Below are positions 1 through 64,000 of a DNA stretch of 64,000 nucleotides, piece by piece (within the stretch, counting starts at the first letter, position 1; each line of letters starts with the position of its first letter). The stretch is from a virus. The translations under genes and the position numbers were made by a program. The notes below the pieces were generated by a model, which was given only the letters and a program-made list of their open reading frames with translations, had not been told where the DNA came from and searched no databases. Location: the IMG/VR virus record IMGVR_UViG_3300025871_000005, positions 12,445-76,444 of that record, one strand, 5' to 3'.

Positions 1-571
1 TCCAATCATCTTCTGGAAGGGTTGTGATGGTTGTTGCAGATGGATGCAGCACAAGGTCGACAGAACCCTTCTTAATGAATTGTTGACCTTCTTTGAAGAT
101 CCCTTCACTATGTGCTCTATTTTTGATATCATCCCCAATCAGGATAGAAATTCGCATTCCTGGATATGACGTCATTGGAATGATTTCATCAGACGTTTGT
201 GTCCACAGATTATCATACCCACGCAAATTGTGCTTTTTAACATTCAGGAGAACACCTTCTCCCGAAATCAATTGTGCAGAATTCCAATATTTGTTGTCAC
301 ACTTTTCAACATATCCAAAACATATGCTGACACCCAATGATGCTGCAACATCAATCAACTGTTGCGTCTGGTTTCCATTGAATTGTTGGGAACAGCCAGA
401 CGCAACAGTTTCATTCTCTATAAGTGGACCTGTCGTTATCAATTCAGGAAAAACAACAATTTTTGCACCATTTGTTGCAGCCTCAAATGTTAAAGTTTGA
501 ATTCTTTTCAAATTTTTTTCAACATTCAAATGTTCAGGTTTAAACTGAACTGCTGCAATGAGAGTACTCAT
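1..571 (-). CDS. Carbon-nitrogen hydrolase (nitrilase superfamily) protein; partial, runs off the window; nucleophile Cys replaced by Gly
   Basis: Manual translation from ATG 571: MSTLIAAVQF...KIVVFPEL...WNSAQLI...KKHNL...ILIGDD. Not in the ORF track because no stop lies in the window. Confidence 0.75.
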   Translation of the reverse strand, partial: MSTLIAAVQFKPEHLNVEKNLKRIQTLTFEAATNGAKIVVFPELITTGPLIENETVASGCSQQFNGNQTQQLIDVAASLGVSICFGYVEKCDNKYWNSAQLISGEGVLLNVKKHNLRGYDNLWTQTSDEIIPMTSYPGMRISILIGDDIKNRAHSEGIFKEGQQFIKKGSVDLVLHPSATTITTLPEDDW

Positions 572-595
572 GTTGTCAATTCCAATCAGTGTTGA

Positions 596-1501
596 TTAAC
601 GATTTTTCCAAGGTTGACCATAACCAACCTTTAGATAGTATTTGTGAAAGTATTCACGGAAATTGTCAAGATCCGCAACAATTGTTGGATTCTTGCGAAG
701 AAGTTCAACATCAGCATCTGTAACTTCACCAGTGTCTGATATGTCATCAATGTAGTTGTCAACTGCAAGAGCCAACAGCGCAGCCAACTTTGAAGCGCCA
801 TATTCAGCCTCAAACTGATCAATTATCTCACCAATTTCAGGATCTTCTTCCTTCAATCTTTCAATGATCTCTGTTCCATCAGTCTGTAACAGTTCAAAAC
901 CACCCTTTGCCTTGTCAAGGGCAACATCTGTAACCCTCTTTGCACCAGCAACTGAACCGCCAAGCTCTTTTGCAATGTCTTTCAGATTGCCGCCCTCAAT
1001 GTCAGCAACGCTGAGATTCTTCTTCTTTTTTGACAACTTATCATCATCAAGATCTTCTTCCTCTTCTCGCTTTGCTCTCTTACTCTTCTTGAGTGAAGTC
1101 AAATCTTCACCTGACAATTCATTGTCCAGTTCATCATCAAACATTTCTCTGATCAATTTTTTGATGTGATTTCTGACCACTGTTTCAGTAACACTTGTTT
1201 TTTTCATATCCACTTTTTCTTTCTGCTGATCAAATGATTTCACAATGTCATTGTACACATCAGATACATCTTCGTCATCAATTGATTTCACAAGCTTTGA
1301 TATTGCTGATGAAAGTTCTTGTTGATTTTGTGGAATAAAATCTCTGTCTGTTGGATCAGTTATTGGTGCCTGTTGATCAACAACATTGTTGATTTTAACT
1401 GGATTTGTTTCTGAGCCACCTTCGATTTGACCATTCAATGCTTCTTTTATGAATTCACAAAGTGCAGTTTTTGTAACTCTGATTGTGTCCATTGCAATCA
1501 C
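596..1501 (-). CDS. Acidic hypothetical protein with two '(L/I)xE' leader-like segments and a possible HTH
   Basis: 301-aa ORF; LCEFIKEAL and HIKKLIREMF; LKDIAKELGGSVAGAKR is HTH-like; TAATTA immediately upstream. Confidence 0.55.
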   Translation of the reverse strand: MIAMDTIRVTKTALCEFIKEALNGQIEGGSETNPVKINNVVDQQAPITDPTDRDFIPQNQQELSSAISKLVKSIDDEDVSDVYNDIVKSFDQQKEKVDMKKTSVTETVVRNHIKKLIREMFDDELDNELSGEDLTSLKKSKRAKREEEEDLDDDKLSKKKKNLSVADIEGGNLKDIAKELGGSVAGAKRVTDVALDKAKGGFELLQTDGTEIIERLKEEDPEIGEIIDQFEAEYGASKLAALLALAVDNYIDDISDTGEVTDADVELLRKNPTIVADLDNFREYFHKYYLKVGYGQPWKNR

Positions 1502-1513
1502 TAATTATCTTCA

Positions 1514-1819
1514 TCAATTTGATTGTTTTGCATCAACAAATCTGCGCCCAAAATACAACCCAAGAATTGGGACAAGATATGCTGAACATGCTGCGACGTC
1601 AAAACTTCTAAACTCAATTGGCCCAACCTTCTGAAAGATTGATCCAATGTATGCAATTGTTGTTACCCAAAATGCAATTGTTGCAAATGTTATTGAAGCC
1701 GAAGGTTGACCTTTGGAATTTTTCATCCAAATCCAAGATGCTTCTGGCTTTTCTGTTGTGGACATTTCAGTCACTGTTTCTTCTTTTTTCTGTTGTTCAG
1801 TGATTTCATTCTCTTCCAT
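1514..1819 (-). CDS. Small two-TM membrane protein (holin-like?)
   Basis: Two hydrophobic segments (ITFATIAFWVTTIAYIGSIF; AACSAYLVPILGLYFG); AGGAG RBS. Confidence 0.5.
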   Translation of the reverse strand: MEENEITEQQKKEETVTEMSTTEKPEASWIWMKNSKGQPSASITFATIAFWVTTIAYIGSIFQKVGPIEFRSFDVAACSAYLVPILGLYFGRRFVDAKQSN

Positions 1820-1854
1820 GATTGCACTCCTAACAGATTAAATATGAAATGAAA

Positions 1855-2358
1855 TCATTTCTTTGCATATGATATTGCAACAACTGTTAAAACTGTCACA
1901 ACAATGCCTGAACCTGCACCCAATGCATACCACAATTCTTTTGAAGTTTGACTCTTTTCAAGATTTCTGATCTCTTCCTCAAGAACTTTTCTATCTTTCA
2001 ATGATGCATCCAATTGTGCCTGTTTTATTGCAATATCTGCATCATTTTGAGCTTTCTGTTCTGACGTCGTGAATTGACATGTGGCATCATCTTCCTGCTT
2101 CTGTTTTGACAATTCCAATCTCAATTTTTCATCAAAATTGTTCAATTCTGTCACTATGATTGCAGTTGCCCTAGGTGATAAGAGAACACCAGTAAACGGA
2201 GCTTTCTGATCAGCTTTCAATGGAGATATTGCTGCACCAACATCCTTTTCTCCTTGCGGTGTTTCAATGTTTGGCAATTGAACAGTCTGTGCATATGCAA
2301 AGCTGTTCACAAAAATGAAAATTGTTATGAACAGAAAGTTGATCAATTTTTTCATCAT
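1855..2358 (-). CDS. Exported coiled-coil protein with C-terminal membrane anchor (spanin-like?)
   Basis: Signal peptide ending AYA-Q, coiled-coil middle, C-terminal TM followed by AKK. Confidence 0.5.
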   Translation of the reverse strand: MMKKLINFLFITIFIFVNSFAYAQTVQLPNIETPQGEKDVGAAISPLKADQKAPFTGVLLSPRATAIIVTELNNFDEKLRLELSKQKQEDDATCQFTTSEQKAQNDADIAIKQAQLDASLKDRKVLEEEIRNLEKSQTSKELWYALGAGSGIVVTVLTVVAISYAKK

Positions 2359-2772
2359 TTATTCATCCTTTGGCATAATGATTGTGAATCCAGTTGCATT
2401 CTTCAATTGTTCAGCAAGTTCAATGGGTTTATCAGAATAGTTTTTCACTATTGTTTCAACTTCTTTTCTCTTTTTGTCATCAAGAGTTTTCTGTTGTTGT
2501 TCATAATTCTTTTCTATGATTGCCATTCTATCATTGAACTTTTTCTGATTTTCTTTATGTTGCAATTTTTCAGTTGTTCTGATTTCAACTATCTGTTTGA
2601 TTTCATTGTCATAGATGTCTCTTATCTTTTTCAATTCTTCACTGAATGTGAATGTTTTTGATCCAAAAAAGATTGCAAAAAGTGCAATCACAATGAAAAG
2701 AATGTATGACCAATATTTTTTGATGAACAACCAACACAATTTTAGTGTCAACATATGTTTTCTTTCTGTCAA
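2359..2772 (-). CDS. N-terminally anchored coiled-coil protein (i-spanin-like?)
   Basis: N-terminal TM (YILFIVIALFAIFFG) followed by a charged coiled coil. Confidence 0.45.
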   Translation of the reverse strand: MTERKHMLTLKLCWLFIKKYWSYILFIVIALFAIFFGSKTFTFSEELKKIRDIYDNEIKQIVEIRTTEKLQHKENQKKFNDRMAIIEKNYEQQQKTLDDKKRKEVETIVKNYSDKPIELAEQLKNATGFTIIMPKDE

Positions 2773-3047
2773 TTAAGTAATTGATCAGATTTTTTTTGTT
2801 CAAATGATCCAGTTCTCAACTTTTCAATTGCACAATCATCAAATTTCAACAATTGTACAAGTCGAGACAACAATTGTTGATGTAACATCAATGTTGATAT
2901 GTTCATTTCAATGACTGCACTCAACGAAATATTTTCATTCTTAAGAATATTCAATTCATTTTCATGAATGGCAACAGAAGAACTCAATTCAAGTATCACA
3001 CTGTGTAAATCATCATTTTTCATTTTCATCACTGTTTTCTGCTTCAA
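2769..3047 (-). CDS. Hypothetical protein
   Basis: Coiled-coil ORF tiled in the minus-strand operon. Confidence 0.45.
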   Translation of the reverse strand: MKQKTVMKMKNDDLHSVILELSSSVAIHENELNILKNENISLSAVIEMNISTLMLHQQLLSRLVQLLKFDDCAIEKLRTGSFEQKKSDQLLN

Positions 3048-3318
3048 TCAAATTGTACAATGCTTCATGATTAACACTACTGAATTTGTTTCCAACGCCT
3101 CTAACTTTTTTTACACCCTCAGTTAATCGTTTTGAAACATACTCTTCAATAATTCTTCTCGTTCTCTGATCATGATTGAGCAATAATCTTATCATCAATT
3201 GAACATATTCAATTGCTGTCATATCATATTCAAACAGTAAACGTTTAGTATCAAGCCAGTCTGATCTCTCAAGAGAGATGTGTATACTTGCTCTATTCAA
3301 TAATGGATTTGTTGGCAT
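3013..3318 (-). CDS. Hypothetical protein, possible ribbon-helix-helix DNA-binding protein
   Basis: RASIHISL strand followed by two amphipathic helices. Confidence 0.4.
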   Translation of the reverse strand: MPTNPLLNRASIHISLERSDWLDTKRLLFEYDMTAIEYVQLMIRLLLNHDQRTRRIIEEYVSKRLTEGVKKVRGVGNKFSSVNHEALYNLIEAENSDENEK

Positions 3319-3339
3319 GTACAGAATTGTACAATATTT

Positions 3340-4014
3340 TCAGATTGTTTCTCCACCACCCATATCAGTGCTTGAAGGACCTGGAGATGCAGGAGCTGAA
3401 CCACCCATGCCAAAGTCTTCACTTCCACCACCAGATGAAAGATCACCACCGCCTGAAGACCTGGATGCTGTCGGCGCATTTCCATCCTTTGATTTCAAAG
3501 ATATTCCATGGTTCTGTTCAAGATCTTCTATGAACAGATTTATGACATCTTCATCATAATTCTTTGCCAAAAAATTCTTTGCTCTTCTGACAATGGTATT
3601 CTTCACCTCAAGAAGGTTGTCATAATTGTCAATCAATCTGACGATATTATTACTGAATGCTTCAACATCAATATTATCTGGTGTCAACTTGGTGTCATCG
3701 ACCTTTGTCTTCTCATCGTTTGCTGATTTTTCTTCTTTTTCAGCATTTTGTCCCTGATCATCTTCACCTGCTTCAAACAGAAAATCTCTTGTCAATCTGT
3801 ATGATAAATTTTCAATCTTCAGTTCTTTGCTATCCTTTTCATATTCAGCAAAATATCTGTCAATTTGTGCATCAAGTGAATCGCCAATCTCTTCCTCTTC
3901 ACTACTCTTTTCCTTATCAAGACCTTCATCTGCTTCACAAAGAATTTTTTGCAAAAATCTGTTGTATTTGATCTTTGCCTGTTCATTCAACAATTCTTGA
4001 AATTTTTTGTTCAT
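3340..4014 (-). CDS. Acidic hypothetical protein with Gly/Ser-rich tail
   Basis: 224-aa ORF; ATGA overlap with the sod gene; LxE motifs (LLNE, LCEA, LFEA). Confidence 0.55.
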   Translation of the reverse strand: MNKKFQELLNEQAKIKYNRFLQKILCEADEGLDKEKSSEEEEIGDSLDAQIDRYFAEYEKDSKELKIENLSYRLTRDFLFEAGEDDQGQNAEKEEKSANDEKTKVDDTKLTPDNIDVEAFSNNIVRLIDNYDNLLEVKNTIVRRAKNFLAKNYDEDVINLFIEDLEQNHGISLKSKDGNAPTASRSSGGGDLSSGGGSEDFGMGGSAPASPGPSSTDMGGGETI

Positions 4015-4721
4015 TTGATTGCCTCATTGATTGCTTCAGATTTACGAATTCTGTCTTCAATGACATTCCAATTCAATTCTTTCATTTGTGATATGATGTA
4101 ACTCATCTTGTCAGTAGCGTAATCCCTATAATATGAATGTTCATGCATATCAACAACAATTATTGGAAGTAATCCAACCATCACATCCTGACTATTACAA
4201 CTGACAATTGTTGTAACGTACTTTTTCAAGAACAGATGATATCCCGTGATTACCCATCCCTGACCACATGACAGTGCAGCTGCAATGAAATCTTTTTGCC
4301 AATTTGCAAAACTTCCAAAATCTCGTTGCAATCTTATGTATGACATACTGTCAGCATAGATTTCGCTGCTTGGACTGAAACAGTTTGCAAAATAGAGTTC
4401 ATGCAACCACATTCCATTCAGATTGTAAGTTTCATCAAGTTTTGCTGATCTGTAATCTGAATTGTTTGAATTTGCACTGTTCCTGTCAACGCTATCAACA
4501 ACAATTGAAATCTTATTGAATGTTTCAACATAATTTTTGTACAAAGCTTCATGTGAAGATTTTGTCTTCTGTGATATCAGATCAGACACCTGATTGAATT
4601 TTTTTTCCTCAGCATGAAATGCCTCATCCAATTGTTTCAAATTGGGATCATTCTTTATGCTGCTCTTTATGATCTCATTCAGATCAATTTCTTGAAGAAT
4701 GTTAACTTGTTTCTTTTCCAT
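4011..4721 (-). CDS. sod: Fe/Mn superoxide dismutase family protein
   Basis: Metal-ligand motifs SHEALYKNYV, LHELYF, DMHEHSYY; DFGSFANWQKDF. Confidence 0.85.
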   Translation of the reverse strand: MEKKQVNILQEIDLNEIIKSSIKNDPNLKQLDEAFHAEEKKFNQVSDLISQKTKSSHEALYKNYVETFNKISIVVDSVDRNSANSNNSDYRSAKLDETYNLNGMWLHELYFANCFSPSSEIYADSMSYIRLQRDFGSFANWQKDFIAAALSCGQGWVITGYHLFLKKYVTTIVSCNSQDVMVGLLPIIVVDMHEHSYYRDYATDKMSYIISQMKELNWNVIEDRIRKSEAINEAIK

Positions 4722-4724
4722 GTT

Positions 4725-5015
4725 TCAACCCAATTCGTAATTCTTTTCAAGATCATCCTTTGTGACATGAACATGTTCACCTTGTGGTGAAGCAATTGTT
4801 GCATCAGTGATACCAACCTCTTTCACAGTATACAATTCACCAGTTTCTTTATTTTTAATCTTCAATCCAGTTGACAGAATTGATTTCTTTTCACCATCTT
4901 TTGTTTTTGCATTGAACATCAAATCAACGCCTGAATTTTCAGCAAGTGAAGAAATTTTTCTATTCCACTCTTCTCGAATGAGATTGATCAGTTCACGTTC
5001 ACTAAGTTTCTTCAT
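4725..5015 (-). CDS. Hypothetical protein with N-terminal 'L..LIREE' leader
   Basis: MKKLSERELINLIREEW; beta-rich C-terminus; TACTTA upstream. Confidence 0.6.
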   Translation of the reverse strand: MKKLSERELINLIREEWNRKISSLAENSGVDLMFNAKTKDGEKKSILSTGLKIKNKETGELYTVKEVGITDATIASPQGEHVHVTKDDLEKNYELG

Positions 5016-5033
5016 AACAGTTAAGTATCAACT

Positions 5034-5912
5034 TCAATATTGAGCATTCAAATTCTGTTCAAATTCATGCATTGCATATGATTGCCAATCAATAACGTTA
5101 ACACCATTCGATTTCAATATATCAATGCCAGCAGTATCACGATATTGTGATAAATAGTACACTGTACCAACCTTCTTCATCGCCAGAAGTTTTGCACAAT
5201 TCTGACAAGGAGATAATGTAACAAACAGAATTGAATTTTTCAGGGGCTCCTGAGCCTTCATGATTGCATTCACTTCAGCATGTATACATCCACAAGCTCC
5301 AGGAATTGTTGTGTCACACTGATTTTTTGCACCAGAAATTCCACCATTGTATCCAACTGAAATTACACGTGTAAATTCATCATTGACAAAAACAGCACCA
5401 ACTTGTCGTCTGATACACGTTGAACGATCTCTAAAAGAGCAGGCAGTTTGCATATAGATTGATTGAAAAGTTGGACGAGACCATACACCAAAGTCATTAT
5501 TGTAATTCCTTTCAACTTGAACAAAATTTTCAGTTTTTCGCCAATTCATGAACTTAACTTTGAAACCTTTAGATCTGTAAAATTCTGTTGCCATTTTGTA
5601 CAGATTGAATTGCTCATCATCCAAAGGTGCATTCATGAATTCATAACATTTTTCACCATTCCAATATTCAACAAACAGATTTGGATGATATTCATCATAA
5701 CCTGGGTCTGCATTGTAACACATTCTCACAGATTTTACAGTCAAATATGATTTCAATTGTTCAATCCTCTTGTCATGATTGAATTCATGAAATTTCTTTT
5801 TTTCAAGTGTCAATTTACAATTTGCAGAACACACATTGTGTTGTGTATACAACTGTTTTTCACAATCTGTTTGCATAGGTTTCCCACAAACAACACAATT
5901 TTCTATATTCAT
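5034..5912 (-). CDS. dCMP deaminase with about 140-aa N-terminal Zn-finger-containing extension
   Basis: RSTCIRRQVGAV, GYNG, HAEVNAI, PCQNC; N-terminal CVVC...CSANC. Confidence 0.85.
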   Translation of the reverse strand: MNIENCVVCGKPMQTDCEKQLYTQHNVCSANCKLTLEKKKFHEFNHDKRIEQLKSYLTVKSVRMCYNADPGYDEYHPNLFVEYWNGEKCYEFMNAPLDDEQFNLYKMATEFYRSKGFKVKFMNWRKTENFVQVERNYNNDFGVWSRPTFQSIYMQTACSFRDRSTCIRRQVGAVFVNDEFTRVISVGYNGGISGAKNQCDTTIPGACGCIHAEVNAIMKAQEPLKNSILFVTLSPCQNCAKLLAMKKVGTVYYLSQYRDTAGIDILKSNGVNVIDWQSYAMHEFEQNLNAQY

Positions 5913-6442
5913 AATTGTTCCCTCAACTTTATGAAACGATTAATGAACAACTGTTCTGCCTCATGAGGCAATAATGGAACAATCACCTCTTTCACAGGCT
6001 GTGATTTGATATTCCAGTCATCATACGCAGAATATTGCATCAGATCTCTCACTTCTGCTGCAAACACTCTGTGATCTGCACTGTTTATGTCATCCTGATC
6101 AAAATTTTCAATATGAAATCTGTGATAGATTTCATCCATTAACACTTTTTCAACATTCCTGTATTCAGAAAACATTGATGTCATTTTGTAAGGTGTTGGA
6201 ATGTCAACTATGTATGCTTCTGACGCATCATGGAGCAGAGCAGCAAAACTGTTCACTGGATTTACATAATTTGAAACAAGAACACTGTGTTGTGCAACAG
6301 AATAGAATTGTTTTGTATGTCCTGAAAATCTGCACATATTTGATAATGCATGCGCAATGTCTTCAATATTGATGACACACTTTTTGGGTTCAAGTGGATT
6401 GAACAGATTTCCTGAGTATGTTATTATGTGCACATTAATCAA
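5909..6442 (-). CDS. HD-domain 5'-deoxynucleotidase (YfbR/YfdR-like)
   Basis: IEDIAHALSNMCRFSGH, YSVAQHSVLVS, LLHDASEAYIVDIPTPYK. Confidence 0.85.
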   Translation of the reverse strand: MINVHIITYSGNLFNPLEPKKCVINIEDIAHALSNMCRFSGHTKQFYSVAQHSVLVSNYVNPVNSFAALLHDASEAYIVDIPTPYKMTSMFSEYRNVEKVLMDEIYHRFHIENFDQDDINSADHRVFAAEVRDLMQYSAYDDWNIKSQPVKEVIVPLLPHEAEQLFINRFIKLREQL

Positions 6443-7022
6443 CTTTCAGCATAAAATTTGGATGATGTTGATGACATCTGGGTTCATACAGATCAGAACC
6501 ACCAACTTCAATTTCCTGATCTGATATGTTCTTTTTGTGAGTAAAGTGGGCATCTTCACCGCACACTGTGCAAACAGCTGTGCACTTTTCAATGTGTGTT
6601 GCCCACGGGAACATCTTTTCAATCTCTTTGAAAGGTTTACAACTTGATGACATGTCAAGTGATGACACAATGATATCAATTCCATTTCTGTACAGCCATA
6701 TCAATGCATCAGCAACATCTGGTATCATGAATGCTTCATCAACAGCAATTACATTTGGTTCAATTGAAGGATTTGATAGGTGTTCAAAAATGTCTTCACC
6801 AGTTTTTATTACAGTTGCAGGCCATTTGAAACCATTGTGTGTAACAACATCAGACGTTGAATACCGATCATCAATTGATGGTTTGTACACGACAATTGAT
6901 TTCTGTTGATATTTGCACTTTTCAAGTGCAGACATCAGATGGCTTGTTTTTGAACTAAACATTGGTCCAACAAACATTCTGAATGTATTATTTTTCATTC
7001 TTATCCTTTTTTGTTGAAACAA
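6435..7022 (-). CDS. tdk: Thymidine kinase
   Basis: GPMFSSKTS, KPSIDDRY, IAVDEAFM, CTVCG, YEPRCHQH. Confidence 0.92.
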   Translation of the reverse strand: MFQQKRIRMKNNTFRMFVGPMFSSKTSHLMSALEKCKYQQKSIVVYKPSIDDRYSTSDVVTHNGFKWPATVIKTGEDIFEHLSNPSIEPNVIAVDEAFMIPDVADALIWLYRNGIDIIVSSLDMSSSCKPFKEIEKMFPWATHIEKCTAVCTVCGEDAHFTHKKNISDQEIEVGGSDLYEPRCHQHHPNFMLKVD

Positions 7023-7539
7023 TTGTAAAAGGTTTTCTCACAGTTGAAATGTGTTTTTCAGAGATTGAAAGAGCTTTAATGAGCAAAATGACTGGATCTT
7101 TCACAGTTTCATACAACGCACACATTGCACCCAATGCAACATCTGATCCTGAACCAATTGATGTATACATTGATGTATCACTTAAAACACCAAAATCCTC
7201 TTCGATTGTGAACAACCTTCCTTTATACCCAACAATGATTGCGCCATGATTTTCACCAGATGCTTCATATTCATGTTGAGCATATATTCTCTTCAATGCA
7301 GGAATGAAATCACACACAAAGTATTCATTTGGATCATCTCTGTTATCTTCTGGTGGATCAAAACAGTATTGAAGAATTTGACCCATCCTGAATGATTGGC
7401 AAAATCCAAACAACATTTTTCCCTTCTTGAAAACTTTTGGGACAGTTATTGTTGATATTGCATCATTGATACCATTTGCTGATGCATCCCCAGCCAACCA
7501 AACATATTTTCCATCAGCATAACCAACTATACATGTCAT
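6988..7539 (-). CDS. HslV/proteasome-beta-like Ntn hydrolase
   Basis: N-terminal Thr (MTCIVG), AGD, PKVF, IGSG. Confidence 0.75.
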   Translation of the reverse strand: MTCIVGYADGKYVWLAGDASANGINDAISTITVPKVFKKGKMLFGFCQSFRMGQILQYCFDPPEDNRDDPNEYFVCDFIPALKRIYAQHEYEASGENHGAIIVGYKGRLFTIEEDFGVLSDTSMYTSIGSGSDVALGAMCALYETVKDPVILLIKALSISEKHISTVRKPFTIVSTKKDKNEK

Positions 7540-8510
7540 AAAGATTTCAAGCTCCTGTCAAACAACCCATTTTTCAGTTCTTGAATAATGTTTTCATTCA
7601 CAGATAATTTCTGAGCTTTGTGCATAAGCAATATTTGTATCATGTCATGCCAATATTCATGTTTTTCACTCTTTAACCAAGAATTGAAGCTGACAATATC
7701 AGCTTCTGATTTATAACGTTGAATAATCTGTTCTTCTTGAATCAATTGTTGAATTACATTATTTGTGATATTTGGCATTGCGTTCATAGGAATTGAACTA
7801 TATCCTGAATTTTTTGCAATTTTATCAAGCATTTCAAAATGCCTCTCATAAACATGGAGTGAATTGCTTATGTGCACATATGATCCCAATTCAACGCCAA
7901 GTTCATTTGCCAACATCTCTTGAAAGAATGTGAACGCAGGAACATCATATGATATTCCAAAAATGAGATCTGAACTTCTCATTGATACAATTTGGTGCAA
8001 TTTACCATCCCTAATGAAAAATTGCAACGTCAATGTGCATGGCACATCTTTCACAGCAAGCATACTGTCTTTTGGTGATCTTATATGAATAACAGCTCTC
8101 CTACTGTCAGGATCTCTCTTCAATTCATCAATAACATATTGCCATTGTGTCCAATCATGTTCAGCACCACAAATTCTGTCATGTGGTTTGAATATTCTTG
8201 AACCATAAGCACTGTTTGCAGTTACGCCATCGTCACTGATATTTGACCAAAACTGAGAATAGTTTGAAATCCATTCAGTTGAATTGTTTCCACTGATGTA
8301 CCAAAGAATTTCACCCATCATATATGATAATGAAAATTTTCGTTCTGGAATGAATAGCAGTCTATCTCTTGGATTTGTGATCACAAACTTGACGCCAAGA
8401 TGTTCTTTGATCTTCATTCCTCGCGGTTGACAAACATATTCTGGATTGTTTACCAATTTTGCCAATCCAGCAAATGCATCTGTGAATGATTTGTATGTGT
8501 GCTCTGTCAT
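7536..8510 (-). CDS. Thymidylate-synthase-family enzyme with dCMP-type Asp; probable dCMP hydroxymethylase or related C5-modifying enzyme
   Basis: GEILWYISG, DPDSRRAVI, DVPCTL (catalytic Cys), MRSSDLIFGISYD with Asp (7944-7946) where ThyA has Asn, SLHVYERH; start ATG 8510 after a GAGG RBS. Confidence 0.8.
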   Translation of the reverse strand: MTEHTYKSFTDAFAGLAKLVNNPEYVCQPRGMKIKEHLGVKFVITNPRDRLLFIPERKFSLSYMMGEILWYISGNNSTEWISNYSQFWSNISDDGVTANSAYGSRIFKPHDRICGAEHDWTQWQYVIDELKRDPDSRRAVIHIRSPKDSMLAVKDVPCTLTLQFFIRDGKLHQIVSMRSSDLIFGISYDVPAFTFFQEMLANELGVELGSYVHISNSLHVYERHFEMLDKIAKNSGYSSIPMNAMPNITNNVIQQLIQEEQIIQRYKSEADIVSFNSWLKSEKHEYWHDMIQILLMHKAQKLSVNENIIQELKNGLFDRSLKSL

Positions 8511-8557
8511 ATTTTCCTCAAACAGATTGTACAGAATGTCATCAAATTGTTCATATT

Positions 8558-9538
8558 TCAAATCGAAGACAACATTTTGATCTGTTCCCAATTTGTTGTG
8601 TACCAATCAATTGTCATATCAATTCCAGTTTTTACATCAACAATTGGCTCATACTTCAGATCATTTTTGATTTTTGATATGTTTGCAAGTGTATGTTTCA
8701 CATCACCCATCCTTGTTGGCGCCATGATCATACCCTTGTTTGGCAATCTCTGATTGATGAGCCACAAAATTTCATTATTGCTTATTCTTGTCCCAGTTGC
8801 AACGTTGTATACATCACCATTGAATATGTTGGCAGATTTCCCAGCAAGAATGAGCGCATGAACAACATTGTCAACATGACACATATCTCTGCTCTGTGTA
8901 CCATCTCCATCAAATCTCAATTTTTTTCCAAACTTTATTGCAGTCAACCATGCTGAAATTGCAGTTGAATATGGAGATCCACCCAACTGATTTTTGCCAA
9001 AAACATTGAAAAATCTCATTGATGCAATGTTGCATTTGTAATAGTTTGCATACATCACAGCATAATCTTCAATTATTGACTTTTGCAATGCATATGGTGA
9101 AACTGGGTGTTTTGTATCAGTTTCTGATTGTCCAAGAACTTTTCCATATTGATCAACTGTCGCTCCACCATAAACTGATGAACTTGATGCAAATATCAGT
9201 TTTGTTCTGTTACCAGCTTTTCTCAATGCTTCAAAAAGTTTCAATGTTTTTGTTACATTCACATCATTTGTTTCATATGGATACTCAACGCTGTATGAAA
9301 CTCTTGGCATTGCTGCAAGGTGAAAAATTGTGTCATAAACACCATGCTCAACATTGTCAACAATGTTTTTGTCAGAGAAATCATTTGCATACAATGTTCC
9401 CATTCCTGTTGGCACAAATTCTTTATGACCATTTGAAAAATCATCAACGCCATCAACGTTGAGACCAATCTTTATACATTCATTTGCAAGATTGCTACCA
9501 ATAAAACCAGCCACTCCAGTTATCAGAATATTTTTCAT
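8558..9538 (-). CDS. NAD-dependent NDP-sugar epimerase/dehydratase (extended SDR)
   Basis: GVAGFIG, HLAA, ASSSSVYG, YALQK, RFFNVFG, GDGTQSRD. Confidence 0.9.
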   Translation of the reverse strand: MKNILITGVAGFIGSNLANECIKIGLNVDGVDDFSNGHKEFVPTGMGTLYANDFSDKNIVDNVEHGVYDTIFHLAAMPRVSYSVEYPYETNDVNVTKTLKLFEALRKAGNRTKLIFASSSSVYGGATVDQYGKVLGQSETDTKHPVSPYALQKSIIEDYAVMYANYYKCNIASMRFFNVFGKNQLGGSPYSTAISAWLTAIKFGKKLRFDGDGTQSRDMCHVDNVVHALILAGKSANIFNGDVYNVATGTRISNNEILWLINQRLPNKGMIMAPTRMGDVKHTLANISKIKNDLKYEPIVDVKTGIDMTIDWYTTNWEQIKMLSSI

Positions 9539-9786
9539 ATTGCGTATATCTTTTCTAATGAACTTTCATCAATAAATTTGACACGTTTATCAAATGAATT
9601 TGTGCATTGTTGACTTCCGCTAAATGACCAGATATAGTAATCATCATCAAACTTTGTTATGATTACATTTTCATCCCTATGTATCAAATTATGCAATTCA
9701 AAATCACTATTCAATGGAATAAAATTTTCAGTATCCCATGCTTGTTGCTTTGATATGTTAACCTTTACCAACATTTCCATAACCAT
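9535..9786 (-). CDS. Hypothetical protein
   Basis: 83-aa ORF tiled in the operon. Confidence 0.4.
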   Translation of the reverse strand: MVMEMLVKVNISKQQAWDTENFIPLNSDFELHNLIHRDENVIITKFDDDYYIWSFSGSQQCTNSFDKRVKFIDESSLEKIYAI

Positions 9787-9955
9787 CTCTGTACCATCCA
9801 GAACCCTTCAGAATAAATCCTGATTGCTGATTGATTAATCTCTTCAATGAATTGTGTCCACATTTCTCACAGTGAATCAAGGGCTCTTCTGTTATCTTCT
9901 GTTCTGCCTCAAATTGAAGGCCACAATTTTTGCAAATATATTCATATGTCATCAT
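9758..9955 (-). CDS. FmdB-family zinc-ribbon protein
   Basis: YEYICKNCG...CEKCG...FILKGSGWYRDGY. Confidence 0.85.
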   Translation of the reverse strand: MMTYEYICKNCGLQFEAEQKITEEPLIHCEKCGHNSLKRLINQQSGFILKGSGWYRDGYGNVGKG

Positions 9956-10160
9956 TCACCTCTGGAAGCATTACGCCTTTGCAAAGTTTCACAAATTTTG
10001 ATTTTTCATCATCTGAAAGGTTGTGATTGTGACTCATGATGTCATGAATTAGGCATTCAATTGCACTATTCCACCATTCATTTGTCAACTTTTCAACACA
10101 ATCTTTACAAAATGATTCACCTGAAAGCAACTCTTTGTTGCATCTGCATGTGTGTGCCAT
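9942..10160 (-). CDS. Hypothetical Cys-rich protein
   Basis: CRCN...FCKDC; tiled in the operon. Confidence 0.45.
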   Translation of the reverse strand: MAHTCRCNKELLSGESFCKDCVEKLTNEWWNSAIECLIHDIMSHNHNLSDDEKSKFVKLCKGVMLPEVNDDI

Positions 10161-10175
10161 AACACAATTTACGTA

Positions 10176-11468
10176 TCACAATAGATCATATTTCTTCATG
10201 AACTGTTCTGTTGTATGTTCATATGAAGCATACTCTCTGACAAATTTTTGAAGTTTTGTCACATCAGGATTTGTATCAATCAGCCTTCCCAACACATCAC
10301 CAATGTCTGAAAGATCTGGTTTTCCTCTCAATTCATCTGGCCAATTGACTGCATCAAAATAGACCTTATATTCATACAGATTTGGGTAAAGTGGTATTGC
10401 ACCAAATTCAACAGCCTCAAGTGAGGCATATCCTCCATTTGTGTCAACAGTATAGAACGCACCAACAATATCACAATTTTGTGACAAAAACCTGTATTCA
10501 TCCCTATTCAGAGCAGTATCAACCAATTTGACATATGCCGGACACAATTCAGCAATTTCATCATTACTGATCTTCTGATTTGGATTTCCTGCCAAAATTA
10601 TGAAATCTTGTCGTGTCTTCCACAATTCTGGAACCAGTTCAAACAGAAACTTGCCACAATTTGTGTAATCGCTTGATCTTCCCAACCCGCCAACTCTGTT
10701 TGGCACCCAAACAATCTTTTTTCCAGATTTTCGCAATTGTTCAAATTGTTTCAAAAAGCGCACATTGTTGACATCAACCGGTTTTCTGATCTCCTCTGTT
10801 GAATAACCATCCTTCCAAACATCAGATTTTTTCATGATGTTCTCAACAATATGTTGTTGATAATCTTTGCCAAGATCATCAAAAAAGATCTGTTCCATTG
10901 TTTTGCAATGCCACAAACACACATCAGCTTTCAAATTTCCAACAACTTGACTATGCCAATATTCAACCTCTTTTGGAACGATTCTTGCTGTTGGGCTGTC
11001 AAGAAAGTGTGTTTGCACGATGAACATTGGTTGATAATGGTATTCAAGTTGAAACAACGTTTTAAGATTTCCTACAAACATTGGATCATTTACATACACA
11101 TGTGTGTATCTCTCACCAACATTGTCCCAATGCACAAAATCGAGAGCTTTTTTGTAACTTTCATATGGAAAATCATACCTTGTCCTGAGTGCAGAGGGTG
11201 CAATTGGAACACTCAACAGTTTAACACGTTTGAACAACTGCTGACCCAACAGTTTCCACAAAAGTTCAGCAGGTTTTTCACCCTCTGCACAATCTTTCAC
11301 ATCTGGAACAAGAATGTCAACATACAGTTCAGGATTCAACTTCAACATATTGAGCAATTTTGTTGCCATCATTTGCCAATTGCTGTCTGCTGTGAAAACA
11401 AATTTGCCCTGTTCATTGTACAGTGAAAGTTGAAGTTGCCAAAGAATCATTTTTTTCATAATTGTCAA
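10176..11468 (-). CDS. GT-B fold glycosyltransferase (candidate DNA glycosyltransferase)
   Basis: VWVPNR and GGYASLEAVEFGAIPLYPN resemble the GT-B donor-binding motif; no signal peptide or TM. Confidence 0.7.
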   Translation of the reverse strand: MTIMKKMILWQLQLSLYNEQGKFVFTADSNWQMMATKLLNMLKLNPELYVDILVPDVKDCAEGEKPAELLWKLLGQQLFKRVKLLSVPIAPSALRTRYDFPYESYKKALDFVHWDNVGERYTHVYVNDPMFVGNLKTLFQLEYHYQPMFIVQTHFLDSPTARIVPKEVEYWHSQVVGNLKADVCLWHCKTMEQIFFDDLGKDYQQHIVENIMKKSDVWKDGYSTEEIRKPVDVNNVRFLKQFEQLRKSGKKIVWVPNRVGGLGRSSDYTNCGKFLFELVPELWKTRQDFIILAGNPNQKISNDEIAELCPAYVKLVDTALNRDEYRFLSQNCDIVGAFYTVDTNGGYASLEAVEFGAIPLYPNLYEYKVYFDAVNWPDELRGKPDLSDIGDVLGRLIDTNPDVTKLQKFVREYASYEHTTEQFMKKYDLL

Positions 11469-11477
11469 TTCTCCGAT

Positions 11478-12041
11478 TCAGTCCAAAATATAACTTTGTG
11501 TTTCAGAGAGTGCCCACAATGGAAATACTTCCAACATCTTTTCTCTTATCTCCTGGAGCTCTCTCTCAATATTTTCGTCATCAACAAACAATTCCAACCA
11601 TTTGCATCCAGAAATCATTCTGAAGTCATCGTAATGTCTCTGAATACTGTTGAGACTGTTTTCGTCTATTGATTGATCAAGATCATCACGTATTCCACTG
11701 AATGACTTTCTTTTGCAATGAATGATCAATGTATCAAGTTTAGAATATCCCTCATCAAGTGCCATGATTGCATCGATGTCTGTTTCCCTATTGAAATGTT
11801 TTGAATATGCATATTCACAAGGAAATTCACGATCAAATATGACACTGCTGCCTGTCTGTCTAATGAAATCAAGCAAATATTGTGATGAAACCCTTATGTT
11901 TGTCAAGAATCTATCCTGACCATGCAGGAAGCTTCCATGTTCACTTGATGCCTTGAAAACAGGAATATTGAGAACTCTTGAAAGTTGATGGGCAATGTTT
12001 GTTTTACCACACATATCAGCGCCAACAAAAATTATGATCAT
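11478..12041 (-). CDS. dNMP kinase-like P-loop protein (candidate modified-dCMP kinase)
   Basis: GADMCGKT Walker A; VIFDR motif of the thymidylate kinase fold. Confidence 0.75.
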   Translation of the reverse strand: MIIIFVGADMCGKTNIAHQLSRVLNIPVFKASSEHGSFLHGQDRFLTNIRVSSQYLLDFIRQTGSSVIFDREFPCEYAYSKHFNRETDIDAIMALDEGYSKLDTLIIHCKRKSFSGIRDDLDQSIDENSLNSIQRHYDDFRMISGCKWLELFVDDENIERELQEIREKMLEVFPLWALSETQSYILD

Positions 12042-12045
12042 TGTG

Positions 12046-12483
12046 TCACCATACTACAATTTTACGTCCTGATTTTACAATCCTATTTGCAACATTTTTT
12101 GCGATTGAGATCACATGGTCAAATCTTCCAGTTTTGTCAACTGATTCATTTTCAACATTTGTTTCAAACGTGATTGGAATTGGAACTGGATTTCCTTGCA
12201 GTCTGATACACTGATTTAACACATCAATCTGTGTGCATAAACGTTTCATGAGTTCTGTCTTTGCGCTGTTCAGAACATCAATGATACAATTTTCTGGATC
12301 ACTGTTTGACATTCTGAATTCAATACACTTGTGTTCAACATCTGTCAACTCTGCTATCCAAACGGTATCCTTGTAAAACTGCAAGCAGATCTCAATCTTG
12401 GCGTCACTGTACATGTACATTCCATCACCCAAATGCGTGAAAACCAAACCTGCAAATTCTGTTGTTTCTTGTGTGTTGTTCAC
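12046..12483 (-). CDS. Hypothetical protein
   Basis: 145-aa ORF tiled in the operon. Confidence 0.5.
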   Translation of the reverse strand: MNNTQETTEFAGLVFTHLGDGMYMYSDAKIEICLQFYKDTVWIAELTDVEHKCIEFRMSNSDPENCIIDVLNSAKTELMKRLCTQIDVLNQCIRLQGNPVPIPITFETNVENESVDKTGRFDHVISIAKNVANRIVKSGRKIVVW

Positions 12484-13794
12484 TTATTCACCCAATGTTT
12501 TCAATTTCCAACTTGTTGTTGATGCACCAAAATCATTCTTTTCAACCTCTGCTATGCACAATGTCAAATTCTTGATCACGTTCTTATCACTCTTCCAACC
12601 CCAAATGTTCATGCGTTCAATTTTTGATTTTGAACCCATGACTTCAGCACTCAGGAATTCTTTTCCAGTCTTTGTCCTTTTCAGATTTGAACCATTGACA
12701 ACAAACCAAACGACCTCCTTCTCACCCTGCTCAAGTTCATCAACAGATTTGATGCCTTTTGTTTCAAGTGTACCCCAGATTTCATCATCAATGATCATTC
12801 TTACATCAACTGTCCCAAGAATTTCTGCTTGAAAATCTGCCAATTCACGTTTTGTCCATTCACCCGGCAACTCTTCTGCATCATACTTTTGTGCATACTC
12901 ATCAATGAGTCGCAAAAAATTGTTGTAACCCTGATACTGATCACGTTTTGAAACCTTTTTGATTTCATCCTTGTGCACAATCATAACATCATGCATATGT
13001 TTGTATGATCTGAACAGCTTTCCTGAGCCAACAACATCCAATGAACCGAATGCTCCCAACTTAATGAGTGCATCAAGTGCTTTTGAGTTGAATTTTGATG
13101 GTCGCCAACTTCCATCAGCATTCCAAAACATATCTTTGAAATCAGTGATTGGACGCATTGACAACAATTCTTCAACTGCACTCTCACCAACTCCCTTACA
13201 TGATAGGAGTGATGGCATGAATTTTTTTCCTTCAATGCATGTCCAACCTTTTCCTGCATATTGCACATCAATTGGAACAATCTTGTAACCAAGTTTTCTG
13301 ATTTCACCAATTGCTGTTGCTTTATCATCAGGATTGTTTGACATGCTCTCAAGATAGGTTGTCAACCATTCCTTTTCATAGTGTGTCAGTAGCCATGCAC
13401 ACATATATGAATCAATTGCATAAGCGATTGCATGGCTTTTGTTGAACCCGTATGAAGAATAGAACAATATATTCTGATATGCTTGTCGTGCTGTCTCTTC
13501 TTTGATACCCTGACTGACAGCACCATCAACAAATTGATCTTCCATTTTCTTTGCTTCTGCTATGGCAGCCTCACCCTTTGAAAGATCACGTTTCATAATT
13601 GCTCTACGAACGTTATCACATTGGTCTTTGGGGAAAAGCCCAATGATTTCGGCCAATTCCATGACTGACTCTTGGAAAATTAAACAATTATGTGCGAGAA
13701 TTCCATTTGCAATGAAATTATGATTCCCAGTTTGAATATCATATGTCACATCTTTATTGATGTGTTTTATAGATTTCACTTTAGTGTAAATCAT
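12484..13794 (-). CDS. dnaE: DNA polymerase III alpha fragment 4 (split-intein C part plus fingers/HhH/OB)
   Basis: 36-aa IntC ending ILAHN, then CLIFQESVM, YGFNKSHAIAY, KGVGE. Confidence 0.9.
   Translation of the reverse strand: MIYTKVKSIKHINKDVTYDIQTGNHNFIANGILAHNCLIFQESVMELAEIIGLFPKDQCDNVRRAIMKRDLSKGEAAIAEAKKMEDQFVDGAVSQGIKEETARQAYQNILFYSSYGFNKSHAIAYAIDSYMCAWLLTHYEKEWLTTYLESMSNNPDDKATAIGEIRKLGYKIVPIDVQYAGKGWTCIEGKKFMPSLLSCKGVGESAVEELLSMRPITDFKDMFWNADGSWRPSKFNSKALDALIKLGAFGSLDVVGSGKLFRSYKHMHDVMIVHKDEIKKVSKRDQYQGYNNFLRLIDEYAQKYDAEELPGEWTKRELADFQAEILGTVDVRMIIDDEIWGTLETKGIKSVDELEQGEKEVVWFVVNGSNLKRTKTGKEFLSAEVMGSKSKIERMNIWGWKSDKNVIKNLTLCIAEVEKNDFGASTTSWKLKTLGE
13687..13794 (-). mobile_element. 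Split intein 2, C-fragment
   Basis: KVKSI...VTYDIQTGNHNFIANGILAHN followed by Cys+1. Confidence 0.9.
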
Positions 13795-14771
13795 ATTGGT
13801 AAAACTCTTAATTCATTTGGATATATGTCCATTTTTGATGCCCATACTCTTTGTAAATCGTAACCTTCTTTTATGGCTCGTTTTGTATGTGATATATCAA
13901 TATTGAATTGTTGTTTCATTTTATCTGTTAATTCAAAACATTCTTTGTTTCCATGCCAATAATCACCATCAAATTCAATGATTAGATTTAGACTTTTGAC
14001 ATAAAAGTCATATTCATGACCACTTTCTTGTAGTTTGAACTTGTGTACAACGTTATCTTGACCATAAAAATCACACAATATTTTATAGAATTGCAATTCT
14101 TGATTTGATGTTGTTTGAGGTGCAGAACGATATTTTACACCTTCTTTAACTGATAAACAATGCTGCCTATATTTTTCTTCGTCATGTAATTGATAATGTG
14201 CAAGAAAATTTCGATTTCTTTTGAAAACTTTACCACAAATTTCACACGTAACATTTCGTTGTTCTTGATCAGCACTACAATATGATTTATGAGACCTTAA
14301 AGAAAGATTTGTTTCAAATTTTTTGTGACATTTTTCACATTCAAAATCACCAAATTTCACAATATTTTCACGTTTTTTACCTAAATTTTGATTTGCTTTC
14401 CATTCAGGCGTTATTGTTCTTCCTTTGTACAAAATTGATCTTAATTCATAAGCACATTTTTTCGAACAACATTTACGTGATTTTCTACTATTTGAAACAA
14501 TAAATGTCTTATTGCACATTTGACATATTATTTCAGTTCGCGCTTCTTTCCATTCAATTGTTTCTTTTTTGCTTTTAAGATAAAGAGACTTACAATATTT
14601 TGAACAAGTTTTTACACGTTCACATCTTGTTTCACAACCGCAAATAACACATACACCCTTTTTTAATGTTCTAGAATGCGCATCTTTACAAGCTCTTGAA
14701 CAATATTTTGAATCAATTTTTTTTGAAAGATATTCTATATTACAATGTACACATCGTTTACTAAATTTCAT
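13791..14771 (-). CDS. Free-standing homing endonuclease, Vsr/DUF559-like (EDxHD type), with Cys-repeat and C2H2 Zn fingers
   Basis: Repeats CxxC...CSxxC; SNQE...YDFYV...IIEFDGDYWHG...D; lies between IntN2 and IntC2. Confidence 0.8.
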   Translation of the reverse strand: MKFSKRCVHCNIEYLSKKIDSKYCSRACKDAHSRTLKKGVCVICGCETRCERVKTCSKYCKSLYLKSKKETIEWKEARTEIICQMCNKTFIVSNSRKSRKCCSKKCAYELRSILYKGRTITPEWKANQNLGKKRENIVKFGDFECEKCHKKFETNLSLRSHKSYCSADQEQRNVTCEICGKVFKRNRNFLAHYQLHDEEKYRQHCLSVKEGVKYRSAPQTTSNQELQFYKILCDFYGQDNVVHKFKLQESGHEYDFYVKSLNLIIEFDGDYWHGNKECFELTDKMKQQFNIDISHTKRAIKEGYDLQRVWASKMDIYPNELRVLPI

Positions 14772-15045
14772 AACTCACAATCTCATCATCTTCCATTAAA
14801 TCACCAGCACATACCCAACCTCTCTTTGTCATAATTTTATGTTCTGGTGTGCATTTTAATGTCCCTGTTTCAGTTTCTATCATAATGAGATCTTGAGTTC
14901 CATTACAAACTTTTGCCTTAACAATGTCTTGCTCATAGTGTTGAGTTTTTTCATTGAATGATATGATCTCATCACCAATTTCTATATCACTTAAACTTTT
15001 TTGTTGCAAATTTGCCAATAGAATTAGTGTATCACCTGTGAGACA
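14761..15045 (-). mobile_element. Split intein 2, N-fragment (94 aa)
   Basis: Block A CLTGDTLI; block B CTPEH. Confidence 0.9.
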
Positions 15046-15393
15046 ATTATATGTTTCTCCCAACACTTTTTCAAAGAGTGGATGCCCCCATTCAAACTTT
15101 TCACCCTTCTTTGCCTTGAGATAGATCTTGTCAACATTTGCAGCCAAGGGTCCAGGTCTATAGATTGCTGTCAACACAGCAATGTCAACAATTGACTTTG
15201 GCTCTGCTTGTCTGAACAGTCTCTGCGCACCCTTTGATGTCAACTGAAATATCCCAGGGAATGCTTCACCTTTGTAGACATCAAATGTTTTCTGATCATC
15301 ATAATTGTTTGCATCAGGATGAAGATTCTGTTCATACCACTTCTTGATATCAAGAAATTCTGGTTGTTCTGTTGTAATATTTCTTATTTTCAT
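14761..15393 (-). CDS. dnaE: DNA polymerase III alpha fragment 3 plus split-intein N part
   Basis: GIFQLTS, AIYRPGPL, GETYN then CLTGDT...CTPEHKIMTKRGW. Confidence 0.9.
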   Translation of the reverse strand: MKIRNITTEQPEFLDIKKWYEQNLHPDANNYDDQKTFDVYKGEAFPGIFQLTSKGAQRLFRQAEPKSIVDIAVLTAIYRPGPLAANVDKIYLKAKKGEKFEWGHPLFEKVLGETYNCLTGDTLILLANLQQKSLSDIEIGDEIISFNEKTQHYEQDIVKAKVCNGTQDLIMIETETGTLKCTPEHKIMTKRGWVCAGDLMEDDEIVSYEI

Positions 15394-15655
15394 CCAATAT
15401 CACCCTTTTGAAATCATCATAGTTGAGTGTTTCCAAATCTGGAAATCTTGTCATCTTTTCTGGTTTGGTATAAAAATTGGGTGCCCATATGTCATCACCC
15501 AATCTGTCACTGACATACACAAACACAAGCCAACCACCATCACAATAAACTCTTAAACCAATCCATTTTTTGTCAACATAGTCTGTTGTTCGAATAACAG
15601 AATTCCACATTTCCATCAACTGTTCACTATTGAATTTATTTGAATTTCCAATCAT
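15350..15655 (-). CDS. Hypothetical protein (island inside dnaE)
   Basis: 101-aa ORF overlapping the fragment 3 start. Confidence 0.5.
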   Translation of the reverse strand: MIGNSNKFNSEQLMEMWNSVIRTTDYVDKKWIGLRVYCDGGWLVFVYVSDRLGDDIWAPNFYTKPEKMTRFPDLETLNYDDFKRVILDENKKYYNRTTRIS

Positions 15656-15881
15656 TGAAAACTTTCATCAATTGTTCAACGTTTTTGCACTCACTCATTT
15701 CAACAAAAAATTGATGATTATATTTGAATAACCAATGATTTAGAATGTGAATTCTTGAATATGACATCAGAATTCTACTGTCGTCATACATTTTCGGAAT
15801 TTCCGGAAAAAATACAACTTTATGATCTCCCCAAACAAAACTGCCATAACCAGCTCTGTGCACCTTCAATTTGAGATTCAC
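15636..15881 (-). CDS. Hypothetical protein (island inside dnaE)
   Basis: 81-aa ORF with ATGA overlap. Confidence 0.5.
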   Translation of the reverse strand: MNLKLKVHRAGYGSFVWGDHKVVFFPEIPKMYDDSRILMSYSRIHILNHWLFKYNHQFFVEMSECKNVEQLMKVFNDWKFK

Positions 15882-16138
15882 AATAAGCCAAATCTTTCCC
15901 TGAATTCATCAGTGTTCAGACTGCACAATCTTGTCATAGTTTCCCAATCCCACAATGTCATGACATCAGTGCTCAGATCGTTAACCAAAAAGCCATCATG
16001 ATCAGAAATTGTTCTGTTAACAATTCGTGGATTCCACAGCAGAACACAATTTCCTGAATACATAAATGCCCAAAGTCCAGTTTTGTACACTTTGAGTGTG
16101 TCAATTTTGGATGACAACAAAATTTCAACTGTGTTCAT
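15878..16138 (-). CDS. Hypothetical protein (island inside dnaE)
   Basis: 86-aa tiled ORF. Confidence 0.5.
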   Translation of the reverse strand: MNTVEILLSSKIDTLKVYKTGLWAFMYSGNCVLLWNPRIVNRTISDHDGFLVNDLSTDVMTLWDWETMTRLCSLNTDEFRERFGLL

Positions 16139-16274
16139 TCAATAAACCAATAATGATTTTCATAATTCTTGGGCGCTTTTTTGATATCATCTTGACTGTG
16201 TGCTCTTCACACTGTGTGAGATCATTTCCTGATATGGATCCAATGTTGTCTCTGTATATTCTCAACGTTAACAT
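16125..16274 (-). CDS. Possible 49-aa hypothetical protein
   Basis: Manual translation MLTLRIYRDNIG...LNEHS fills the gap between neighbours. Confidence 0.3.
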   Translation of the reverse strand: MLTLRIYRDNIGSISGNDLTQCEEHTVKMISKKRPRIMKIIIGLLNEHS

Positions 16275-16277
16275 AAT

Positions 16278-16532
16278 TCATTCCTGTTCACAATCATCTG
16301 GAAGTTTTACCAACATCATTCTCACAAGTTCAATCTTTTCATCCACAACCTTCAACACTGCAATTGCAGATCGCAATCTCTTCTCTAAATCATCTGTTGA
16401 CAATTTCAGCTCACCATTCTGTGCAGATATCTCTGACAACTGTTCAATTGTGTACCTGATCAAACCTGATATATCTGTTGGTCTCAATGAGTTCATGCTC
16501 TGATTATAAAACCCAACTGTGACAGTATTCAC
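16278..16532 (-). CDS. Hypothetical coiled-coil protein
   Basis: 84-aa ORF. Confidence 0.45.
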   Translation of the reverse strand: MNTVTVGFYNQSMNSLRPTDISGLIRYTIEQLSEISAQNGELKLSTDDLEKRLRSAIAVLKVVDEKIELVRMMLVKLPDDCEQE

Positions 16533-16556
16533 ATATACTTACAATTAAGTTTTAGT

Positions 16557-17699
16557 ATGCAATATTTCAAAAGTGACAAAGAGATTGGTAAACTTTTCAA
16601 AGAATATATGACTGATTTTTTGTATTTGACTGAAATTTTGAACGAAGAATACGCTGATAAATTCAGGGAATTTGATAATGAAATCAAAACAATAATAATC
16701 ATTTACAACAACGTCAGTAGTGGTAAAGGATTGTCAACAATTGACAGATCTAAAAAGAGATACAATTTTTACAAACAATTGCTAAATTTGTCTGATGAAC
16801 AGGCAGAAGCATACAAAGAGTTCAATCTTAGTGGTCGACTCGATCAAAAACAGATCACTGTGCTCAAACCTGTGTTCACAAAATTGTTTGATATGCTATC
16901 TGGAAAAGATCCAAAAGGTTTGGCTCATGAATTGTATAACACTGTGTTTCATGATGAATTCATAAAGGCTGAAAAACAGAAACAAAAATTCTTGAAAAAG
17001 AGCAGCAAGAACAGTGGGGGTCGTCTTGATCTGATTGCTTTTGGCAGTGAAAGAAATCTGCCAGAATTGGATAACAAATTTGAGCAACGGCTGCACACTG
17101 CAATCAGCAGTCATCTTGATCATGCTGGTATGCAAATTCAGTATGTCACTGCAATCAGGAACATCCTGAAACAGGGACTGTATGATGATGTGTTCACACG
17201 ACCAAATGTTCAAAAAGTTTACAGGGGAATGGGCGTCAAATATGAATGGTTGAAGGCTGCTATTGGTGCCAAGAAGGGTGAGGTTGCAATCAAGGATGGA
17301 CACATTGAAAAACGTTTCACATGGCACCCAAAAAAGAATGCAGGAAGTTGGACTAAGAGTCTGAGAACAGCAAAACGTTTTGCCAATGAAAACAGTAATA
17401 TGAAAAGTGGAACGGTTCCCATTGTAATGGTTGCCTACACTGATGAGAACAGTGATGATGTTTTCCTTGATGCAAGATTGTGGTACAAAAACATCAGTGA
17501 TGAATATTCAAATGAGCGTGAAGTGATATCACTCAGTGATATCAAGGTTGGTGAAATCATGTGGTTTGATGCAGACCCAGAGAACTCTGGGATTTATCCA
17601 TGGGAACAGGATAAAAAGCAAAAAATTGTTGATAAACTTGCCAATATTCCAAAACAATCATTCAGCAAAGTGTTGAAAAAACATGCAGGGAAGAAATGA
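16557..17699 (+). CDS. ADP-ribosyltransferase-like protein (R-S-ExE), paralog 1, with N-terminal helical extension
   Basis: LDLIAFG, VYRGM, GSWT, NEREV; TACTTA upstream. Confidence 0.7.
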   Translation: MQYFKSDKEIGKLFKEYMTDFLYLTEILNEEYADKFREFDNEIKTIIIIYNNVSSGKGLSTIDRSKKRYNFYKQLLNLSDEQAEAYKEFNLSGRLDQKQITVLKPVFTKLFDMLSGKDPKGLAHELYNTVFHDEFIKAEKQKQKFLKKSSKNSGGRLDLIAFGSERNLPELDNKFEQRLHTAISSHLDHAGMQIQYVTAIRNILKQGLYDDVFTRPNVQKVYRGMGVKYEWLKAAIGAKKGEVAIKDGHIEKRFTWHPKKNAGSWTKSLRTAKRFANENSNMKSGTVPIVMVAYTDENSDDVFLDARLWYKNISDEYSNEREVISLSDIKVGEIMWFDADPENSGIYPWEQDKKQKIVDKLANIPKQSFSKVLKKHAGKK

Positions 17700-17703
17700 T
17701 CAT

Positions 17704-17940
17704 TCATGGAAGATTGTGAACAATATTCAGTATTGAACTGAATTGATACTGATCAAACCTGTAAAAGAGCACACAAACATTGTATGGTTCACAACTCAAT
17801 CTTGAAATGAATTTCAATCCATTCTGTTCAACTGACGCATTCATATCATAATATGACATCTGCTTTGTTACTGACCTGTTGTGAGATATGTAACCCTTCT
17901 TTTCAAGTTCATTCTCAACAATTTTTTGTATTGTTAACAT
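17704..17940 (-). CDS. Hypothetical protein (island inside dnaE)
   Basis: 78-aa ORF. Confidence 0.45.
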   Translation of the reverse strand: MLTIQKIVENELEKKGYISHNRSVTKQMSYYDMNASVEQNGLKFISRLSCEPYNVCVLFYRFDQYQFSSILNIVHNLP

Positions 17941-18169
17941 CGCGCTTCAACCTATTCAACACTGTTCTGTAATCATTGATGATGAATTGTGTATGTTTCA
18001 TTCCTGTCAACGTACGTGTATCATATACGTCCATATGCCAAACATGATCAACAACATCTTCATAGATTTCTTTCAATAAAAAATCATGATGGCCATTCTC
18101 AAAACGTTGATTGTATTGAAACTTTAACGTACCTTTACGATACACAATCATTTTTATTGTTATCATCAT
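17915..18169 (-). CDS. Hypothetical protein (island inside dnaE)
   Basis: 84-aa ORF; ATGA overlap with the fragment 2 stop. Confidence 0.45.
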   Translation of the reverse strand: MMITIKMIVYRKGTLKFQYNQRFENGHHDFLLKEIYEDVVDHVWHMDVYDTRTLTGMKHTQFIINDYRTVLNRLKRDVNNTKNC

Positions 18170-19020
18170 GGCGTCAAGATTTCATCATCATCCTTCAATT
18201 CATTAGCAAACACTTCACCTCTTTGTGTCATAACCAATTGATCTGGTAGCAATCTCATCACTGTACCATCCTCAAGTTCAATCTGTTTGATGCCTCCTTT
18301 ACCCTTTATGACCTTTTCAACTGTATTTTCAATTAGTCTCATTGTTTCAAGACCTAACAGGTCATATTTAATGATTCCATTTGGTTCAAGCGTTTTTCCA
18401 CCAACACCTTCGACCCAAGGCGTTTGAGGTTCACCACCATTTGTAATGAGAGGCATTTCTCCCATTGCATCATCCATAATGACAACACCTCCAGCATGCC
18501 GACCCAATGATCTCTGCTCTTTAAAGAGAATTTCCATACTCTCTGCAACCTCAGGATGCCTCTCAATAAAACTTCTGAAACTTTCTGAATACTTCATTGC
18601 ATCCTCAAATTTGAGAACAAAAAGGTTTTTATCATCACCATGTTTCATGGTTGCCTTTCTGACCTCCTTTTCAACAGTTTTTGTTGCCTCATTTGCTTCT
18701 TCAAATGGAATTCCATAAAACTTTGAAATATCTTTCAGGAGCGTTTTCACTTTGAACGTGTTGATATTTGAAATTGGAATAACATTGTTCATTCCAAACT
18801 TTTCTCTCAATACTTCAAGAACTTTATCACGATCACTGATGTCGCAATCTATGTCTGGTGCACCTGAATTATGTGTCAAATACCAATCAGAATTTCCTTG
18901 TTTACAAAAAAATGTATGATCGACGTCAACAGTAATATCATACAAAATTTGTTCTTCATCATATTCACACAATTCAACGCTTGTAATTATGTTGTTTGAC
19001 AAGATATTTTGTTGCTCCAT
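18166..19020 (-). CDS. dnaE: DNA polymerase III alpha fragment 2 (IntC, catalytic palm, degenerate Hint tail)
   Basis: YLTHN then SGAPDIDCD (catalytic Asps), GRHAGGVVI, KYDLLGL; likely start ATG 19020. Confidence 0.9.
   Translation of the reverse strand: MEQQNILSNNIITSVELCEYDEEQILYDITVDVDHTFFCKQGNSDWYLTHNSGAPDIDCDISDRDKVLEVLREKFGMNNVIPISNINTFKVKTLLKDISKFYGIPFEEANEATKTVEKEVRKATMKHGDDKNLFVLKFEDAMKYSESFRSFIERHPEVAESMEILFKEQRSLGRHAGGVVIMDDAMGEMPLITNGGEPQTPWVEGVGGKTLEPNGIIKYDLLGLETMRLIENTVEKVIKGKGGIKQIELEDGTVMRLLPDQLVMTQRGEVFANELKDDDEILTP
18868..19020 (-). mobile_element. Split intein 1, C-fragment (51 aa)
   Basis: ITSVE...LYDITVDVDHTFF...LTHN followed by Ser+1. Confidence 0.88.
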
Positions 19021-19903
19021 AATTTCTATTTTCAATATTTGGTATAACACTATACAAATTCTTTTCTTTAAGAAAAGAATAAAAATCATTCATATAAATA
19101 ACTTTAATGTTAACATGTTGTTCATCAATTACACGTTGTCTAACATCAGAATTTGAGTTGATCAATAATGAAAAATTATTTGACTCAGATTTTCTTACGC
19201 CTTTCAATTCAATATAACAATTCAACTCATTATTCCAAAAATCAGGCGTATAATGTCTTATTTGATTATCAACCAATATCTCAAATGTTTTTGGTTCATA
19301 TTCATAAGCAATATTTGAATATTGCAAATATCTTGCATAATCAGCTTCAAACGCAGATTTGAAATAATGATTACCCTTTATATCAATTCTGTATCCACTT
19401 CTTCCATTGACATGAATATGAATTTTTCCATTTGATTGTGCTATCATTTGACAATTTCTAGAACAAAAACGCTTTCGTTCATAAGCTGACTTTTTGATTT
19501 GAAATGTCTTATTACAAATTTCACATTGTTTTTCCAATGATGTTCTCTTAGAAAGAGATGAACATTGCGGAGAACAATATTTTCTATTACAAGAAATGTT
19601 TACATCAAAATTTTTCCCGCAATGTTCACATTTTAAGCTTTTTTTATCACTTGACAATCGTTGTGATTGATTGATATTTTTACATTCTTTTGAACAAACC
19701 TTTCTAGCTGATTGTGATTTGTAAACTCGCACCTCTTTTCCACAAATGATACATTGTTTAACAATCTTTTCACCATTTTCAGGACGCCTATTCCATGCAT
19801 TTTTACATTTTGAACCACAAAAACGTCGTTTTTGAATTGAGTAATTTTTGTTTGTATCATCAATGATAAAATCACAATTACAATTTACACATTTTCTAAT
19901 CAT
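18974..19903 (-). CDS. Free-standing PD-(D/E)xK homing endonuclease with Cys repeats
   Basis: Repeats CxxC...CSxxC; YEYEPKTF...YTPDF...YIELKG; lies between IntN1 and IntC1. Confidence 0.78.
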   Translation of the reverse strand: MIRKCVNCNCDFIIDDTNKNYSIQKRRFCGSKCKNAWNRRPENGEKIVKQCIICGKEVRVYKSQSARKVCSKECKNINQSQRLSSDKKSLKCEHCGKNFDVNISCNRKYCSPQCSSLSKRTSLEKQCEICNKTFQIKKSAYERKRFCSRNCQMIAQSNGKIHIHVNGRSGYRIDIKGNHYFKSAFEADYARYLQYSNIAYEYEPKTFEILVDNQIRHYTPDFWNNELNCYIELKGVRKSESNNFSLLINSNSDVRQRVIDEQHVNIKVIYMNDFYSFLKEKNLYSVIPNIENRNYGATKYLVKQHNYKR

Positions 19904-20171
19904 TAGCTATTATCTGATCATCTTTACATAAGTGTTCAGCCTCAACTAATTCAAATTTTCCATTACGAATAATTGGCCAACGATGTTTTCTAGAACAAAC
20001 AATAGTTTGTCCATTCACAATGAACTTAACATACTGCAATGTTTTTGTTTCAAATTTGTCAAGAATTTTTCTTGTTTCTCCACTTCCACCAATAATTTCA
20101 TCCCCAATATTAAGTTCTGAAATTGATTTATTGCCAATTGGTGTTCGAACTAATGTTTCACCTGGTAAACA
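19896..20171 (-). mobile_element. Split intein 1, N-fragment (91 aa)
   Basis: Block A CLPGETLV; block B CSRKHRW. Confidence 0.88.
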
Positions 20172-21719
20172 TCTATGAGGATTCAGGAACCTCTCGAATG
20201 AAAGATTATACTTTAAAGGGTCAATGTCTGTGATTTCCAATAGATAAACAACCAATGAACCGCCAGATGAACCTCTTGCGACCCCAAGAAGACATACATC
20301 CCTTGCCAATCTGAGTGCTCCTGCCAATGTGACAAAGTATGAAGCGTTGTCAAGCTTCTTGATGATGCTCAACTCATACTTCATCCTCTCAACATATTCA
20401 GGCTTTTTATCCAAACCTTTTTTGATCATTCCATCCTTTACAAGTTTGCACAAATATTTGAATTCCGTTGTATCACTGGGTACAACCGATTTTGGATATT
20501 TGTATCCCTGATCAAATTTGATATCTTCAATTACATTGTGAGCAATATCATGTGTCCTCTCAATTGCATCACACACCAACTGTTCAACACCATCTTCTCT
20601 GTAAAACTTGTGCTGATCTTGGCGTTGTTTGAAACCTTCCCACATCTGCTCTGCATTCTTTGGATACAGGAGTGCTTTCACATCCTCAACAGACTTTGGC
20701 AAGCTTTCAGGTCCCAATTCACTATAATTCATGAACCCAAGTTTTTTGTACATCTCTCTATGACGCCACAGATCAGGTCTTGGATAATGACTGTCACACG
20801 TTGCAATCAACTGTTCAGTCATTCCATTCCTTTTTGCAAATTCAATGATTGCTCTGTTGACAACATCCTGAGCAGGAATTTTGTGAAATTGCAATTCAAG
20901 AAGAAAATTTTTCACACCAACTGCACTGATGAGTGGATCAGCTATGTTCCCAATCTCATTCAGAACTCTGCGCATGATGTTTTCGTCATCAAGAATTTCA
21001 GGATTGAGATCATCAAAATTGACAGTTCTCAATGTTTGCAACACAGCATATGATATTGGACCCCCAAGACATGCAGATGACAGAATGATGTCATCCTTTG
21101 CCTCCTTCAGGATCATCCCCAAATCAATTCTGGGAAATCTGTAGAACCCTTCTATATAACCCCTGGAAACAATGTGAAATATTTTCTTGAGGGCACCTGA
21201 TGTCTTTGGGAGCACAACAAGATGATGGCGACGATTGAGAGGATTGAAGGCCTTTATATTTCGCGTTTCATCCTCATTCTCAATTGTCAATGCATTTGAC
21301 ATTTCAATATCAACAATGTCGTCGTCATCATCTGTCTTCACACTGATGTTCTTGAGACCTTCTTCACGTTTTTTCAGTTTCTTCTGAAGCTTTTTATCCT
21401 CTTTTGCTTCCTCATACAGAGCCCTGTCTTGAGCCCACTGTTCAAGACTTGGGTGATAGTATGCCTCAACTCCTGGAATGTATTTGAACTGTGTTCCTGC
21501 TTTTTTCCACTTCTGATTGAAGAGATATGCTTGTGCAAAACTGTTCATATGACCATGTTCAGTGATTGCCATCCCATCAAGTCCATTGCTCAATGCAAAT
21601 TTGAAATGATCTTCTGCAGGACCCATACCATCATAGGTTGAAGCTCCTGTGTGACTATGAAGTCCAAAAAACTTCTTTGGCACCAGAGTGCTGTTCCTTT
21701 CATCAATATGATTTGTCAC
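19896..21719 (-). CDS. dnaE: DNA polymerase III alpha fragment 1 (PHP domain) plus split-intein N part
   Basis: LHSHT, ITEHG, GVEAY, DSHY, GVARGSSGGSLVVYLL, FERFLNPHR then CLPGET. Confidence 0.92.
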   Translation of the reverse strand: MTNHIDERNSTLVPKKFFGLHSHTGASTYDGMGPAEDHFKFALSNGLDGMAITEHGHMNSFAQAYLFNQKWKKAGTQFKYIPGVEAYYHPSLEQWAQDRALYEEAKEDKKLQKKLKKREEGLKNISVKTDDDDDIVDIEMSNALTIENEDETRNIKAFNPLNRRHHLVVLPKTSGALKKIFHIVSRGYIEGFYRFPRIDLGMILKEAKDDIILSSACLGGPISYAVLQTLRTVNFDDLNPEILDDENIMRRVLNEIGNIADPLISAVGVKNFLLELQFHKIPAQDVVNRAIIEFAKRNGMTEQLIATCDSHYPRPDLWRHREMYKKLGFMNYSELGPESLPKSVEDVKALLYPKNAEQMWEGFKQRQDQHKFYREDGVEQLVCDAIERTHDIAHNVIEDIKFDQGYKYPKSVVPSDTTEFKYLCKLVKDGMIKKGLDKKPEYVERMKYELSIIKKLDNASYFVTLAGALRLARDVCLLGVARGSSGGSLVVYLLEITDIDPLKYNLSFERFLNPHRCLPGETLVRTPIGNKSISELNIGDEIIGGSGETRKILDKFETKTLQYVKFIVNGQTIVCSRKHRWPIIRNGKFELVEAEHLCKDDQIIAND

Positions 21720-21730
21720 AATGTTTCTTT

Positions 21731-22033
21731 CTAAATTTGACTATGCAAATAGCTCAAAATATCGTTAATGTTTATCTTTGTCAAGATTGCATTGGGTATA
21801 TGACCCCACAATACTATTGAATTCTTGTTCAATACACCCCTAATTCCTGGGAATTTTATGTATTGTTCAATACTGCGTTCACCTGGTATCATCCAAACAC
21901 AAATTGGTGGTGTACGTGAACCATGATAGTGTATTTTTACATGTCCTTTCGCACTACCACATTTATTGACAGTTATCGACTTTTCCACCGTGAAAGTGTT
22001 CATTAACAGTTTTCTCCAACAAATGCTCATCAA
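21731..22033 (-). CDS. Hypothetical protein
   Basis: About 100-aa tiled ORF. Confidence 0.4.
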   Translation of the reverse strand: MMSICWRKLLMNTFTVEKSITVNKCGSAKGHVKIHYHGSRTPPICVWMIPGERSIEQYIKFPGIRGVLNKNSIVLWGHIPNAILTKININDILSYLHSQI

Positions 22034-22529
22034 AATTTGTGATGGTGTTCAACAGAATTGGCTTGTATTCGGTCATCTCAACTGACACACATGTGTGTGC
22101 ACAAGTCAATTTGACACTTTGATCATACCCATTATTGTGTATATGTCCATGAACAATGTGCACATTGTTTGCAAACTTTTCACTCATTCTCTGAGGATAG
22201 TGTCTCAACAGAAGATTTCCACACACCAACCGTTTTGTGTATACAATTCCACAATATTCAAGAAAATGTTTTTTGTCATGATTACCCAACAACACAATCA
22301 GTTTTCCATTCAGGGTGTTGATGAACTGTTTCATTTCATCAAATTTGCTGTTTGGAACAAGAGCAAGATCACCCAAGTGAATAACTGTATCATCCTCACC
22401 AATTGCACTGTTCCAATTCATTCTCATAACACTATTCATTTGGAATGAATTCACAAATGGTCTATTGCAATATTTGATGATGTTTGCATGAGAAAAATGT
22501 GTATCAGAAATTACCCAAATATTTTTCAT
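21963..22529 (-). CDS. Calcineurin-like metallophosphoesterase
   Basis: SDTHFSH, HLGD, LGNHD, HYP, HGHIH. Confidence 0.9.
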   Translation of the reverse strand: MKNIWVISDTHFSHANIIKYCNRPFVNSFQMNSVMRMNWNSAIGEDDTVIHLGDLALVPNSKFDEMKQFINTLNGKLIVLLGNHDKKHFLEYCGIVYTKRLVCGNLLLRHYPQRMSEKFANNVHIVHGHIHNNGYDQSVKLTCAHTCVSVEMTEYKPILLNTITNFDEHLLEKTVNEHFHGGKVDNCQ

Positions 22530-22978
22530 ACATCAATCAATCCAATCTCATATGTTCCACGTTGCACAAATTTCGCATCACACTTTTTATAGAACTGTTT
22601 TGCATTTTCATTCCATGGATCAACAACAATCTGTTTGTAACCCAAACATTTTGCAACAGTCTTCACTTCATCAACAACTGATTTACCAATACCCCTAAAT
22701 CTGTCACTTCCAGGAACAAAAACAGAGAGATCACATGGGCGCATCATATCATTTTGTGTTCCAAACCAAACACCAACACCCAAAATCTTTTCATTTTCAC
22801 CAATGACTGTAATGTATGATGTTACATTTTGCAAAAAAGTCCTATCAAGATGCGAATAATAGATTTCTTCTCTCACAACATCCCTAATCCAACTTTTTCC
22901 ACTGAGCGTGAATTGTTCAACAATCAGCTTCTTCAATTCATCATCAATGAATTCAATTTCCTGAGTTAGTGTATGCAA
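22526..22978 (-). CDS. GNAT-family acetyltransferase
   Basis: RFRGIGKSVV acetyl-CoA motif; NENAKQFYKKC. Confidence 0.75.
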   Translation of the reverse strand: MHTLTQEIEFIDDELKKLIVEQFTLSGKSWIRDVVREEIYYSHLDRTFLQNVTSYITVIGENEKILGVGVWFGTQNDMMRPCDLSVFVPGSDRFRGIGKSVVDEVKTVAKCLGYKQIVVDPWNENAKQFYKKCDAKFVQRGTYEIGLIDV

Positions 22979-23941
22979 TCAGACCGTCCTCATGTATTCA
23001 ATCATTTTTTTGAGACCTTCATCAAGATCTTCAATTGGCCACCAATTCAACAATTTTCTTGCGTTGTTCAGATCTGGTCTTCGTTGTGTTGGATCATCAA
23101 CTGGCAATTGTTTGAACAATAATGTTGATTTTGAACCTGTCAATTTCAGCACTCTGTTTGCCAATTCGATCATGGTGAATTCTTTATCATTTCCTATGTT
23201 TATTGGGACACCAGGATTGTGCTTCAAACTGCCCATTATTGTGATTGCATCAATGAGATCATCAACATAACAAAAACTTCTTGTCTGCTTTCCATCGCCA
23301 TAAATTGTGATTGGCTCACCACGCAATGCTTGTTTGACAAAATTTGTGATAACTCTTCCATCATTTGGATCCATATGCGGACCATAAGTGTTGAATATTC
23401 TCACAACTCTTGCATCAACACCAATTGGTTGATTTTTATAAACCCAACACAACGCTTCTGCATAACGTTTTCCTTCATCATACATTGATCGTTGACCATA
23501 ACTATTCACATTTCCCCAATATTTTTCATTCTGAGGATTGCAGTTTGGATCACCATAAACTTCTGATGTTGAAGCTTGCACAAACACTGCATTGTGTTCT
23601 TTTGCCAAATCCAACATATTCTTGACACCAATGCTACAACATTGCATTGTTTCAACAGCAAGTTCCTGATATTTTGGTGGAGATGCTGGGCATGCAAAAT
23701 TGTAAATCAGATCAATTTTTCCATATTGATCTGAAAATTGTTGTGTATATTCATGAATGAGTTCTGCTTGTGTAATATCACAATATTTTACAAGATCTCC
23801 AAGAATATATGAATGTTCTGATTTTGGTGATGATGTTGAATAGTTGTCCAATCCCAACACATTATCACCCAACTCAATATGTTTGAGCATCAAATGTGAT
23901 CCAAGAAATCCTGCTGCACCTGTTACAACAATATTTGACAT
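22979..23941 (-). CDS. uxs: UDP-glucuronate decarboxylase (UDP-xylose synthase)
   Basis: GAAGFLGSHL, NFACPASPPKY, ASTSEVYGDP, YWGNVN, YDEGKRYAE, RIFNTYGP, DGRVITNF, QTRSFCYVDDL. Confidence 0.9.
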   Translation of the reverse strand: MSNIVVTGAAGFLGSHLMLKHIELGDNVLGLDNYSTSSPKSEHSYILGDLVKYCDITQAELIHEYTQQFSDQYGKIDLIYNFACPASPPKYQELAVETMQCCSIGVKNMLDLAKEHNAVFVQASTSEVYGDPNCNPQNEKYWGNVNSYGQRSMYDEGKRYAEALCWVYKNQPIGVDARVVRIFNTYGPHMDPNDGRVITNFVKQALRGEPITIYGDGKQTRSFCYVDDLIDAITIMGSLKHNPGVPINIGNDKEFTMIELANRVLKLTGSKSTLLFKQLPVDDPTQRRPDLNNARKLLNWWPIEDLDEGLKKMIEYMRTV

Positions 23942-23977
23942 ATTGTTAACTGTACAATACAATTGATCAGAAGTTCA

Positions 23978-24541
23978 TCAATTCATTGTCTTGCGATTGC
24001 TGTATGCATTGGCAATCAGTTCTGCAACTGAACGTTGCAATTCATGTCTGCTCATTCCCATGTCAATCATCCAAGTTCTGATCTCAGTATGATGTTCAAA
24101 CATAAAACCTTCTGCAAGATCATATGCATATGATCCAGGATCACCACCATTTTCATCAACAAGATCTTCCAAACTGTCTGCTGCATTTTGTGCATACTCG
24201 CTGGCAGCTTTTTGAAATTCTGAAAAGCTATCAAAATCTTCTTCATCTTCATCAAAAAATGGCTCATGATCAACCTCTGTGTCATGATCATCAAATGTAT
24301 GCTTGATATAATAATTGCTATCAAGTCTGTTGACTACATCTGCCCATGTATCTCCTGGTTCACCCAACACTTCACCAGTCTCATCATTGACGTAATCACG
24401 ATCAATCAATTCTTCCTGATCATGTGATTTTGCATCCTCAATGAATTTAGCAAGTTCATCATGTTGAATGTAAACTGCAGGTGCTATTTCACCAGCATAT
24501 GATTTTTTAGGTTTCTTTTTTTGTGCTTTGCTAAATGGCAT
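23978..24541 (-). CDS. Acidic hypothetical protein
   Basis: 187-aa D/E-rich ORF. Confidence 0.5.
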   Translation of the reverse strand: MPFSKAQKKKPKKSYAGEIAPAVYIQHDELAKFIEDAKSHDQEELIDRDYVNDETGEVLGEPGDTWADVVNRLDSNYYIKHTFDDHDTEVDHEPFFDEDEEDFDSFSEFQKAASEYAQNAADSLEDLVDENGGDPGSYAYDLAEGFMFEHHTEIRTWMIDMGMSRHELQRSVAELIANAYSNRKTMN

Positions 24542-25053
24542 TATTTTTCCTCACATCTCTGCTTAAGCAGATATATGTGTGTTTCATGCATATCAAGAAT
24601 TCCGGTCAACAGGTTTTCAAGTCCCTTTGTTAATGTTCCCTGTTCACGCATCAATTCTGTGCAAACCGTGAGCAGGTTGATGAAATTCTGTTCTGCAATG
24701 AGTGATCTTTTTGGGAAATCATTCTGGCCTGGAATTGCTGTACCAAAATCTTGTGCAAATTTTTGCATTTGTTGCAGTTGTAAACACAATTCGACTGCAT
24801 TGCTGTCAGTCAATCCAATTGACCTCTCGGCAACACTATCAATTTCATCACCAATCTCTTCATAAAGTCTCTGGAATAGGAGATGGTCGCCATAGTACAT
24901 TTGACCCCTTGATGACCAATGATGTGTTTGATGCAACATGTAGAGATATCTCAAATTTGCCAATATAACTGACAAATGAGAAAATGTGACATTTGTCCAC
25001 TGAGACAACATATTGTCGATTGATATTTCAAAACTTGGTTCAAGTTGTAACAT
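24541..25053 (-). CDS. dps: Dps/ferritin-like protein
   Basis: HHWSSRG...GDHLLFQRLYE...DSVAER ferroxidase-type motifs. Confidence 0.75.
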   Translation of the reverse strand: MLQLEPSFEISIDNMLSQWTNVTFSHLSVILANLRYLYMLHQTHHWSSRGQMYYGDHLLFQRLYEEIGDEIDSVAERSIGLTDSNAVELCLQLQQMQKFAQDFGTAIPGQNDFPKRSLIAEQNFINLLTVCTELMREQGTLTKGLENLLTGILDMHETHIYLLKQRCEEK

Positions 25054-26096
25054 TATAGTATCCTCACAGTGAATTGGATCTGATCGTCATTGCCAACTGT
25101 CCAATTCATTTTGAGAGGTTCAGCACTCTCAATCAGCTGTCGTCTATTCCAGATGGAAACATACCTATCAAGATTTTGTTCATCAACATATCTCAAAGTG
25201 TTGGTTGGAAGTGTACATTTTGATGGCAAAATACCTTCACCAATCTGTTTTCCTTTTGCTTTGTACAATTTGTTGAATTGATTTGCAAATTTGCTGTTTG
25301 CATCAATTGTCAACAACTCTTTTGCCGGATCAACATCACAATTTTCAACAACAATGTTAATCTGTTTGAATATTAACTGTTCTTCAAGAGATTGCTCTTC
25401 CTTCTCATCAATTATTGAAAAGATTTCATCAAGCAATTTTTCTGCATCAATTTCAACGCCAGTTGTCACCTTCATGTGTGCACAATAGTTTTTGACAACC
25501 TTTTCTTCCCATCCCTGCTCTATTTCTCTATCAAATTCATAAACCATTTTCAGTGCAAGTGTATGATAGAATTCATCACCCAAATCTGCATCAACTGATT
25601 GTTTGACAATGTCGCCAAGTTTTCCAGAATAGAGCTCAAGAGGTTTGTATGCATCGCTCTCTGCGATCAGCTCTCTGTCCTTGATAATGTGTTCAACCTG
25701 ATCATTATTCCACAAAGTTTGAAGATTTTTTGCTTCTTTGAGTGGCAAACGTTTTGCCAAAACAATTCTCACTTCATGTGTTCTATCATTGACAAATTTT
25801 TTCAACAAACTTTCTGGCAAAAGTCTGCTTGCAAATTTTTTGCAATTTGCACTCTTCGATTCCATCAATTTCAATAACAATGAAGTTTTGAATCGCTGTT
25901 TTGGAAGTTTTCCTGTCTTCTCAAGAACATCAAGTCGTTCATTTGCTTCGACAATCACACGTTCAAGACCACCTTTTGTCCAAACATTGCCTGCAAAATA
26001 TTGATCAATTTCATTCAAAATTGATTGTGTAAATTTGTTCTCAGCAAGTGTATGCTTAACAACAGTTTCCAATTGGCCAATTTTCAATCTGCTCAT
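25053..26096 (-). CDS. Hypothetical helical protein
   Basis: 347 aa; short HEAT-like segment; TATTTA upstream; LxE motifs near the N-terminus. Confidence 0.5.
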   Translation of the reverse strand: MSRLKIGQLETVVKHTLAENKFTQSILNEIDQYFAGNVWTKGGLERVIVEANERLDVLEKTGKLPKQRFKTSLLLKLMESKSANCKKFASRLLPESLLKKFVNDRTHEVRIVLAKRLPLKEAKNLQTLWNNDQVEHIIKDRELIAESDAYKPLELYSGKLGDIVKQSVDADLGDEFYHTLALKMVYEFDREIEQGWEEKVVKNYCAHMKVTTGVEIDAEKLLDEIFSIIDEKEEQSLEEQLIFKQINIVVENCDVDPAKELLTIDANSKFANQFNKLYKAKGKQIGEGILPSKCTLPTNTLRYVDEQNLDRYVSIWNRRQLIESAEPLKMNWTVGNDDQIQFTVRIL

Positions 26097-26171
26097 ATTG
26101 CTACATGAGTAAATATACCTGTTGATGTCTATTGAAAGATGTCAGCAAATTTTGCTGTAAAAAGGTGTTCA

Positions 26172-27125
26172 CTATGCTGTTGTCAATGGTGCCTTATCCA
26201 AAAATGTTTTGAATGCATAATCATACCTCTGCAGATCAGAAGGCCAAATTGCACTCAATTCAAGCAATTTTTCAAGATCACAATTAATTTCTGAACTGTT
26301 TTGAGCAACAAGATGGTTGAGAACATCAATAACTTTGCTCAAATTGTATCCCGTTGTCTTTTCTCTGACCTTGTTTGCATAGTCAATAATTTGTATTTTC
26401 AAATCAGAAAAATTTTCATCATGAAAATTTTTGAAGTGGTGCCTAGATCGCCATTTGACCAATCTGTTTATTGTGTATAGACCAAATTTTTGAACATGAA
26501 GTGTTCTTGTCTTTTCAAGTTCATCAATCATACTGTGTTTTGTCAACTGAAAAGACATATTGTCATCATGATCAATTGTAGGTTTGATTGCATACATACA
26601 ATTTGTGATGTCAAAATTTTTCAAAACGTTTTCAACATCGCCAGTTATCTTGTGAATGATTTGAATCTTCAAAACATCATAAGAGTTACCAACATGACGA
26701 TCCAATATTGCTCTTTGTAAACCATTGAGATCACTTCTTTTTGCACCTTTCAACAGTTCATGATATCTTGCGATTGCATTTTTACCATCACTACAATCAA
26801 TGTGCAATTCTGTTGCAACACCAGAAGGTGTTGTTTCAACAACAAAAATTCTGTCTCCAAACAATTTTTCAATTTCGCGCAACATCATATAAGATCTGTG
26901 TTCATCAGTAAAAAATAGATCTAGATCACCCCCAGAATGAAACAAATAGTTGTGAATATTGACATTATCATCATTATTGATGACATCCAACGCAAATATT
27001 CTTGCGCCTCCACCTGAAAGAAAACCATCATGTTTTGCCAGGGTTCTCAATATCACATCAACATTATGTCTTTTTATACGTTTACAATCTTTTTCATCAT
27101 GTACAGTGTTGATAAACATATTCAT
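26172..27125 (-). CDS. Pol-beta-superfamily nucleotidyltransferase (poly(A)/CCA head-like)
   Basis: FLSGGGAR, GDLDLFF, KIQII, NFDITNC. Confidence 0.65.
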   Translation of the reverse strand: MNMFINTVHDEKDCKRIKRHNVDVILRTLAKHDGFLSGGGARIFALDVINNDDNVNIHNYLFHSGGDLDLFFTDEHRSYMMLREIEKLFGDRIFVVETTPSGVATELHIDCSDGKNAIARYHELLKGAKRSDLNGLQRAILDRHVGNSYDVLKIQIIHKITGDVENVLKNFDITNCMYAIKPTIDHDDNMSFQLTKHSMIDELEKTRTLHVQKFGLYTINRLVKWRSRHHFKNFHDENFSDLKIQIIDYANKVREKTTGYNLSKVIDVLNHLVAQNSSEINCDLEKLLELSAIWPSDLQRYDYAFKTFLDKAPLTTA

Positions 27126-27160
27126 ACATCAGACAATAATATCAAATTTGGAACTTTTCA

Positions 27161-27192
27161 CAAAAAAAATCACCCTCATTTGAGGGTGATTT
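27161..27192 (-). terminator. Rho-independent terminator after hsp20
   Basis: Perfect 12-bp inverted repeat aaatcaccctca/tgagggtgattt followed by a T run on the minus strand. Confidence 0.8.
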
Positions 27193-27217
27193 CATAATCA
27201 ACATTCAATCAAATTGA

Positions 27218-27655
27218 CTATTCAATGTCAATCTTTGTGGGCTTCATATATTCATGAGGCATGAATGTAATTGTCAATTCACCATCTTCATACTTTGTTT
27301 TTGCAGATTTTGGATCAAAAGATCCTTCATTGATCTTGAATGTATGATCAAAAACAATTGCATCAGATTTCTTTGCCTTGACTGAGAGTTCACCACCAGT
27401 GACTGTTATGTCAATATCCTGTTTCTTCACACCAGGTAACGCAATTATGATTGCATCTTCTGTAATCTGATATTGCGCAGAATTCACTTTTTTCATACTG
27501 TTCAATCTTTCAAGGAAAATTTTGAAAGCTTCATCATTTTGTCGTTGATATGGTAAAACCTTTGGAATTATTGTAGGCCACGTTGTTGGTGGGTTGTCAA
27601 AACCATAATTGAAAACATTGTCAATAATTGAATCAATATTGTATTTGGATAGCAT
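27218..27655 (-). CDS. Small heat-shock protein (Hsp20/alpha-crystallin)
   Basis: ALPGVKKQDIDITV, AKTKYEDGELTI; strong RBS. Confidence 0.88.
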   Translation of the reverse strand: MLSKYNIDSIIDNVFNYGFDNPPTTWPTIIPKVLPYQRQNDEAFKIFLERLNSMKKVNSAQYQITEDAIIIALPGVKKQDIDITVTGGELSVKAKKSDAIVFDHTFKINEGSFDPKSAKTKYEDGELTITFMPHEYMKPTKIDIE

Positions 27656-27750
27656 TTCTATTTCCTTTCCTTTTGGGATGTCGATAAGATAATCACTGTT
27701 CTAAATCTGTACAGGCCATAATTGCACTTTTTTTGCACAATTATTCACGC

Positions 27751-28128
27751 TCAATATCCATTATTAATGCGTTCAACATTGATTGAACCCTTTTGCATAT
27801 ATTTTTCATACAGTTCATCCATTGAAACTCCTGTAAGAATTGCAATCTCTATGAAATAGTGCAACGCATCACTCAATTCTTCAATGTATGCATCACGATC
27901 AAAATTTTTCACATCAGTTGCTCTGTGATCTTTTGAATTCTTCAAGTGCTGATTTGCTTCAAAAAGTTCATGCATACATTCATGAGTAATGTCTTTGACA
28001 ATTTTTTGTCCACTTTTTGCAGTTATGTCAACAGGAAATTCTGTGAATGAACGTTTTTCCTGAAGAAGCCTCATAAAAGCTTCCTGTTGACACCACATCA
28101 TTTTCAATTTATCACTGTTGGTTTCCAT
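27751..28128 (-). CDS. All-alpha dimeric dUTPase/dCTPase (T4 gp56/MazG-like)
   Basis: ELFEA, YIEELSDALHYF, KGSINVERINNGY. Confidence 0.75.
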   Translation of the reverse strand: METNSDKLKMMWCQQEAFMRLLQEKRSFTEFPVDITAKSGQKIVKDITHECMHELFEANQHLKNSKDHRATDVKNFDRDAYIEELSDALHYFIEIAILTGVSMDELYEKYMQKGSINVERINNGY

Positions 28129-28342
28129 TTTTGATTGCTTCTGCATTTTCCAAGAGCTTCTCATGCATTCTCTTAACCTGTTCTTTATATGTTGCTGACA
28201 ATATCATTTGATCATTATCACCTTTTGACAATCTGATCTGTCTCAACAGATCAGCACAATCAGTTCCAGTCAGGAGTGCCTCCTGAACAATTTGAACAAT
28301 CCTAAACCAAACTTCATCTGCACATGTATATTCTTCAGACAT
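28112..28342 (-). CDS. Hypothetical protein
   Basis: Tiled ORF; likely start MSEEY. Confidence 0.5.
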   Translation of the reverse strand: MSEEYTCADEVWFRIVQIVQEALLTGTDCADLLRQIRLSKGDNDQMILSATYKEQVKRMHEKLLENAEAIKNGNQQ

Positions 28343-28964
28343 CTTTTTCTTCTCCATCATTATCAATCAAATTCTGAATTGACTGTTCAATATTGAGCCC
28401 ATCAATTCCATCGCCTATTGTAATCCAATTTTTTCTTGTTCTTCTTGCAAAAAGTTCCAATTTATTATCATCTGGAAACATCAAATCTAAACGATCATGA
28501 AGTATGTTTGGTTTCACACTGTGTGCAACATTCAGATCAAAGCAGACAGATCTTTGTGATCTATTTTTCAACTTTTTTGTTGCAGACTTTCCTGCTGTTC
28601 CAATGAGAGCAATCTCATGTGATTGTCTAAACAATCTTCCCATTCCAACCCTCGTTATTGAATTTATATCATTCTCTGTCTTGAAACCCTTTTTCAATTT
28701 AATCCAAATGAATGTTTGCTTCATTTTGAAGCCCCAAGATTTCATCACCTGAAGTCCTGCCTCAATTTGAGAACTTGGTACCCAAAGTGCCAATACACAA
28801 CCTTTGGGATCAATGAGTTCTTTCACTGGCAATTGTTCAATCTCACTGAGTGACATTGTTCTGTATTGTGATCTTGCAGATCTCTTTGTTGCAATTTTCA
28901 TTCTCTGAAGTTTATCATCAAATGACCATGGCGGATCTGCAATTATGACACCAAACTTATCCAT
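28335..28964 (-). CDS. MT-A70-family N6-adenine methyltransferase
   Basis: IIADPPWSF, YRTMSL, LALWVP, HSVKP, KLELFARR. Confidence 0.9.
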   Translation of the reverse strand: MDKFGVIIADPPWSFDDKLQRMKIATKRSARSQYRTMSLSEIEQLPVKELIDPKGCVLALWVPSSQIEAGLQVMKSWGFKMKQTFIWIKLKKGFKTENDINSITRVGMGRLFRQSHEIALIGTAGKSATKKLKNRSQRSVCFDLNVAHSVKPNILHDRLDLMFPDDNKLELFARRTRKNWITIGDGIDGLNIEQSIQNLIDNDGEEKDV

Positions 28965-29580
28965 ACTTAATGTGCCTCATAATCATATCTGTTATTTCAT
29001 CTATTTGTAATCTGTTATCAATTTCCAACACATTCAGATCAGCATATTGTCCTGACAGGTTGTGTTCTGATGCCCATTTTGAATACAACTGTTTCACAGC
29101 GATCTGTAATAGATCATCATTTTCATAATCATCTGTCTCTCTACCAACATTGTATGTTTTGCCATTCAGAATGATCATTCTGTCATAACCAATCAACAAT
29201 TTTGCAAAAATTTTGCACATCCATACATTTGCGCCAGTTGCTGAACCATACACAATTGAACTCAATGACCATCGATCAAAAATGACATAATCATAAAACA
29301 ACAGAATGAATGGTAACCTTGTGATCTGAAACATTAAACGATTAATGAATTGAACAGTTTGAAAAAAGTTTGGAAACTTTTTTGCCATACCATTGTTCAA
29401 CATCCAATATATCAATTTGTAAGTAAAAATTGATGATTTGATTGGAACTTCAATCAATTTGACTTTACGACCTTGTGCTCTCAATCGTGATGTCAAATTT
29501 TCTGTTTGTGTCTGTTTTCCAGAACGATCTGGACCTTCGATGATTACAACTTTTGCTAAACTCATACTATTTACACTCAC
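28957..29580 (-). CDS. tmk: Thymidylate kinase
   Basis: EGPDRSGKQTQ, FINR, IFDRWSLSSIVYG. Confidence 0.85.
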   Translation of the reverse strand: MSVNSMSLAKVVIIEGPDRSGKQTQTENLTSRLRAQGRKVKLIEVPIKSSIFTYKLIYWMLNNGMAKKFPNFFQTVQFINRLMFQITRLPFILLFYDYVIFDRWSLSSIVYGSATGANVWMCKIFAKLLIGYDRMIILNGKTYNVGRETDDYENDDLLQIAVKQLYSKWASEHNLSGQYADLNVLEIDNRLQIDEITDMIMRHIKYG

Positions 29581-30439
29581 CTATCAATGTTTTTCTGTAC
29601 TGAACCCAACCCCTAAAATTTCCACTATACTTTGATTTCTTGTATTCGTCATTATACATTGGTCTTGCAATGTGTTCAAATGGTGACATATGTCCATCAC
29701 TCAACAATTTATCATGCAAATTTATATCAGCATTGTGATCTCTTTTTCCATCATGTGTAAGGTATGAAACCCTTGCACACCTACCAACTGAAATCTTCTT
29801 CAACAGTTCATTATCATACTGATAGACATCTTCATCAATCATTTTCATTGTCATATTGATATCATCATGATCAATCAATGGCATATGCCAATCATGTTCA
29901 TACATTGGCTTTGGTTCTGAACCATTGATAACAAATTTCATCATCTCAGCAATTTGTCTGATGTCAGGATGAGCTCCAGGATGACATCTCAATGCAAAAA
30001 AATTTGACCAATCTGTTGCACTGACAATGACTGTATGCCACATAAATGGTTCAAGAAGTCTGTTTGTTATCTGCTTATGAATGCCCAATTTCAACAAATT
30101 TTCAGCGCTGCTGATTGCATTATCTCTGGCTTTGAGCCAAACGTCCCGTGATTTCATCTGTTCATTCTGTTCAACAGTGAATTCGGCAGACATTCCTTTC
30201 TGATTTTTACCCCAATGACTTGGAATGTATGTGTTCTCTTTAACCAATTTCAACATTTTTTCAACAGGAATTGCTCTGCTTGATGCAGAATTTCTTGAAA
30301 ACATCCTGTGAGTATTGAATTCTGACAACACTATTCTTGGAAATGTAACTTCAAGCGTTGTCAATCTGTCATCATTTTCTGTTACACTGTCACACAATAT
30401 TTTTGCTGAGAATGTCATAATCTTATCCCTTGTGTTCAT
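29567..30439 (-). CDS. thyX: Flavin-dependent thymidylate synthase
   Basis: EFNTHRMFSRNSASSRAIP, RLLEPF, WSNFFALR, HMSPFEH. Confidence 0.85.
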   Translation of the reverse strand: MNTRDKIMTFSAKILCDSVTENDDRLTTLEVTFPRIVLSEFNTHRMFSRNSASSRAIPVEKMLKLVKENTYIPSHWGKNQKGMSAEFTVEQNEQMKSRDVWLKARDNAISSAENLLKLGIHKQITNRLLEPFMWHTVIVSATDWSNFFALRCHPGAHPDIRQIAEMMKFVINGSEPKPMYEHDWHMPLIDHDDINMTMKMIDEDVYQYDNELLKKISVGRCARVSYLTHDGKRDHNADINLHDKLLSDGHMSPFEHIARPMYNDEYKKSKYSGNFRGWVQYRKTLIGECK

Positions 30440-30466
30440 TAAACTGTTCTGAGTTGTCTCATCAAT

Positions 30467-33400
30467 TCATCCACATTTTGAATGACCACAATCCATGCAG
30501 GTCACACAACCTTGTTGATAATTCAAATTTTTTCCACCACAACTTGGGCATGTTTCTCTGGATGATGTTCCATCTTTGATGTAATTCTTTGAAAGAACTC
30601 TTGCGATGCAACTTGAGAAGGAAAATATGTCACTATGTTTATCTTTTCTCAGTTGTTCAACAATATGTTGAATTTTTACTCCATGTCTGAGTGAAAGACT
30701 GAGAGTTCTTGTGAATGCACCATGCATTGGGTTATCAAAAAGATTGACAATATCTTTGAACATGATGTGATCATCATCTCCAAATGGAATCTTCAAATTG
30801 TACGTTGCAAGCCCATCACTATTCTTTCCATTCTTAATGAGAATACCAGACTTCACCTTTTTTGGCACTTCAACATGTGCAGAAAGACCTGCAAATATTT
30901 CATATGGCTGTCCATTCAACAATCCAATCACAACAAGATAGCTCTCACCCTTAACATTCACTCTGTGAATATCGCATGGCAATTCCTTCTCTCTCTTTGG
31001 TGCAGGAGACATCAGAATATTCTTTGGTCTGTATTCAGGGTTCTTATTTATGAGTTCTTGAAACTTTAACTCAATGTCTTCTGGATTGCTTGAATTCACT
31101 GTCTTGGTGTCATCTGAAACCAATACACCACTCCTTGAACCTTCTCTGTAGATTGTTACACCTTTACAGCCAGTTTCCCAACCTTTCATATAGATCTGTT
31201 TAACCGTGTCAACAGAAACGTTTTCAGGAAGATTCACTGTGTTGCTTATTGCATGATCAACCCACTTCTGGGCTGCAGCTTGAAGTTCAATCTTTTTCAA
31301 CCAATCAATGTCATTGGCTGTTGCACCCCAATATGGTGACTTTTCAATGTCATCATCTGACAGTCCAGTTATCCTTTTCCATTCATTGAAACCATGATGA
31401 CTGACTGTGAATTCTTGCCATTTATCACCCATTGGATCAACATAATCAACAGGAGTATTTTCATCGCCAACATTGATCTTTTTTCTGCGCTTATATTGAA
31501 TTTTGAAAACCGGTTCACAACCAGATGTTGTTTGTGTCATAATTGAAACAGAACCTGCAGGAGCTGTTGTTAAAAGTGCAATGTTCCTTCTGCCCGCAAT
31601 TGACATCAATTTTCTGATATCCTCTTCATCTTTTACCTGATTCAGGAATTCATTATCTTTTTCAAGATTTTCATCATAGACAGGAAATGCACCACGTTCT
31701 TGTGCCATAATACAAGAAGATTTGTAAGCACTGACACAATGATTTCTGTACACTTCACTTGTGAAATTAATTGATTGGTCAGAACCATATTTCATTCCCA
31801 ACTCGGCAATTGCATCACCCAATGCTGTTATACCCAAACCGGTTCGACGACCATTTTGAGCCTTTGTTTTTATTCGCTTCCAAAGATTGAATTCTCTTGC
31901 TTTAACATCTTCTGGTTCTTTATCGTTCTCAATTTTGTTGATGATTTTATCAACTGCTTCCAATTCAAGATCAACAAGATCATCCATTAAACGTTGTGCT
32001 TTCATGACAACATTTCTGTAACGATCATGATTGAATTTTGCATTTTCTGTGAAACGGTTTTCAACAAAATTGTGCAAATTCACCAATAATAACCTGCATG
32101 AATCTTCAGGACAATTTGGTAATTCACCACATTGTTTGTTGTTTATCATCAATTTTTGACCATTTTCATTCCAACCACCAACATAGAAATTGTGTACATC
32201 ATCAACAGTTCCATTGTATACGTCTTCATGCCCAACAAACCTGATATCAACAATTTTTATAGCAAAATTTGATTGCAAAATAATTTTTTCACACTTATTA
32301 TCTATTTTTTGTGCACAATCTTGACAAAATGAAATTTCTCTATTTGAATATGGTACCCAAAATTCATTACCACAATGTTCACAAATTTTCTTTACATACA
32401 ATATTCCATCAATATTTTTGAATTCATAATGTTGAATAAACAATTCAGTATTATGTTGTTGTACTTCAATGTAGAGTGCATCACCAACTGATAAATCACA
32501 AATTTCTTTATATTCGCCTTTGATTGTCATAAATTTGTGGTTTTTTGTTGCACGAATTTTATGACCATTTTCTAATGTTAATTCATATATTGGTTCATTT
32601 TTTCCAGTTAATCTTGGATTTCTCATTGTTTTTACAACAATTTTTCCATTTTCATCCAATGCGTAAACCAATACATCTAAACCTTCTTTTGCCAATTGAC
32701 CAATTTCAACAAATTCTCTGCCATCTGCAACTGCAACCATTGTATCTGCAGTTAAACATGGGTTTGTTGATGTTGTTTTAAACCCATATGACGCATAACT
32801 GTCAGCAGGTGAACGTCTAATCATTGTGTCCCAAAATAGCAAACCTGGTTCTGCACTCTGATGAGCTGCTTCAATGATCTCATTCCACAATTGTTTTGCT
32901 TCAACCCAATCTTCAACCAATGCTGGTTCAGATTTGTCAACAGGAAATCTCAACTTAAATTTGAGATCATTTTTGACAGCAAGCATAAATTCATCTGATA
33001 ATCTAATTGATATGTTTGCACCGGTTACTTTTTTGAGATCCTTTTTTATGTTCAAAAATGTTCTTATTTCTGGGTGATTAATTGAAAGACTCAGCATGAG
33101 GGCACCCCTGCGTCCTCCTTGCGCAACTTCTCGACAGGTATTGCTGAAACGTTCCATAAAAACACCAATGCCATCGGTTGTTTTTGCAGCATTTGTTGTC
33201 ACCAAACCTTTTGGTCTTATTGTTGAAATGTCAAATCCAACGCCCCCACGACGTTTCATGATTTGTGCCTGTTCCTCGTCTGTTTTCAGAATTCCACCAT
33301 AACTGTCATGAGGTGATTCAATCACAAAACAGTTTGATAATGATTGCAATTGATATGGATTTCCAATTGCAGACATAGGTGATCCCTGTGGAACAACATC

Positions 33401-33634
33401 CCAATTTGATAAGAGTTGATATATTTCATCATATTGCATAGGATTTGGATATTTGTTCTCAATCCTTGCAAATTCTGTTGCAAGTCTTTTGTGCATCTCT
33501 GCTGGTGATGCTTCATAAATTGTGCCTTCAGCATCTTTCAATGCATATTTTGAAACAAAAACTCCTGCAGCCAAATCATCACCATCAAAATAATCCTTAG
33601 AAATTTTGAGTGCATCATCCCTATTGTATGTCAT
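30467..33634 (-). CDS. nrdJ: Class II (B12-dependent) ribonucleotide reductase with intein and C-terminal Zn ribbon
   Basis: SLSNCFV, GGVG, RRGA, TNP-intein-CGE, RRTGLG, APAGS, SGCEP, WVDHAISNTVNL, YREGSR. Confidence 0.93.
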   Translation of the reverse strand: MTYNRDDALKISKDYFDGDDLAAGVFVSKYALKDAEGTIYEASPAEMHKRLATEFARIENKYPNPMQYDEIYQLLSNWDVVPQGSPMSAIGNPYQLQSLSNCFVIESPHDSYGGILKTDEEQAQIMKRRGGVGFDISTIRPKGLVTTNAAKTTDGIGVFMERFSNTCREVAQGGRRGALMLSLSINHPEIRTFLNIKKDLKKVTGANISIRLSDEFMLAVKNDLKFKLRFPVDKSEPALVEDWVEAKQLWNEIIEAAHQSAEPGLLFWDTMIRRSPADSYASYGFKTTSTNPCLTADTMVAVADGREFVEIGQLAKEGLDVLVYALDENGKIVVKTMRNPRLTGKNEPIYELTLENGHKIRATKNHKFMTIKGEYKEICDLSVGDALYIEVQQHNTELFIQHYEFKNIDGILYVKKICEHCGNEFWVPYSNREISFCQDCAQKIDNKCEKIILQSNFAIKIVDIRFVGHEDVYNGTVDDVHNFYVGGWNENGQKLMINNKQCGELPNCPEDSCRLLLVNLHNFVENRFTENAKFNHDRYRNVVMKAQRLMDDLVDLELEAVDKIINKIENDKEPEDVKAREFNLWKRIKTKAQNGRRTGLGITALGDAIAELGMKYGSDQSINFTSEVYRNHCVSAYKSSCIMAQERGAFPVYDENLEKDNEFLNQVKDEEDIRKLMSIAGRRNIALLTTAPAGSVSIMTQTTSGCEPVFKIQYKRRKKINVGDENTPVDYVDPMGDKWQEFTVSHHGFNEWKRITGLSDDDIEKSPYWGATANDIDWLKKIELQAAAQKWVDHAISNTVNLPENVSVDTVKQIYMKGWETGCKGVTIYREGSRSGVLVSDDTKTVNSSNPEDIELKFQELINKNPEYRPKNILMSPAPKREKELPCDIHRVNVKGESYLVVIGLLNGQPYEIFAGLSAHVEVPKKVKSGILIKNGKNSDGLATYNLKIPFGDDDHIMFKDIVNLFDNPMHGAFTRTLSLSLRHGVKIQHIVEQLRKDKHSDIFSFSSCIARVLSKNYIKDGTSSRETCPSCGGKNLNYQQGCVTCMDCGHSKCG
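32132..32758 (-). mobile_element. 209-aa contiguous mini-intein ending in Gln, with a Zn-finger remnant
   Basis: CLTADT...ATKNH...VYNGTVDDVHNFY...NNKQ followed by CGE; internal CEHC..CQDC. Confidence 0.88.
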
Positions 33635-33683
33635 ATTTTCTACCTACGTCTGAACTCTCATTAACTATAACAGTTTGATATCA

Positions 33684-35102
33684 TCACAATTCTTGTTCTT
33701 CATTACGTTTTATTGGTGATTGCAGATTGAGGTTCTTTTCCTTCTGAAGTTCCTGCCATTTTTCTCTTATTGCTTTTTTTGTTGAACTATTCTCATTGTC
33801 TGGACCAAAAGATTCATTCTCTCCAACAATTTCAAATTTGCTCCTTGCGGTGTCTATCTTTATTGGAAAGAGTAAACCATCTCTTCCAGCTCTGTTCTTT
33901 GCAACAAAGAGTCGACCCCATCCGGTTGCTTTTTCATGTGATCTTCTTGAAATTGAAACAATGATGTCAGCAGTCATTGCTTTACCATAAGCTTCACTCA
34001 TGTTTGTGAGATCAATAACATCACTGTCTGCACCCTCCTTGTTTGATTGGGATGCTGTCCAGACAGGAATTTTCAATTCTGTTGCCAATCCTCTCAATTC
34101 TTCATAAATCAATTTCAATTCATGTCTGAGACTGTCATATTGTCTTGTTGATCTCATAATGTCAGCATAATCAATAATGATCATATCTGGTCTAAAACCT
34201 TTTGTTGCCAACCTCTCAATGTGAGCTCTCAATGTATAGATTGTTGCTGTGCCAGTTGGAAACTCTTTTATGATCAGCTTTCCAAGCTTCATATCTTTGT
34301 ACTTTTCAAGAACACTGTCCTTTTCATCAATGACAGTGTTGCTATCCATATCACAAAGATTTGAATCATATCTGATACCAATTGCAGTTTCTGAGAGCTC
34401 AAATGTGTAGTGCAAAACATTCTTTCCAAGCCTCAAAGCAACTGCACCCTTATTGATCAAAAAATGCGATTTTCCTGACCCTGTGTTCCCGATGACAACA
34501 CACAATTCACCTGCTCCTGCACCACCCTGAAATATTTCTTTCTTATCAAGTTGAGGAAAACCAGTTGGGATTGCATTCCTTGCAAGTCTTATGAATCTTG
34601 CTTCATAATCTTCAAAAAAATCATGTCCAAGAGATGGTGTTGTGCCAACCATCACAGCCTTCTTGATACCATCAACTATCTGTTCATACTTCTCTGTTTG
34701 CATCTGATCAACTGCATTTGATAATGCAGCTTTCAGAGCCTGCTTTCTGCAAAAATCAAGAGATTTTTCTTTAACATAATTCAGATCGCCAATGTCCGGA
34801 TTTGTTCTGATACGTTGCAGATATTCAATGATCTGATCTCTCAACACAATATCATTTCCGGTTTTCAATTCGTCCCTAATGATTGTTATCAGCAATTGCA
34901 ATGTTGGGAACACTTTATACTTTTTTGCATAAGCAAAATACTTTTCTGCCAAAAATTGAAGATATTTCAGATCAAAATATTGACTATTGAATGCTTCCAA
35001 CATCTGTTCAGCAAATTGCCTATCATTCAATAATGCTTGTATCAATTTCTCCTGAAAAGATTTACCAAATTCACCAAGTGTAGTTACATTGTTCATAATC
35101 AA
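33684..35102 (-). CDS. dnaB: Replicative DnaB/gp41-like helicase
   Basis: GNTGSGKS, IIIDYAD, WTASQSN, KNRAG. Confidence 0.92.
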   Translation of the reverse strand: MIMNNVTTLGEFGKSFQEKLIQALLNDRQFAEQMLEAFNSQYFDLKYLQFLAEKYFAYAKKYKVFPTLQLLITIIRDELKTGNDIVLRDQIIEYLQRIRTNPDIGDLNYVKEKSLDFCRKQALKAALSNAVDQMQTEKYEQIVDGIKKAVMVGTTPSLGHDFFEDYEARFIRLARNAIPTGFPQLDKKEIFQGGAGAGELCVVIGNTGSGKSHFLINKGAVALRLGKNVLHYTFELSETAIGIRYDSNLCDMDSNTVIDEKDSVLEKYKDMKLGKLIIKEFPTGTATIYTLRAHIERLATKGFRPDMIIIDYADIMRSTRQYDSLRHELKLIYEELRGLATELKIPVWTASQSNKEGADSDVIDLTNMSEAYGKAMTADIIVSISRRSHEKATGWGRLFVAKNRAGRDGLLFPIKIDTARSKFEIVGENESFGPDNENSSTKKAIREKWQELQKEKNLNLQSPIKRNEEQEL

Positions 35103-36094
35103 AACTTTATGCCTTCAACACTGTTGAAAGGACTGAAGAAAAATTGAACATCAAAATCACTCAGACCTTCATCAATCAACATTTTTGTAAAGTTGACTTT
35201 ATCAACCTTTGGTTTGAATGTACTCACTGTTGTGTCAACTTTGCTCATCTGCACAGATGAGAGCATACCGCCAGACAGGTTTATGATATCCCAATTCCTT
35301 TCAATCAGTTTTCGTTCTTCAAGTATCTTTTTGAAAAACCTTCCTTCATCAATATGCGTATGACAATAGTCAAACACATCACTCAACAACACATTATCAG
35401 TTCCCAAAAATGGGAACAGTTTTGGGACAGTTTTGAAACCCAAACCTTCAACACCTGGGATGTTATCACTCTTATCACCAACAAGACATTTTGTTATCCC
35501 AAAATTTGTTGACAGCACTCTGAATTCACTCAGTACGCTCTCCTTCGTATTGTACGTTTTCTTGTGTAAATTGTAAAGTTTTGTTCTGTCATCCAACAAT
35601 TGATACAGATCTTTGTCTGATGACACAATGACCTTTTGTCTGTTAGGAAATGTATATCTGCAAAGGTATGCAATCACATCATCTCCTTCACAATCTTTCA
35701 CATAAATTTGACAAGCAGGAGCATACCTGAGAAGTTTTATGAGCAGAATATTCTGTTTCATCCTGTTGTCATCACTCTCAGGTATGTCATCTTCATAATA
35801 TCTGTTCAAAATGTCAGCAGGCTTTCTGTTCATCTTGTACTCTTTGAACAATTTTCTGCGCTTCTTTGAACCACCTGCTTCCCAAGCTATGTAAACACCA
35901 ATTGGTTGAATTTCATGCACCAATCTTGACAAGATTTTCATAAATCCAACAACACCACCCATCTGCTCGCCATGCACATTCATGCTTGGGTATGCACAAA
36001 ATGCTCTGATGAAAGCATTCATTCCATCAACTATCAATATTGGACGTTCATTCAAAATTGGTGCATTCATTTCAATTCTTTCCTGTGCTTCCAA
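35099..36094 (-). CDS. 5'-3' exonuclease (PolI N-terminal/T4 RNase H-like)
   Basis: LIVDGMN, CEGDDVIA, SSDKDLYQL, GDKSDNIPGV. Confidence 0.9.
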   Translation of the reverse strand: MEAQERIEMNAPILNERPILIVDGMNAFIRAFCAYPSMNVHGEQMGGVVGFMKILSRLVHEIQPIGVYIAWEAGGSKKRRKLFKEYKMNRKPADILNRYYEDDIPESDDNRMKQNILLIKLLRYAPACQIYVKDCEGDDVIAYLCRYTFPNRQKVIVSSDKDLYQLLDDRTKLYNLHKKTYNTKESVLSEFRVLSTNFGITKCLVGDKSDNIPGVEGLGFKTVPKLFPFLGTDNVLLSDVFDYCHTHIDEGRFFKKILEERKLIERNWDIINLSGGMLSSVQMSKVDTTVSTFKPKVDKVNFTKMLIDEGLSDFDVQFFFSPFNSVEGIKF

Positions 36095-36506
36095 ATCCTG
36101 CTGCAGCCCTGTCTGTCTGTGTTAATGTTTCATGTTCACTGAACACTGCCTGATAAACTTTTGACAAAACCATTTGAGCTACTCTGTCGCCTTTTCTAAC
36201 ATTAAATGGGGTCATTGTATGATTAATCAGGATTATTCCCACGTTTCCTCTATAGTCACTGTCAATTGTGCCAGGAGAATTGAGAACAGTTATCCCAGAT
36301 TTGAGCGCAAGACCAGATCTTGGTCGGATCTGAATTTCATATCCTTCAGGAATTTCAACTGAAATGTCTGTTTTTACCAATTTTATTCCCATTGGAACAA
36401 TGACAACATCCTCAGCTGCATACAGATCTGCTCCTGCAGCTCCTGAGGTTGCATACTCTGGAATTGTTGCATTGTCGCTCAATTTTTTGATTTTTATGTC
36501 AATCAT
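36072..36506 (-). CDS. dut: Trimeric dUTPase
   Basis: AAGADL, RPRSGLA, GTIDSDYRG, GDRVAQ, GFGSTG. Confidence 0.95.
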   Translation of the reverse strand: MIDIKIKKLSDNATIPEYATSGAAGADLYAAEDVVIVPMGIKLVKTDISVEIPEGYEIQIRPRSGLALKSGITVLNSPGTIDSDYRGNVGIILINHTMTPFNVRKGDRVAQMVLSKVYQAVFSEHETLTQTDRAAAGFGSTGKN

Positions 36507-37695
36507 CTGACACATCCTCATCTCCATCATCCTGTGGTTCATCTGATGCAGTTGAAGCCTCAAGATCAAAAATCAGGGCTTTTTCTGCCAACAGATCAAT
36601 GAATGGTTTATATTGTTCATCCTTCATCAATGATCCAAATTCTGCCTTATAAAATTTCTTTTCAACAAGAACTTCGCCAGTTGTTATGTCAGTTACCATA
36701 AGAGTTTTCCACGCGCCGGAGCCTGTCAATTGAATCTTTTTGTCACCAATTATTGCTCCTCCTTTGTCATCACTCCAAGAACGCAATTCATCAAAAAGGA
36801 ATTCATCCTCGACAATTCCTTTTCCAAAAAGAATATCAAATTCACACTTTCTGAATGGTGGTGCAACCTTATTCTTTTTCAGCGTAGCATTGACGTGAAT
36901 TCCTATTACATTTCCATCTTTATCCTTCACTGGAGCACCTGAACCTAAACGAATTCTGATACTCGCGTGAAATGGTATGCCTTTTCCCCCTGGACTTATC
37001 AAATTGTCAGCATGAGGTGGACCACCCATCTTCTCTCTCAGCTGATTGAGACACAAAAGAGTTACATTATTCTGTCCAATGACACCTGTTATTTTTCTCA
37101 TTCCTTTGCTAATAACCCTTGCTTGCAAACCCATTGTGTTGTCTTCATATTCACCTTCAAGTTCTGCTTTTGGCGAAGTTGCTGCAACGCTGTCCCAAAT
37201 AACAAGAATTGGAACATCCTTCTTTTGCAAGAGCGCTTTTGCCTTCAATACAGTTGCTTCAATAACTGAAAAAACTTCTTCTGTACAGTGTGTATCAACA
37301 TACACAAAACCTTTCTGCACATTGATACCAACATGTTTCAATTTTTCAATTGGAGTTGCGTTCTCTGTATCAACATACACGACCAATCCACCCAATCTTT
37401 GTGTGACAGCTGCGGCATGATATGCAAGGTGTGATTTGCCACTTGATGGTAATCCAGTAATTTCAATAATTCTTCCTTCTGGATAACCACCACCAGATCT
37501 GTTTGCAATTGCGTAATCAAGCAATTTTGATCCAGTTGATATCCAACGTTTCACAACAGTTGGTGCTTCATCATGTGCCAAATTGTATGCAACTCTTTGA
37601 CCAAATTCCTTATTGATATCACTGATCAAACTTGATGTTAAATCATCAATTCCATCATCAACATCAACTACGACATTCTTTTTCTGTTTTGCCAT
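36499..37695 (-). CDS. recA: RecA/UvsX recombinase
   Basis: GRIIEITGLPSSGKS, IWDSVAA, NQLR, PGGKGIPFHASIRI. Confidence 0.93.
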   Translation of the reverse strand: MAKQKKNVVVDVDDGIDDLTSSLISDINKEFGQRVAYNLAHDEAPTVVKRWISTGSKLLDYAIANRSGGGYPEGRIIEITGLPSSGKSHLAYHAAAVTQRLGGLVVYVDTENATPIEKLKHVGINVQKGFVYVDTHCTEEVFSVIEATVLKAKALLQKKDVPILVIWDSVAATSPKAELEGEYEDNTMGLQARVISKGMRKITGVIGQNNVTLLCLNQLREKMGGPPHADNLISPGGKGIPFHASIRIRLGSGAPVKDKDGNVIGIHVNATLKKNKVAPPFRKCEFDILFGKGIVEDEFLFDELRSWSDDKGGAIIGDKKIQLTGSGAWKTLMVTDITTGEVLVEKKFYKAEFGSLMKDEQYKPFIDLLAEKALIFDLEASTASDEPQDDGDEDVSDD

Positions 37696-37719
37696 ATTCC
37701 TTTTCCTCTAAATTTTGAT

Positions 37720-37756
37720 AAAAATCTTGCCAAGACCAAATTGACCTTGGCAAGAT
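37720..37756 (-). terminator. Rho-independent terminator after ssb
   Basis: 11-bp inverted repeat atcttgccaag/cttggcaagat followed by a T run on the minus strand. Confidence 0.7.
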
Positions 37757-37781
37757 AAGTTCATTCTATTTTAAGACCCGT

Positions 37782-38657
37782 TCAGTTCTCTTCTGCCATC
37801 AAATCATTGAAAACATCATCAAGTGATTGTCCTGTCGCAGGAGACAAATCTTCATCATCAGTTTGTTTCTTCTGCTTTTTGGTAACCTTTTCTGATTGTA
37901 CATTTGGTTCTTTTTTCTCCACTTGTTTCAGATCATTCACCAACTTTTCAGTAACGTCAGAACCACCAGATTTTTGTGTTCCCTCAGTCATATCATTTGA
38001 TGTACCACCATTAATCCAATTGTTCAACAAACTTTCTATTTCATGATATGATTTTTCTTTGTACATATCATTCAAGTTTGGAATATTGTTAATCCATTTT
38101 TGGGCTTCATTCTGATCAGCTGACAATTTTGAAGATTTTCTTGCTGGATCAACTGATGTGTCATTGAAATCTTTTCCCTGAACTTTTGAAATTGTGATCT
38201 TAAGATCAAGACCATCTTCTACATCAGTAAAATCACCTACCTCATCATCAAGAAAGAAACTCAACAATCTTTGATGAACAGTCTTTCCAAATGCCCATAT
38301 TTGTACACCTTTATCCTCTTCACCCCTGACAATGATTGGCGCATATGATCTTGTCTTTGGAAGAAGCTTCTTTGCAGTTAAACGATCCTCAGCCTTTCCA
38401 GATGAATACAATTTTCTCAACAACTCATTTATTGGATCAGGTTTACCAAATTGTGAAGGTGCAAGAAATCCTTGATTTCCTTCAATGTAATAGAATTGTC
38501 TATCGTGAAATGGCTCACCATCCTTTGCGTCAGGCCATGGAAGAACCCTAATTTTATGTTCACCAAGTTTAGGTTTCCATTGTTGGATGGATGACTGTCG
38601 TTTTTCTCCATTCAATTCTGCCATCTTACGCTTAATTGCTTCAATATCAATACCCAT
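37782..38657 (-). CDS. ssb: Single-stranded DNA-binding protein (T4 gp32-like)
   Basis: KIRVLPW, YAPIIVRG, IWAFG, DGLDLKI; acidic C-tail; start ATG 38657 after an A/G-rich RBS. Confidence 0.8.
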   Translation of the reverse strand: MGIDIEAIKRKMAELNGEKRQSSIQQWKPKLGEHKIRVLPWPDAKDGEPFHDRQFYYIEGNQGFLAPSQFGKPDPINELLRKLYSSGKAEDRLTAKKLLPKTRSYAPIIVRGEEDKGVQIWAFGKTVHQRLLSFFLDDEVGDFTDVEDGLDLKITISKVQGKDFNDTSVDPARKSSKLSADQNEAQKWINNIPNLNDMYKEKSYHEIESLLNNWINGGTSNDMTEGTQKSGGSDVTEKLVNDLKQVEKKEPNVQSEKVTKKQKKQTDDEDLSPATGQSLDDVFNDLMAEEN

Positions 38658-38719
38658 ATATTTTTCCTTTTTCCTTTTACCCATCAAGTCACATCTGCAA
38701 CACAACTGATAGTATTGCA

Positions 38720-38748
38720 ATTGTAACAAAATTTTGTCCACTGTTCAA
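38720..38748 (-). promoter_or_regulatory. Sigma70-like promoter upstream of ssb
   Basis: TTGAAC-N17-TACAAT with TGn extended -10. Confidence 0.45.
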
Positions 38749-38757
38749 AGTGAATAA

Positions 38758-38997
38758 TCACTTTCCAATTTTTGATTTTCTGATCTTCTTATATCCAAGA
38801 AGATCTTGTCCTGACATTCCAAGAGGCGCTGTAAAACCAGCAATTGCTCCTGCGCCAGAAAATTCATCCAATGTATCCTCTTCACCCTGAACCTCATGTT
38901 TTTCAAGCTCAGATAAACATTCTTTCACAAATTGTTGCCATTTCTGTTTACTTGAAAACATACCAATAAATATCAATTTATACAACTTGATGATCAA
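38758..38997 (-). CDS. Small hypothetical protein
   Basis: LDEFSGAGAIAGFTAPLG segment; LxE motifs. Confidence 0.5.
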   Translation of the reverse strand: MIIKLYKLIFIGMFSSKQKWQQFVKECLSELEKHEVQGEEDTLDEFSGAGAIAGFTAPLGMSGQDLLGYKKIRKSKIGK

Positions 38998-39322
38998 AAA
39001 TTGTCTTCAAAAGTGAGATAACTTTATCATCAAATCCACTACCAGATGTTATCCTATTCAGATCAAAATCATGATGACACCAATCAACTGATTTGTACAC
39101 TGAATGTGATACACTGATAACAACATAATGTTTATCTGTTGGCCATTCAAACATTATTTCATCATCATCAACATCAACTGTAACATGCGGGCATGGAACA
39201 TGTATTCCATTCAACATTGTGAATGCATACATTGCCTCAGGAGACTTGAGTGTTGACATAAATTTGTGCCAATCACTGTCAATATCATCACAAAATATGT
39301 TATTTATTGAACTGTTTTTCAT
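38978..39322 (-). CDS. Hypothetical protein
   Basis: 114-aa tiled ORF. Confidence 0.45.
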   Translation of the reverse strand: MKNSSINNIFCDDIDSDWHKFMSTLKSPEAMYAFTMLNGIHVPCPHVTVDVDDDEIMFEWPTDKHYVVISVSHSVYKSVDWCHHDFDLNRITSGSGFDDKVISLLKTIFDHQVV

Positions 39323-39908
39323 ATTTGCATGCTTGATAATCAGCTGTCATGATGACTTGTGAAAGTGTTGGTTCTTTCATATTGTATTTTCTGTTCTCAT
39401 CAAGAGCCCAACCATCATGAAGTTTTATTGCAAGATATTCTTCATATGACAATTCAACACCAAAAAGCTGCAACATCCACAAACTGCGATCTGGAATTGT
39501 CATGAACGGGATTGCATCATTGTATTTGTACACCATACCCTGCTTTCTGTGCCAATCACTGTCCTGTGGAAGATAGTACTCAACAAGATCACCATTTTCC
39601 ATTTTGTGGACACACTTTCCCAAATCATGAAATAGTGACGTTATCACAATTGACTGTTTATCAATTTTGTGATCAAAAGTTTTGTTTATGATGATTGCAT
39701 TACGCAAAACACGAAGACTGTGTTCAATGAGACCACCGGGAAATGCATTATGATATTCACTTTTTGATGAAGCAGGGCACAATGCTAACTGTTCTGCTAT
39801 GTGATCAACGAGATACAATATCTTTTCAGAACGATCTCCTGTATGATCTTCACAATATTTTCTGAATTGATCAAAATTTTCAGATATCTGTTCAGGGGTT
39901 AAAAACAT
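39300..39908 (-). CDS. HD-domain phosphohydrolase
   Basis: YHNAFPGGLIEHSL, LFHDLGK, IKLHDG. Confidence 0.85.
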   Translation of the reverse strand: MFLTPEQISENFDQFRKYCEDHTGDRSEKILYLVDHIAEQLALCPASSKSEYHNAFPGGLIEHSLRVLRNAIIINKTFDHKIDKQSIVITSLFHDLGKCVHKMENGDLVEYYLPQDSDWHRKQGMVYKYNDAIPFMTIPDRSLWMLQLFGVELSYEEYLAIKLHDGWALDENRKYNMKEPTLSQVIMTADYQACKYEKQFNK

Positions 39909-39916
39909 AATTTGAT

Positions 39917-39945
39917 ATTATCACCAAGTTATGTCAAATGTTCAA
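39917..39945 (-). promoter_or_regulatory. Possible sigma70-like promoter
   Basis: TTGAAC-N17-GATAAT just upstream of the HD gene. Confidence 0.3.
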
Positions 39946-40016
39946 AAATTCTATGTTTCAACCTATAATCATTGATATCAATACAATTACATTAAATCAA
40001 ATTCCAGATATTATGA

Positions 40017-40724
40017 TTACCATCGAAGAATTCGACGATTATTGGAATCATACATTTCAGGATTAATTTCATGTTTCGTTGGTGGACGAGGTATTTGAGT
40101 TGCTGTATCTCCTGCTCGAGCAATAATATTACCAATTAATCCTTTTAATTTAGCCAATTTTAGTGGCATAATATTTTCCCAAGATGTTCCATCCAACGAT
40201 CGTGTTCTTACAATTACAAGATCAGGACGTAAATAAACTGTAACATCATCTTCTTTACGTGAATCAAAATAAGTTGTTGCTTTTTTACCTACACCTGGTT
40301 TTTTTGCATCCAAAAGTGTTGCATCTTCTACTTCTGCCCATTCACTATCAGCTGCATCTCTAGCCCCATAAATTGCATTATAACGTTCCTCATCTTTTTT
40401 AGCTTTAAGTTTTTCTTTTGCTCTTGTTGCAGCTGCTTTCGTCGCAGCAGCTTTTCTATCAACTTTTTTATATGTAGATTTCTTTATTTCTCTCATTTTT
40501 GAAAGAAGAAGTGGTTTAATCTGTTTAAGAATAACATCTTCTCCTGCAGGAAAACCTTTTTCTGCCAAAAGTATAGCTAATTCATCAATTAATTTCAATG
40601 CGCGAGGATATGATTCAATGTCAAATTGTCTATCTGAATGAATTTCCAATGATTTTGTTTTTGCTTCCAACAATATTGTTTCAATAAGTGATCTCAAATC
40701 TGACAATTTCATTACATTTGACAT
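40017..40724 (-). CDS. Hypothetical protein with leader motif and atypical (TpA-rich) composition
   Basis: MKLSDLRSLIETILLEA; many TTA/CGT codons. Confidence 0.6.
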   Translation of the reverse strand: MSNVMKLSDLRSLIETILLEAKTKSLEIHSDRQFDIESYPRALKLIDELAILLAEKGFPAGEDVILKQIKPLLLSKMREIKKSTYKKVDRKAAATKAAATRAKEKLKAKKDEERYNAIYGARDAADSEWAEVEDATLLDAKKPGVGKKATTYFDSRKEDDVTVYLRPDLVIVRTRSLDGTSWENIMPLKLAKLKGLIGNIIARAGDTATQIPRPPTKHEINPEMYDSNNRRILRW

Positions 40725-40728
40725 GATA

Positions 40729-41961
40729 TTATGTATTGGAAAAATTGCTAATCTTCAATGGAAAACGTTGCACATAACCAGGAACGTGCACATTGCAATA
40801 TTTTTTCACTCTCCCTACACTGTCAGGATGCACATCAACAATCAATGCATCATGTATCAGGAATAGTGGTCGGAATTTCACTTCATCATGGTGCATTGCA
40901 TTGACAATGTTCCCAAAACCCATCAATGACACATCAGATCCGGTTGATTGGACATAATAATTCAACAGTAATCTTTCAGGATTTTCAGATTGCAATTTGA
41001 TAATTCTACCATAATGATTTTTTATGTATCCATATTCACTGAATTGTTGAACCAAACGTTTCTTGAATTCATCAATACCAAAATAGTCGTGAATTTTTCT
41101 AACAAATTTTTCCAAATTTACGCCACGTAAACCTATGACATCACCCAGTTTTTTTCTTCCAACACCATACAATTCACTGATGATTGCACCTTTCACCTGC
41201 TGTCTCGTCACGCCAGCAAATTGGACTGCAATGTCATTGTACAGATCATCATCTGCACAAGTTCTGTTACTCTCGTACAGAGCAATCCTTGCTTCCAACG
41301 CCATGAAATCAAATTGCAAAATATGACCTCCTTTCCATTGGGATGTGATCACATTTCTGTACTGTTTTGACAGTGTATGGATGTTTGGTCCTTGTGAAAC
41401 AGTCAATCTGCCTGTCACTGCTCCAAATCTGTCATAACTGATTGGCATTGCAAAACCTCCATTGACAGGCATAAATGTTGAAATGACATTCCTATTTGTC
41501 TTCTTTGAATTGGACATCGCTGCATCAAACAGCTCCTCGTCAATTGATGCAGGCTTAAGTTGTCTCAATATTGTCATTCCAGGCACCCAGGTTGACCTGT
41601 AATAATTCTCATCAATGTTTGTGATGGTTTCCTTCAATGCACTGACAACATTCTTGAGATGCAATCTGAAATCATCCTGAGGCATACATTTTGCCCATGG
41701 AATGTGTTCATCAATCTGCATAGATGTCATCAATGTTTGCATTGGTTTTGACCACTTTTCATCAGGAATGGTATTGACACCAACATGATTCAATTTCATC
41801 AATGTATCAAAGCAGTGATCACAATCAAACTTGATATCACCAGTGAAAACATATGCATCTTCAGGAATGTTGTCAGCACTGATGATCAAATTTTCATCAT
41901 CATCAATGATAATATTTTTGCCAGTTCCAAACAACTGTTTTGCAATTGCAACTTTCACCAA
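40729..41961 (-). CDS. polA: Family A DNA polymerase, polymerase domain only
   Basis: TGRL, motif A DFMALEAR, motif B RQQVKGAIISELYG, NYYVQSTGSD, motif C IHDA. Confidence 0.85.
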   Translation of the reverse strand: MVKVAIAKQLFGTGKNIIIDDDENLIISADNIPEDAYVFTGDIKFDCDHCFDTLMKLNHVGVNTIPDEKWSKPMQTLMTSMQIDEHIPWAKCMPQDDFRLHLKNVVSALKETITNIDENYYRSTWVPGMTILRQLKPASIDEELFDAAMSNSKKTNRNVISTFMPVNGGFAMPISYDRFGAVTGRLTVSQGPNIHTLSKQYRNVITSQWKGGHILQFDFMALEARIALYESNRTCADDDLYNDIAVQFAGVTRQQVKGAIISELYGVGRKKLGDVIGLRGVNLEKFVRKIHDYFGIDEFKKRLVQQFSEYGYIKNHYGRIIKLQSENPERLLLNYYVQSTGSDVSLMGFGNIVNAMHHDEVKFRPLFLIHDALIVDVHPDSVGRVKKYCNVHVPGYVQRFPLKISNFSNT

Positions 41962-41991
41962 CAGTGATTATTCAATACATTGTGAACATGT

Positions 41992-44727
41992 TCATGTTTT
42001 CTCACCATTTGAAATTGTTTCAAGATTTGCTCGAAGTCTATCAATTGTGTGTGCAACAGGATTTCTGAACCTTGCATACCCATCAGTGAAACTGAATTGC
42101 AAACTTGACTCATACTTCCCTTGCGATATTGTGTGAGTCATATTTGTCAGTATGTACAACGCATCAGCTGTTGTTCCTGTGCTGAAATCAATGAAATATT
42201 GTTGTGCCAATTTCAACAGCGGACATCCAACACTTGTCATTGACAATTTTGCAGGTATAATGCTGACTGGAAGTCCACCAATTCCACCGCCATTTGGTGA
42301 CATTCCTGTTGATTGACCATCCCTTGTCATCTTTTGCATTTGCACAGTTGCCAACAATTGATCCTGTTGAGATGAGAGTGTTGCCTCTTTTATCATTGAA
42401 CCATTTGAACCAAACAGTATTGTTGGAAACAGTGCTGAAACATTACGTTTTATGTTTTCAACTGGCAATCCATATGAATAGTCTTTTGTCAAATTGACAT
42501 CATTGAATGGATCTGATGTTCCAAGAATATAGTTTGTTCGTTCGTCCCTTGTTTCAAAACTTATGAATTGACCACGATCAAATGCAAGTGTATCCTCGAT
42601 CTCAGGTATTGGGCTCAACACTTTGTCAAAAATGTGCACTCTAACAATTGTTTTTGACACATCACTCTTTGAACCATTTATTCCCGCAACTTGTGATTGA
42701 AACTGAACCAACAAATCTGTACTGTTCCTTGCATTATCATTCTGATGCAATGTTTCAACATACATTTCAATTTCAGGTTTTTTGAATGTTTTTGAACCAT
42801 CATAACCAGCAAGTTTGTTTTCATACCCTTGCTGTTTTTTTGGATCAAGTTCGGCATCATTTGATTTTCCTGGAATGTATGGTTTGAAATATTCTCTGAA
42901 ACCATAACCAACTGATCTCATATCATTCAATTGGCTATCAACAAGCAATCTGAAAAATTCTTCATATGTCATGTACTGTGATCCATTATTGATGTATGTT
43001 TCTCTCAACTTATCAGAGAACATGTTCAAATCAATTGGAAATTCAGCAATATTTGTGTTTGCTGCGGCGCCCGCTGCGTCATTGAATTGATAAAAGAACA
43101 ATTGGAGTTCATTTATGTTGTTATCCATTTTTGTCAGCTCTGACATGAATGTTGACATAATTTTTCCAAATGATGATATTCCGCTGATCAGTTCACCATT
43201 CTTCTTGTCTGATTTTGTGTCTGCTTTCTTGATTTGTTGTGCCAAATCATTGTGTTGTTCATCAGCGCTGTTCACATACCACAAGAATGGATCATTATCA
43301 ATTTTGATCAGATCTTTAAGCTTTGTTTTTGTCTCCTCTGCTGCCTCTGTTGCAATATTCTTTTTGTAATCGTACTCTTTACTGTTTCCAGTTTTATGAT
43401 AGTAATCATTCAGCAGTTCAATCAGTTCATTCTTTTTCTCTCTACTGATTATACCTGTTTTGCTGAGAGACTTATCAAATTCCTTGATTGTTGATCTGAT
43501 CTTATCATAATCAAGATCTGGGTATGTCATATTTGATGCTGCATCAAGCAGTTGGATTGGGCGCAATTCTTTCAATTGTTCATTTCTTTCAGAAAGTTTG
43601 CTATTTGATTCAATGATTGTTGCTATCTTTGATGACAATTCTTTCATCTTGTTGAAGGCATTCAATTTCTTACCTTCATTCATATTCCTAAGTCTCAAAT
43701 TGTGAATGCATTCAGTGTGCAAATTTAACGTTATGTTAACTTTTCCATCACCGCTGAATTGATATTGAGAGTTGTGCACCCTGTATGCTTCTCTTGTCAA
43801 CATTGTTGAATTGATGAATTGCTCATAAGTTTGCACATTGACATCATATCTTTGTGGTAATCTCCAACCATATGTTATCCAGAATGTTGGTGCATACTTT
43901 GATTGCTGATACAATTCAGGTTTCAAAAATTCAGCAATTTCATGCAATCTTGTCCTGTCATGAAGAACAATCTTCATATCAGCCTTTTTGTATGTGTACA
44001 TACCAACTGTTGGCGTTTCAGTTACTGTGAAACTTTCAAATGTTAGCAGTGGTCTAAATGGATCAAGTGATGTTCTTCTGTCAAGATTTTGTAATGTTTG
44101 TGGCGCAGTGAACATTTCCATTCCTTGCGTTAAACCAACTTGATCTGATATCATATCTGGTTGTGTCTTCTCTGCTCCCAACAGAAATCTGAACAAACCT
44201 GGTGGTCTCAATTTTCCATACTGTTCATTTCCGTCGCCTTCAGACGTTGCTATATCCTGAAACACAATTTGTGCATCAAAATAGAGTTGCAATTCACTTG
44301 CGACAACTGTTGGTATAAAGTTGAGAAATGTTTCAACCTTTGTTGTGTTCCTAACTGCAGGACTTATAAATGGTGTTCTGCTGAGAACACAAAGCTTCAA
44401 TTTGTTATTTTCATCCGGCTTCACAATGTTGTTGAATTTGAACTTTGAATTCTTTCCACTCTTTTGTTGACAATCTGGATTGAAATCTTCTGCTGTGTCA
44501 GCATACACTGTCATCAAATCACTGAAATCATAATCTGAATTTCCTGACTTCAGAGCATTCAATGAATTGATGAAACCATTTGAACTGTAAGCACCAGTTC
44601 CTCCATACAAAATATCAAGCAATTTTTCTGTCAAAATGGGAGATTTTTTCAGTTTATTTGCAACAAGAACCCCAGCAGGTGTGAGCATTCTGTTGATATC
44701 TTCAATTTTCAGCAAATCATTTGCCAT
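41992..44727 (-). CDS. Large tail/baseplate hub-like protein
   Basis: Position after the LysM gene; C-terminal hub-type signature IIPAKLSMTSVGCPLLKLAQQYFIDF...YILTNMTHTISQG. Confidence 0.5.
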   Translation of the reverse strand: MANDLLKIEDINRMLTPAGVLVANKLKKSPILTEKLLDILYGGTGAYSSNGFINSLNALKSGNSDYDFSDLMTVYADTAEDFNPDCQQKSGKNSKFKFNNIVKPDENNKLKLCVLSRTPFISPAVRNTTKVETFLNFIPTVVASELQLYFDAQIVFQDIATSEGDGNEQYGKLRPPGLFRFLLGAEKTQPDMISDQVGLTQGMEMFTAPQTLQNLDRRTSLDPFRPLLTFESFTVTETPTVGMYTYKKADMKIVLHDRTRLHEIAEFLKPELYQQSKYAPTFWITYGWRLPQRYDVNVQTYEQFINSTMLTREAYRVHNSQYQFSGDGKVNITLNLHTECIHNLRLRNMNEGKKLNAFNKMKELSSKIATIIESNSKLSERNEQLKELRPIQLLDAASNMTYPDLDYDKIRSTIKEFDKSLSKTGIISREKKNELIELLNDYYHKTGNSKEYDYKKNIATEAAEETKTKLKDLIKIDNDPFLWYVNSADEQHNDLAQQIKKADTKSDKKNGELISGISSFGKIMSTFMSELTKMDNNINELQLFFYQFNDAAGAAANTNIAEFPIDLNMFSDKLRETYINNGSQYMTYEEFFRLLVDSQLNDMRSVGYGFREYFKPYIPGKSNDAELDPKKQQGYENKLAGYDGSKTFKKPEIEMYVETLHQNDNARNSTDLLVQFQSQVAGINGSKSDVSKTIVRVHIFDKVLSPIPEIEDTLAFDRGQFISFETRDERTNYILGTSDPFNDVNLTKDYSYGLPVENIKRNVSALFPTILFGSNGSMIKEATLSSQQDQLLATVQMQKMTRDGQSTGMSPNGGGIGGLPVSIIPAKLSMTSVGCPLLKLAQQYFIDFSTGTTADALYILTNMTHTISQGKYESSLQFSFTDGYARFRNPVAHTIDRLRANLETISNGEKT

Positions 44728-44730
44728 ACA

Positions 44731-45018
44731 TCAACCAATATATTTCTGAACGTCTTGTAACGCAGGAATGTTCAAAATTGTGCCCGGGGGTGCCTGAAGA
44801 CCCCAACCAATGTTGCTAGCGATTGCAATCAACCACCATAACGAAGCATCATTGTAGAGTTCACCTGCCAATGAATCCAATCTTTGTCCTTCTTTCAGAA
44901 TGTATTCGACAGTTTTTATATTTCCATTCTTGATTTCATTCCTAACTGTTCTGTTGATTGTTGTTGTTCCATATTGAATACCAAGATTGATTAAAGGTGT
45001 TGATGAATATCTGTTCAT
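44731..45018 (-). CDS. LysM/tail-X-type baseplate protein
   Basis: RLDSLAGELYND..LWWLIAIAS..PGTILNIP. Confidence 0.8.
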   Translation of the reverse strand: MNRYSSTPLINLGIQYGTTTINRTVRNEIKNGNIKTVEYILKEGQRLDSLAGELYNDASLWWLIAIASNIGWGLQAPPGTILNIPALQDVQKYIG

Positions 45019-47906
45019 TTTTTATTCCTTCCCATCATTGCATACCCAATTGGATACACAGGAGCTCTATTATATCCAAGATGATCAATGCCAGGTGAAA
45101 TATCGTGTACTGGGGCAAATTTCATTGTTATGTTGACACCCTTTGGTGCAACATATCCTTGTTGTGTTTCCCAAGTGTACCCACCCTGTTCGAGTAATGT
45201 CATTGATAAACTCTCGATGAAACCAGCCAATCCTTTACCTTTTGTTGTTTCAAATGATTTGACTATGCAATTGTTCTCAGATGACATAAAATTTTCAAGT
45301 GTTGTTGTGTTGTCAACATTTGATTTCACGGTGAACCTAACAACTCTATTCAGCTGATTGATTGGAATTGTATAATTCAAATCAATGTAATCAGAATATT
45401 TGTTCATCAAATAGCTCTCTATGCCATCATTGACATCACCAATGATTTCAGGTTTTGCAATGACAGTTGCAGAATTCAGATCAACAGATTGGACAGTGAA
45501 CACAAAATATTGCAAATCATTCATCAAAATATTCATTCTCTCAGGAGTTCTGTTACCTGAAGAGATTGTGATGCCACTGCTCTTTTTACTCACAGCATGA
45601 CCAGATGTTGACACTGAATATTTTTCTCCTTCAACAACATTGAATCCACCAGTTCGTTGAACATCGATGTCAGTTTCAAATGTCAATGTACGTTCACCAT
45701 TGAACCTAACGCCTTCAGGATCTCCTGCGCCAAACAGTCTTGCTAACGCAAATTTTGAATAGTTTGATCTGATAACATCACCAATTCTCATTCTAACCAT
45801 TGGTGAAGCACCTGGGAGCTGACTGAAAGGTATTGTGAAATTTCTGTTTCCATTCTCGTCATATACGCTTCTGCCCTGAGTATATTGTGGATATAACAGT
45901 GTTATGAGTTTGTTTATTCTTGTCCACATATCATCAAAATCATCCTCATTTGTTGCAACAATTTTGAATGATAAATCAATTGATCTGTTTGTCTTTTTGT
46001 AATGTTGAATTGTGTCAACTCTTCCAATCCCATCAATCTTATCATAGTCTGCATTGAACGCATCAGATAGATTTGTTAAAAATGCATGAAACTGTATAAT
46101 TTCATTCGTTCTCAAATCATGAAAATAGAACGGAACATACTCTGCGTCCAGATCATTTTCAATCTTTTCAACAATTGATTGATCAATTCTTCCATTCACG
46201 CCATAATCAAAATTTCTGTCTGCATCAACATATGGATTGATTGGATTACTCAAAGCTTCCGGACCAAGAAATGGCTCAAAATTTTGTGAAACATGTGCCA
46301 AATTTCTTATTGATTTTGGTACAATGTACATTGCTTTTGCAGTTGATGTTCCCCATGCTGATCTCAAACTGTCATTCAATCTGTTCTTGATAACTGAAGC
46401 TCTTGGTGTTGCATCATCATAGGTATCAATTGTTGAAACATATTTCAGTTCTGTTCCATCAGGCAATTGTCTTGTGACAGTTTCCTTTTCATCAATTCCC
46501 AATACAATGTCGCCAACAGATGCAAATGTATTCATTGCTGCTATCATTTTTGAATTTTTGATGAAATTTGCAATCTCAAAAACATCCTTTATGCCGGAAA
46601 CTATATTGCTTGAATTGAAATTCTTCAGTTTGTCAACAAACTGAAGCGCTGATCTGTTTATTGCCCTTGACACAATAACATTGTATTGTGGGCTGTCTGA
46701 CAACAAACCACTCAGATCACCACCAAAAAATTCTTCAACACCTCTCCTAACACATTTTTGGTATTGTCTCGTTGTTGGTTTTATTCCAAACACAGAACTC
46801 ATGTCTGGTGGTAGACCAAATAGTGGTTTATTTGGACTGCTTCCTGCTGACAATGTTGATCTTCCAGGAATGTACGTTCCATCCTTCATCTTTCCTGAAC
46901 CCAAGCCTTCAGTTGGTATAAAAATTGACAAGAGCTCAAATGACACAATCACTGCTGCTGTCAATGCAATTGACAATGGGAGCATTCCAATTGCATCAGG
47001 TCCCGTGTATGGATCATGAACATTGTTGAGTGCGCCCCAAGAAGTCTGATTATTTGTTGAATAGTTTTCATCACTCAACTTATCATCTGTCAGATCATTG
47101 AATGCATTCAGTGCATTGAGAACATCAGGTTCAACTCTCATCAAACCAAGCTGAACTGCAGATGGTAATAGAGCCGATGCCTCCTGTCCACCAGATGTTG
47201 GATTGACACCAGAATTGGTTGATCCAAGCTCACCAGATGCCCTCAGAGACAACAGATTACCAAGCTGAGCCAATTTACCATAGTTCAAATTCTGAATTTT
47301 CTGATGATGAACTGTGACATCATTTGTTGGCACAATGTCAGGATTTGTACCATTGTAGTCAATTGCAGCAGTTTCTCTACCGGTTGAACCAATGCTGAAA
47401 CGATTATTCTGTATGAGTGATTTTAAGTGTTGTTTTGTTTCAGCTTCACGTTGTATCAGTCTATCAACTCTGTTTGGTAACCAAACACCTGTTCTGTTTT
47501 GGTTATTTTCAACCGGTGAAATTGTTGGCACAACCTTGTCTGACGCTTTCATGTCAGTGCCAGCAAATATCAATTTTTGTTCATCAACAGTCGTTTCACT
47601 GTATTCTCTGTCATCATACTTTTTCTGCTGCTCACCATCATCTGCAATTGGGATTGTGTTTGCATGCACATCATTGTTGCCAGTTGGTGTTTTTGGTTGT
47701 GATGTTAAACTTGACAGATAACTTCTGAGTGTTCTTTTAACATTTGTTGACAGGTCTTTCTGTTCACCCTGTTTGCTGACTGAACCAACATCAGGTTTCA
47801 ATCCTTCAGATGCACTCTTTTCATTTTGCAAAACTGGATCAAATGAAACCAATGTTCCATCGACAACAGTACCACCCATGCCAGTTTTTATGTCAGCCAT
47901 AATCAA
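45015..47906 (-). CDS. Large tail tube-initiator/baseplate protein
   Basis: Follows the tape measure; FYFHDLRTNEIIQFHAFL...IGRVD...RSIDLSF...SPMVRMRIGD. Confidence 0.5.
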   Translation of the reverse strand: MIMADIKTGMGGTVVDGTLVSFDPVLQNEKSASEGLKPDVGSVSKQGEQKDLSTNVKRTLRSYLSSLTSQPKTPTGNNDVHANTIPIADDGEQQKKYDDREYSETTVDEQKLIFAGTDMKASDKVVPTISPVENNQNRTGVWLPNRVDRLIQREAETKQHLKSLIQNNRFSIGSTGRETAAIDYNGTNPDIVPTNDVTVHHQKIQNLNYGKLAQLGNLLSLRASGELGSTNSGVNPTSGGQEASALLPSAVQLGLMRVEPDVLNALNAFNDLTDDKLSDENYSTNNQTSWGALNNVHDPYTGPDAIGMLPLSIALTAAVIVSFELLSIFIPTEGLGSGKMKDGTYIPGRSTLSAGSSPNKPLFGLPPDMSSVFGIKPTTRQYQKCVRRGVEEFFGGDLSGLLSDSPQYNVIVSRAINRSALQFVDKLKNFNSSNIVSGIKDVFEIANFIKNSKMIAAMNTFASVGDIVLGIDEKETVTRQLPDGTELKYVSTIDTYDDATPRASVIKNRLNDSLRSAWGTSTAKAMYIVPKSIRNLAHVSQNFEPFLGPEALSNPINPYVDADRNFDYGVNGRIDQSIVEKIENDLDAEYVPFYFHDLRTNEIIQFHAFLTNLSDAFNADYDKIDGIGRVDTIQHYKKTNRSIDLSFKIVATNEDDFDDMWTRINKLITLLYPQYTQGRSVYDENGNRNFTIPFSQLPGASPMVRMRIGDVIRSNYSKFALARLFGAGDPEGVRFNGERTLTFETDIDVQRTGGFNVVEGEKYSVSTSGHAVSKKSSGITISSGNRTPERMNILMNDLQYFVFTVQSVDLNSATVIAKPEIIGDVNDGIESYLMNKYSDYIDLNYTIPINQLNRVVRFTVKSNVDNTTTLENFMSSENNCIVKSFETTKGKGLAGFIESLSMTLLEQGGYTWETQQGYVAPKGVNITMKFAPVHDISPGIDHLGYNRAPVYPIGYAMMGRNKK

Positions 47907-47921
47907 ATGCTAAATATCATT

Positions 47922-50900
47922 TTATGGAGTTATTGGTCCGGTCTGATAAGCAGTTTGATAATCATTCAAATTTTCAGGCAATCTTTGTGTTGGTGAAACC
48001 GGTTGCTCTGCAGCAAAATTTAATCTATCCCTTATGATAGATTGCTTGTTCTCAAGTATAACCTTCTCAACTTCATCAGTTTTCATTGTGACCGTCAGAT
48101 TGACTGTCAACTGAGCTCTGCCCTCTGCGATCTGGAATTCGTACTTTTTTCCTTTGATACCAATTCCTTCAGCAATTTTCTTCAGTTTTGTGTCAACTGA
48201 CACATTTTCACCATCAAACATTTTTGACACTCTGCTGATTGCATCGACTGTCTTTTGCAAACCATCAAGTGCTGGTATGAGACCTGAACTCTTAATGTTG
48301 TTTGCACCTGTGACAACATCCTTCATCAGATTGTTTGTCCCATACTCAGCTGAACCCAATCTTCTCCCAAAGTGTGCTATGTTTGCGAGACTGATCATCA
48401 TTGTTTCAATCTGCGTTTGAACATTCTGACCCCCAGTTGTCGGCATACCTTTCAAAACATTTATGACGTCAGTTATTGGTTTGATTGAGTTCATTACATT
48501 TGTGAACATTTGTATGTTTTGAGGTGTGATTGTTCCAAAATCACCTGTTGTAATCTGATTGATCTGTTGTTTAATGCTCATGAACATATCACCAAACCCA
48601 GAGCCAAATGTTTTCAGGACTGTGTCTATGTTTGAAACATTTGCCAATATCTCTGTTGGACCTTTGCCAGATGATTGAACAGTTATTTCATTGGGTTTGA
48701 TTGCATTGATGAGATCAGTTGCAGACTTGAGAACCTTACCAATCATATCAATCTTTTGCATTGAATTCACATCAAGTTTAACACCTTGGATTGAACCCAA
48801 AACTCCATTGATCAATTCCGGTATCCCACTCCTGAATACGCCAAGAACACTTGTCAACATACTTTCATATGTTTTTGGATCAAACTTTGCAAGATGTTTT
48901 TCAACCATCTTTCCCTTCTCACCAACAGTTTCAGTTGTTATCAGTTGACTGATGAGTTGATCTGAAGGTTTGAGTGAAGTTATAAGATTTACAACTGAAT
49001 TGAAGATGCCAGAGATTGAATTGAACATTTCAGGTTTAATGCCAGATGACTGTGCAATTGCAGCATTGTTCATCAATGTGTTGATTATTCCTCTTGATGC
49101 TTCAGCCAACTGTTCAATCTGTTGTGATTGTGCCCTGATGTAGTCAGAGATTGCATTGCTCTGTGTTTTGTTTGTTCTGTTTGTGAACTCAATTTCTCTG
49201 ACAGCTTTGAAGAATTCATCTGATGGTTTGAGTGCTACAACCATCTGTGTAACACTATTGAATATTGATGCAGCACTGGTTACGGCACTCTCAATTGCAC
49301 CACCAACAGATATCTGTCTCAATGATGTGATGAGTGTTTTCACTATGCCAATTATTCCGGAATTGTCATCACCAATGTATGCTTCGATGAACTTCTTTGC
49401 TTGAGAAACCTTCTCAACATAGTTTGTTCCTGTTATCCAATCTGTGAATGAAACATTCAGAGCGCCGAGAATGCTTCCCATCTCTTTTGACAGGTTGACA
49501 ATTGAATTCATCAAGTTGATGAATATGTTTGTCTTTGATTCAAATTCTGGTCCTGCTGGGATTTTATCGATCTGCGCAAGTGTCAGTGCAGCAAAGCCGC
49601 TGATAGCCAACACAACTGCACCAATTGCCGCCAAACCTGCTGCACCAAATGTCAAACCAACAGGATTTGTGACAATTGCACCCAAGGCAATTGCTTCAAG
49701 AGCAATCAATCCTGCCCCTGCAATGACACCAGTCATTGATATCATGTATTTGCCAATTGCACTCAATTTTGCAGGATCAGCACCCTTGAACATCAGGTAA
49801 GTTAACCCTGCAATTGCTGTCACAAGGAGTGCAACTGCGCCAACAACAAGAGCACCCTTTGCTATCATACCAATGTTCATCTTGCCCATTTCAGATCCTG
49901 CAGCACCCAAATCTTTTGTGCTTGCAGCTGCATTTGCAACTTCACCTATCCCCTTTGATGATCCAGATGGAATTTTTACATTCTTCACCTTCTCAAAGAG
50001 TTGACCCATTATCCCCTTTGCACCCATCATTGCAGCGGCTGCAGTTGTAAGTGCACCTGAAACAATTCCTGACGTTGCAGACGTAACAATGTTTGCAACA
50101 ATTTTGAGCAATATTGTTGAGCCAAGAGCCTTGAAAACAAAATCAAATGATCCGCCTTCAATCCTTTTTGTCACACCCATAATGAGTGTTTGAATGATAT
50201 TCATCAGTGGAGGAAGCAATTTATCCCATGCATATTTTCCAATATCAATTGCTGGTTTTATGACATTATCAAATACCCAACTACCAAATTTGCTTATGCC
50301 ACCCGCAGCAGGTGTTGTCAGCTGTTTTGGATTTGTCAGATACCAAGCAATCAATTTCAAACCTTCAGAGGTCTGATCAATTGCCCATTTCATTCCCTCT
50401 TTTGCAATCTTAACAAAATTTTTCCAAAATCTGTTTGCGCTCTCAAGAACTTTCATTCCTGTTGATCCCTCAAGAGACATGAATGATCTGAATTTTGACA
50501 TTATGTTGTGCAATGCCTGAACAATTGTGACATCACCATTTGCAAGTGCATGAATTGTTCCTGACAATTCTGAACGCATATACGCAAAGAAGCCAACAAT
50601 ACGTTTTGGACTGAACATCTCAGCAAGATTTTTCAAAAAGTCATGAACGCCAGGAAAAAATCTTGTGAATTCTCTTCCCAATTTGATGCCTTCCATGAAT
50701 GTCAATCTGAGTGACCACCTGATGTTTCTCATCAGGACAGCAAATTCTCTTGTTGACACTATGCCAACTTTGAAACCCCTGAAGAATTGTTGAAAGAATG
50801 AAGCAGGACCCATGTCACCGCCAGATTTGACCAATCTCTCAATTGACGCAGCAAGATTTTGCATTGCTTCAGTTTGCGTCATTGTCTTCTTTTCTGAACC

Positions 50901-52217
50901 CTCTGACTTCTTCTTTATGTCATCAAGTGATGAACCATAATTTTTCAATGAGAACACCTGTTTTGCAGTTGCCTCATCAAGACCGGTCTGTTGTGATATC
51001 AATTTCAACTGTTGACGTGAAAATTGTGAACTGTCAACGCCGGCTTCCTTGAAAGACTTTCTCAACATATCAAGTTGTTCAGCTGGATTTTGTGCACTCA
51101 TCATTTTGAATGCATCAACTGTCACACCAAATGATTGAGAAAGGTTTGCTGCTGCCTCTGCTGCACTGTCAAACGTTTCAAATTTTCCAAGTGTTCCAAC
51201 AACCTTATCAAGTTCGACACCCAACTTTTTGGTGTATACAGATGCTTGAGCAATCTCTTTCACTGCCAGTTGACCAAAATTGCCAACATCTTTCATTGCT
51301 TTTCCAACATCACGACCGATGATTTTTTGATCCAAATCAAATGCTCTTCCAAGCCCAAGCGTCTGTTTTGCCAAATCATTGAACACTTTTGACATTGGTT
51401 GGCCCATGGTGATTGCTCTCTGACCAAGACCTTTCATTTCATCCTCTGCAAAACCGAGCGCTTTTTGGTATGCAAGGATTGCTCCACCATTGTCCTCAAA
51501 TTCATTGCGCAACACTTGGAATGTTGGACCCATGCCCTCAGCCATTTTGAGCATATACTCTAAACGTTCAGCAAGATTTCCAAATACACGCCAAGCTGAA
51601 AGACCTGTATCCCTAAAACCAGCAAGGTGTGAAACAGTCATCCTGATCGCTTGTGGCGTTTGGCCTGCAAGATCACCAAATGATTTTCTTATGTTCTCAA
51701 TTGCCTGCAGAAGACTTGAATCACCACCTGAATATTTCACTGCCTCATCAAGCAACCCCTTGTACATCTTGAATGGGATTGAAATGATTGATATTCCCAA
51801 TTTGAATGCTGCACCTGCAACAGTGAACATTGCACTGCCAAGTGAATGCATCATTGCAATTGAACCTGTGAGACCACTCTTCAGACCACTCAATGTTCCA
51901 ATGAACCCACCCAATATAACACCATGCTTTTTGACAGATTGTCCAGCTTTTGTAACAGCCTTCTCAAAATCAGTCATATCATCAATTTGGTCTTCCAATT
52001 TGTCATTGATGTCACCAAGAATTTTTTCATTCAATTCTTTGTTGTTGTCAATGTAATCTTTGAAATCTTTTGAATTCATCTGCTCATGCAATCGTTTCAT
52101 TGCATCAGTCTGTGATGATATGGCTCTTGAAAAATCAGATGCTTCATCAGAGATGTCATTCATAACATCCCTCAATTTGAGCATCATGTCAAGTTGTTCT
52201 TTTTCCTGATTTGCCAT
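47922..52217 (-). CDS. Tail tape measure protein
   Basis: 1431 aa; Ala/Gly-rich helical sequence with hydrophobic segments; position in the tail module. Confidence 0.8.
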   Translation of the reverse strand: MANQEKEQLDMMLKLRDVMNDISDEASDFSRAISSQTDAMKRLHEQMNSKDFKDYIDNNKELNEKILGDINDKLEDQIDDMTDFEKAVTKAGQSVKKHGVILGGFIGTLSGLKSGLTGSIAMMHSLGSAMFTVAGAAFKLGISIISIPFKMYKGLLDEAVKYSGGDSSLLQAIENIRKSFGDLAGQTPQAIRMTVSHLAGFRDTGLSAWRVFGNLAERLEYMLKMAEGMGPTFQVLRNEFEDNGGAILAYQKALGFAEDEMKGLGQRAITMGQPMSKVFNDLAKQTLGLGRAFDLDQKIIGRDVGKAMKDVGNFGQLAVKEIAQASVYTKKLGVELDKVVGTLGKFETFDSAAEAAANLSQSFGVTVDAFKMMSAQNPAEQLDMLRKSFKEAGVDSSQFSRQQLKLISQQTGLDEATAKQVFSLKNYGSSLDDIKKKSEGSEKKTMTQTEAMQNLAASIERLVKSGGDMGPASFFQQFFRGFKVGIVSTREFAVLMRNIRWSLRLTFMEGIKLGREFTRFFPGVHDFLKNLAEMFSPKRIVGFFAYMRSELSGTIHALANGDVTIVQALHNIMSKFRSFMSLEGSTGMKVLESANRFWKNFVKIAKEGMKWAIDQTSEGLKLIAWYLTNPKQLTTPAAGGISKFGSWVFDNVIKPAIDIGKYAWDKLLPPLMNIIQTLIMGVTKRIEGGSFDFVFKALGSTILLKIVANIVTSATSGIVSGALTTAAAAMMGAKGIMGQLFEKVKNVKIPSGSSKGIGEVANAAASTKDLGAAGSEMGKMNIGMIAKGALVVGAVALLVTAIAGLTYLMFKGADPAKLSAIGKYMISMTGVIAGAGLIALEAIALGAIVTNPVGLTFGAAGLAAIGAVVLAISGFAALTLAQIDKIPAGPEFESKTNIFINLMNSIVNLSKEMGSILGALNVSFTDWITGTNYVEKVSQAKKFIEAYIGDDNSGIIGIVKTLITSLRQISVGGAIESAVTSAASIFNSVTQMVVALKPSDEFFKAVREIEFTNRTNKTQSNAISDYIRAQSQQIEQLAEASRGIINTLMNNAAIAQSSGIKPEMFNSISGIFNSVVNLITSLKPSDQLISQLITTETVGEKGKMVEKHLAKFDPKTYESMLTSVLGVFRSGIPELINGVLGSIQGVKLDVNSMQKIDMIGKVLKSATDLINAIKPNEITVQSSGKGPTEILANVSNIDTVLKTFGSGFGDMFMSIKQQINQITTGDFGTITPQNIQMFTNVMNSIKPITDVINVLKGMPTTGGQNVQTQIETMMISLANIAHFGRRLGSAEYGTNNLMKDVVTGANNIKSSGLIPALDGLQKTVDAISRVSKMFDGENVSVDTKLKKIAEGIGIKGKKYEFQIAEGRAQLTVNLTVTMKTDEVEKVILENKQSIIRDRLNFAAEQPVSPTQRLPENLNDYQTAYQTGPITP

Positions 52218-52252
52218 CTTGTGTTATCAATCTTATCTAGGCACACATAATG

Positions 52253-52281
52253 AAAAAGGGCCCACAACTGTGAACCCTTTG
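52253..52281 (-). terminator. Probable terminator
   Basis: aaaggg...cccttt stem followed by T5 on the minus strand. Confidence 0.5.
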
Positions 52282-52301
52282 AATGCAATATGAACTATTT
52301 T

Positions 52302-52541
52302 TCAATCAGCAAGTTCACCATTCTCTCGCCTCAATTCAGCAACCAACTTTGACATTCTCATCAATCGTTCATGTTCTTCAGGACGTTTTCTCCAAACAGA
52401 TCTCACCTCTGAACTGACAGATTGCAAAAGATTGTCAATATTGTGAACTGTTGACATTGTTGCAGTTGCTTGCCAACTTGCCTCTGCAAGTTGAAGTTCT
52501 TCTTTAATAATTTTCTTGAGTTCAGAGATCCGGATTTTCAT
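52302..52541 (-). CDS. Small protein with MKIRISELKKIIKEE leader
   Basis: Likely start ATG 52541 with the same GTTAACAGT-ATG context as 53289 and 54793. Confidence 0.65.
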   Translation of the reverse strand: MKIRISELKKIIKEELQLAEASWQATATMSTVHNIDNLLQSVSSEVRSVWRKRPEEHERLMRMSKLVAELRRENGELAD

Positions 52542-52611
52542 ACTGTTAACATTTCCATGACAATTTATTGACCACACTGAGATATATTTGTCATATCAGA
52601 TTTATGTTTTT

Positions 52612-53289
52612 TCATCGGGTGTATTTTATGATATCATTCATATTTCTAGTTGATAATTTGAATGTCATAAACTTTTTTCCACTAAAATAGTCAATTAAAT
52701 CAACAATTGATTGACCAGGAATGTACGTAAAGTTTACATCCACAGCTGAATATTCAGTATTTTTTGGGTCATCTTTAGAAGTTTTCCAATTTATGTCTGC
52801 TCTAACATTATAATGATTTTCATCAATTTTTGTTGCATAATAAACCTTAACTTTCAATAAATCTGGATTTGTTTTTTCAGTTACTCTTGGCGCAAATTTA
52901 CGTTGTTGTTGAACAGCTTTGATTTTCTTATCTGATCCAAGCAACTCACTCTCACCCCTTGGTGACAATTTCCAAAGTGTTGCTGTTCCTTGTTTACCTG
53001 CAGGAACCAACCAACCTCTGGCAACTAATGATCCTTTATTGAACTTATTATGATCATATGTAGTTGTTGAATAATGTCTGAATGCATCAGAATTCATTTT
53101 CCTGTACTCTTTACCACTCTGAGCCAACCATGCAGTGATGATTTCTTTCTGTGTTGCTGTACCATTGTCTTTCAAAAATTGTGCAACAAATTGTCTAAAT
53201 TCAGTCAATTCATAATCACCCAAATCTTCTTGTGGTATAGACAATGCTTCACTAATAATCTGCCTCAGCTGATTTATTGAAATTTTCAT
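52612..53289 (-). CDS. Leader plus conserved winged-helix-like domain plus unique C-terminal domain (paralog A)
   Basis: About 120 N-terminal aa highly similar to 54026..54793. Confidence 0.65.
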   Translation of the reverse strand: MKISINQLRQIISEALSIPQEDLGDYELTEFRQFVAQFLKDNGTATQKEIITAWLAQSGKEYRKMNSDAFRHYSTTTYDHNKFNKGSLVARGWLVPAGKQGTATLWKLSPRGESELLGSDKKIKAVQQQRKFAPRVTEKTNPDLLKVKVYYATKIDENHYNVRADINWKTSKDDPKNTEYSAVDVNFTYIPGQSIVDLIDYFSGKKFMTFKLSTRNMNDIIKYTR

Positions 53290-53300
53290 ACTGTTAACTA
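52930..53300. repeat. Direct repeat copy 1 (5' part of paralog A)
   Basis: Shares near-identical stretches with 54430..54804, e.g. tcacccttggtgacaatttccaaagtgttgc and about 75 bp with one mismatch at 53161. Confidence 0.85.
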
Positions 53301-53304
53301 TCTT

Positions 53305-54045
53305 TCACAATGGCCACTTAACACCAAGAATGCGTTCAAAATCTCTGGCATCTGCATTCTTTAAGTTCAACTTCTGCATCACACCATGAACAGTCGCTCC
53401 TGGATTGTTCAGTTCATCCTGAAAACGTTTACTTGACATCATTGCATTCATGACTGCATTCACTTCTTGAGGTGTGCCCTTGATCTTGAGATTGAGGGTT
53501 TTTCCTGCCATCCAAAGTGCTATTGATCCAAACAGAAGTTTTCCAAGAAGATTCACTTTCCATTCATTCATCAACACAGGTTCTGTGTTATCATCGATCT
53601 TTTTTGACACTTTCTGTTTCATTCCTTTCAAAAGTTCTTTTGCGTCATTGAGAACATTCACATCCCTAACATTACCAACACTCATAAAAAGTTCAATTGC
53701 TTCATCAAATGGCAATAGTTTAACCTCTGCAGTCTCAAAGTCATGTTCACCCGGTTCACTGAGTGCATCCATCAGAAAGAAATGATTTGTTGAATATTGA
53801 CCAATATACATACCAATGTACCCACCATTGACAATTTTTGCCCTAACACCCAATTCTTCACCAACCTCTCTAATGGCTGCATTCATAAGGCTCTCACCAT
53901 CATCTTGACGGCCTTTTGGAAGTGACCACGAACCCCAAGATCCATCACCAGATGGCAACCTTACATAAACATTAGGCATGCCATCAATATATTTGATGAC
54001 CACGCCACCAGCAGAGATCCATTTGTCAGATAATTTGGTTACCAT
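53305..54045 (-). CDS. Nudix hydrolase fused to a C-terminal domain of unknown function
   Basis: Nudix box GRQDDGESLMNAAIREVGEELGV; SAGGVV; start uncertain (54045-54087). Confidence 0.85.
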   Translation of the reverse strand: MVTKLSDKWISAGGVVIKYIDGMPNVYVRLPSGDGSWGSWSLPKGRQDDGESLMNAAIREVGEELGVRAKIVNGGYIGMYIGQYSTNHFFLMDALSEPGEHDFETAEVKLLPFDEAIELFMSVGNVRDVNVLNDAKELLKGMKQKVSKKIDDNTEPVLMNEWKVNLLGKLLFGSIALWMAGKTLNLKIKGTPQEVNAVMNAMMSSKRFQDELNNPGATVHGVMQKLNLKNADARDFERILGVKWPL

Positions 54046-54793
54046 ACCATTCTTTTGCATGATCTTTTTCTTGTATTTTATTTTCAATAGCGTTTATTTC
54101 ATTATCACTAAAGACATATGGTGGTTCGATCTTTACATCTTTTTCATTAACAATGTCAGTGTAATATAAATCAAATGCTTTTTTCCCCGATATATACGTA
54201 AAATATACGCTAATAGTGGATTTTGTTTTACGATCTACCAATCGTCCACCAACACTGTAATTTTGTACACCAGGTATCTTTTTAAATCCTGGGTTGATAT
54301 CATCTCTTTTTATAGCTGGACGTGCCCAAATTACTTTGAATTCAATATTGCTTCTATCTGTTGCTAAAACATTCTTTATTTCTAAAGCTTCTTTCTCTCC
54401 AGGATCTATTGGCGCTCTTTTTACTTTTTTAAGTGATCCCAACAAGTCTTTTTCACCCCTTGGTGACAATTTCCAAAGTGTTGCAGCCCCCTTCTTACCT
54501 GCAGGGACCAACCAACCTCTGGCAACCAATGATCCTTTATTAAACTTATCATGATCATATGTAGTTGTTGAATATGGACGGAATGCATCACTATGTGTTT
54601 TTCGATCTGCATCTCTACCTTTTAACTCATTCCATGCTGTTGTGATTTGACTTTGTGTTGCTGGACCATTGTCTTTCAAAAATTGTGCAACAAATTGCCT
54701 AAATTCAGTCAATTCATAATCACCCAAATCTTCTTGTGGCACAGATAACGCTTCATTAATTATTGCTCTCAACTGTTCTATTGAAATTTTCAT
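54026..54793 (-). CDS. Leader plus conserved winged-helix-like domain plus unique C-terminal domain (paralog B)
   Basis: MKISIEQLRAIINEAL; N-terminal half homologous to 52612..53289. Confidence 0.65.
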   Translation of the reverse strand: MKISIEQLRAIINEALSVPQEDLGDYELTEFRQFVAQFLKDNGPATQSQITTAWNELKGRDADRKTHSDAFRPYSTTTYDHDKFNKGSLVARGWLVPAGKKGAATLWKLSPRGEKDLLGSLKKVKRAPIDPGEKEALEIKNVLATDRSNIEFKVIWARPAIKRDDINPGFKKIPGVQNYSVGGRLVDRKTKSTISVYFTYISGKKAFDLYYTDIVNEKDVKIEPPYVFSDNEINAIENKIQEKDHAKEWYGNQII

Positions 54794-54804
54794 ACTGTTA
54801 ACTA
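54430..54804. repeat. Direct repeat copy 2 (5' part of paralog B)
   Basis: Matches copy 1 at 52930..53300. Confidence 0.85.
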
Positions 54805-54814
54805 CGTTCTCCAT

Positions 54815-55822
54815 TTATTGTCGACGTTTCCATGACAATTTATTGACTGCAATCTCACCAAACCCAATTGCTTCAACTTCATCAATATATGTTGCTGCGC
54901 CAAAAAGACTGTACAGATTTAGACAATCAAGAAACTTACCTTCATTCTCCTCAAATGGATCTGCACACAATACAACATAATACATGTCAGTCTTATCTGA
55001 ATGTCGACGTGAAAATCTTTCTGCAACATCAATTGATTGTGACCATGAAGAGGCAACATCAATGGGAACAAATTTCATATTGACTTCAGCTTCACCAGAA
55101 TAGCCTGGACTTTTAACATGTTGTCTTAACCAAGCCCCTGAAACCAACATGCCTCTGTAAACAGCATCTGTTTCTGGGCCTCGCAAATAATTCCTATATT
55201 TTCTTGCTTTTAACAGACTTGAGATCTCTTTTGCAACAGAACCAATCATGGGTTCTCCCTTAAAATGTTGTTTTAGATAGTCAACAATCCTTGCCTCAAT
55301 CTCTGTATCCTTTTCTGGCATATCTCTCAGTTCACCAAACGCTATTTTTCCCAAACTACCACCTTTTGGTTCGTCAACTTTTACTTTCAGTACGCCAATC
55401 TGCTGCGCATATGATTTCAACAAATCGTAGAACTTGTTGAACAATGTCTTCAGTTTATATTCAAATTCATCAACAAATGCATTAAAATTGACAAAATTTG
55501 CAATTTTGAAATTGTATTTGATGATATCATTAATCATATCATCTGTTGCAATCCTGTCAACATTGTTCAGAACGCTGAGTTGACTCTTTTCAAAATGTCC
55601 ATTCTGGTCTATCAACAAATTGTTGAACAACAAAAAGATGTCTTCAAAACTTTCAAATTCATCAACATTCTTTTCCAAAAAATCATATAAACTGAGTTTT
55701 GTTGATTTTGTGCCAGCAAGTTGACCGACGTACAAATTTTTACGAAAAACCTGTGAAACAACTGAAGTGATTACATTTCTCATGTGATCATAATCAGCCG
55801 CTGTCAAATCATCAATTTTCAT
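54815..55822 (-). CDS. ADP-ribosyltransferase-like protein, paralog 2, with N-terminal extension
   Basis: LGKIAFG, VYRGM, SSWS, DEVEA. Confidence 0.7.
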   Translation of the reverse strand: MKIDDLTAADYDHMRNVITSVVSQVFRKNLYVGQLAGTKSTKLSLYDFLEKNVDEFESFEDIFLLFNNLLIDQNGHFEKSQLSVLNNVDRIATDDMINDIIKYNFKIANFVNFNAFVDEFEYKLKTLFNKFYDLLKSYAQQIGVLKVKVDEPKGGSLGKIAFGELRDMPEKDTEIEARIVDYLKQHFKGEPMIGSVAKEISSLLKARKYRNYLRGPETDAVYRGMLVSGAWLRQHVKSPGYSGEAEVNMKFVPIDVASSWSQSIDVAERFSRRHSDKTDMYYVVLCADPFEENEGKFLDCLNLYSLFGAATYIDEVEAIGFGEIAVNKLSWKRRQ

Positions 55823-55846
55823 AACACTAAATATACAACAAACAGC

Positions 55847-55868
55847 TTGGGACCCTTGTGGGTCCCAA
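55847..55868 (-). terminator. Hairpin, possible terminator
   Basis: Perfect 9-bp stem ttgggaccc/gggtcccaa; weak U tract. Confidence 0.45.
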
Positions 55869-55871
55869 TGA

Positions 55872-56139
55872 TTATGTAAATCGCCTCAATCTGCTTGGCG
55901 CTTGATCTCTCGCCATTCCCAAAAGTGTTCTCACTTCAGGATCCAATCCTCTTGATTGTGGGCTGTCTGCATTCTGTCCACTATTCAGCTCTCGTTGTGT
56001 CCTGTCAATGAACCATCTCTTGTACCTGACAGGCAATGTGTACACATCATGATAACTGAAGCCACAATGATACATCAACAGGAATGTTGGCTCAAGAATG
56101 ACAGCTTCCCTGTCCTCAGGTTTGAGGCCAAAGAAACTG
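55872..56139 (-). CDS. Tail assembly chaperone 'T' extension, probably reached by frameshift
   Basis: Reading FFGLKPEDREAVILEPTFLLMYHCGFSYHDVYTLPVRYKRWFI in the +1 frame, overlapping the end of 56116..56970. Confidence 0.55.
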
Positions 56140-56970
56140 CGGACCCATCGGGATCTGCACCTCTTCCTCACTGTCACACTCTGGACAACGCACCATCTGC
56201 TCCAACTTGATGCCGGGCTCATTCTCTCTGATGTATGCCCTCAACGCTTTGCTATCCTTGACAGGCATCATCCTGACAAATTCATTCACCCGTTTCCTAT
56301 CATAATCACCATCAATGCTCAGCAAGAGCGTCTGGAGAGATGTTGAAACATTGTTCTCAATCTTTGTTCCCAACTTTTTCAGACTTTCCTTTGCAATGAT
56401 TGCAGTCTCTTCATCAGTTCCAGTCATGAACTTGAATGTGATATTTTTTCCACTTGGGAGTGTGAATGCAAATTCATTCATCCCAGCCTTGACAGGCGCA
56501 ATCTTGATGGGCATAATCTCAAGTGCCCCAAGATCAAAATTCCATTCAAATTTGTGATCACAATGACTGCATGTCAAATTTGCCTCATAGTCTGTGCCAT
56601 AACCGGTTGCCCTGATTGCAACAAGGAGTGCTGTCCTGTCTCCAACAAGAAGTCCTCTGCTCTTTACGTCCTTGTTGATGAGACAGCTGTCAATGAGTTC
56701 ACTGATCACAGTGCCATTCTTGATGAGAGCTTTTGAGGTGAGAATATCCTCTTCCCTCGTTGTCATTGCTCTGATCTGCACTGTCTCTGCTCCACTCAGA
56801 ACACCACTATATGTGCACCCCTTTGATGGGAGAGGAATTTCTTCAACGGGAATATCAATTCCAAATTCTGTCTTTGCCCGCTCCATTTGGCTCTGAACCT
56901 GATATCCCTGCTGTGCAGCCTGTCCTGCATTCATACCAAACACTTGATTTTTTTGTTCACGATCTTCCAT
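56116..56970 (-). CDS. Tail/baseplate assembly chaperone (T4 gp26/gp51-like, 'G')
   Basis: IPLPSKG, IRAMTTREEDIL, LLVGDRTALLVAIR, CSHC, CPEC, FLWP end. Confidence 0.7.
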   Translation of the reverse strand: MEDREQKNQVFGMNAGQAAQQGYQVQSQMERAKTEFGIDIPVEEIPLPSKGCTYSGVLSGAETVQIRAMTTREEDILTSKALIKNGTVISELIDSCLINKDVKSRGLLVGDRTALLVAIRATGYGTDYEANLTCSHCDHKFEWNFDLGALEIMPIKIAPVKAGMNEFAFTLPSGKNITFKFMTGTDEETAIIAKESLKKLGTKIENNVSTSLQTLLLSIDGDYDRKRVNEFVRMMPVKDSKALRAYIRENEPGIKLEQMVRCPECDSEEEVQIPMGPQFLWPQT

Positions 56971-57028
56971 AAACAGTCCTCAGCACATTGTAAACAACTG
57001 TGCACTCTGTGTAAATAGCCCAAAACGC

Positions 57029-57058
57029 AAATTGAGAACCGCGAATGGTTCTCAAAAA
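57029..57058 (-). terminator. Probable terminator
   Basis: 9-bp stem ttgagaacc/ggttctcaa followed by TTT on the minus strand. Confidence 0.5.
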
Positions 57059-57094
57059 GCATTATGTTGTCTTCACATCAATTGTGATGAAAAA

Positions 57095-57445
57095 TCACCA
57101 CTTGGCGCGACTGAATGGCTCTCTGCCAGGCTTCATTCCTCGCCCGCCAGCATTGCTGAATGGATGAGCACCATGCCCTGCTGTCTCAATTCCCAACTTT
57201 TGGGCAACAGCTGCTGCAATTTCATTTGCATCCATATCACCATCAAGATAACTCTTCACCTGACCCCTGATGATTGGATCTGATTTCAGAACCTCAACAA
57301 CATCATCCTTCGGCATACCGAGGGCAGTGATGACAGATGATATGAGTGACTGTTCTGTCCTACCAATTGCTTCCCTGATCAGTTTGCGCAATCTGTGAAG
57401 TTGAACCTCTTCCTTGATGATCTCTTTTAACTGTGACAATTTCAT
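57095..57445 (-). CDS. Small protein with doubled leader motif
   Basis: MKLSQLKEIIKEEVQLHRLRKLIREAIG; TAATTA upstream. Confidence 0.65.
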   Translation of the reverse strand: MKLSQLKEIIKEEVQLHRLRKLIREAIGRTEQSLISSVITALGMPKDDVVEVLKSDPIIRGQVKSYLDGDMDANEIAAAVAQKLGIETAGHGAHPFSNAGGRGMKPGREPFSRAKW

Positions 57446-57471
57446 GTTGCTAATTATCAACTGTCAGCAAA

Positions 57472-58130
57472 TCATGTGAGCGTATACACAAAATTTCCAG
57501 GAATCCAGACTTTCACAACGCCCATTTCATCAGCAACTTCTCTCTCTGATTTGCCCAACCTTTTGTTGGCCCTGAACTTGAACCGGTTCCAAACATTGCA
57601 TCCATTTGTCCACCAAAACTTTGGCCCAGTTTCACTGTGCAATTGCCAACCACATTTTGTGTAATCTGGACATTGTATCAATCTCATGTCTGCATATGTC
57701 ATCAACCCAACCATTCCCTATTCGTGTGACCTTCTTTGAGAGTTCTGGATGTCTTCTCTGAAGATGCTCTCAACTTTTCACAGTTCTCCTTTGTGAGCCC
57801 TCTGTTCCAAACTTTCAGTTCACCACGTTCATGTTTCTCTCTCCTCAGTTTGAGGTTCTTTGCAATCACATCAGGTCTTGCAAATGTACGATCAATCACT
57901 GCATTGTGACCCCTCACATACTCTGACAAATAACCCAATTTCCATGAATTGAATTTCACCCTCCTACCACAACCACATTTGCATAGGGGTGCAACACCAT
58001 CAAGATGTGTATCAATGTAGAACTGTTCACTGTCTGTGATGTTGTGCTCATCGGCAATGTGTTCAACAAATCTCTTCTCTTGTCCAAAATCTTTCCCACA
58101 GATTGGACATACAACTCTCAAATTTTTCAT
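57472..58130 (-). pseudogene. Internally deleted, frame-broken paralog of the endonuclease at 58873
   Basis: Zn finger, CKCGCG and WNRGLTKE in one frame; FWWT...RFKFRA...VVKVW in another; nuclease core absent. Confidence 0.65.
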
Positions 58131-58258
58131 ACTTCCACACTAATCGCCAATTCTTTTCCACAATTGTAAGGCTTTTGTGGTGTGATGTACACAAAACAAT
58201 GGGACCAAGATCTGCTATGATCTGTGATCCCAATGATTGTTTTATGTTGAGAGATATC

Positions 58259-58747
58259 TCAGAATTGGAGTATTGCGTTATCGTACCTGAGTGTAAGGTT
58301 GATTTCGCTCAGTTCTGAAGAACTGTAATCCAGACCACCAAAATCTGCATCTTTGATCCAGGCACCGGTGATATTCCATAGCTCGATACATGTACCCACA
58401 GGATCTAAAAGTTTAAGATCAATATCTCGCTTGTAGAAGTCAACATAGCCTGACCTACCTGAGACACTCTCATAGTGAAGTCTGATCCATTCCATGACCT
58501 GCTGAGCCCCTGATGGTGCAAGTGGATCGTGGAGTGAGATCTGCATCTCACCAAATGTTGTTTTACCGCCAACATAGCGGGTTGTGTTGATCCAGTGCAA
58601 TGTCTGCTCTTCAGTGCTGATCTTGGGACGAGCTGCCTTTTTCAGTATGTATGCATCAATTCCCTCTATCATCATTATCCAGCGGAATTGTTTTTTGGGT
58701 TCAAACTTGGGTGAAATCATGTCCGATACGTTGAGTGTTTCTGCCAT
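58259..58747 (-). CDS. Tail tube protein (T4 gp19-like)
   Basis: FEPKKQFRWIM, YVGGKTTF, MEWIR, YKRDIDLKLLDPVG, LTLRYD. Confidence 0.88.
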   Translation of the reverse strand: MAETLNVSDMISPKFEPKKQFRWIMMIEGIDAYILKKAARPKISTEEQTLHWINTTRYVGGKTTFGEMQISLHDPLAPSGAQQVMEWIRLHYESVSGRSGYVDFYKRDIDLKLLDPVGTCIELWNITGAWIKDADFGGLDYSSSELSEINLTLRYDNAILQF

Positions 58748-58872
58748 TATGCTATCCTATCCTTCTAATCCTAATGGATTATGAACAATAACTAACACGC
58801 TTGAAAATTTTGTATTCCAAAATAGTGAACAATTTAGCAAAATTTTATACTTTGAGATAAAGGAATATAAAC

Positions 58873-60510
58873 ATGGCTCCCAAAGTTGGTCACAAAATGA
58901 TACCTGTTAAATGTCCTCTGTGCAATTTCAGCCACAGATGGCACAGCAAATTGGAATTGCACATCAAGGAAGTGCATGGAAGAGATCCCTCTGAAGTGTG
59001 GAGAGAATGGAAAGGTGTTGATGGTCTGTGCAAATGTGGTTGTGGTCAGTTGACAAATTGGGGCGGATGGTCATTGGGCCATTCTGAATGGGTCATTGGA
59101 CACAATGGAAACATATACACTCTGCCAGAAGAGGAAGCAAAAGCAATCTCTGAGAAGAGGAGCAAAGCACTCATGGGACGTCCAGGTTGGTCAAAAGGCC
59201 TCACAAAGGAAACGAGTGAAATTGTTAGGAAGAGATCTGAAACAATCTCTGAAGTCCTGACTAAAAAGTATGCAAATGGTGAACTGACCAATTGGGCAAA
59301 GGGTCTCACAAAGGACACTGATGAGAGAATGCAGTTGAGATCAGAACACTTGAAAGAAGGATATGCTGAAGGAAAATTCATTCCATGGGCAAAAGGTCTC
59401 ACAAAGGACACTGATGACAGAGTTTTCAGGATGTCTGAAAAAGTGAAATCAACAATGAAAAGAGAAGATTTGAGAAAACGTCTTGATCACCTCAAGAGGA
59501 TGACACACGATGAATTGAGATCAAGAATTGAAACACTCGATTTTGAGATCATTGGTGGACTTGATGAATACATCAATCGTGGTCAAAAGATCATCACAGT
59601 GAAATGCAAATCTTGTGGTGCTCAATTCACTGACAGTTTCAACAGACTTGAACATGGTAAGTGTTTCAACTGTCACCCAGGTGGATCAAAATCCCAACTT
59701 GATATCATCAATTTTGTCACATCACTTGGTGTTCAGATCAAAAAGAATGACAGAAAAGTTCTTGAAGGACTTGAACTTGATGTGTTGGCAATTGATGAAA
59801 AATTTGCAATTGAATACAATGGTCTATATTGGCACAATGAGCTGAGCAAATCAAAACAGTACCATGATAACAAGACAAAGAATGCTGCAAAGAAGGGCAT
59901 AAATCTCATTCACATTTTTGAGGATGAGTGGAGAACAAAACGTCCAGTTGTTGAAGACCTGATCAGGAAGAATCTTGGTTGCAGTCAATTGACAATGTTC
60001 AGTCAGGAAGATTGCACAATTGTTGAACTCACTGCACAACAGAAAATTGACTTTTTTGACAAGTGTTCACTCATTGGAAAAGTTGATGGGACAAGATCAT
60101 TTGGATTTATGAATGGTGATGACATCATTGCAGCTGTGCAATTCAGAAAACACAGGGAAAAAAAGTGGTCAGAATACAATCAATTGATTGATTATGCACA
60201 CATTCCTGGTGGTGATGTCATTGATGGTTTAAACATATTGTTGACAAATCTGTCTGAGCAATTTGGCAAAAAATGGATTCACAATTTTGATGCAAGATTT
60301 GGTTCAAGTCATGATTTCACAAATATTGGCTTCAAGCAGATTGGAACAAAAGATCCAGAATTCTGGTGGACAGACTGTGAAAATCGTTTCAACCGGTTCA
60401 TGTACAGGGCTGATGCCAAATTGGGCCTCACTGAGGCTCAGGTTGCTGACGCTGCAAATGTTGTCAAGATTTGGGGATGTCACAGCAAGATCTTCACAAT
60501 TGAACTCTGA
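58873..60510 (+). CDS. Free-standing homing endonuclease (Hef-like PD-(D/E)xK) with Zn fingers and NUMOD3-like repeats
   Basis: CKCGCG; three W(S/A)KGLTK(E/D)T repeats; LELDV...AIEYNGLYWH...IHIFEDEW. Confidence 0.75.
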   Translation: MAPKVGHKMIPVKCPLCNFSHRWHSKLELHIKEVHGRDPSEVWREWKGVDGLCKCGCGQLTNWGGWSLGHSEWVIGHNGNIYTLPEEEAKAISEKRSKALMGRPGWSKGLTKETSEIVRKRSETISEVLTKKYANGELTNWAKGLTKDTDERMQLRSEHLKEGYAEGKFIPWAKGLTKDTDDRVFRMSEKVKSTMKREDLRKRLDHLKRMTHDELRSRIETLDFEIIGGLDEYINRGQKIITVKCKSCGAQFTDSFNRLEHGKCFNCHPGGSKSQLDIINFVTSLGVQIKKNDRKVLEGLELDVLAIDEKFAIEYNGLYWHNELSKSKQYHDNKTKNAAKKGINLIHIFEDEWRTKRPVVEDLIRKNLGCSQLTMFSQEDCTIVELTAQQKIDFFDKCSLIGKVDGTRSFGFMNGDDIIAAVQFRKHREKKWSEYNQLIDYAHIPGGDVIDGLNILLTNLSEQFGKKWIHNFDARFGSSHDFTNIGFKQIGTKDPEFWWTDCENRFNRFMYRADAKLGLTEAQVADAANVVKIWGCHSKIFTIEL

Positions 60511-60520
60511 TCACAGAGCA

Positions 60521-61060
60521 TTACAGATCATCTTCATTCCAAACACACACGATCCTGTTGATGTGGACTGCATCCTCAAGTGTCAACACTTCCTGTTCAT
60601 TACTGTTCTGCGCATCGACAGTGTTGTACCACTGTTCCAGATCAGCACACAGCAGATCTGGCGCATCTGTTTCCATCACAATTCCAAATCTTTTGACCGT
60701 TCGCTTCTGTCCAGAGTACACACCATACCCACCAGCACTCTCTGGCTTTGCAAACGCTTTGGCAATTTTGGGATTTTTTGACCAACTGCTGTACCCATTC
60801 TTTGTGTAGTATGTGCTCTGTGCAGTGTTCTGAGTACCTGTGACAACTTTGTTTGGATCAAATCCCAACAGTTGCATGCTTTCATATGAAACAATCATTC
60901 CACGATAAAGTTTTCCACTGTACTGTCCAAATATGTCAGTGTGCAACCCACTAATGATTGCACTCTTCAGTTCATCAACCTGTTCAGTTGACATCACTGT
61001 GCCATTGCGCAAATAGTCATTGAGTCCTGCGAGTGAAACTTTACCCATTGTTTTGCCCAT
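60521..61060 (-). CDS. ADP-ribosyltransferase-like protein, paralog 3
   Basis: LYRGM, YSSWS, NEQEV. Confidence 0.72.
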   Translation of the reverse strand: MGKTMGKVSLAGLNDYLRNGTVMSTEQVDELKSAIISGLHTDIFGQYSGKLYRGMIVSYESMQLLGFDPNKVVTGTQNTAQSTYYTKNGYSSWSKNPKIAKAFAKPESAGGYGVYSGQKRTVKRFGIVMETDAPDLLCADLEQWYNTVDAQNSNEQEVLTLEDAVHINRIVCVWNEDDL

Positions 61061-61064
61061 TGCT

Positions 61065-61661
61065 CTATTTCCATGTGACTGTTATTGACTGAACAGTGAT
61101 CCTCTTCTCAAGAATGAACACTTCCTGCTCAACAGAGTTGACACCATCAACAGCAAAGTACCAACCATCAAGTGTAAACCCTTTGTATTTGCTGGCATCA
61201 GCTGTTAACACAATTCCATACAACTGTTCTTCAGTCTCAGGACCATTGTACTTTCCAAAACCTCCCAGCGCCTCAGGAACTGAGAACTGTTTTGCAATGC
61301 CAGCAGAACTTGACCAACTGCTGTACCCGTGTTTTGTTGTGTATGTGCACTGTGTTCTCTGCATATCCCCAATGATGACACCATTTGGATCAAAACCAAA
61401 ACTCCTCAACTGTTCAGTGGAAACAATCATTCCCCTGTAGATTGGTCCCAAATACTGTGGAAACATATCGTCATACTCATTGACATCAAGTGCATCCTTG
61501 AGTGCATTGACTGAACTCTTGGGTATTGTGTGTGAAGGATCCCTGAAATATTTGAAAAGATTTCCAGCTGTCTGCTTTTCAATCCTGTTGTCAGGCTCTC
61601 CTGATTGAAGATATGGATGTCTCTCATCATCAAATGCAATCTTGTCAAAGATGTCACTCAC
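61065..61661 (-). CDS. ADP-ribosyltransferase-like protein, paralog 4
   Basis: DKIAF, IYRGM, YSSWS, VEQEV. Confidence 0.72.
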   Translation of the reverse strand: MSDIFDKIAFDDERHPYLQSGEPDNRIEKQTAGNLFKYFRDPSHTIPKSSVNALKDALDVNEYDDMFPQYLGPIYRGMIVSTEQLRSFGFDPNGVIIGDMQRTQCTYTTKHGYSSWSSSAGIAKQFSVPEALGGFGKYNGPETEEQLYGIVLTADASKYKGFTLDGWYFAVDGVNSVEQEVFILEKRITVQSITVTWK

Positions 61662-61664
61662 TGT

Positions 61665-61847
61665 TCACAATCCCATGCTCTCTGACCATTTTCTGATTCT
61701 CTTCTTGATATCATCAGGAACCAATGTGCTCTCTTCACTGAATGCTTCATCATCCATCAACCTGTGATCATACATTTCATCGGGTTGAGAGCCCCTGAGA
61801 GCCTCCCTAATAATCTTTCTAATCCTCTGTTCAGTTGCCTTGTCCAC
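61665..61847 (-). CDS. Small protein with leader motif
   Basis: RIRKIIREAL; GTG start; TATTTA upstream. Confidence 0.6.
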   Translation of the reverse strand: MDKATEQRIRKIIREALRGSQPDEMYDHRLMDDEAFSEESTLVPDDIKKRIRKWSESMGL

Positions 61848-61893
61848 GACAATAAATAGAATTCCTGGGTCATTCTCACATCAAGAATTGCCA

Positions 61894-62496
61894 TTAATAT
61901 GTTCTGGCAATGATTATCTTGTGCAAATCAACATTTCCAATGCAAAATATTTCAGCTTCATCACTGACTGCATAAAGAGCATCTGTCTCCCTGTACAGAG
62001 CATCAAGTGAAAATATATCGCCCATAAAATCAGCTGTATCAGCACACAAAATGATGCCCAATGTGCCATCAGTGATACTTCCCTTTGTGTATGCAAATGC
62101 ATCAGCTGTTTCAAGATTTTCTGACCAACTGCTGTAACCATGTCTTGGAACATAAGTGAAATCATGATCTTCAATCACAAATTGTCGACGCATTCCATAC
62201 TCTGATTTCAGTTGTTCATGGCTTGGTAAGTCATCAATTCTCTTTTTGAGATAGTTGTATGATACTGACATTCCTCTGTAGAATTGTCCAGAATATTGCA
62301 AAAATACATCCTCATACATTGGATTGCTGATCACCTTTTTCAGCAACTCAAGATCTGCCTTTTCAATTTTGGTATGATTGACAAAGTAGTCAGTCAGCGC
62401 TCTGAAAAGAGCGTCTTCATTTGAAGTATTCTTTTCTCTTCCAACAAATTTGTCTCTATTGTCAGCAAAAGCTATTTGTCCCAATAATCCATGCAT
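61894..62496 (-). CDS. ADP-ribosyltransferase-like protein, paralog 5
   Basis: GQIAF, FYRGM, YSSWS, DEAEI. Confidence 0.72.
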   Translation of the reverse strand: MHGLLGQIAFADNRDKFVGREKNTSNEDALFRALTDYFVNHTKIEKADLELLKKVISNPMYEDVFLQYSGQFYRGMSVSYNYLKKRIDDLPSHEQLKSEYGMRRQFVIEDHDFTYVPRHGYSSWSENLETADAFAYTKGSITDGTLGIILCADTADFMGDIFSLDALYRETDALYAVSDEAEIFCIGNVDLHKIIIARTY

Positions 62497-62517
62497 GCAG
62501 TATTGTTCCTATTTCAT

Positions 62518-63084
62518 TTATTTTGCCAACATTATTGATACAATTGGAATATTACCTATTGACAATATTTCCTGTTCATATCTGAATTCATCATCTATCA
62601 AATTGTACCAACCAATCATATCAATTGCCATTTCACAATCTTTTGTTTTTGCAATCAGAACTATTGGTAACATATTACGCATACTCAATTTAGCATTGCA
62701 GGCCACATCTATTGCATATTCTTCATCTGAAGACCATGAACTGTATTTGTATTTTGGAATATATGTTCCACTAATTTGAATTTCTCTATTTTCTTCAAGC
62801 TCATTTGCATCAATGCCAAAATTGTCTTTCAACCAACCTTCACTCACACGCATACCACGATAGATGTAAGTGCCATCATACAGAGGAAACATATCTCTGT
62901 ATTGATCAGATTTAACTGCATTGATCAATACATTCAAATTCTGTTCTGATATTTCAGAATTATCCAATACATGATTCAATAAGTTATCAAAAAGAGATTG
63001 TTCTGATGGGTTGTTTTCCTCAGTATCCCGCAAATCATCTTGACGATCATTTGCAAACGCTATTCTGTCAAGAGGTCCACTCAT
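62518..63084 (-). CDS. ADP-ribosyltransferase-like protein, paralog 6
   Basis: DRIAF, IYRGM, YSSWS, YEQEI. Confidence 0.72.
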   Translation of the reverse strand: MSGPLDRIAFANDRQDDLRDTEENNPSEQSLFDNLLNHVLDNSEISEQNLNVLINAVKSDQYRDMFPLYDGTYIYRGMRVSEGWLKDNFGIDANELEENREIQISGTYIPKYKYSSWSSDEEYAIDVACNAKLSMRNMLPIVLIAKTKDCEMAIDMIGWYNLIDDEFRYEQEILSIGNIPIVSIMLAK

Positions 63085-63089
63085 ACTGA

Positions 63090-63359
63090 TTATTCTGAGT
63101 CCTGTTTGTATTCTTCAACAACACCAAGGAGTGCATCCCTGAGTGCATCAGCAACATCTTTTCTTGCTTCATCATTTGTCATGACGACCTGTTTGAGAGC
63201 TGTCATCAGCTGAGGATCATTCCAGACTGCACTCATGATCATTTTATCCAAATCAAGTGACTCAATCAGTTGTCGAACCTCTTTGAGAACCTTTGCCTTG
63301 TGTGCAATGGCTGCTTCTTCTTTGATAATCTTCTTCAATTCTGATACTTTAATTTTCAT
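63090..63359 (-). CDS. Small protein with MKIKVSELKKIIKEE leader
   Basis: Leader plus a second motif VRQLIES; TATTTA upstream. Confidence 0.65.
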   Translation of the reverse strand: MKIKVSELKKIIKEEAAIAHKAKVLKEVRQLIESLDLDKMIMSAVWNDPQLMTALKQVVMTNDEARKDVADALRDALLGVVEEYKQDSE

Positions 63360-63378
63360 AACACTGTTTCCTGTACAC

Positions 63379-63384
63379 TAAATA
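63379..63384 (-). promoter_or_regulatory. TANTTA putative late-promoter motif (one of 16 located upstream copies)
   Basis: Same hexamer upstream of many structural and leader genes; see the TANTTA finding. Confidence 0.5.
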
Positions 63385-63438
63385 GAAAGTGTGCCCAAAA
63401 AATTCTTGAGCACACTGTTTTCTAATCACACTGTCACA

Positions 63439-64000
63439 TTATTCCTGAATGTTGTTTGACACAACGAAGTCAAGTGAAACAAATTCAACAGATTTTGTTG
63501 GTTGAACGTAAATCTTGCCCCTGATTGTATTGTTCTCAACATCAGCTTGTGTTGTTGTGCTGCTGTCAATGACAACTTTGAACCTATCAATACCTCTGAG
63601 TTTTTGAATTCTCTGAACTCTTGGTGTAACCAATCCTGAGAACTTGGCAAGTGTTGCTTCCCTGTTTGGCTCAAAAATGATCTGTTGAGCAATGTCCCTA
63701 ATCTCTCTCCTCAATGTGATGAGAAGTCTTCTGACATTCACTCTGTCAAGAGCAGAAGCTGACTGCAACAGTGTCTTCTGACCCCAAATAACACAACCAC
63801 CCGTTGGATTTGTTCCACCAACTGCTGTTCCAGGGAATGCTGTCAGGGGATTGATTGCTGCATCATAGAGTGCATCCAGATTATTCTTTGACAGTTTAAC
63901 CTTGGTCTCCTGAACTGTGTCAAGAGCACCCCTGGTGAAGCCTGCAGGAGCAAACCATGGATGTCCAACTGCATCATTCTTTGCAAGTGCGCCAAACACT
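63439..64000 (-). CDS. Contractile tail sheath protein (T4 gp18-like), C-terminal part
   Basis: PWFAPAGFTRG, LYDAAINP, WGQKTL, DRVNVRRLL, FEPN, IYVQPTKSVEFV. Confidence 0.93.
   Translation of the reverse strand, partial: VFGALAKNDAVGHPWFAPAGFTRGALDTVQETKVKLSKNNLDALYDAAINPLTAFPGTAVGGTNPTGGCVIWGQKTLLQSASALDRVNVRRLLITLRREIRDIAQQIIFEPNREATLAKFSGLVTPRVQRIQKLRGIDRFKVVIDSSTTTQADVENNTIRGKIYVQPTKSVEFVSLDFVVSNNIQE

Follow-up and report, generated by a model that had tools for sequence, protein, structure and literature searches.

Phage T4 produces glucosyl-5-hydroxymethylcytosine (glucosyl-5hmC) with the dCTPase gp56, the dCMP hydroxymethylase gp42, the dNMP kinase gp1 and alpha- and beta-glucosyltransferases. 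DNA of the RB69 type contains arabinofuranosyl-5-hydroxycytosine, made with a flavin-dependent, D169N-bearing homologue of thymidylate synthase (TS) and a ribulose-5-phosphate route (PMC13326640). Arabinosyl-5-hydroxycytosine (5hoC) clusters are known from RB69, DLP3 and Thanatos, and a galactosyl-5hoC cluster from RL38J1 (PMC13326640; PMC12838424). In E. coli, 5hmC is glycosylated by a glycosyltransferase (GT) when it is paired with an epimerase (bioRxiv 10.1101/2023.12.21.572611), and the survey by Pyle et al. also found GT-B genes beside TS homologues (10.1101/2023.12.21.572611).

The locus described here lies in a 64,000-nucleotide stretch (the window) of an uncultured giant phage of wastewater origin. 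Like T4, this phage has a pyrophosphatase, a TS-fold predicted hydroxymethylase whose active-site signature is identical to that of verified T4 gp42, a kinase and a GT-B enzyme; a gp42-like enzyme occupies the TS slot of some sister phages. Unlike gp42, to which it is 27% identical, the phage TS homologue belongs to the long MilA/phage G-like subfamily. In place of gp1 there is a kinase with a TMK/dNK fold, the GT4-like transferase does not match the Pfam families of T4 AGT or BGT, and the module resides in a giant phage replicating with DnaE. The sugar, too, is probably not glucose as in T4, because a UDP-xylose synthase (UXS) and an epimerase are associated with the module.

The preliminary description had drawn an analogy to arabinosylated cytosine in RB69-like phages. 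That analogy is outdated, since the RB69 base is arabinofuranosyl-5-hydroxycytosine and not arabinosyl-hmC (PMC13326640). With RB69, DLP3, Thanatos and RL38J1 the phage nevertheless shares an adjacent triad of TMK-like kinase, first GT-B and TS homologue, a homologous kinase and common GT templates. The kinase/GT-B/TS triad of known cytosine-glycosylating phages thus appears, by sequence, to be reproduced here. The phage differs from these systems in that its TS homologue lacks the diagnostic D169N and its base is predicted to be 5hmC, not 5hoC. Any pentose here would be a pyranose from UDP-GlcA decarboxylation, whereas theirs is a furanose from ribulose-5-phosphate.

The subclass II clusters of Pyle et al. 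(metagenomic, MT/TET type) resemble the module in that the GT adjoins an NDP-sugar epimerase and the acceptor is 5hmC, as predicted here. They use a post-replication methyltransferase and dioxygenase, whereas the phage has a TS homologue predicted to act before replication; also unlike them, it has a UXS linked to the module, and its epimerase gene belongs to the backbone instead of serving as a dedicated partner. In the gp309-gp319 region of Bacillus phage G, gp319 is the closest TS homologue in a cultured phage (34% identity by tblastn, 38% in the alignment), has an identical signature and lies near genes for a thymidylate kinase, a glycosyltransferase, sugar-nucleotide enzymes and DnaE. The transferase of phage G, annotated as alpha-glucosyltransferase-like, has no relationship to the GT of the window, and the donor genes there encode a thymidylyltransferase and a HAD enzyme.

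Gene content and conserved order of the module

All genes of the module lie on the minus strand of the window and adjoin the gene for the DNA polymerase DnaE (Table 1). The six gene calls of the preliminary description all hold on Pfam, PDB and fold-model matches: a TS-family enzyme with Asp at the substrate-specificity site, an NDP-sugar epimerase, a soluble GT-B, a second dNMP kinase, a UDP-xylose synthase and a gp56-like pyrophosphatase. The order DnaE–kinase–GT–epimerase–TS recurred in about 30 diverged giant-phage contigs or loci, and was read in L017, L055, L056 and the P0030 locus. Because of this repetition, the clustering exceeds chance. A TS gene was found within about 6 kb of a GT homologue (36-51% identity) in 26 of 27 IMG/VR loci, the remaining one being a truncated contig. 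Every GT-neighbouring TS in the IMG/VR loci carried the hmC signature, and the slot was filled by either of two subfamilies, MilA/phage G-like or T4 gp42-like. As for the proposal that the genes form one operon, shared orientation and tight packing favour it, but promoter and terminator consensus counts showed no excess over chance.

Three small open reading frames separate the epimerase and GT genes. The 83-residue one gave no match in family searches or in tblastn of related loci and is thus not conserved in relatives. In the P0030 locus, a Zn_ribbon_8 gene occupies the slot equivalent to that of the 65-residue frame.

Table 1. Features of the module and associated genes in the window.
Feature	Coordinates	Strand	Length (aa)	Basis
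dCMP deaminase with N-terminal extension, pyrimidine pool control	5034..5912	-		PF00383, E 9e-18
Predicted dCMP hydroxymethylase (5hm-dCMP synthase), TS family	7536..8510	-		Pfam, PDB, active-site signature
Extended-SDR UDP-sugar 4-epimerase, WbgU/WbpP/TviC-like	8558..9538	-		Pfam Epimerase, E 9e-47
Small ORF, function unassigned	9535..9786	-	83	
CxxC...CxxC zinc-ribbon small ORF	9758..9955	-	65	Read from sequence
Cys-rich small ORF, function unassigned	9942..10160	-	72	
Soluble GT-B (GT4-like), predicted hmC glycosyltransferase	10176..11468	-	430	AF2 model, Foldseek
TMK/dNK-fold nucleotide kinase, predicted modified-dCMP kinase	11478..12041	-		AF2, Foldseek, profile vs PDB
UDP-glucuronate decarboxylase (UXS, UDP-xylose synthase), candidate donor enzyme	22979..23962	-		Human UXS1, E 3e-83
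All-alpha NTP pyrophosphatase, candidate dCTPase (T4 gp56 role)	27751..28164	-		PF08761, phrog_12184
Canonical thymidylate kinase (first kinase)	28957..29580	-		PF02223, E 4e-8
ThyX (dTMP supply)	29567..30439	-		PF02511, E 5e-16
Trimeric dUTPase	36072..36569	-		PF00692, E 1e-36 (G000:32407-32799 = window 36081-36473)

The predicted hydroxymethylase and its nucleotide supply

The longest frame of the TS homologue (7536-8606) opens at TTG 8606; the true start is probably ATG 8510, which is preceded by a GAGGA ribosome-binding site. The protein matched Pfam Thymidylat_synt (PF00303) with an E value of 2e-31, and its best solved relative in a PDB search was the CMP hydroxymethylase MilA (E 3e-42). 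Numbered from TTG 8606, D221 occupies the E. coli ThyA N177 site (N177D), D187 replaces L143, C190 is the catalytic cysteine (C146) and D213 corresponds to the retained D169. R169 and S211 form the deoxyribose-specific Arg126'/Ser167 pair. Read from sequence, this signature is that of a dCMP hydroxymethylase and not of an RB69-type 5-hydroxycytosine enzyme.

A product other than 5hm-dCMP, namely 5-hydroxy-dCMP (RB69 type), 5-methyl-dCMP (XP12 type) or hydroxymethyl-CMP destined for a small-molecule nucleoside (MilA type), is very improbable, even though MilA is the closest solved relative and the kinase/GT/TS triad is otherwise known from 5hoC phages (PMC13326640). The verified RB69 enzyme gp48 is D169N, and all verified 5hoC synthases have Asn at this position (PMC13326640); since D169 is kept here, the enzyme is not of the 5hoC type and the predicted base is 5hmC. 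The acidic residue at the L143 site speaks against a methylase. MilA has Lys133 and Ala176 where deoxyribose enzymes have Arg and Ser (PMC5175136), so the Arg and Ser of the phage protein point to a deoxyribose substrate. The T4 gp42-like enzymes in the TS slot of sister phages also argue for 5hm-dCMP.

The AF2 model of the module kinase (pLDDT 90) retrieved thymidylate kinases, deoxyadenosine/deoxynucleoside kinases and YorR in Foldseek, and profile comparison by hhalign indicated homology to the RB69 gp45 family (probability 96.7%, E 4e-10). It counts as a second kinase because a Pfam thymidylate kinase is encoded elsewhere in the window. The pyrophosphatase matched PF08761 (dUTPase_2; E 3e-6) and phrog_12184 (E 1e-16), showed local similarity to T4 gp56 in pairwise BLASTP (E 5e-7) with a C-terminal motif in common, and is encoded directly upstream of DnaE in L017, L033 and L046. 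By analogy, dCTP would be the substrate of the pyrophosphatase and modified dCMP that of the kinase. ThyX, thymidylate kinase, dUTPase, dCMP deaminase and thymidine kinase (TK) genes were all found. Given ThyX and the other pool genes, the TS homologue would be dispensable for dTMP synthesis and free for cytosine chemistry; the separate trimeric dUTPase would likewise make the all-alpha pyrophosphatase dispensable for dUTP.

Acceptor and sugar donor of the glycosyltransferase

Sequence searches of Pfam, PHROG and PDB gave no match for the GT, nor was PF00534 matched, and none of its at least 294 homologues is annotated; the family is therefore unannotated. Structure prediction, which the preliminary description had proposed as a check, was run against the PDB: the AlphaFold model (pLDDT 93) has a GT-B fold with GT4-type Foldseek matches to sucrose-phosphate synthase, MshA, BshA and glycogen synthase (E down to 2e-11). 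A scan found no hydrophobic segment, so the description as soluble stands. Among viral structural neighbours in BFVD, actinophage GTs ranked at the top, and the first-GT proteins of KARL-1 and Muldoon were included. PDB templates matched by the phage GT (MshA, 6kih) are also those of the first GT in the clusters of DLP3 and RB69 (PMC13326640 Table 1); profile comparison with the RB69-type first GT gave no significant similarity. Gene neighbourhood supports a GT locked into the predicted cytosine module across many diverged phages, while the fold does not itself identify the acceptor.

The DNA might contain plain 5hmC, with the GT-B, epimerase and UXS serving virion or cell-surface glycans together with a cluster of eight glycosyltransferases. 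This cluster (G000:191-209 kb), which the preliminary description did not have in view, also encodes UDP-glucose dehydrogenase (UGDH), methyltransferases and an SDR enzyme, is conserved in relatives and could be an alternative consumer of UDP-GlcA or UDP-xylose. In one relative (L019/L052), kinase and GT genes adjoin the glycan cluster and other SDR genes, with no TS within 10 kb, and the actinophage GTs among the structural neighbours fit the same reading. The epimerase had been proposed as part of the module, but an orthologue is found next to DnaE in 79 related IMG/VR loci, 40 of which lack TS, GT and kinase; it thus appears to be a backbone gene of a wider phage group, with a possible but not dedicated role in donor tailoring. 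Against a purely glycan function, in about 30 diverged loci the GT has the kinase on one side and an hmC-type TS on the other, the glycan cluster is about 130 kb away, and the module GT, with no PF00534 match, is not of the family to which the cluster GTs belong. Moreover, none of the 40 epimerase loci lacking TS within 10 kb contained the GT (a whole-record search in 12 of them found TS in none). We consider plain 5hmC improbable and prefer glycosylated 5hmC.

For the sugar on that base, a pentose has close to an even chance: the phage UXS would convert UDP-GlcA to UDP-xylose, which 4-epimerisation might turn into UDP-L-arabinose, giving xylose or L-arabinopyranose. Weighed against the other explanations of the module as a whole, this specific pentose version is rather unlikely. 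UXS was present in 10 of 11 TS-bearing records (9 of 10 relatives) and in none of 12 relatives without the module, and its gene sits immediately upstream of the one for DnaE in L021, L027, L034, L037 and L056. A search of the record found no SIS arabinose-5-phosphate isomerase, and a pentose, if present, would therefore have another origin than the RB69 pathway. The pentose donor suggested earlier is thus in keeping with UXS tracking the module, but this co-occurrence probably reflects clade inheritance through one or two evolutionary events and is not independent, and one record (G002) kept the module without UXS. On the side of a pentose, five records (G002, G012, G014, G016 and G018) have the glycan-cluster marker and no UXS. 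A tentative, less than even prospect is a hexose of the galacto type, a HexNAc or a hexuronate, which the WbgU-like epimerase would produce from host UDP-sugars while UXS supplies other glycans. The best matches of the epimerase were the UDP-HexNAc 4-epimerases WbgU and WbpP, and TviC; its nearest counterparts are the 4-epimerases of UDP-GlcNAc, UDP-GalNAc and UDP-GlcNAcA, and a small Thr occupies the gatekeeper position that is Ser306 in WbpP. In published work, combining a GT with an epimerase placed Hex, HexNAc and HexA on 5hmC (10.1101/2023.12.21.572611). Donor specificity is not readable from the enzyme sequences, which holds for either donor, and other sugars take the remaining probability.

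Proposed pathway

Folds, active-site signatures, gene order and its conservation were read directly; from these we infer all catalytic steps, the acceptor and the donor. We assign a probability of about 0.65 to the replacement of cytosine by 5hmC before replication, followed by glycosylation. Pre-replication replacement, as first suggested for this locus, agrees with the presence of a T4-like set (pyrophosphatase, hydroxymethylase-type TS, kinase and ThyX) together with the GT-B. The all-alpha pyrophosphatase would remove dCTP to yield dCMP, which the TS homologue would convert with methylene-tetrahydrofolate to hm-dCMP, dTMP being supplied by ThyX. The gp45-like kinase would phosphorylate hm-dCMP, host NDP kinase would complete hm-dCTP, and the phage DnaE polymerase would build it into DNA. 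After replication, the GT-B would transfer the sugar of a UDP-sugar to the hydroxymethyl group. If this is true, the sugar on hmC would protect the phage DNA against restriction and CRISPR nucleases, and the module is most likely a variant of the T4 anti-restriction strategy carried out by different proteins.

Gene content of the proposed pathway and its source phage

We propose that the DNA of this phage carries glycosylated hydroxymethylcytosine (glycosyl-hmC), a reading to which we assign a probability of about 0.65. In the proposed pathway, an all-alpha pyrophosphatase would deplete dCTP, a thymidylate synthase (TS) homologue would produce hm-dCMP, and a kinase resembling RB69 gp45 would, together with the host NDP kinase, convert it to hm-dCTP. 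The phage DnaE would incorporate hm-dCTP during replication, and a GT-B glycosyltransferase (GT) would then glycosylate hmC in DNA from a UDP-sugar donor. The preliminary description had outlined a candidate cytosine hypermodification pathway, possibly leading to pentosyl-(hydroxymethyl)cytosine. All of its gene calls stand: a TS-family enzyme with Asp at the specificity site, an NDP-sugar epimerase, a soluble GT-B enzyme, a second dNMP kinase, a UDP-xylose synthase (UXS) and a gp56-like pyrophosphatase. The hmC-type TS signature and the recurring gene order further support the pathway; the assignment of sugar and donor is its weakest part.

Features of the proposed pathway (window coordinates; all genes treated here lie on the minus strand of the window)
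Feature	Position	Strand	Basis of the call
TS homologue	ORF 7536-8606, probable true gene 7536-8510	minus	PF00303, E 2e-31
Extended-SDR nucleotide-sugar epimerase	8558-9538	minus	closest to UDP-HexNAc 4-epimerases WbgU and WbpP, and to TviC
GT	10176-11468	minus	430 aa; GT-B fold by AlphaFold model
Kinase	11478-12041	minus	187 aa; model pLDDT 90, thymidylate/deoxynucleoside kinase fold
UXS	22979-23962	minus	full-length similarity to human UXS1 (2b69, 4gll), E 3e-83, residues 9-325; next family E 3e-28
All-alpha NTP pyrophosphatase	27751-28164	minus	family-level matches; C-terminal motif common with T4 gp56

The window corresponds to bases 4880-68879, read on the reverse strand, in an IMG/VR virus record of 269.5 kb whose completeness is estimated at 74%. 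Its source is an uncultured giant phage that replicates with DnaE. Searches against cultured phages with a 6 kb nucleotide region and with the GT protein gave no match, and DnaE is at most 29% identical to its counterparts in cultured phages, none of which is a close relative. Runs from at least ten studies, on activated sludge, wastewater, groundwater and rivers, contain near-identical DNA. Fragments of the GT, TS, TK and DnaE genes (window 5000-13000) were found at 95-100% identity in contigs of the wastewater metatranscriptome libraries X11 and X17, which is compatible with environmental expression and also with DNA carry-over. Promoter and terminator scans yielded counts at chance level. 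The paper describing the 'moraphage' lineage mentions core glycosyltransferases, does not mention TS, DnaE or epimerase, and yielded no link to this phage (PMC12619734).

The TS homologue and the nucleotide pool

The best solved relative of the TS homologue is the CMP hydroxymethylase MilA (E 3e-42). A GAGGA motif 5 bases ahead of ATG 8510 suggests this codon as the true start; residues are numbered here from TTG 8606. We aligned the protein with T4 gp42, a verified maker of 5hm-dCMP, and RB69 gp48, a verified maker of 5-hydroxy-dCMP. C190 occupies the catalytic cysteine site (ThyA C146). The ThyA N177 site is taken by D221 within GISYDV, aligned to RNDY in T4 and VSDV in MilA, and the ThyA L143 site by D187 within KDVPC, the T4 counterpart being SDFMC. 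Asp is kept at the ThyA D169 site (D213), where the window motif MRSSD shares the form MRSxD with T4 and PS2; RB69, KARL-1, Marfa and Acj9 all carry MRSQN. S211 and R169 occupy the deoxyribose sites Ser167 and Arg126', at which MilA has Ala176 and Lys133.

N177D makes the enzyme specific for cytosine, an acidic residue at L143 accompanies non-methyl products (water access, hydroxymethyl), and D169N is diagnostic for flavin-dependent 5-hydroxy-dCMP synthases (Lee et al., PMC13326640 sections 24 and 28). The Ser/Arg pair marks deoxyribose-specific enzymes, and Ala176/Lys133 of MilA a preference for ribose (PMC5175136). The TS homologue is very probably a dCMP hydroxymethylase. A 5hoC chemistry was rejected because D169 is kept, and a dTMP-synthase role was rejected on N177D and the presence of ThyX. 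Besides ThyX, the window has genes for a canonical thymidylate kinase, a thymidine kinase, a dCMP deaminase and a trimeric dUTPase, so the TS homologue is not required for dTMP. The separate dUTPase likewise leaves the pyrophosphatase, which has a 42-residue local match to T4 gp56 (E 5e-7), free for its predicted dCTPase role.

Bacillus phage G encodes, in its 225-242 kb region, the closest cultured-phage TS, gp319, which bears the same hmC-type signature. Its neighbours are genes for DnaE, thymidylate kinase, dCMP deaminase, an alpha-glucosyltransferase-like protein, glucose-1-phosphate thymidylyltransferase and a HAD phosphatase, and cytosine may be hypermodified in phage G as well. In the window, an MT-A70 family adenine methyltransferase (28335-28964) lies between the thymidylate kinase and pyrophosphatase genes and may add a second modification layer, m6A, to the phage DNA. 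In a Tara Oceans relative (L017:1473-2694), HhH-GPD and Fapy-type DNA glycosylase genes stand just upstream of the pyrophosphatase, DnaE and the DnaE-adjacent module of kinase, GT, epimerase and TS genes.

Conserved module, kinase and glycosyltransferase

GT homologues (36-51% identity) are encoded at 27 IMG/VR loci. At 26 of these a TS homologue lies no more than about 6 kb from the GT; in the remaining one the contig stops just past the epimerase. DnaE is usually followed by kinase, GT, epimerase, TS and an HslV-like protease, and the same order recurs in other assemblies. Every TS protein of these loci carries the xDxxC...MRSxD...D signature. The TS slot is filled by either of two subfamilies, a long form resembling MilA and the phage G enzyme (about 50% identical to that of the window) and a short form whose motifs SDFMCT and MRSND closely match T4 gp42. 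That one hydroxymethylase type can take the place of another in this slot is good evidence for dCMP hydroxymethylation as the function for which the module is selected. The position following the kinase also varies: in some relatives (L074:5680-9025 and the similar L076-78, L082, L084, L098 and L114) it holds a different 347-aa protein without a Pfam match, not of the window GT family, and an extra SDR gene, which suggests that the transferase was swapped in place. The DnaE gene of the window (12484-21719) is interrupted by intein fragments and by HNH/zinc-finger endonuclease genes, which break it into several ORFs and account for the distance of about 11 kb between UXS and GT; where relatives have an intact DnaE of 1200 aa, the polymerase gene is directly adjoined by UXS or the pyrophosphatase.

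The kinase gene adjoins the GT gene and is distinct from that of the canonical thymidylate kinase. YorR is among the best structural matches of its model. Profile comparison by hhalign aligned the window kinase family with RB69 gp45, KARL-1 gp207 and Acj9 gp087 (probability 96.7%, E 4e-10), indicating that the families are homologous. In a groundwater variant from run X6, a 20-bp perfect palindrome, GAGTGCCCACGTGGGCACTC, is inserted at window 11507, close to the 3' terminus of this gene for the kinase (one contig, depth 3).

The GT has at least 294 homologues, all unannotated and many on contigs of 100-350 kb. Sequence searches against Pfam (E 0.01), PHROG, NCBIfam and PDB gave zero matches for the 430-aa protein. 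At the same Pfam threshold it did not match Glycos_transf_1 (PF00534), which the GTs of the genome's glycan cluster do match. The AlphaFold model built from 32 homologues (pLDDT 93) shows the two-Rossmann GT-B fold, and no hydrophobic segment was found. Foldseek matched the model in the PDB to sucrose-phosphate synthase (SPS), MshA, BshA, glycogen synthase and PimB', with probability 1.00 for SPS, MshA, BshA and PimB'. Neither the alpha- nor the beta-glucosyltransferase of T4 is among its top 50 Foldseek PDB matches. The corresponding families, PF11440 and PF09198, are absent from the Pfam results for the GT and from those for the whole record, where the controls were themselves unable to match. 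The pI of the GT (5.7; T4 alpha-GT 6.1, T4 beta-GT 9.1) is uninformative as a hint of DNA binding.

The system would share its working logic with that of T4, but its kinase and GT are not members of the T4 kinase and glucosyltransferase families. A TMK-like 'nucleotide kinase', a TS homologue and the first GT-B enzyme are encoded side by side in RB69, DLP3 and RL38J1 (PMC13326640 Table 1). The window system has the kinase family and triad architecture in common with these clusters but lacks the D169N that defines their TS homologues. DLP3 gp79 and RB69 gp46:47 match the templates MshA and 6kih, as does the window GT, and the first-GT proteins of KARL-1 and Muldoon are among its closest viral structural neighbours (14th and 8th, respectively, in Foldseek BFVD). 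Profile comparison of the GT with phage G gp313, with RB69 gp46 and gp47 or with their family was not significant (hhalign against the RB69 gp46:47/DLP3 gp79 family, probability 1.3%, E 0.04), so the GT is likened to the RB69-type first GT by analogy rather than homology.

The order of the kinase and GT steps could also be reversed. The GT would then act on the mononucleotide, glycosylating hm-dCMP; the gp45-like kinase would phosphorylate glycosyl-hm-dCMP, and DnaE would incorporate a glycosylated dCTP analogue. Several points would be consistent with this order. In RB69 and DLP3 a homologous extra kinase is retained though their own gp1-type kinase already handles 5ho-dCMP. Attempts to reconstitute the first arabinosylation on DNA did not succeed, and Lee et al. 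could not distinguish a nucleotide from a DNA acceptor (PMC13326640 section 26). Kinase and GT also stay paired in the sole exception to the synteny, a relative without a nearby TS (L019/L052). There, on a 283 kb ENA contig (L052:7134-18000), the two genes (GT 54% identical) have glycan-cluster GTs, a Lon protease and three further SDR genes as neighbours, with neither DnaE nor TS within 10 kb. We nevertheless regard this order of events as improbable, and glycosylation of hmC within DNA as the preferred reading.

The sugar donor and what the modification would mean

The preliminary description had proposed a phage-made pentose donor, UDP-xylose or UDP-L-arabinose. What favours it is that UXS tracks the module; against it, the epimerase is not dedicated to the GT, and a glycan cluster could provide a second consumer of sugar nucleotides. 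Nine of ten module-bearing relatives have a UXS orthologue (45-59% identity); its gene invariably lies upstream of DnaE, which it abuts directly in five loci (L021, L027, L034, L037 and L056). None of 12 TS-less relatives, four of which keep the marker GT of the glycan cluster, has UXS. The exception among module carriers, record G002, lacks UXS but has both module and glycan cluster; it carries a divergent, rearranged epimerase. The co-occurrence of UXS and module is significant by Fisher's test (p = 1e-5), but DnaE identity places the phages with TS in a single clade, so the pattern probably reflects one gain and one loss.

The epimerase follows DnaE rather than the module. Orthologues beside DnaE (43-56% identity) were found at 79 IMG/VR loci, 40 of which have no GT, kinase or TS within 10 kb, and no TS homologue was found anywhere in 12 epimerase-bearing, module-less records. 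A role as dedicated GT partner, of the Pyle subclass II type, was therefore rejected for what is a backbone gene. The automatic names of its homologues are mixed and undecisive. The window system is similar to the GT-epimerase pairs that Pyle et al. place in subclass II, except that its 5hmC would be made before replication and its epimerase is not dedicated. GT and epimerase pairs have been shown experimentally to place Hex, HexNAc or HexA on 5hmC (bioRxiv 10.1101/2023.12.21.572611). No SIS domain (arabinose-5-phosphate isomerase) was found in the 269.5 kb, 74% complete record; by gene content, the RB69 route from ribulose-5-phosphate to UDP-arabinofuranose is absent from it. If the DNA is glycosylated, we give a pentose donor slightly less than an even chance, and a galacto-type hexose, HexNAc or hexuronate a somewhat lower, still substantial one.

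The glycan-assembly cluster lies outside the window (record positions 191000-209500; loci L015 and L016) and is conserved in related giant phages. It encodes at least six GT4-type and two GT2-type glycosyltransferases, a UDP-glucose/GDP-mannose dehydrogenase-family protein, the SAM methyltransferases FkbM and Methyltransf_24, a third SDR and a PD-(D/E)XK nuclease. The dehydrogenase-family protein (L015:11982-13013; record 194981-196012) has 343 aa, comprising the N-terminal and central domains with no room for the C-terminal UDP-binding domain, and its relatives are similarly short (290-359 aa). The cluster could be a second consumer of UDP-GlcA and UDP-Xyl.

Glycosyl-hmC-type DNA resists restriction enzymes and Cas nucleases, and it can skew both the preparation of metagenomic libraries and base-calling on nanopore data. 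The module enzymes would lend themselves to the labelling of 5hmC. Should the prediction be right, glycosyl-hmC DNA is used by a widespread clade of giant phages that replicate with DnaE, are entirely uncultured and comprise hundreds of sequence variants in wastewater, groundwater, rivers and ocean; the modification would be built by a GT-B family that lacks annotation and a gp45-like kinase. This would extend T4-type cytosine replacement far beyond Straboviridae and assign a function to two so far unannotated protein families. If the link to UXS is real, a pentosyl-hmC base and a UDP-GlcA-derived donor route, which to our knowledge is known from no phage, would be added; within the prediction, a possible pentosyl-hmC derived from UDP-GlcA is the point of greatest interest.

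Follow-up and report, generated by a model that had tools for sequence, protein, structure and literature searches.

The DnaE-type DNA polymerase of an uncultured giant T4-like phage (270 kb) is encoded by four genes on the minus strand, at positions 12484-21719 of the window, which denotes the whole stretch of 64,000 nucleotides that was analysed. The polymerase fragments (F1 to F4), the endonucleases (HE1 and HE2) and the intein halves (IntN and IntC) follow each other on this strand in the order F1(IntN1), HE1, (IntC1)F2, a gap of 2.77 kb, F3(IntN2), HE2 and (IntC2)F4. The features are:

21719..19896, minus strand: F1 ORF, 607 aa, ending ..LNPHR, then CLPG and IntN1
20172..21719, minus strand: F1 extein, 516 aa, PHP domain and start of the Pol III alpha palm (Pfam), ending ..FLNPHR
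19896..20171, minus strand: IntN1, 91 aa plus stop, Cys1 (CLPG), block B C-S-R-K-H, gp41-1 intein match
18974..19903, minus strand: HE1 ORF, 309 aa, free-standing endonuclease
19020..18166, minus strand: F2 ORF, 284 aa from the MEQQ start, reading frame open from 19089
18868..19020, minus strand: IntC1, 51 aa, block F D-H-T-F-F, block G L-T-H-N, then +1 Ser
18298..18867, minus strand: F2 extein, part of the palm that holds the catalytic PDIDxD motif, through the final palm helix (Pfam DNA_pol3_alpha, 1.5e-21)
18166..18297, minus strand: F2 tail, 43 aa plus stop, dead remnant corresponding to the C-terminal half of an N-intein, no Cys1, LPDQ for TPEH
15394-18165, no strand: F2-F3 cargo gap, 2.77 kb, about eight ORFs without family match
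16557-17699, plus strand: 380-aa ORF in the cargo gap, paralogue of the phage's ADP-ribosyltransferase-like family
15393..14761, minus strand: F3 ORF, 210 aa, ending ..GETYN, then CLTG and IntN2
15364..15393, minus strand: F3 head MKIRNITTEQ, 10-aa strand, missing in uninterrupted relatives, resembles the first C-intein strand
15046..15363, minus strand: F3 extein, early fingers domain, ending ..GETYN (Pfam DNA_pol3_finger, 3e-21)
14761..15045, minus strand: IntN2, 94 aa plus stop, Cys1 (CLTGDT), block B T-P-E-H (Pfam Intein_splicing on F3, 2.4e-7)
13791..14771, minus strand: HE2 ORF, 326 aa, free-standing endonuclease
13794..12484, minus strand: F4 ORF, 436 aa
13687..13794, minus strand: IntC2, 36 aa, block F Y-D-I-Q..H-N-F-I-A-N-G, block G A-H-N, then +1 Cys
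12484..13686, minus strand: F4 extein, 400 aa plus stop, remaining fingers, HhH and C-terminal region (Pfam HHH_6 and DNA_pol3_finger)

All six ORFs were found where the first-pass annotation had placed them, and its description of a DnaE in four genes is confirmed by the polymerase profile phrog_405, which F1 to F4 cover in order (31-439, 442-642, 614-716 and 714-1044). The F1 extein matches the Pfam families PHP (5e-23) and DNA_pol3_alpha (4e-24) and can be aligned to its relatives without gaps. The F2 extein can be aligned with positions 461-642 of Taq Pol III alpha, and the MEQQ start of F2 is backed by gene callers and by the alleles. Removal of the inteins had been claimed to restore the DnaE frame; indeed, both junctions then align gap-free to 12 relatives with a one-frame DnaE. 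Site 1 is located four residues upstream of the catalytic PDIDxD motif, and site 3 lies within the fingers (..TYN, then CLIFQE). The tight overlaps noted earlier for three junctions are present as well (F1/HE1, 8 nt; F3/HE2, 11 nt; HE2/F4, ATGA), and the fourth, HE1/F2, spans 47 nt.

Split inteins and free-standing endonucleases

IntN1 matches the gp41-1 intein (E 2.7e-7), and its Cys1 and CSxxH are kept in the alleles of the related loci L003, L023 and L029. IntC1, which ends with ..LTHN followed by SGAPDIDCD, bears an unusual insertion and went undetected in the Pfam search; the L023 and L029 alleles share its conserved features, as do about 25 protein clusters. For IntN2, the matches are the inteins Spl DnaX, which is slightly closer, and NrdJ-1 (E 2-5e-7), and alleles are found in L029 and L031. 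IntC2 ends with ..ILAHN followed by CLIFQE, and the Pfam family Intein_splicing matches this part of F4 at 3e-5. Matches of this strength are not a product of chance.

HE1 is predicted to be a PD-(D/E)xK nuclease of the T7 endonuclease I type that carries four zinc ribbons of the Cys4 (YacG-like) kind. Its motif P220-D221 and E232-x-K234 does not vary among 40 sequences of the family, and precomputed matches to Phage_endo_I are present in 15 of the 42 family clusters, which agrees with the nuclease class proposed earlier. HE1 itself reaches 22.7 bits with Pfam PF05367, for which the curated cut-off is 29.1, and an E value of 0.04 with T7 endonuclease I in the PDB. HE2, previously described as Vsr-like, appears to be just that, namely a Vsr-like/EDxHD-type nuclease that also contains zinc ribbons and a pair of C2H2 fingers. 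Its AF2 model (pLDDT 94) suggests a nuclease domain folded like Vsr and I-Bth0305I; the best Foldseek matches are 1cw0, 3r3p and 1vsr, with E values of 2-5e-3, just above 1e-3, a probability of 1.00 and TM scores of 0.5-0.6. E266, D268, H273 and D292 show little or no variation among 41-43 family members and appear to fit the composite EDxHD motif. Members of the family match DUF559, MTES_1575 and Vsr. Homologues occupy the same position in L003, L023, L029 and L040 for HE1 and in L029 and L031 for HE2, and the genome contains no second copy of either gene. No RNA hairpin was found upstream of the two endonuclease starts (fold z-scores -1.3 and +0.7), and no late-promoter box precedes the endonuclease genes, the sole TATAAATA being on the other strand and at chance level.

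The break between palm and fingers

The earlier four-gene account holds for the two breaks bridged by inteins; however, it left F2 and F3, which are 2.77 kb apart, without a mechanism, and no intein heals this third break. No functional intein bridges F2 and F3: the junction lacks Cys/Ser, TPEH is changed to LPDQ, and the head has neither HN nor a +1 Cys/Ser/Thr. Splicing at two sites can therefore not yield one polymerase chain, and the end product is likely to consist of two polypeptides of 749 and 516 aa, which are associated non-covalently.

The F2 tail is around 40-50% identical to the corresponding portion of IntN2, to which it aligns with a score of 79 (shuffles: 23+-4), and its family profile matches the NrdJ-1 intein (E 4.7e-5). 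Among the 18 structures that best match its AF2 model, which is of moderate confidence (pLDDT 70), 17 are inteins or Hint domains. Sequence and predicted fold demonstrate that the tail derives from a Hint domain without being an intein. The cargo between tail and head varies among L027, L029, L005 and L041, with a 558-aa homing endonuclease at this position in L041, and L023 has no cargo.

We tentatively propose, giving it somewhat less than an even chance, that three Hint-derived modules build the polymerase: two live split inteins would ligate F1 to F2 and F3 to F4, and the dead relic would be kept as a non-covalent clip. The parts that were retained are the strands which zip split inteins together, and their net charges are complementary, with acidic tails (-2.2) and basic heads (+1.5). 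Tails of 45-70 aa are kept in at least 70 clusters and heads of 10-14 aa in at least 14, many of them with less than 50% identity, and uninterrupted relatives hold the palm-fingers linker at a fixed 28-29 residues. These observations argue against the view that tail and head are neutral leftovers and that the chains meet only via their normal palm-fingers surfaces, with an idle or non-docking relic. We regard this view as unlikely; however, it retains some weight, since the tail is the least conserved portion of F2 (pairwise identity 0.30 compared to 0.66 for the palm), the tail model is of moderate confidence and the heterodimer of Aeh1 NrdA forms without tails (PMC3045599). If the relic does act as a clip, its similarity to IntN2 means that cross-talk with IntC2 would have to be avoided or exploited, and each of the three modules would have to discriminate between the others. 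The locus would then represent a natural reuse of the split-intein capture interface as a docking domain and would provide a ready-made set of orthogonal pairs.

Splicing competence and integrity of the locus

Both intein sites carry all canonical class-1 splicing residues at the sequence level. The alleles of L003, L023, L029 and L031 retain Cys1, (T/S)xxH, the HN at the end and the +1 nucleophile (Ser or Cys). This conservation, together with the intein matches, supports the two units of IntN, endonuclease and IntC recognized in the first-pass annotation. Both inteins look live. It could be argued that one or both are splicing-dead and that four (or three) polypeptides form a non-covalent multi-subunit polymerase, in which the intein halves only associate, since the locus itself shows the death of an intein with persistence of its break and since IntC1, with its insertion, was missed by Pfam. 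This is improbable, as the splicing residues are present in all alleles examined despite identities of 27-58%, whereas the relic between F2 and F3 has lost all catalytic residues.

The pairs IntN1/IntC1 and IntN2/IntC2 have only about 30% identity to each other and belong to different intein families. Their net charges are of opposite polarity, with 0 for IntN1 and -9 for IntC1, as opposed to -10 for IntN2 and +2 for IntC2. Gp41-1 and NrdJ-1 were experimentally shown to be an orthogonal pair (PMC7090010), and gp41-1 and Npu DnaE have charge zippers of opposite polarity (bioRxiv 10.1101/546465). It is thus plausible, from low identity, orthogonal nearest solved relatives (gp41-1 and NrdJ-1/DnaX) and opposite charge, that the two pairs do not cross-react. 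However, charge polarity alone did not achieve orthogonality in experiments with Npu DnaE (bioRxiv 10.1101/546465), and charge does not speak against the cross pair of IntN1 and IntC2.

The full layout with both sites recurs in the diverged phage L029/L030, in which the endonuclease is only 48% identical; only site 1 is occupied in L003, L023 and L040, and only site 3 in L031. We infer that DnaE is the replicative polymerase; however, it may not be the sole replicase, because a family-A polymerase domain is present in the same record, about 20 kb away. A family-B polymerase is absent from the record, which is 74% complete. The family-A domain and the three interruptions of the gene could suggest a decaying pseudogene, with unused dnaE pieces and replication by the family-A enzyme or the polymerase of the host. 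This is very improbable, given that all pieces are open, colinear and equipped with polymerase motifs, that phages with such a diverged endonuclease keep the layout and that fragment-2-like proteins form more than 100 clusters with 40-74% identity.

The stops are real: contigs from three other samples contain the 9236 bases of the locus with 100% identity, and the diverged L029 shows the complete layout again; a variant locus with 92-98% identity also retains every ORF. An origin of the breaks in assembly or sequencing errors, an objection anticipated earlier, is effectively refuted by the identical sequence in four assemblies from different samples, and artefacts or a repair of the F2/F3 break at the RNA level by an intron or translational bypass are together hardly credible, as Rfam detects no intron in 12000-22200, the 2.77 kb gap holds a gene on the opposite strand, and the F2- and F3-type cistrons of L023 are 2 nt apart, in different frames and have their own stop and start each. 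Nothing was found that speaks in favour of either reading.

Proposed history and comparison with known systems

We consider it probable that at least three invasions by intein/homing-endonuclease elements shaped this dnaE, leaving two live split inteins and a dead one. At sites 1 and 3, each intein is now divided, and its two halves flank a free-standing endonuclease gene, which overlaps the gene upstream of it. After translation, IntN1 would pair with IntC1 and IntN2 with IntC2, probably without cross-reaction, and each pair would splice in trans, thereby joining F1 and F2 to a chain of 749 aa (PHP and palm) and F3 and F4 to a chain of 516 aa (fingers, HhH and C-terminus). HE1 and HE2, which are probably translated at a low level and coupled to the upstream gene, would presumably spread their elements by cleaving dnaE alleles that lack the intein in relatives infecting the same cell. 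The third break, in the palm-fingers linker, would be an older event of the same kind, of which the C-terminal half of the N-intein (F2 tail) and the first C-intein strand (F3 head) would have survived. Because this intein is dead, the spliced chains would stay separate and have to come together by non-covalent contacts, for which the relic may serve as a clip, and the space between F2 and F3 would have turned into a slot for variable cargo genes.

As the first-pass annotation had pointed out, the fractured-gene layout is known: Dassa, London, Stoddard, Schueler-Furman and Pietrokovski (2009) described such genes, including the three dnaE loci DnaE-1, DnaE-2 and DnaE-3 (PMC2677866). The locus is a richer version of this layout rather than a new kind of system. 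In both cases, ORFs bearing IntN and IntC flank a free-standing endonuclease gene on one strand, often with overlaps, and the published loci come from phage-like metagenomic DNA with dnaE among the hosts; DnaE-2 carries a Vsr-like endonuclease similar in size to HE2, and at the break of an SbcD-like locus without intein, there is a tail of 25 aa and a head of 9 aa. However, these loci show one event each in short read assemblies, whereas two events and a dead third are combined here in one complete gene. The PD-(D/E)xK type of HE1 (T7 endonuclease I-like) is absent from their list of GIY-YIG and Vsr-like enzymes, and the RBS-sequestering hairpin or late-promoter box of most of their loci is missing before HE1 and HE2; these elements precede the endonuclease start in 15 of the 16 loci and are frequent but not defining (PMC2677866).

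Like Ssp and Npu DnaE of cyanobacteria, the locus has a naturally split intein in Pol III alpha, so that a full-length chain requires trans-splicing. The cyanobacterial inteins differ in insertion site, which Dassa et al. also state for their DnaE loci (PMC2677866), and have halves at distant loci, no endonuclease and a single intein per gene. Gp41-1 (for IntN1) and NrdJ-1 (for IntN2) are among the nearest solved relatives and both derive from fractured genes, and the IntC of gp41-1 is acidic, as is IntC1; however, the similarity is distant (E about 1e-7), and host proteins and junction residues differ. HE2 resembles I-Bth0305I and other EDxHD enzymes in its predicted nuclease fold and its invariant E, D, H and D, but I-Bth0305I is intron-encoded and binds DNA by NUMOD/HTH (PMC3239194), whereas HE2 is free-standing and has Cys4 ribbons and two C2H2 fingers.

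For the F2/F3 break, NrdA of Aeromonas phage Aeh1 is, by analogy, the best functional counterpart. This essential phage gene was split by the mobile endonuclease mobE, leaving C- and N-terminal tails and no splicing; the tails are needed for activity but not for the binding of the two pieces to each other (Crona et al. 2010; PMC3045599). The Aeh1 tails arose during insertion and are not intein-derived, in contrast to the Hint-derived F2 tail, and in the present phage, other cargo has taken the place of the endonuclease between F2 and F3.

Layout of the split dnaE and its inteins

The DnaE-type polymerase of the phage is encoded by four gene pieces (F1 to F4) on the minus strand of 12484-21719. 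Together with two endonuclease genes (HE1 and HE2), they make up the six main ORFs read there, and the halves of two split inteins (IntN1/IntC1 at site 1, IntN2/IntC2 at site 3) lie at the ends of the polymerase pieces.

Gene pieces, intein halves and endonucleases of the split dnaE
21719..19896, minus: F1, 607 aa; PHP domain and first 98 positions of the Pol III alpha catalytic domain
End of F1, minus: ..FLNPHR, then a 91-aa segment beginning CLPG (IntN1)
19903..18974, minus: HE1, 309 aa; 8-nt overlap with F1
19020..18166, minus: F2, 284 aa; start as in gene callers and alleles
Start of F2, minus: 51-aa segment to LTHN (IntC1), then SGAPDIDCD and the remaining catalytic domain
F2-F3 gap: 2.77 kb
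15393..14761, minus: F3, 210 aa; fingers domain, ..GETYN, then a 94-aa segment beginning CLTGDT (IntN2)
14771..13791, minus: HE2, 326 aa; 11-nt overlap with F3
13794..12484, minus: F4, 436 aa; ATGA overlap with HE2
Start of F4, minus: 36 aa to ILAHN (IntC2), then CLIFQE, the rest of the fingers and the HhH domain

F1, F2, F3 and F4 span the PHROG polymerase profile phrog_405 in this order, and site 1 lies four residues upstream of the catalytic PDIDxD motif (Taq Pol III alpha 461-467). The first-pass annotation had described a dnaE in four genes with two split inteins, each flanking an endonuclease. Its observation is confirmed, including the separate genes, here placed on the minus strand, and their tight overlaps (8 nt, 11 nt and ATGA), and its reading is supported; however, the two inteins explain only two of the breaks that a count of four genes implies, and the F2-F3 break was left unexplained. 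The stops are not assembly errors: the 9236-base locus is 100% identical in contigs from three other samples and thus across independent assemblies, and a 92-98% variant (L027) retains all six ORFs at unchanged lengths. The wastewater samples that contain the contig are ERZ27257428, SRR5007225, SRR22988830 and JGI 3300009780. A more distant locus (L029/L030, HE2 48% identical) has the same order of F1, endonuclease, F2, gap, F3, endonuclease and F4, and its 2.8-kb gap contains genes that differ from those of the window. A megablast of the locus against the INPHARED phages gave no match, and the best protein matches in this collection reach about 30% identity. An Rfam search of 12000-22200 revealed no intron and no other RNA family.

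The nearest solved relative of IntN1 is the gp41-1 intein (E 2.7e-7), while IntN2 is closest to the Spl DnaX and NrdJ-1 inteins (E 2-5e-7); Pfam Intein_splicing matches F3 (2.4e-7) and the start of F4 (3e-5). For comparison, 20 IMG/VR loci of 35-44% identity were each mapped using the individual polymerase pieces, and 12 of them encode a one-frame polymerase of 1120-1283 aa without stops. Aligned with these 12 relatives, the joined exteins are gap-free at both junctions, so that removal of the inteins restores DnaE in frame, as had been proposed. The site-1 alleles (L003, L023, L029) and site-3 alleles (L029, L031) are only 27-58% identical to those of the window, and yet Cys1, block B (CSxxH or TxxH), the terminal HN and the +1 Ser/Cys are kept in every allele compared, a pattern expected under selection for splicing. 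Both split inteins are therefore real and look alive, splicing itself being predicted from sequence. Intein homology, the conserved splicing residues and the nucleases between the halves also bear out the proposed units of N-intein, endonuclease and C-intein at sites 1 and 3. In a relative (L015:11284-13221), only 86 bp with no endonuclease lie between the halves of the site-1 split intein, and some 30 residues upstream the same gene carries a distinct insertion of 1.4 kb.

The record is a 269.5-kb, 74%-complete IMG/VR virus with a T4-type portal and terminase. It contains three other inteins, all contiguous (window 30467-33634, minus; G000:C1 about 237.0-239.4 kb and 240.2-242.2 kb), namely mini-inteins in the RNR large subunit and the T4-type portal protein and, in the T4-type large terminase, an intein that contains a LAGLIDADG domain. 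The DnaE of the window is likely the replicative polymerase. A family-A DNA polymerase domain (E 4.5e-19) was also found in a 412-aa ORF (about 40789-41439, minus; G000:C1:27441-28091), which gives the phage a second polymerase. The 74%-complete record yielded no family-B polymerase; the term 'replicative' is thus not proven for DnaE.

The third break and its intein relic

At the F2-F3 break (site 2), the window and L005 carry about 50 residues that are missing from uninterrupted relatives, which have a fixed linker of 28-29 residues at this position (79 proteins). These residues form a tail of 43 aa on F2 and a head of 10 aa on F3. The tail aligns with residues 55-91 of IntN2 with a score of 79 (shuffles 23+-4, 0/2000 as high), with LPDQ in place of TPEH. 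Of the 110 clusters retrieved with F2, about 70 terminate at this position with such a tail, and in none of these is the junction Cys or a TxxH motif present. Built from 74 tails, a profile matches the NrdJ-1 intein (E 4.7e-5), followed by VidaL, Spl DnaX and a DnaE intein. The AF2 model of the tail has five short strands (pLDDT 70-83), and 17 of its 18 best matches among 48,161 chains are inteins or Hint domains. The alignments fall on the N-intein from its middle to its C-terminal part, and their low Z-scores (up to 4.3) reflect the small size of the module. Proteins that begin at the break share a head of 10-14 aa (MKIKxIxxh) resembling the first strand of C-inteins.

The tails are acidic (mean net charge -2.2, 81% negative) and the heads basic (+1.5). 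In gp41-1, the C-end strand of IntN pairs with the opening strand of IntC as a charge zipper, and split-intein assembly begins with electrostatic capture between such regions (bioRxiv 10.1101/546465). Since tail and head match the zipper strands, the surviving parts correspond to the association interface, and the catalytic parts are all lost. The simplest history is that the third break is an old fractured-intein event in which splicing was lost and the split persisted. No live intein was found at this position among about 260 related proteins, and the few in-frame insertions there (P0045, P0173, P0273, P0290) bear no clear likeness to the relic and were thus unsuitable as single-chain models of it. 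Should the relic be a working clip between F2 and F3, it would show that selfish elements can leave useful protein-protein interfaces behind. Caution is required, however, as no part of F2 is less conserved than the tail (pairwise identity 0.30 vs 0.66 in the palm), and the precedent of Aeh1 NrdA shows that tails can serve activity and yet be dispensable for binding (PMC3045599).

The slot between tail and head varies. In L023, the tail-bearing F2 stops and an F3-F4 gene begins 2 nt on in another frame; L041 has a 558-aa homing endonuclease (phrog_3339, E 1e-60) between tail and head; and unrelated cargo is present in L005, L029 and the window. The small gap ORFs match no Pfam or PHROG family. 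The sole opposite-strand gene of the gap (16557-17699, plus, 380 aa), also without a Pfam or PHROG match, encodes a paralogue of the window's ADP-ribosyltransferase-like family (tblastn E 3e-18 to 54830-55432, with further matches at 60.5-63.1 kb), and its pattern YRG...SWTKS...NEREV is R-S-ExE-like; leads from an atlas give weak indications of ART families. L027 has an additional 321-aa gene without known family in the gap (L027:3993-4958, minus), which shows the gap to be an active insertion slot. In L029, an opposite-strand gene for a DnaQ-like 'DNA polymerase exonuclease subunit' is found there (L029:2544-3368, minus; phrog_192, E 4e-16), whose product is possibly a proofreading partner of the split polymerase.

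The two endonucleases

An N-terminal array of CxxC...(F/Y)CSxxC modules is common to both proteins, HE1 and HE2 (E 3e-9). The HE1 family comprises 42 clusters with four invariant Cys4 ribbons and an invariant P220-D221...E232-x-K234; 15 of the 42 carry Pfam Phage_endo_I, for which the window's HE1 scores below the cut-off. The earlier PD-(D/E)xK label is thus upheld, and HE1 appears to represent an undescribed homing endonuclease architecture of four zinc ribbons and a T7 endonuclease I-like core. In the HE2 family (43 clusters), E225, D255, E266, D268, G269 and D270 are invariant, as are W272, H273 and D292 within the nuclease domain. Relatives match DUF559, MTES_1575 and Vsr, and the top four Foldseek matches of the nuclease-domain AF2 model (pLDDT 94) are Vsr (1cw0, 1vsr) and the I-Bth0305I catalytic domain (3r3p), in agreement with the label 'Vsr-like'. 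With the full-length HE2 profile, C2H2 zinc fingers dominated the PDB matches, and the nuclease-only profile gave marginal ones (3hrl E 0.03, Vsr E 1.2), so that the assignment is based on the relatives' Pfam matches and the fold. An NCBIfam search of both proteins gave nothing useful.

HE2 has two classical C2H2 fingers at residues about 141-200 (window 14171-14351, minus). Such eukaryote-style fingers are common to most of the family and are unusual in a phage nuclease; their PDB matches include ZBTB24 and ZNF568, and the profile also matches an R2 retrotransposon protein. The site-1 intein halves of L003, L023, L029 and L040 enclose an HE1 homologue, and the site-3 halves of L029 and L031 an HE2 homologue; a second copy of either is absent from the 269.5-kb record. 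No hairpin or late promoter was found upstream of HE1 or HE2.

Predicted products, orthogonality and known systems

Splicing at sites 1 and 3 would yield two chains and not one polymerase chain: if both inteins splice, the predicted products measure 749 aa (PHP, palm, relic tail) and 516 aa (fingers, HhH, C-terminus). Mispairing would yield F1-F4 or F3-F2, and selection against cross-reaction is therefore expected. IntN1 and IntN2 are 31% identical, IntC1 and IntC2 33% (aligned positions), and the nearest relatives of the two pairs differ. The fastest split inteins in protein engineering (gp41-1, NrdJ-1, IMPDH-1) came from fractured genes. Two of these, gp41-1 and NrdJ-1, are kin of the two pairs and have been used as an orthogonal pair (PMC7090010). 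The charge polarity of the window's pairs is opposite (IntN1 0 and IntC1 -9 vs IntN2 -10 and IntC2 +2), which mirrors gp41-1 vs Npu DnaE (bioRxiv 10.1101/546465). Judged by charge, repulsion is expected in the cross pair IntN2 x IntC1, and IntN1 x IntC2 would be permitted. As charge swapping alone gave no orthogonality in Npu DnaE (bioRxiv 10.1101/546465), the orthogonality of the window's pairs is something we infer. Since these two co-evolved natural pairs must function next to each other in a single protein and avoid joining the wrong pieces, they are good orthogonal-pair candidates, with HR|SG and YN|CL as native junctions.

Inteins have inserted at six or more positions in this DnaE clade, which makes it an intein hotspot. 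Beyond sites 1-3, insertions are found at GIFQ|C (fingers), near GYGFN(K)|SH and upstream at ..AVHN|SGGGSL (e.g., P0013, P0026, P0027, P0032, P0034, P0044; L005:14195-14509; L022; L041:10595-11626). In L005, the sequence downstream of the GYGFN-site N-intein is absent within about 5 kb, and intein halves may thus be dispersed. A split intein inside the catalytic motif (PDID|TD) occurs in about 45 clusters (P0021, P0028-P0030, P0053 and others) and at L041:2474-4318 and 6001-6855; its C-intein is very short (16-20 aa, M..HSFL....VVVHN), with block F then also on the N-piece, a natural and atypically late split site.

Among the relatives, some have an uninterrupted gene and others a split intein, either without or with an endonuclease. 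The relic is accompanied by an endonuclease in L041 and by unrelated cargo in the window's phage, and in L023 the two cistrons have nothing inserted between them. A single gene family thus displays consecutive steps along one evolutionary pathway. A literature search found no description of two fractured events in one gene or of a natural intein relic at a gene break. Dassa et al. (2009) reported 26 fractured loci and, in addition, an SbcD-like locus without intein that has a 25-aa tail and a 9-aa head (PMC2677866). Three of the 26 are in dnaE at three different sites, one with a Vsr-like endonuclease and one with an extra in-frame intein part (PMC2677866). The 'fractured gene' layout was therefore already known, as the first-pass annotation had stated, and the window's arrangement matches these loci, those in dnaE included (PMC2677866).

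Follow-up and report, generated by a model that had tools for sequence, protein, structure and literature searches.

The third break in the phage dnaE gene, between fragments 2 and 3 in the 64,000-nucleotide window (the whole stretch of DNA analyzed), is fairly likely to be bordered by a truncated, catalytically dead split intein that docks two DnaE chains non-covalently. Both fragments carried Hint-derived extra residues at this break, and this module probably keeps the polymerase chains associated although they are not ligated; we infer both the docking and a requirement for the tail. An earlier note on this DNA had described a 43-residue tail on fragment 2 and a fragment 3 beginning with MKIRNI, and both were present as described. 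The first approximately two residues of the tail (GG) still aligned with the extein, and the remaining approximately 41 residues (IKQIELEDG ... DDDEILTP) represented the N-part of a half-Hint domain, equivalent to columns ~48–100 of N-inteins, with a long strand, a block B hairpin (LPDQ for TxxH), and an N4-like DDDEI. The MKIRNITT sequence of fragment 3 resembled the first strand of C-inteins (KIKSI/KVKSI type); its ATG had an in-frame TGA 9 nt upstream and a GGGTG Shine-Dalgarno-like site ahead of it. In two contiguous relatives (L001 and L002), "...LILxRKxG" ran directly into "xxPTFxDVxxWY" with neither the tail nor MKIRNITT, which indicated that both are extra sequence at the break. The contiguous DnaEs of about 45 further clusters likewise lacked both. 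Fragment 2 probably starts at 19020 (MEQQ), and IntN2 in fragment 3 begins with CLTGDTL and has TPEH at block B.

Table. Positions of the DnaE pieces and neighboring features in the window
Feature	Position	Strand	Description
DnaE fragment 1	19896-21719	minus	PHP and start of palm, then IntN1 from 20171
Zinc-finger endonuclease gene, free-standing	18974-19903	minus	between IntN1 and IntC1
DnaE fragment 2	18166-19089	minus	IntC1 (to 18868), palm from SGAPDID on, tail
DnaE fragment 2 C-terminal tail	18169-18297	minus	43 residues; stop codon 18166-18168
Cassette between fragments 2 and 3	15394-18165		2.77 kb; seven ORFs
Six small cassette ORFs	15350-15655, 15636-15881, 15878-16138, 16278-16532, 17704-17940, 17915-18169	minus	
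Cassette ORF	16557-17699	plus	380 aa; ADP-ribosyltransferase (ART)-like motifs
DnaE fragment 3	14761-15393	minus	strand, first part of finger domain, IntN2 from 15045
First 8 codons of DnaE fragment 3	15370-15393	minus	MKIRNITT; extra relative to contiguous DnaE; basic
Zinc-finger endonuclease gene, free-standing	13791-14771	minus	between IntN2 and IntC2
DnaE fragment 4	12484-13794	minus	IntC2 (ends AHN, +1 Cys), rest of finger domain, HhH, C-terminal domains

Local alignment of the tail with the second half of IntN2 gave 17 identities in 37 positions with one 1-residue gap. The BLOSUM62 score of this alignment, 79, was reached by none of 20,000 shuffles (shuffle maximum, 57), and the match came back with an E value of 1.9e-5 when all six frames of the complete 269.5 kb genome were searched. 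The homology proposed in the earlier note from a manual match of about 16 in 42 positions was borne out, with the count revised to the above. When 54 tails were compared with 18 N-inteins using hhalign, the probability was 97.1% (E = 6.9e-11) and the tail corresponded to N-intein columns 48–100. The top matches of the tail profile in the PDB were the NrdJ-1 intein (E = 4.9e-6) and the DnaE intein (E = 0.004). A search of 1.84 billion proteins with the tail profile gave 1796 matches at E ≤ 0.001; among approximately 18 that were inspected, five were DnaE tails and nearly all others were genuine N-inteins, and E values of genuine N-inteins among the matches went down to 1e-21. With the tail alone as the query, Pfam gave no Hint family even at E ≤ 10 because the query was too short, and a word-based search returned only the window's own protein. 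The resemblance of MKIRNI to the first IntC strand also held, with matches to C-inteins of the same family (KIKSI type). Sequence homology of the module with the Hint fold covered the central part only. Judged from these alignments, the tail is Hint-derived. A recent duplication of IntN2 as the source of the tail was rejected because the two share only about 71% DNA identity over 55 nt, and the tail is shared with distant relatives.

Among the DnaE proteins of related phages, at least 54 clusters carried the tail. Its length in these 54, including three linker residues, ranged from 41 to 74 aa (median, 49); it was never cut short, and a hydrophobic/acidic pattern was common to all. At least 15 partner fragments began at the same site with strands of the MKIKxI/MAKVKSI type. 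The tails diverged fast, with about 30–40% identity regardless of the identity of the polymerase core. Instead of the lone dead intein fragment first envisaged, there was a conserved module across a clade of phage DnaEs, and the contiguous internal insertion that the earlier note suggested looking for was found in two relatives, P0047 (in two samples) and P0040, in which the module is fused in one chain. Two sister contigs (L013 and L014) with 92–99% DNA identity had an identical tail and fragment 3 start and neither intein, and DnaE of the sister phage consisted of two proteins of 742 and 516 aa. The whole intein-1 element (about 18868–20171) and the whole intein-2 element (about 13687–15045) were absent from L013. 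Since L013 has only the break between fragments 2 and 3, the module is, on this comparison of contigs, older than both true inteins. In the INPHARED phages, megablast with the 9.2 kb locus gave no match and tblastn found only Streptomyces phage DnaE with about 30% identity; a search of viral contigs with fragment 3 returned no related loci.

The LPDQ of the tail occupied the position of TPEH in IntN2. In the block B columns, T was present in 1 of 54 tails and H in none, in contrast to the 18 true N-inteins, in which H was invariant and T nearly so. There was no block A with Cys1/Ser1, as the tail aligned only from N-intein column 48 and the first ~47 residues were gone. Neither a Cys/Ser nucleophile ahead of the tail nor an HN followed by C/S/T after MKIRNI was present. 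No column in the alignment of the 54 tails was invariant or at least 90% conserved, indicating that they have no conserved nucleophile. Blocks F and G ending in HN and C/S/T were absent from fragment 3 and 16 relatives, in which a strand of 8–13 residues was followed directly by extein (xPTF/xEF...); the true C-inteins at the same loci read ...HNF...HN/C. None of the five catalytic residues of split-intein halves was found at this break. The lack of Cys1, TxxH, and HN with a +1 nucleophile excluded canonical splicing, as the earlier note had argued from the same losses, which now extend to the 54 related clusters. A three-piece split intein was also rejected, because the N-extein is joined directly to the middle of the fold and the position-1 nucleophile is absent.

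In true split inteins, association of the fragments begins when the long strands retained here, which carry opposite charges, zip together in antiparallel orientation. The opposite charges of these strands have been described (PMC2677866), and a preprint (bioRxiv 10.1101/546465, citing work on Npu DnaE) describes a charge zipper between the N-intein strand and the first C-intein strand and association by "capture and collapse". The first strand of the tail had a net negative charge in 46 of the 54 clusters (mean, −1.8), and the partner N-termini were net positive in 15 of 17 and neutral in the other two (mean, +2.5, counting the free N-terminus as +1). This polarity, negative on the N-side and positive on the C-side, fits the split-intein charge zipper. 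Prediction of the complex between the end of fragment 2 (73 aa, 56 alignment rows) and the start of fragment 3 (116 aa, 17 alignment rows) scored 0.31 (mark, 0.32), which speaks neither for nor against binding. AlphaFold2 models of the fused P0047 were poor overall, with a mean pLDDT of 59 for residues 694–773 and 71 for residues 660–797; the four tail strands reached 72–86, and the C-side strand KKIIDIK was a low-confidence coil. MAFFT misplaced the short MKIKxI strands and failed to open the 50-column insertion gap properly, leaving the C-side strand with hardly any aligned sequences in either fold. Foldseek gave no significant match in the PDB; approximately 20 of the top 22 entries were inteins, all with E > 0.3.

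On these features, the module keeps only the central Hint fold: fragment 2 ends in an N-side of ~41 aa, and fragment 3 opens with the first C-intein strand of about 8–13 aa. Block A with Cys1 (the first ~47 residues) is gone, as are the last ~25 residues with blocks F and G, HN, and the +1 nucleophile, and thus no peptide bond can form. We propose that antiparallel pairing of the strands persists at the break and docks two polymerase chains; in this genome, true trans-splicing at inteins 1 and 2 would complete each chain beforehand. DnaE would then be a non-covalent heterodimer.

In Aeromonas phage Aeh1, the oppositely charged tails of NrdA-a and NrdA-b were acquired with the mobE insertion and the enzyme is inactive without them, but they are needed only for higher assembly, as a dimer of heterodimers, and not for formation of the heterodimer (Crona et al. 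2011, PMC3045599). By analogy, the DnaE halves might associate via their own large interface. It is unlikely, though worth weighing, that the tail and strand are roleless leftovers of a decayed split intein and that the chains meet through the native palm-finger interface, as the Aeh1 heterodimer, the fast divergence of the tail, and the absence of a confident contact in the predicted models would allow. However, a useless C-terminal extension should often be truncated, and in all 54 clusters the tail has 41 aa or more and shows the same pattern; moreover, the charge polarity is retained on both partners, and the module remains even where the gene is re-fused (P0047 and P0040). A lower probability still attaches to a different job, such as higher-order assembly of the polymerase, contact with another replisome partner, folding of the chains, or disruption of the endonuclease target to protect the host allele. 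The role of the Aeh1 tails in higher assembly and the travel of the module with endonuclease genes agree with such a job, but the retained parts are exactly the two strands that pair across real split inteins, with opposite charges, and no result points to another partner.

Covalent joining, whether through an RNA- or translation-level event or through non-canonical protein splicing, is very improbable. The idea comes only from the intein-like patchy distribution of the module, with nothing positive in its favor, and a conserved nucleophile, Asn, or His is absent from both junctions; the module lacks half of the Hint fold; the gap of 2.77 kb holds seven ORFs, one on the opposite strand; and in one relative (L015) no DNA_pol3_finger gene lies within 7 kb downstream of the N-fragment. 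An Rfam search over 14700–19200 at E ≤ 1 gave three chance-level matches only, none to an intron RNA family. No read joint 18166–15393 was found in the RNA-library contigs, which cover the locus only in parts and can prove neither the absence of a joint nor transcription; one of them was colinear through the start of fragment 3. A promoter and terminator scan of the gap gave a signal no higher than in shuffles. A broken gene in a phage relying on another polymerase is hardly credible, because the four pieces, which resemble decay at first sight, are all intact ORFs with polymerase motifs, the two true inteins keep C1, the block B His, HN, and the +1 nucleophile, the two-piece form is common to many diverged phages, and the same arrangement was seen in DNA contigs of two other studies.

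On the DnaE tree, the distribution of the module was patchy and required at least 15 changes, at least seven of them forced by well-supported branches. The break held a Vsr-like endonuclease gene in three relatives (L006, L008, and L015) and a GIY-YIG/NUMOD1 endonuclease gene in another (L016), and was empty or had only a small ORF in two others. No homing endonuclease match was found in the gap between fragments 2 and 3, either here or in the sister contig, whose gap also consisted of small ORFs and an ART-like gene. Given the patchy distribution and the genes within the break, the module resembles part of a mobile element; in relatives, it usually encloses a homing endonuclease gene. For the same reasons, of the "domesticated" intein remnant in the earlier note, the remnant stood and its domestication became doubtful. 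Across the phage clade, the module would be gained, lost, or exchanged in this manner, usually with an endonuclease gene between its halves, and the best description is therefore a gene-fracturing element that brings along its own reassembly device.

Fractured genes, in which split intein halves surround a free-standing Vsr-like or GIY-YIG endonuclease gene, have been reported (Dassa et al. 2009, PMC2677866). The relatives share with them an N-piece with a Hint-derived end, an endonuclease gene of one of the same two families, and a C-piece with a Hint-derived start, in a phage DnaE host gene; the break is at the canonical split site (motifs N4/C2), and the long strands are oppositely charged. 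Unlike in fractured genes, the halves lack blocks A, F, and G and have a degenerate block B, so that they cannot splice and the product stays as two chains, and the break in the window has no endonuclease gene. Relative to split-intein association, the module keeps both zipper strands and the globular part beside the split site, with the same polarity as in cyanobacterial DnaE inteins, but the pre-folded N-terminal lobe for collapse is absent and no chemistry follows. As in cyanobacterial Ssp/Npu DnaE, the polymerase is encoded by two genes whose products would meet via Hint-derived ends, and Npu/DnaE intein structures were weak but top-ranking matches of the tail profile; the cyanobacterial system differs in its insertion site, its fully active trans-splicing, and the lack of an endonuclease gene between the halves.

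The Aeh1 NrdA system resembles this locus in that a mobile endonuclease interrupts an essential phage gene, with function restored there without RNA or protein splicing, and in its oppositely charged C- and N-terminal extra tails, absent from contiguous homologues. The Aeh1 tails have no demonstrated intein homology, whereas here the homology is statistically solid and the family large and recurrent; conversely, tail function was shown biochemically in Aeh1 and is proposed here from sequence. Non-covalent assembly is also a feature of T4 topoisomerase gp39/gp60 (split by mobA) and other endonuclease-split T4-like genes. To our knowledge, the tails of the gp39/gp60 type have no known Hint homology. 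Tail-like extensions have been noted on such split genes, and Crona et al. speculated that tails of this kind could be degenerate split intein remnants (PMC3045599).

We hold it an evenly balanced question whether the locus represents an unrecognized class of mobile element, a "half-intein" cassette of a Hint-derived tail, a homing endonuclease gene, and a Hint-derived strand that homes into one phage dnaE site, cannot splice, and compensates by clamping the chains with the split-intein capture zipper. If so, it would connect split inteins, by a link missing until now, with the unexplained tails on endonuclease-fragmented phage genes, and would be a natural intein reduced to a pure protein-protein docking device. 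If docking is confirmed, the charge-zipped natural pair of ~41 and 10 residues would offer engineers a small split-intein-derived heterodimerization tag, and the natural variants in the 54 clusters might yield orthogonal pairs. The near-identical sister contig lacking inteins 1 and 2 provides a natural before-and-after pair for the invasion of dnaE by inteins and endonucleases.

An intein in an essential gene is regarded as trapped, since loss of splicing should be fatal to the host protein. The locus points to a way out, in which the intein sheds its catalytic lobes but retains the strands for association, which would leave a working two-chain replicative polymerase. It supplies sequence-level evidence for a path only speculated on by Crona et al. 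for Aeh1 NrdA, and the tails on other endonuclease-split phage genes may merit a test for Hint ancestry.

dnaE is distributed over four ORFs in a 269.5-kb virus record assigned to a jumbo phage and approximately 74% complete (CheckV); near-identical DNA occurs in metagenomes of activated sludge, wastewater, river, and groundwater. Both true split inteins of the window, at breaks 1 and 2, retain C1, the block B His, HN, and the +1 nucleophile. The large subunit of ribonucleotide reductase (1055 aa) contains a contiguous mini-intein (Intein_splicing, residues 302–485), and additional Hint matches were found beyond the window, at approximately 237.6–240.8 kb of the genome, which indicated that this genome is intein-rich. 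The 2.77-kb gap between fragments 2 and 3 contains seven ORFs, six of them small and co-oriented and one on the opposite strand, none of which gave a family match. The 101-aa ORF upstream of fragment 3 overlaps its first 44 nt out of frame, and the sister contig L013 shows the same overlap (6566–6847 against 6804). The 380-aa product of the sole plus-strand gene of the region gave no Pfam or PHROG match; its YRG..., SWT, and ExE-like motifs suggest an ADP-ribosyltransferase. L013 has an additional 321-aa opposite-strand ORF beside its homologue of this ART-like gene, and the river contig X4 has an equally large piece of extra DNA (approximately 975 nt) at this position (window ~17694–17706).

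Features of dnaE and of related elements in the window
Feature	Positions	Strand	Content
DnaE fragment 1	19896–21719	minus	PHP and palm start, IntN1 at end
DnaE fragment 2	18166–19089 (likely start 19020)	minus	IntC1, remaining palm, then tail
DnaE fragment 3	14761–15393	minus	first part of finger domain, IntN2 at end
DnaE fragment 4	12484–13794	minus	IntC2, remaining finger domain, HhH, C-terminal domains
Zinc-finger endonuclease gene, break 1	18974–19903		within intein-1 element
Zinc-finger endonuclease gene, break 2	13791–14771		within intein-2 element
Intein-1 element	~18868–20171		
Intein-2 element	~13687–15045		
101-aa ORF	15350–15655		
ART-like gene	16557–17699	plus	380 aa
Ribonucleotide reductase large subunit	30467–33634	minus	

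The 43 residues that an earlier note had described as an intein-like tail at the end of fragment 2 were present. As claimed there, they resembled the second half of IntN2; the alignment gave matches at 17 of 37 positions and a local score of 79 (maximum of 57 among 20,000 shuffles), and TPEH of IntN2 was indeed replaced by LPDQ. When the whole genome was searched in six frames, the tail matched IntN2 with an E value of 1.9e-5. At the DNA level the two shared only about 71% identity over 55 nt, indicating that the tail is an old relative of IntN2 and not a recent copy. An in-frame stop 9 nt upstream of fragment 3 and a Shine-Dalgarno-like GGGTG indicated that MKIRNI is its real start. In the viral contigs L001 and L002, whose DnaEs are 74–76% identical, the protein is contiguous here, with "...LILxRKxG" leading directly into "xxPTFxDVxxWY"; relative to these, approximately 41 residues of the tail on one side of the break and the initial 8 residues of fragment 3 on the other are inserted sequence. 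L001 carries a split intein at another dnaE site (6498–11673, after GYGFNK), with Ser instead of Cys as the first residue, Ser at +1, and a 413-aa endonuclease-like ORF between the intein halves.

A search with fragment 3 detected more than a dozen metagenomic proteins beginning exactly at the same site, with N-termini such as MKIKKI, MKIKSISK, MAKVKSI, and MARILSK followed by extein, and the upstream partners in the related contigs L006 and L008 ended in homologous tails. In a set of the 120 best relatives of one of these N-fragments, 54 protein clusters ended in a tail and approximately 45 were contiguous without one. The 54 tails were 41–74 aa long (median 49, including 3 linker residues) and shared a pattern in which hydrophobic and acidic residues alternate, followed by a D/N-G turn, a second strand, and then G and a DD(I/V) motif; their identity was approximately 30–40% irrespective of that of the core. 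The half-intein module is thus a recurrent family and not a lone relic. Relatives in which the segment is a contiguous internal insertion, for which the earlier note had suggested looking, also exist. In the cluster P0047, with contigs from two samples, the tail runs directly into KKIIDIK and then extein in one chain, and P0040 still shows the one-time start, MARIESI, behind a linker of 19 residues; both translate under table 11. The P0040 protein is a single 1172-aa ORF (L012, 6001–9519) in which N-fragment, module, linker, C-fragment start, N-intein, and Vsr-like endonuclease are in frame, so that neither the module break nor the intein/endonuclease boundary interrupts the reading frame.

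When the profile of the 54 tails was compared with that of 18 genuine N-inteins of the same gene family, the two aligned with a probability of 97.1% and an E value of 6.9e-11, at N-intein columns 48–100 of 112. Among all PDB sequences, the first match was the NrdJ-1 split intein (E 4.9e-6, residues 63–108), followed by a Hint-like VWA-associated domain, a DnaE intein (E 0.004, residues 57–85), Sonic hedgehog, and Npu DnaE structures. Against 1.84 billion representatives, the profile matched 1796 proteins at E<=0.001; inspection of about 18 of these showed five DnaE tails, the others being almost all genuine N-inteins of fractured phage genes. Many genuine N-inteins were matched by the 50-position profile in two separate stretches, which may be caused by the pseudo-two-fold symmetry within the Hint fold. 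Fragment 3 and its relatives begin with a stretch that matches the first C-intein strand of the same loci (KIKSI, KVKSI, MKIVAKK, MARLVSVK) and is too short for statistics. Hint ancestry of the tail and loss of splicing are well supported.

The first approximately 47 residues of the fold, including block A, are missing from the tail. In the block B columns, T occurred in 1 of the 54 tails and H in none, whereas true N-inteins invariably have H and nearly always T; the tail alignment contained no column that was invariant or at least 90% conserved. On the C-side, neither block F or G, HN, nor a conserved C/S/T followed the strand in fragment 3 or its relatives. With block A, TxxH, blocks F/G, and HN all missing, the module, to judge from its motifs, cannot splice by known chemistry, in agreement with the earlier note that fragments 2 and 3 cannot be spliced. 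Joining of the two fragments at the RNA or ribosome level is implausible across a gap of seven ORFs, one of them on the other strand, and in the relative L015 the 7 kb downstream of the N-fragment held no gene with a finger-domain match. No intron family match was found at the gap, one RNA-library contig was colinear through the fragment 3 start, and no joint across the gap was seen in DNA- and RNA-library contigs, which is weak evidence as contigs cannot prove absence.

The structure of the gp41-1 intein consists of two pseudo-symmetric units, with a charge zipper between a late long N-intein strand and the first C-intein strand that the paper links to the "capture and collapse" model (bioRxiv 10.1101/546465). 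Dassa et al. noted opposite local charges on the same two longest antiparallel strands, and natural splits falling between motifs N4 and C2 (PMC2677866). In the profile alignment, the tail starts at the long N-intein strand and stops after N4, and the partner starts with the first C-intein strand; the retained pieces thus correspond to the region of a split intein that is first to make contact. The nine residues up to the turn were net negative in 46 of the 54 tails (mean -1.8), and the partner N-termini were net positive (mean +2.5, free N-terminus counted), the same polarity as in cyanobacterial DnaE inteins. Based on the homology of the retained strands and this conserved charge pattern, we propose that the N-side and C-side strands dock the two polymerase chains non-covalently, which we regard, with some reserve, as the most likely function of the module. 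The predicted complex of the fragment 2 end and the fragment 3 start scored 0.31 against a mark of 0.32, a result that speaks neither for nor against binding. For the fused P0047, AlphaFold2 predicted the tail as four strands and a short helix (pLDDT 72–86) and left the C-side strand unplaced; MAFFT had placed the short N-termini of the partners wrongly, so that there was hardly any alignment depth for this strand. Inteins occupied about 20 of the top 22 ranks in a Foldseek search, in which none of the matches was significant. A functional precedent for docking is the NrdA of phage Aeh1, in which oppositely charged tails, acquired together with mobE, are indispensable to the split enzyme; the authors of that study explicitly speculated that tails of this kind could be what is left of a degenerate split intein (PMC3045599).

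The sister contigs L013 and L014 were colinear with window 10001–22539 at 92–99% DNA identity and precisely lacked both the intein-1 and intein-2 elements, but kept an identical tail, a similar cassette, and MKIRNITT. The fragment 2/3 break is therefore older than both true inteins. In the sister phage, DnaE consists of only a 742-aa and a 516-aa protein, which would have to act together non-covalently. The absence of both inteins and their endonuclease genes from the nearly identical L013 points to recent invasion (or loss), and the window and L013 represent natural alleles of one dnaE with and without the inteins.

The break content differed among relatives: a Vsr-like endonuclease gene (534–607 aa) in L006, L008, and L015, a GIY-YIG/NUMOD1 endonuclease gene in L016, a 77-aa ORF in L017, only 112 nt in the P0034 contig, and small ORFs with the ART-like gene in the window and its sister. 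The Vsr-like copies of L006 and L008 were 32% identical. On a DnaE tree of 54 split, 2 fused, and 21 module-less sequences, based on the 300 residues preceding the site, presence of the module required at least 15 changes, with at least 7 changes forced by well-supported branches alone. Module-bearing and module-less clusters were sisters in P0036 and P0043 and in P0091 and P0093, and the sisters P0060 and P0061 had different tail subtypes. Either repeated homing or repeated precise loss through recombination with module-less alleles would explain this patchiness, and the quick tree does not distinguish between them; the module apparently behaves like a mobile element.

The observation of the earlier note was confirmed. 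In its arrangement the locus matches the fractured genes described by Dassa et al. (2009), phage DnaE among them, but the module lacks the chemistry. In a non-exhaustive literature search, we found no paper on a demonstrably Hint-derived non-splicing split module; its conservation, age, and mobility are new information. This "half-intein" recurs among related phages, is apparently mobile, and leaves a replicative polymerase as two chains.
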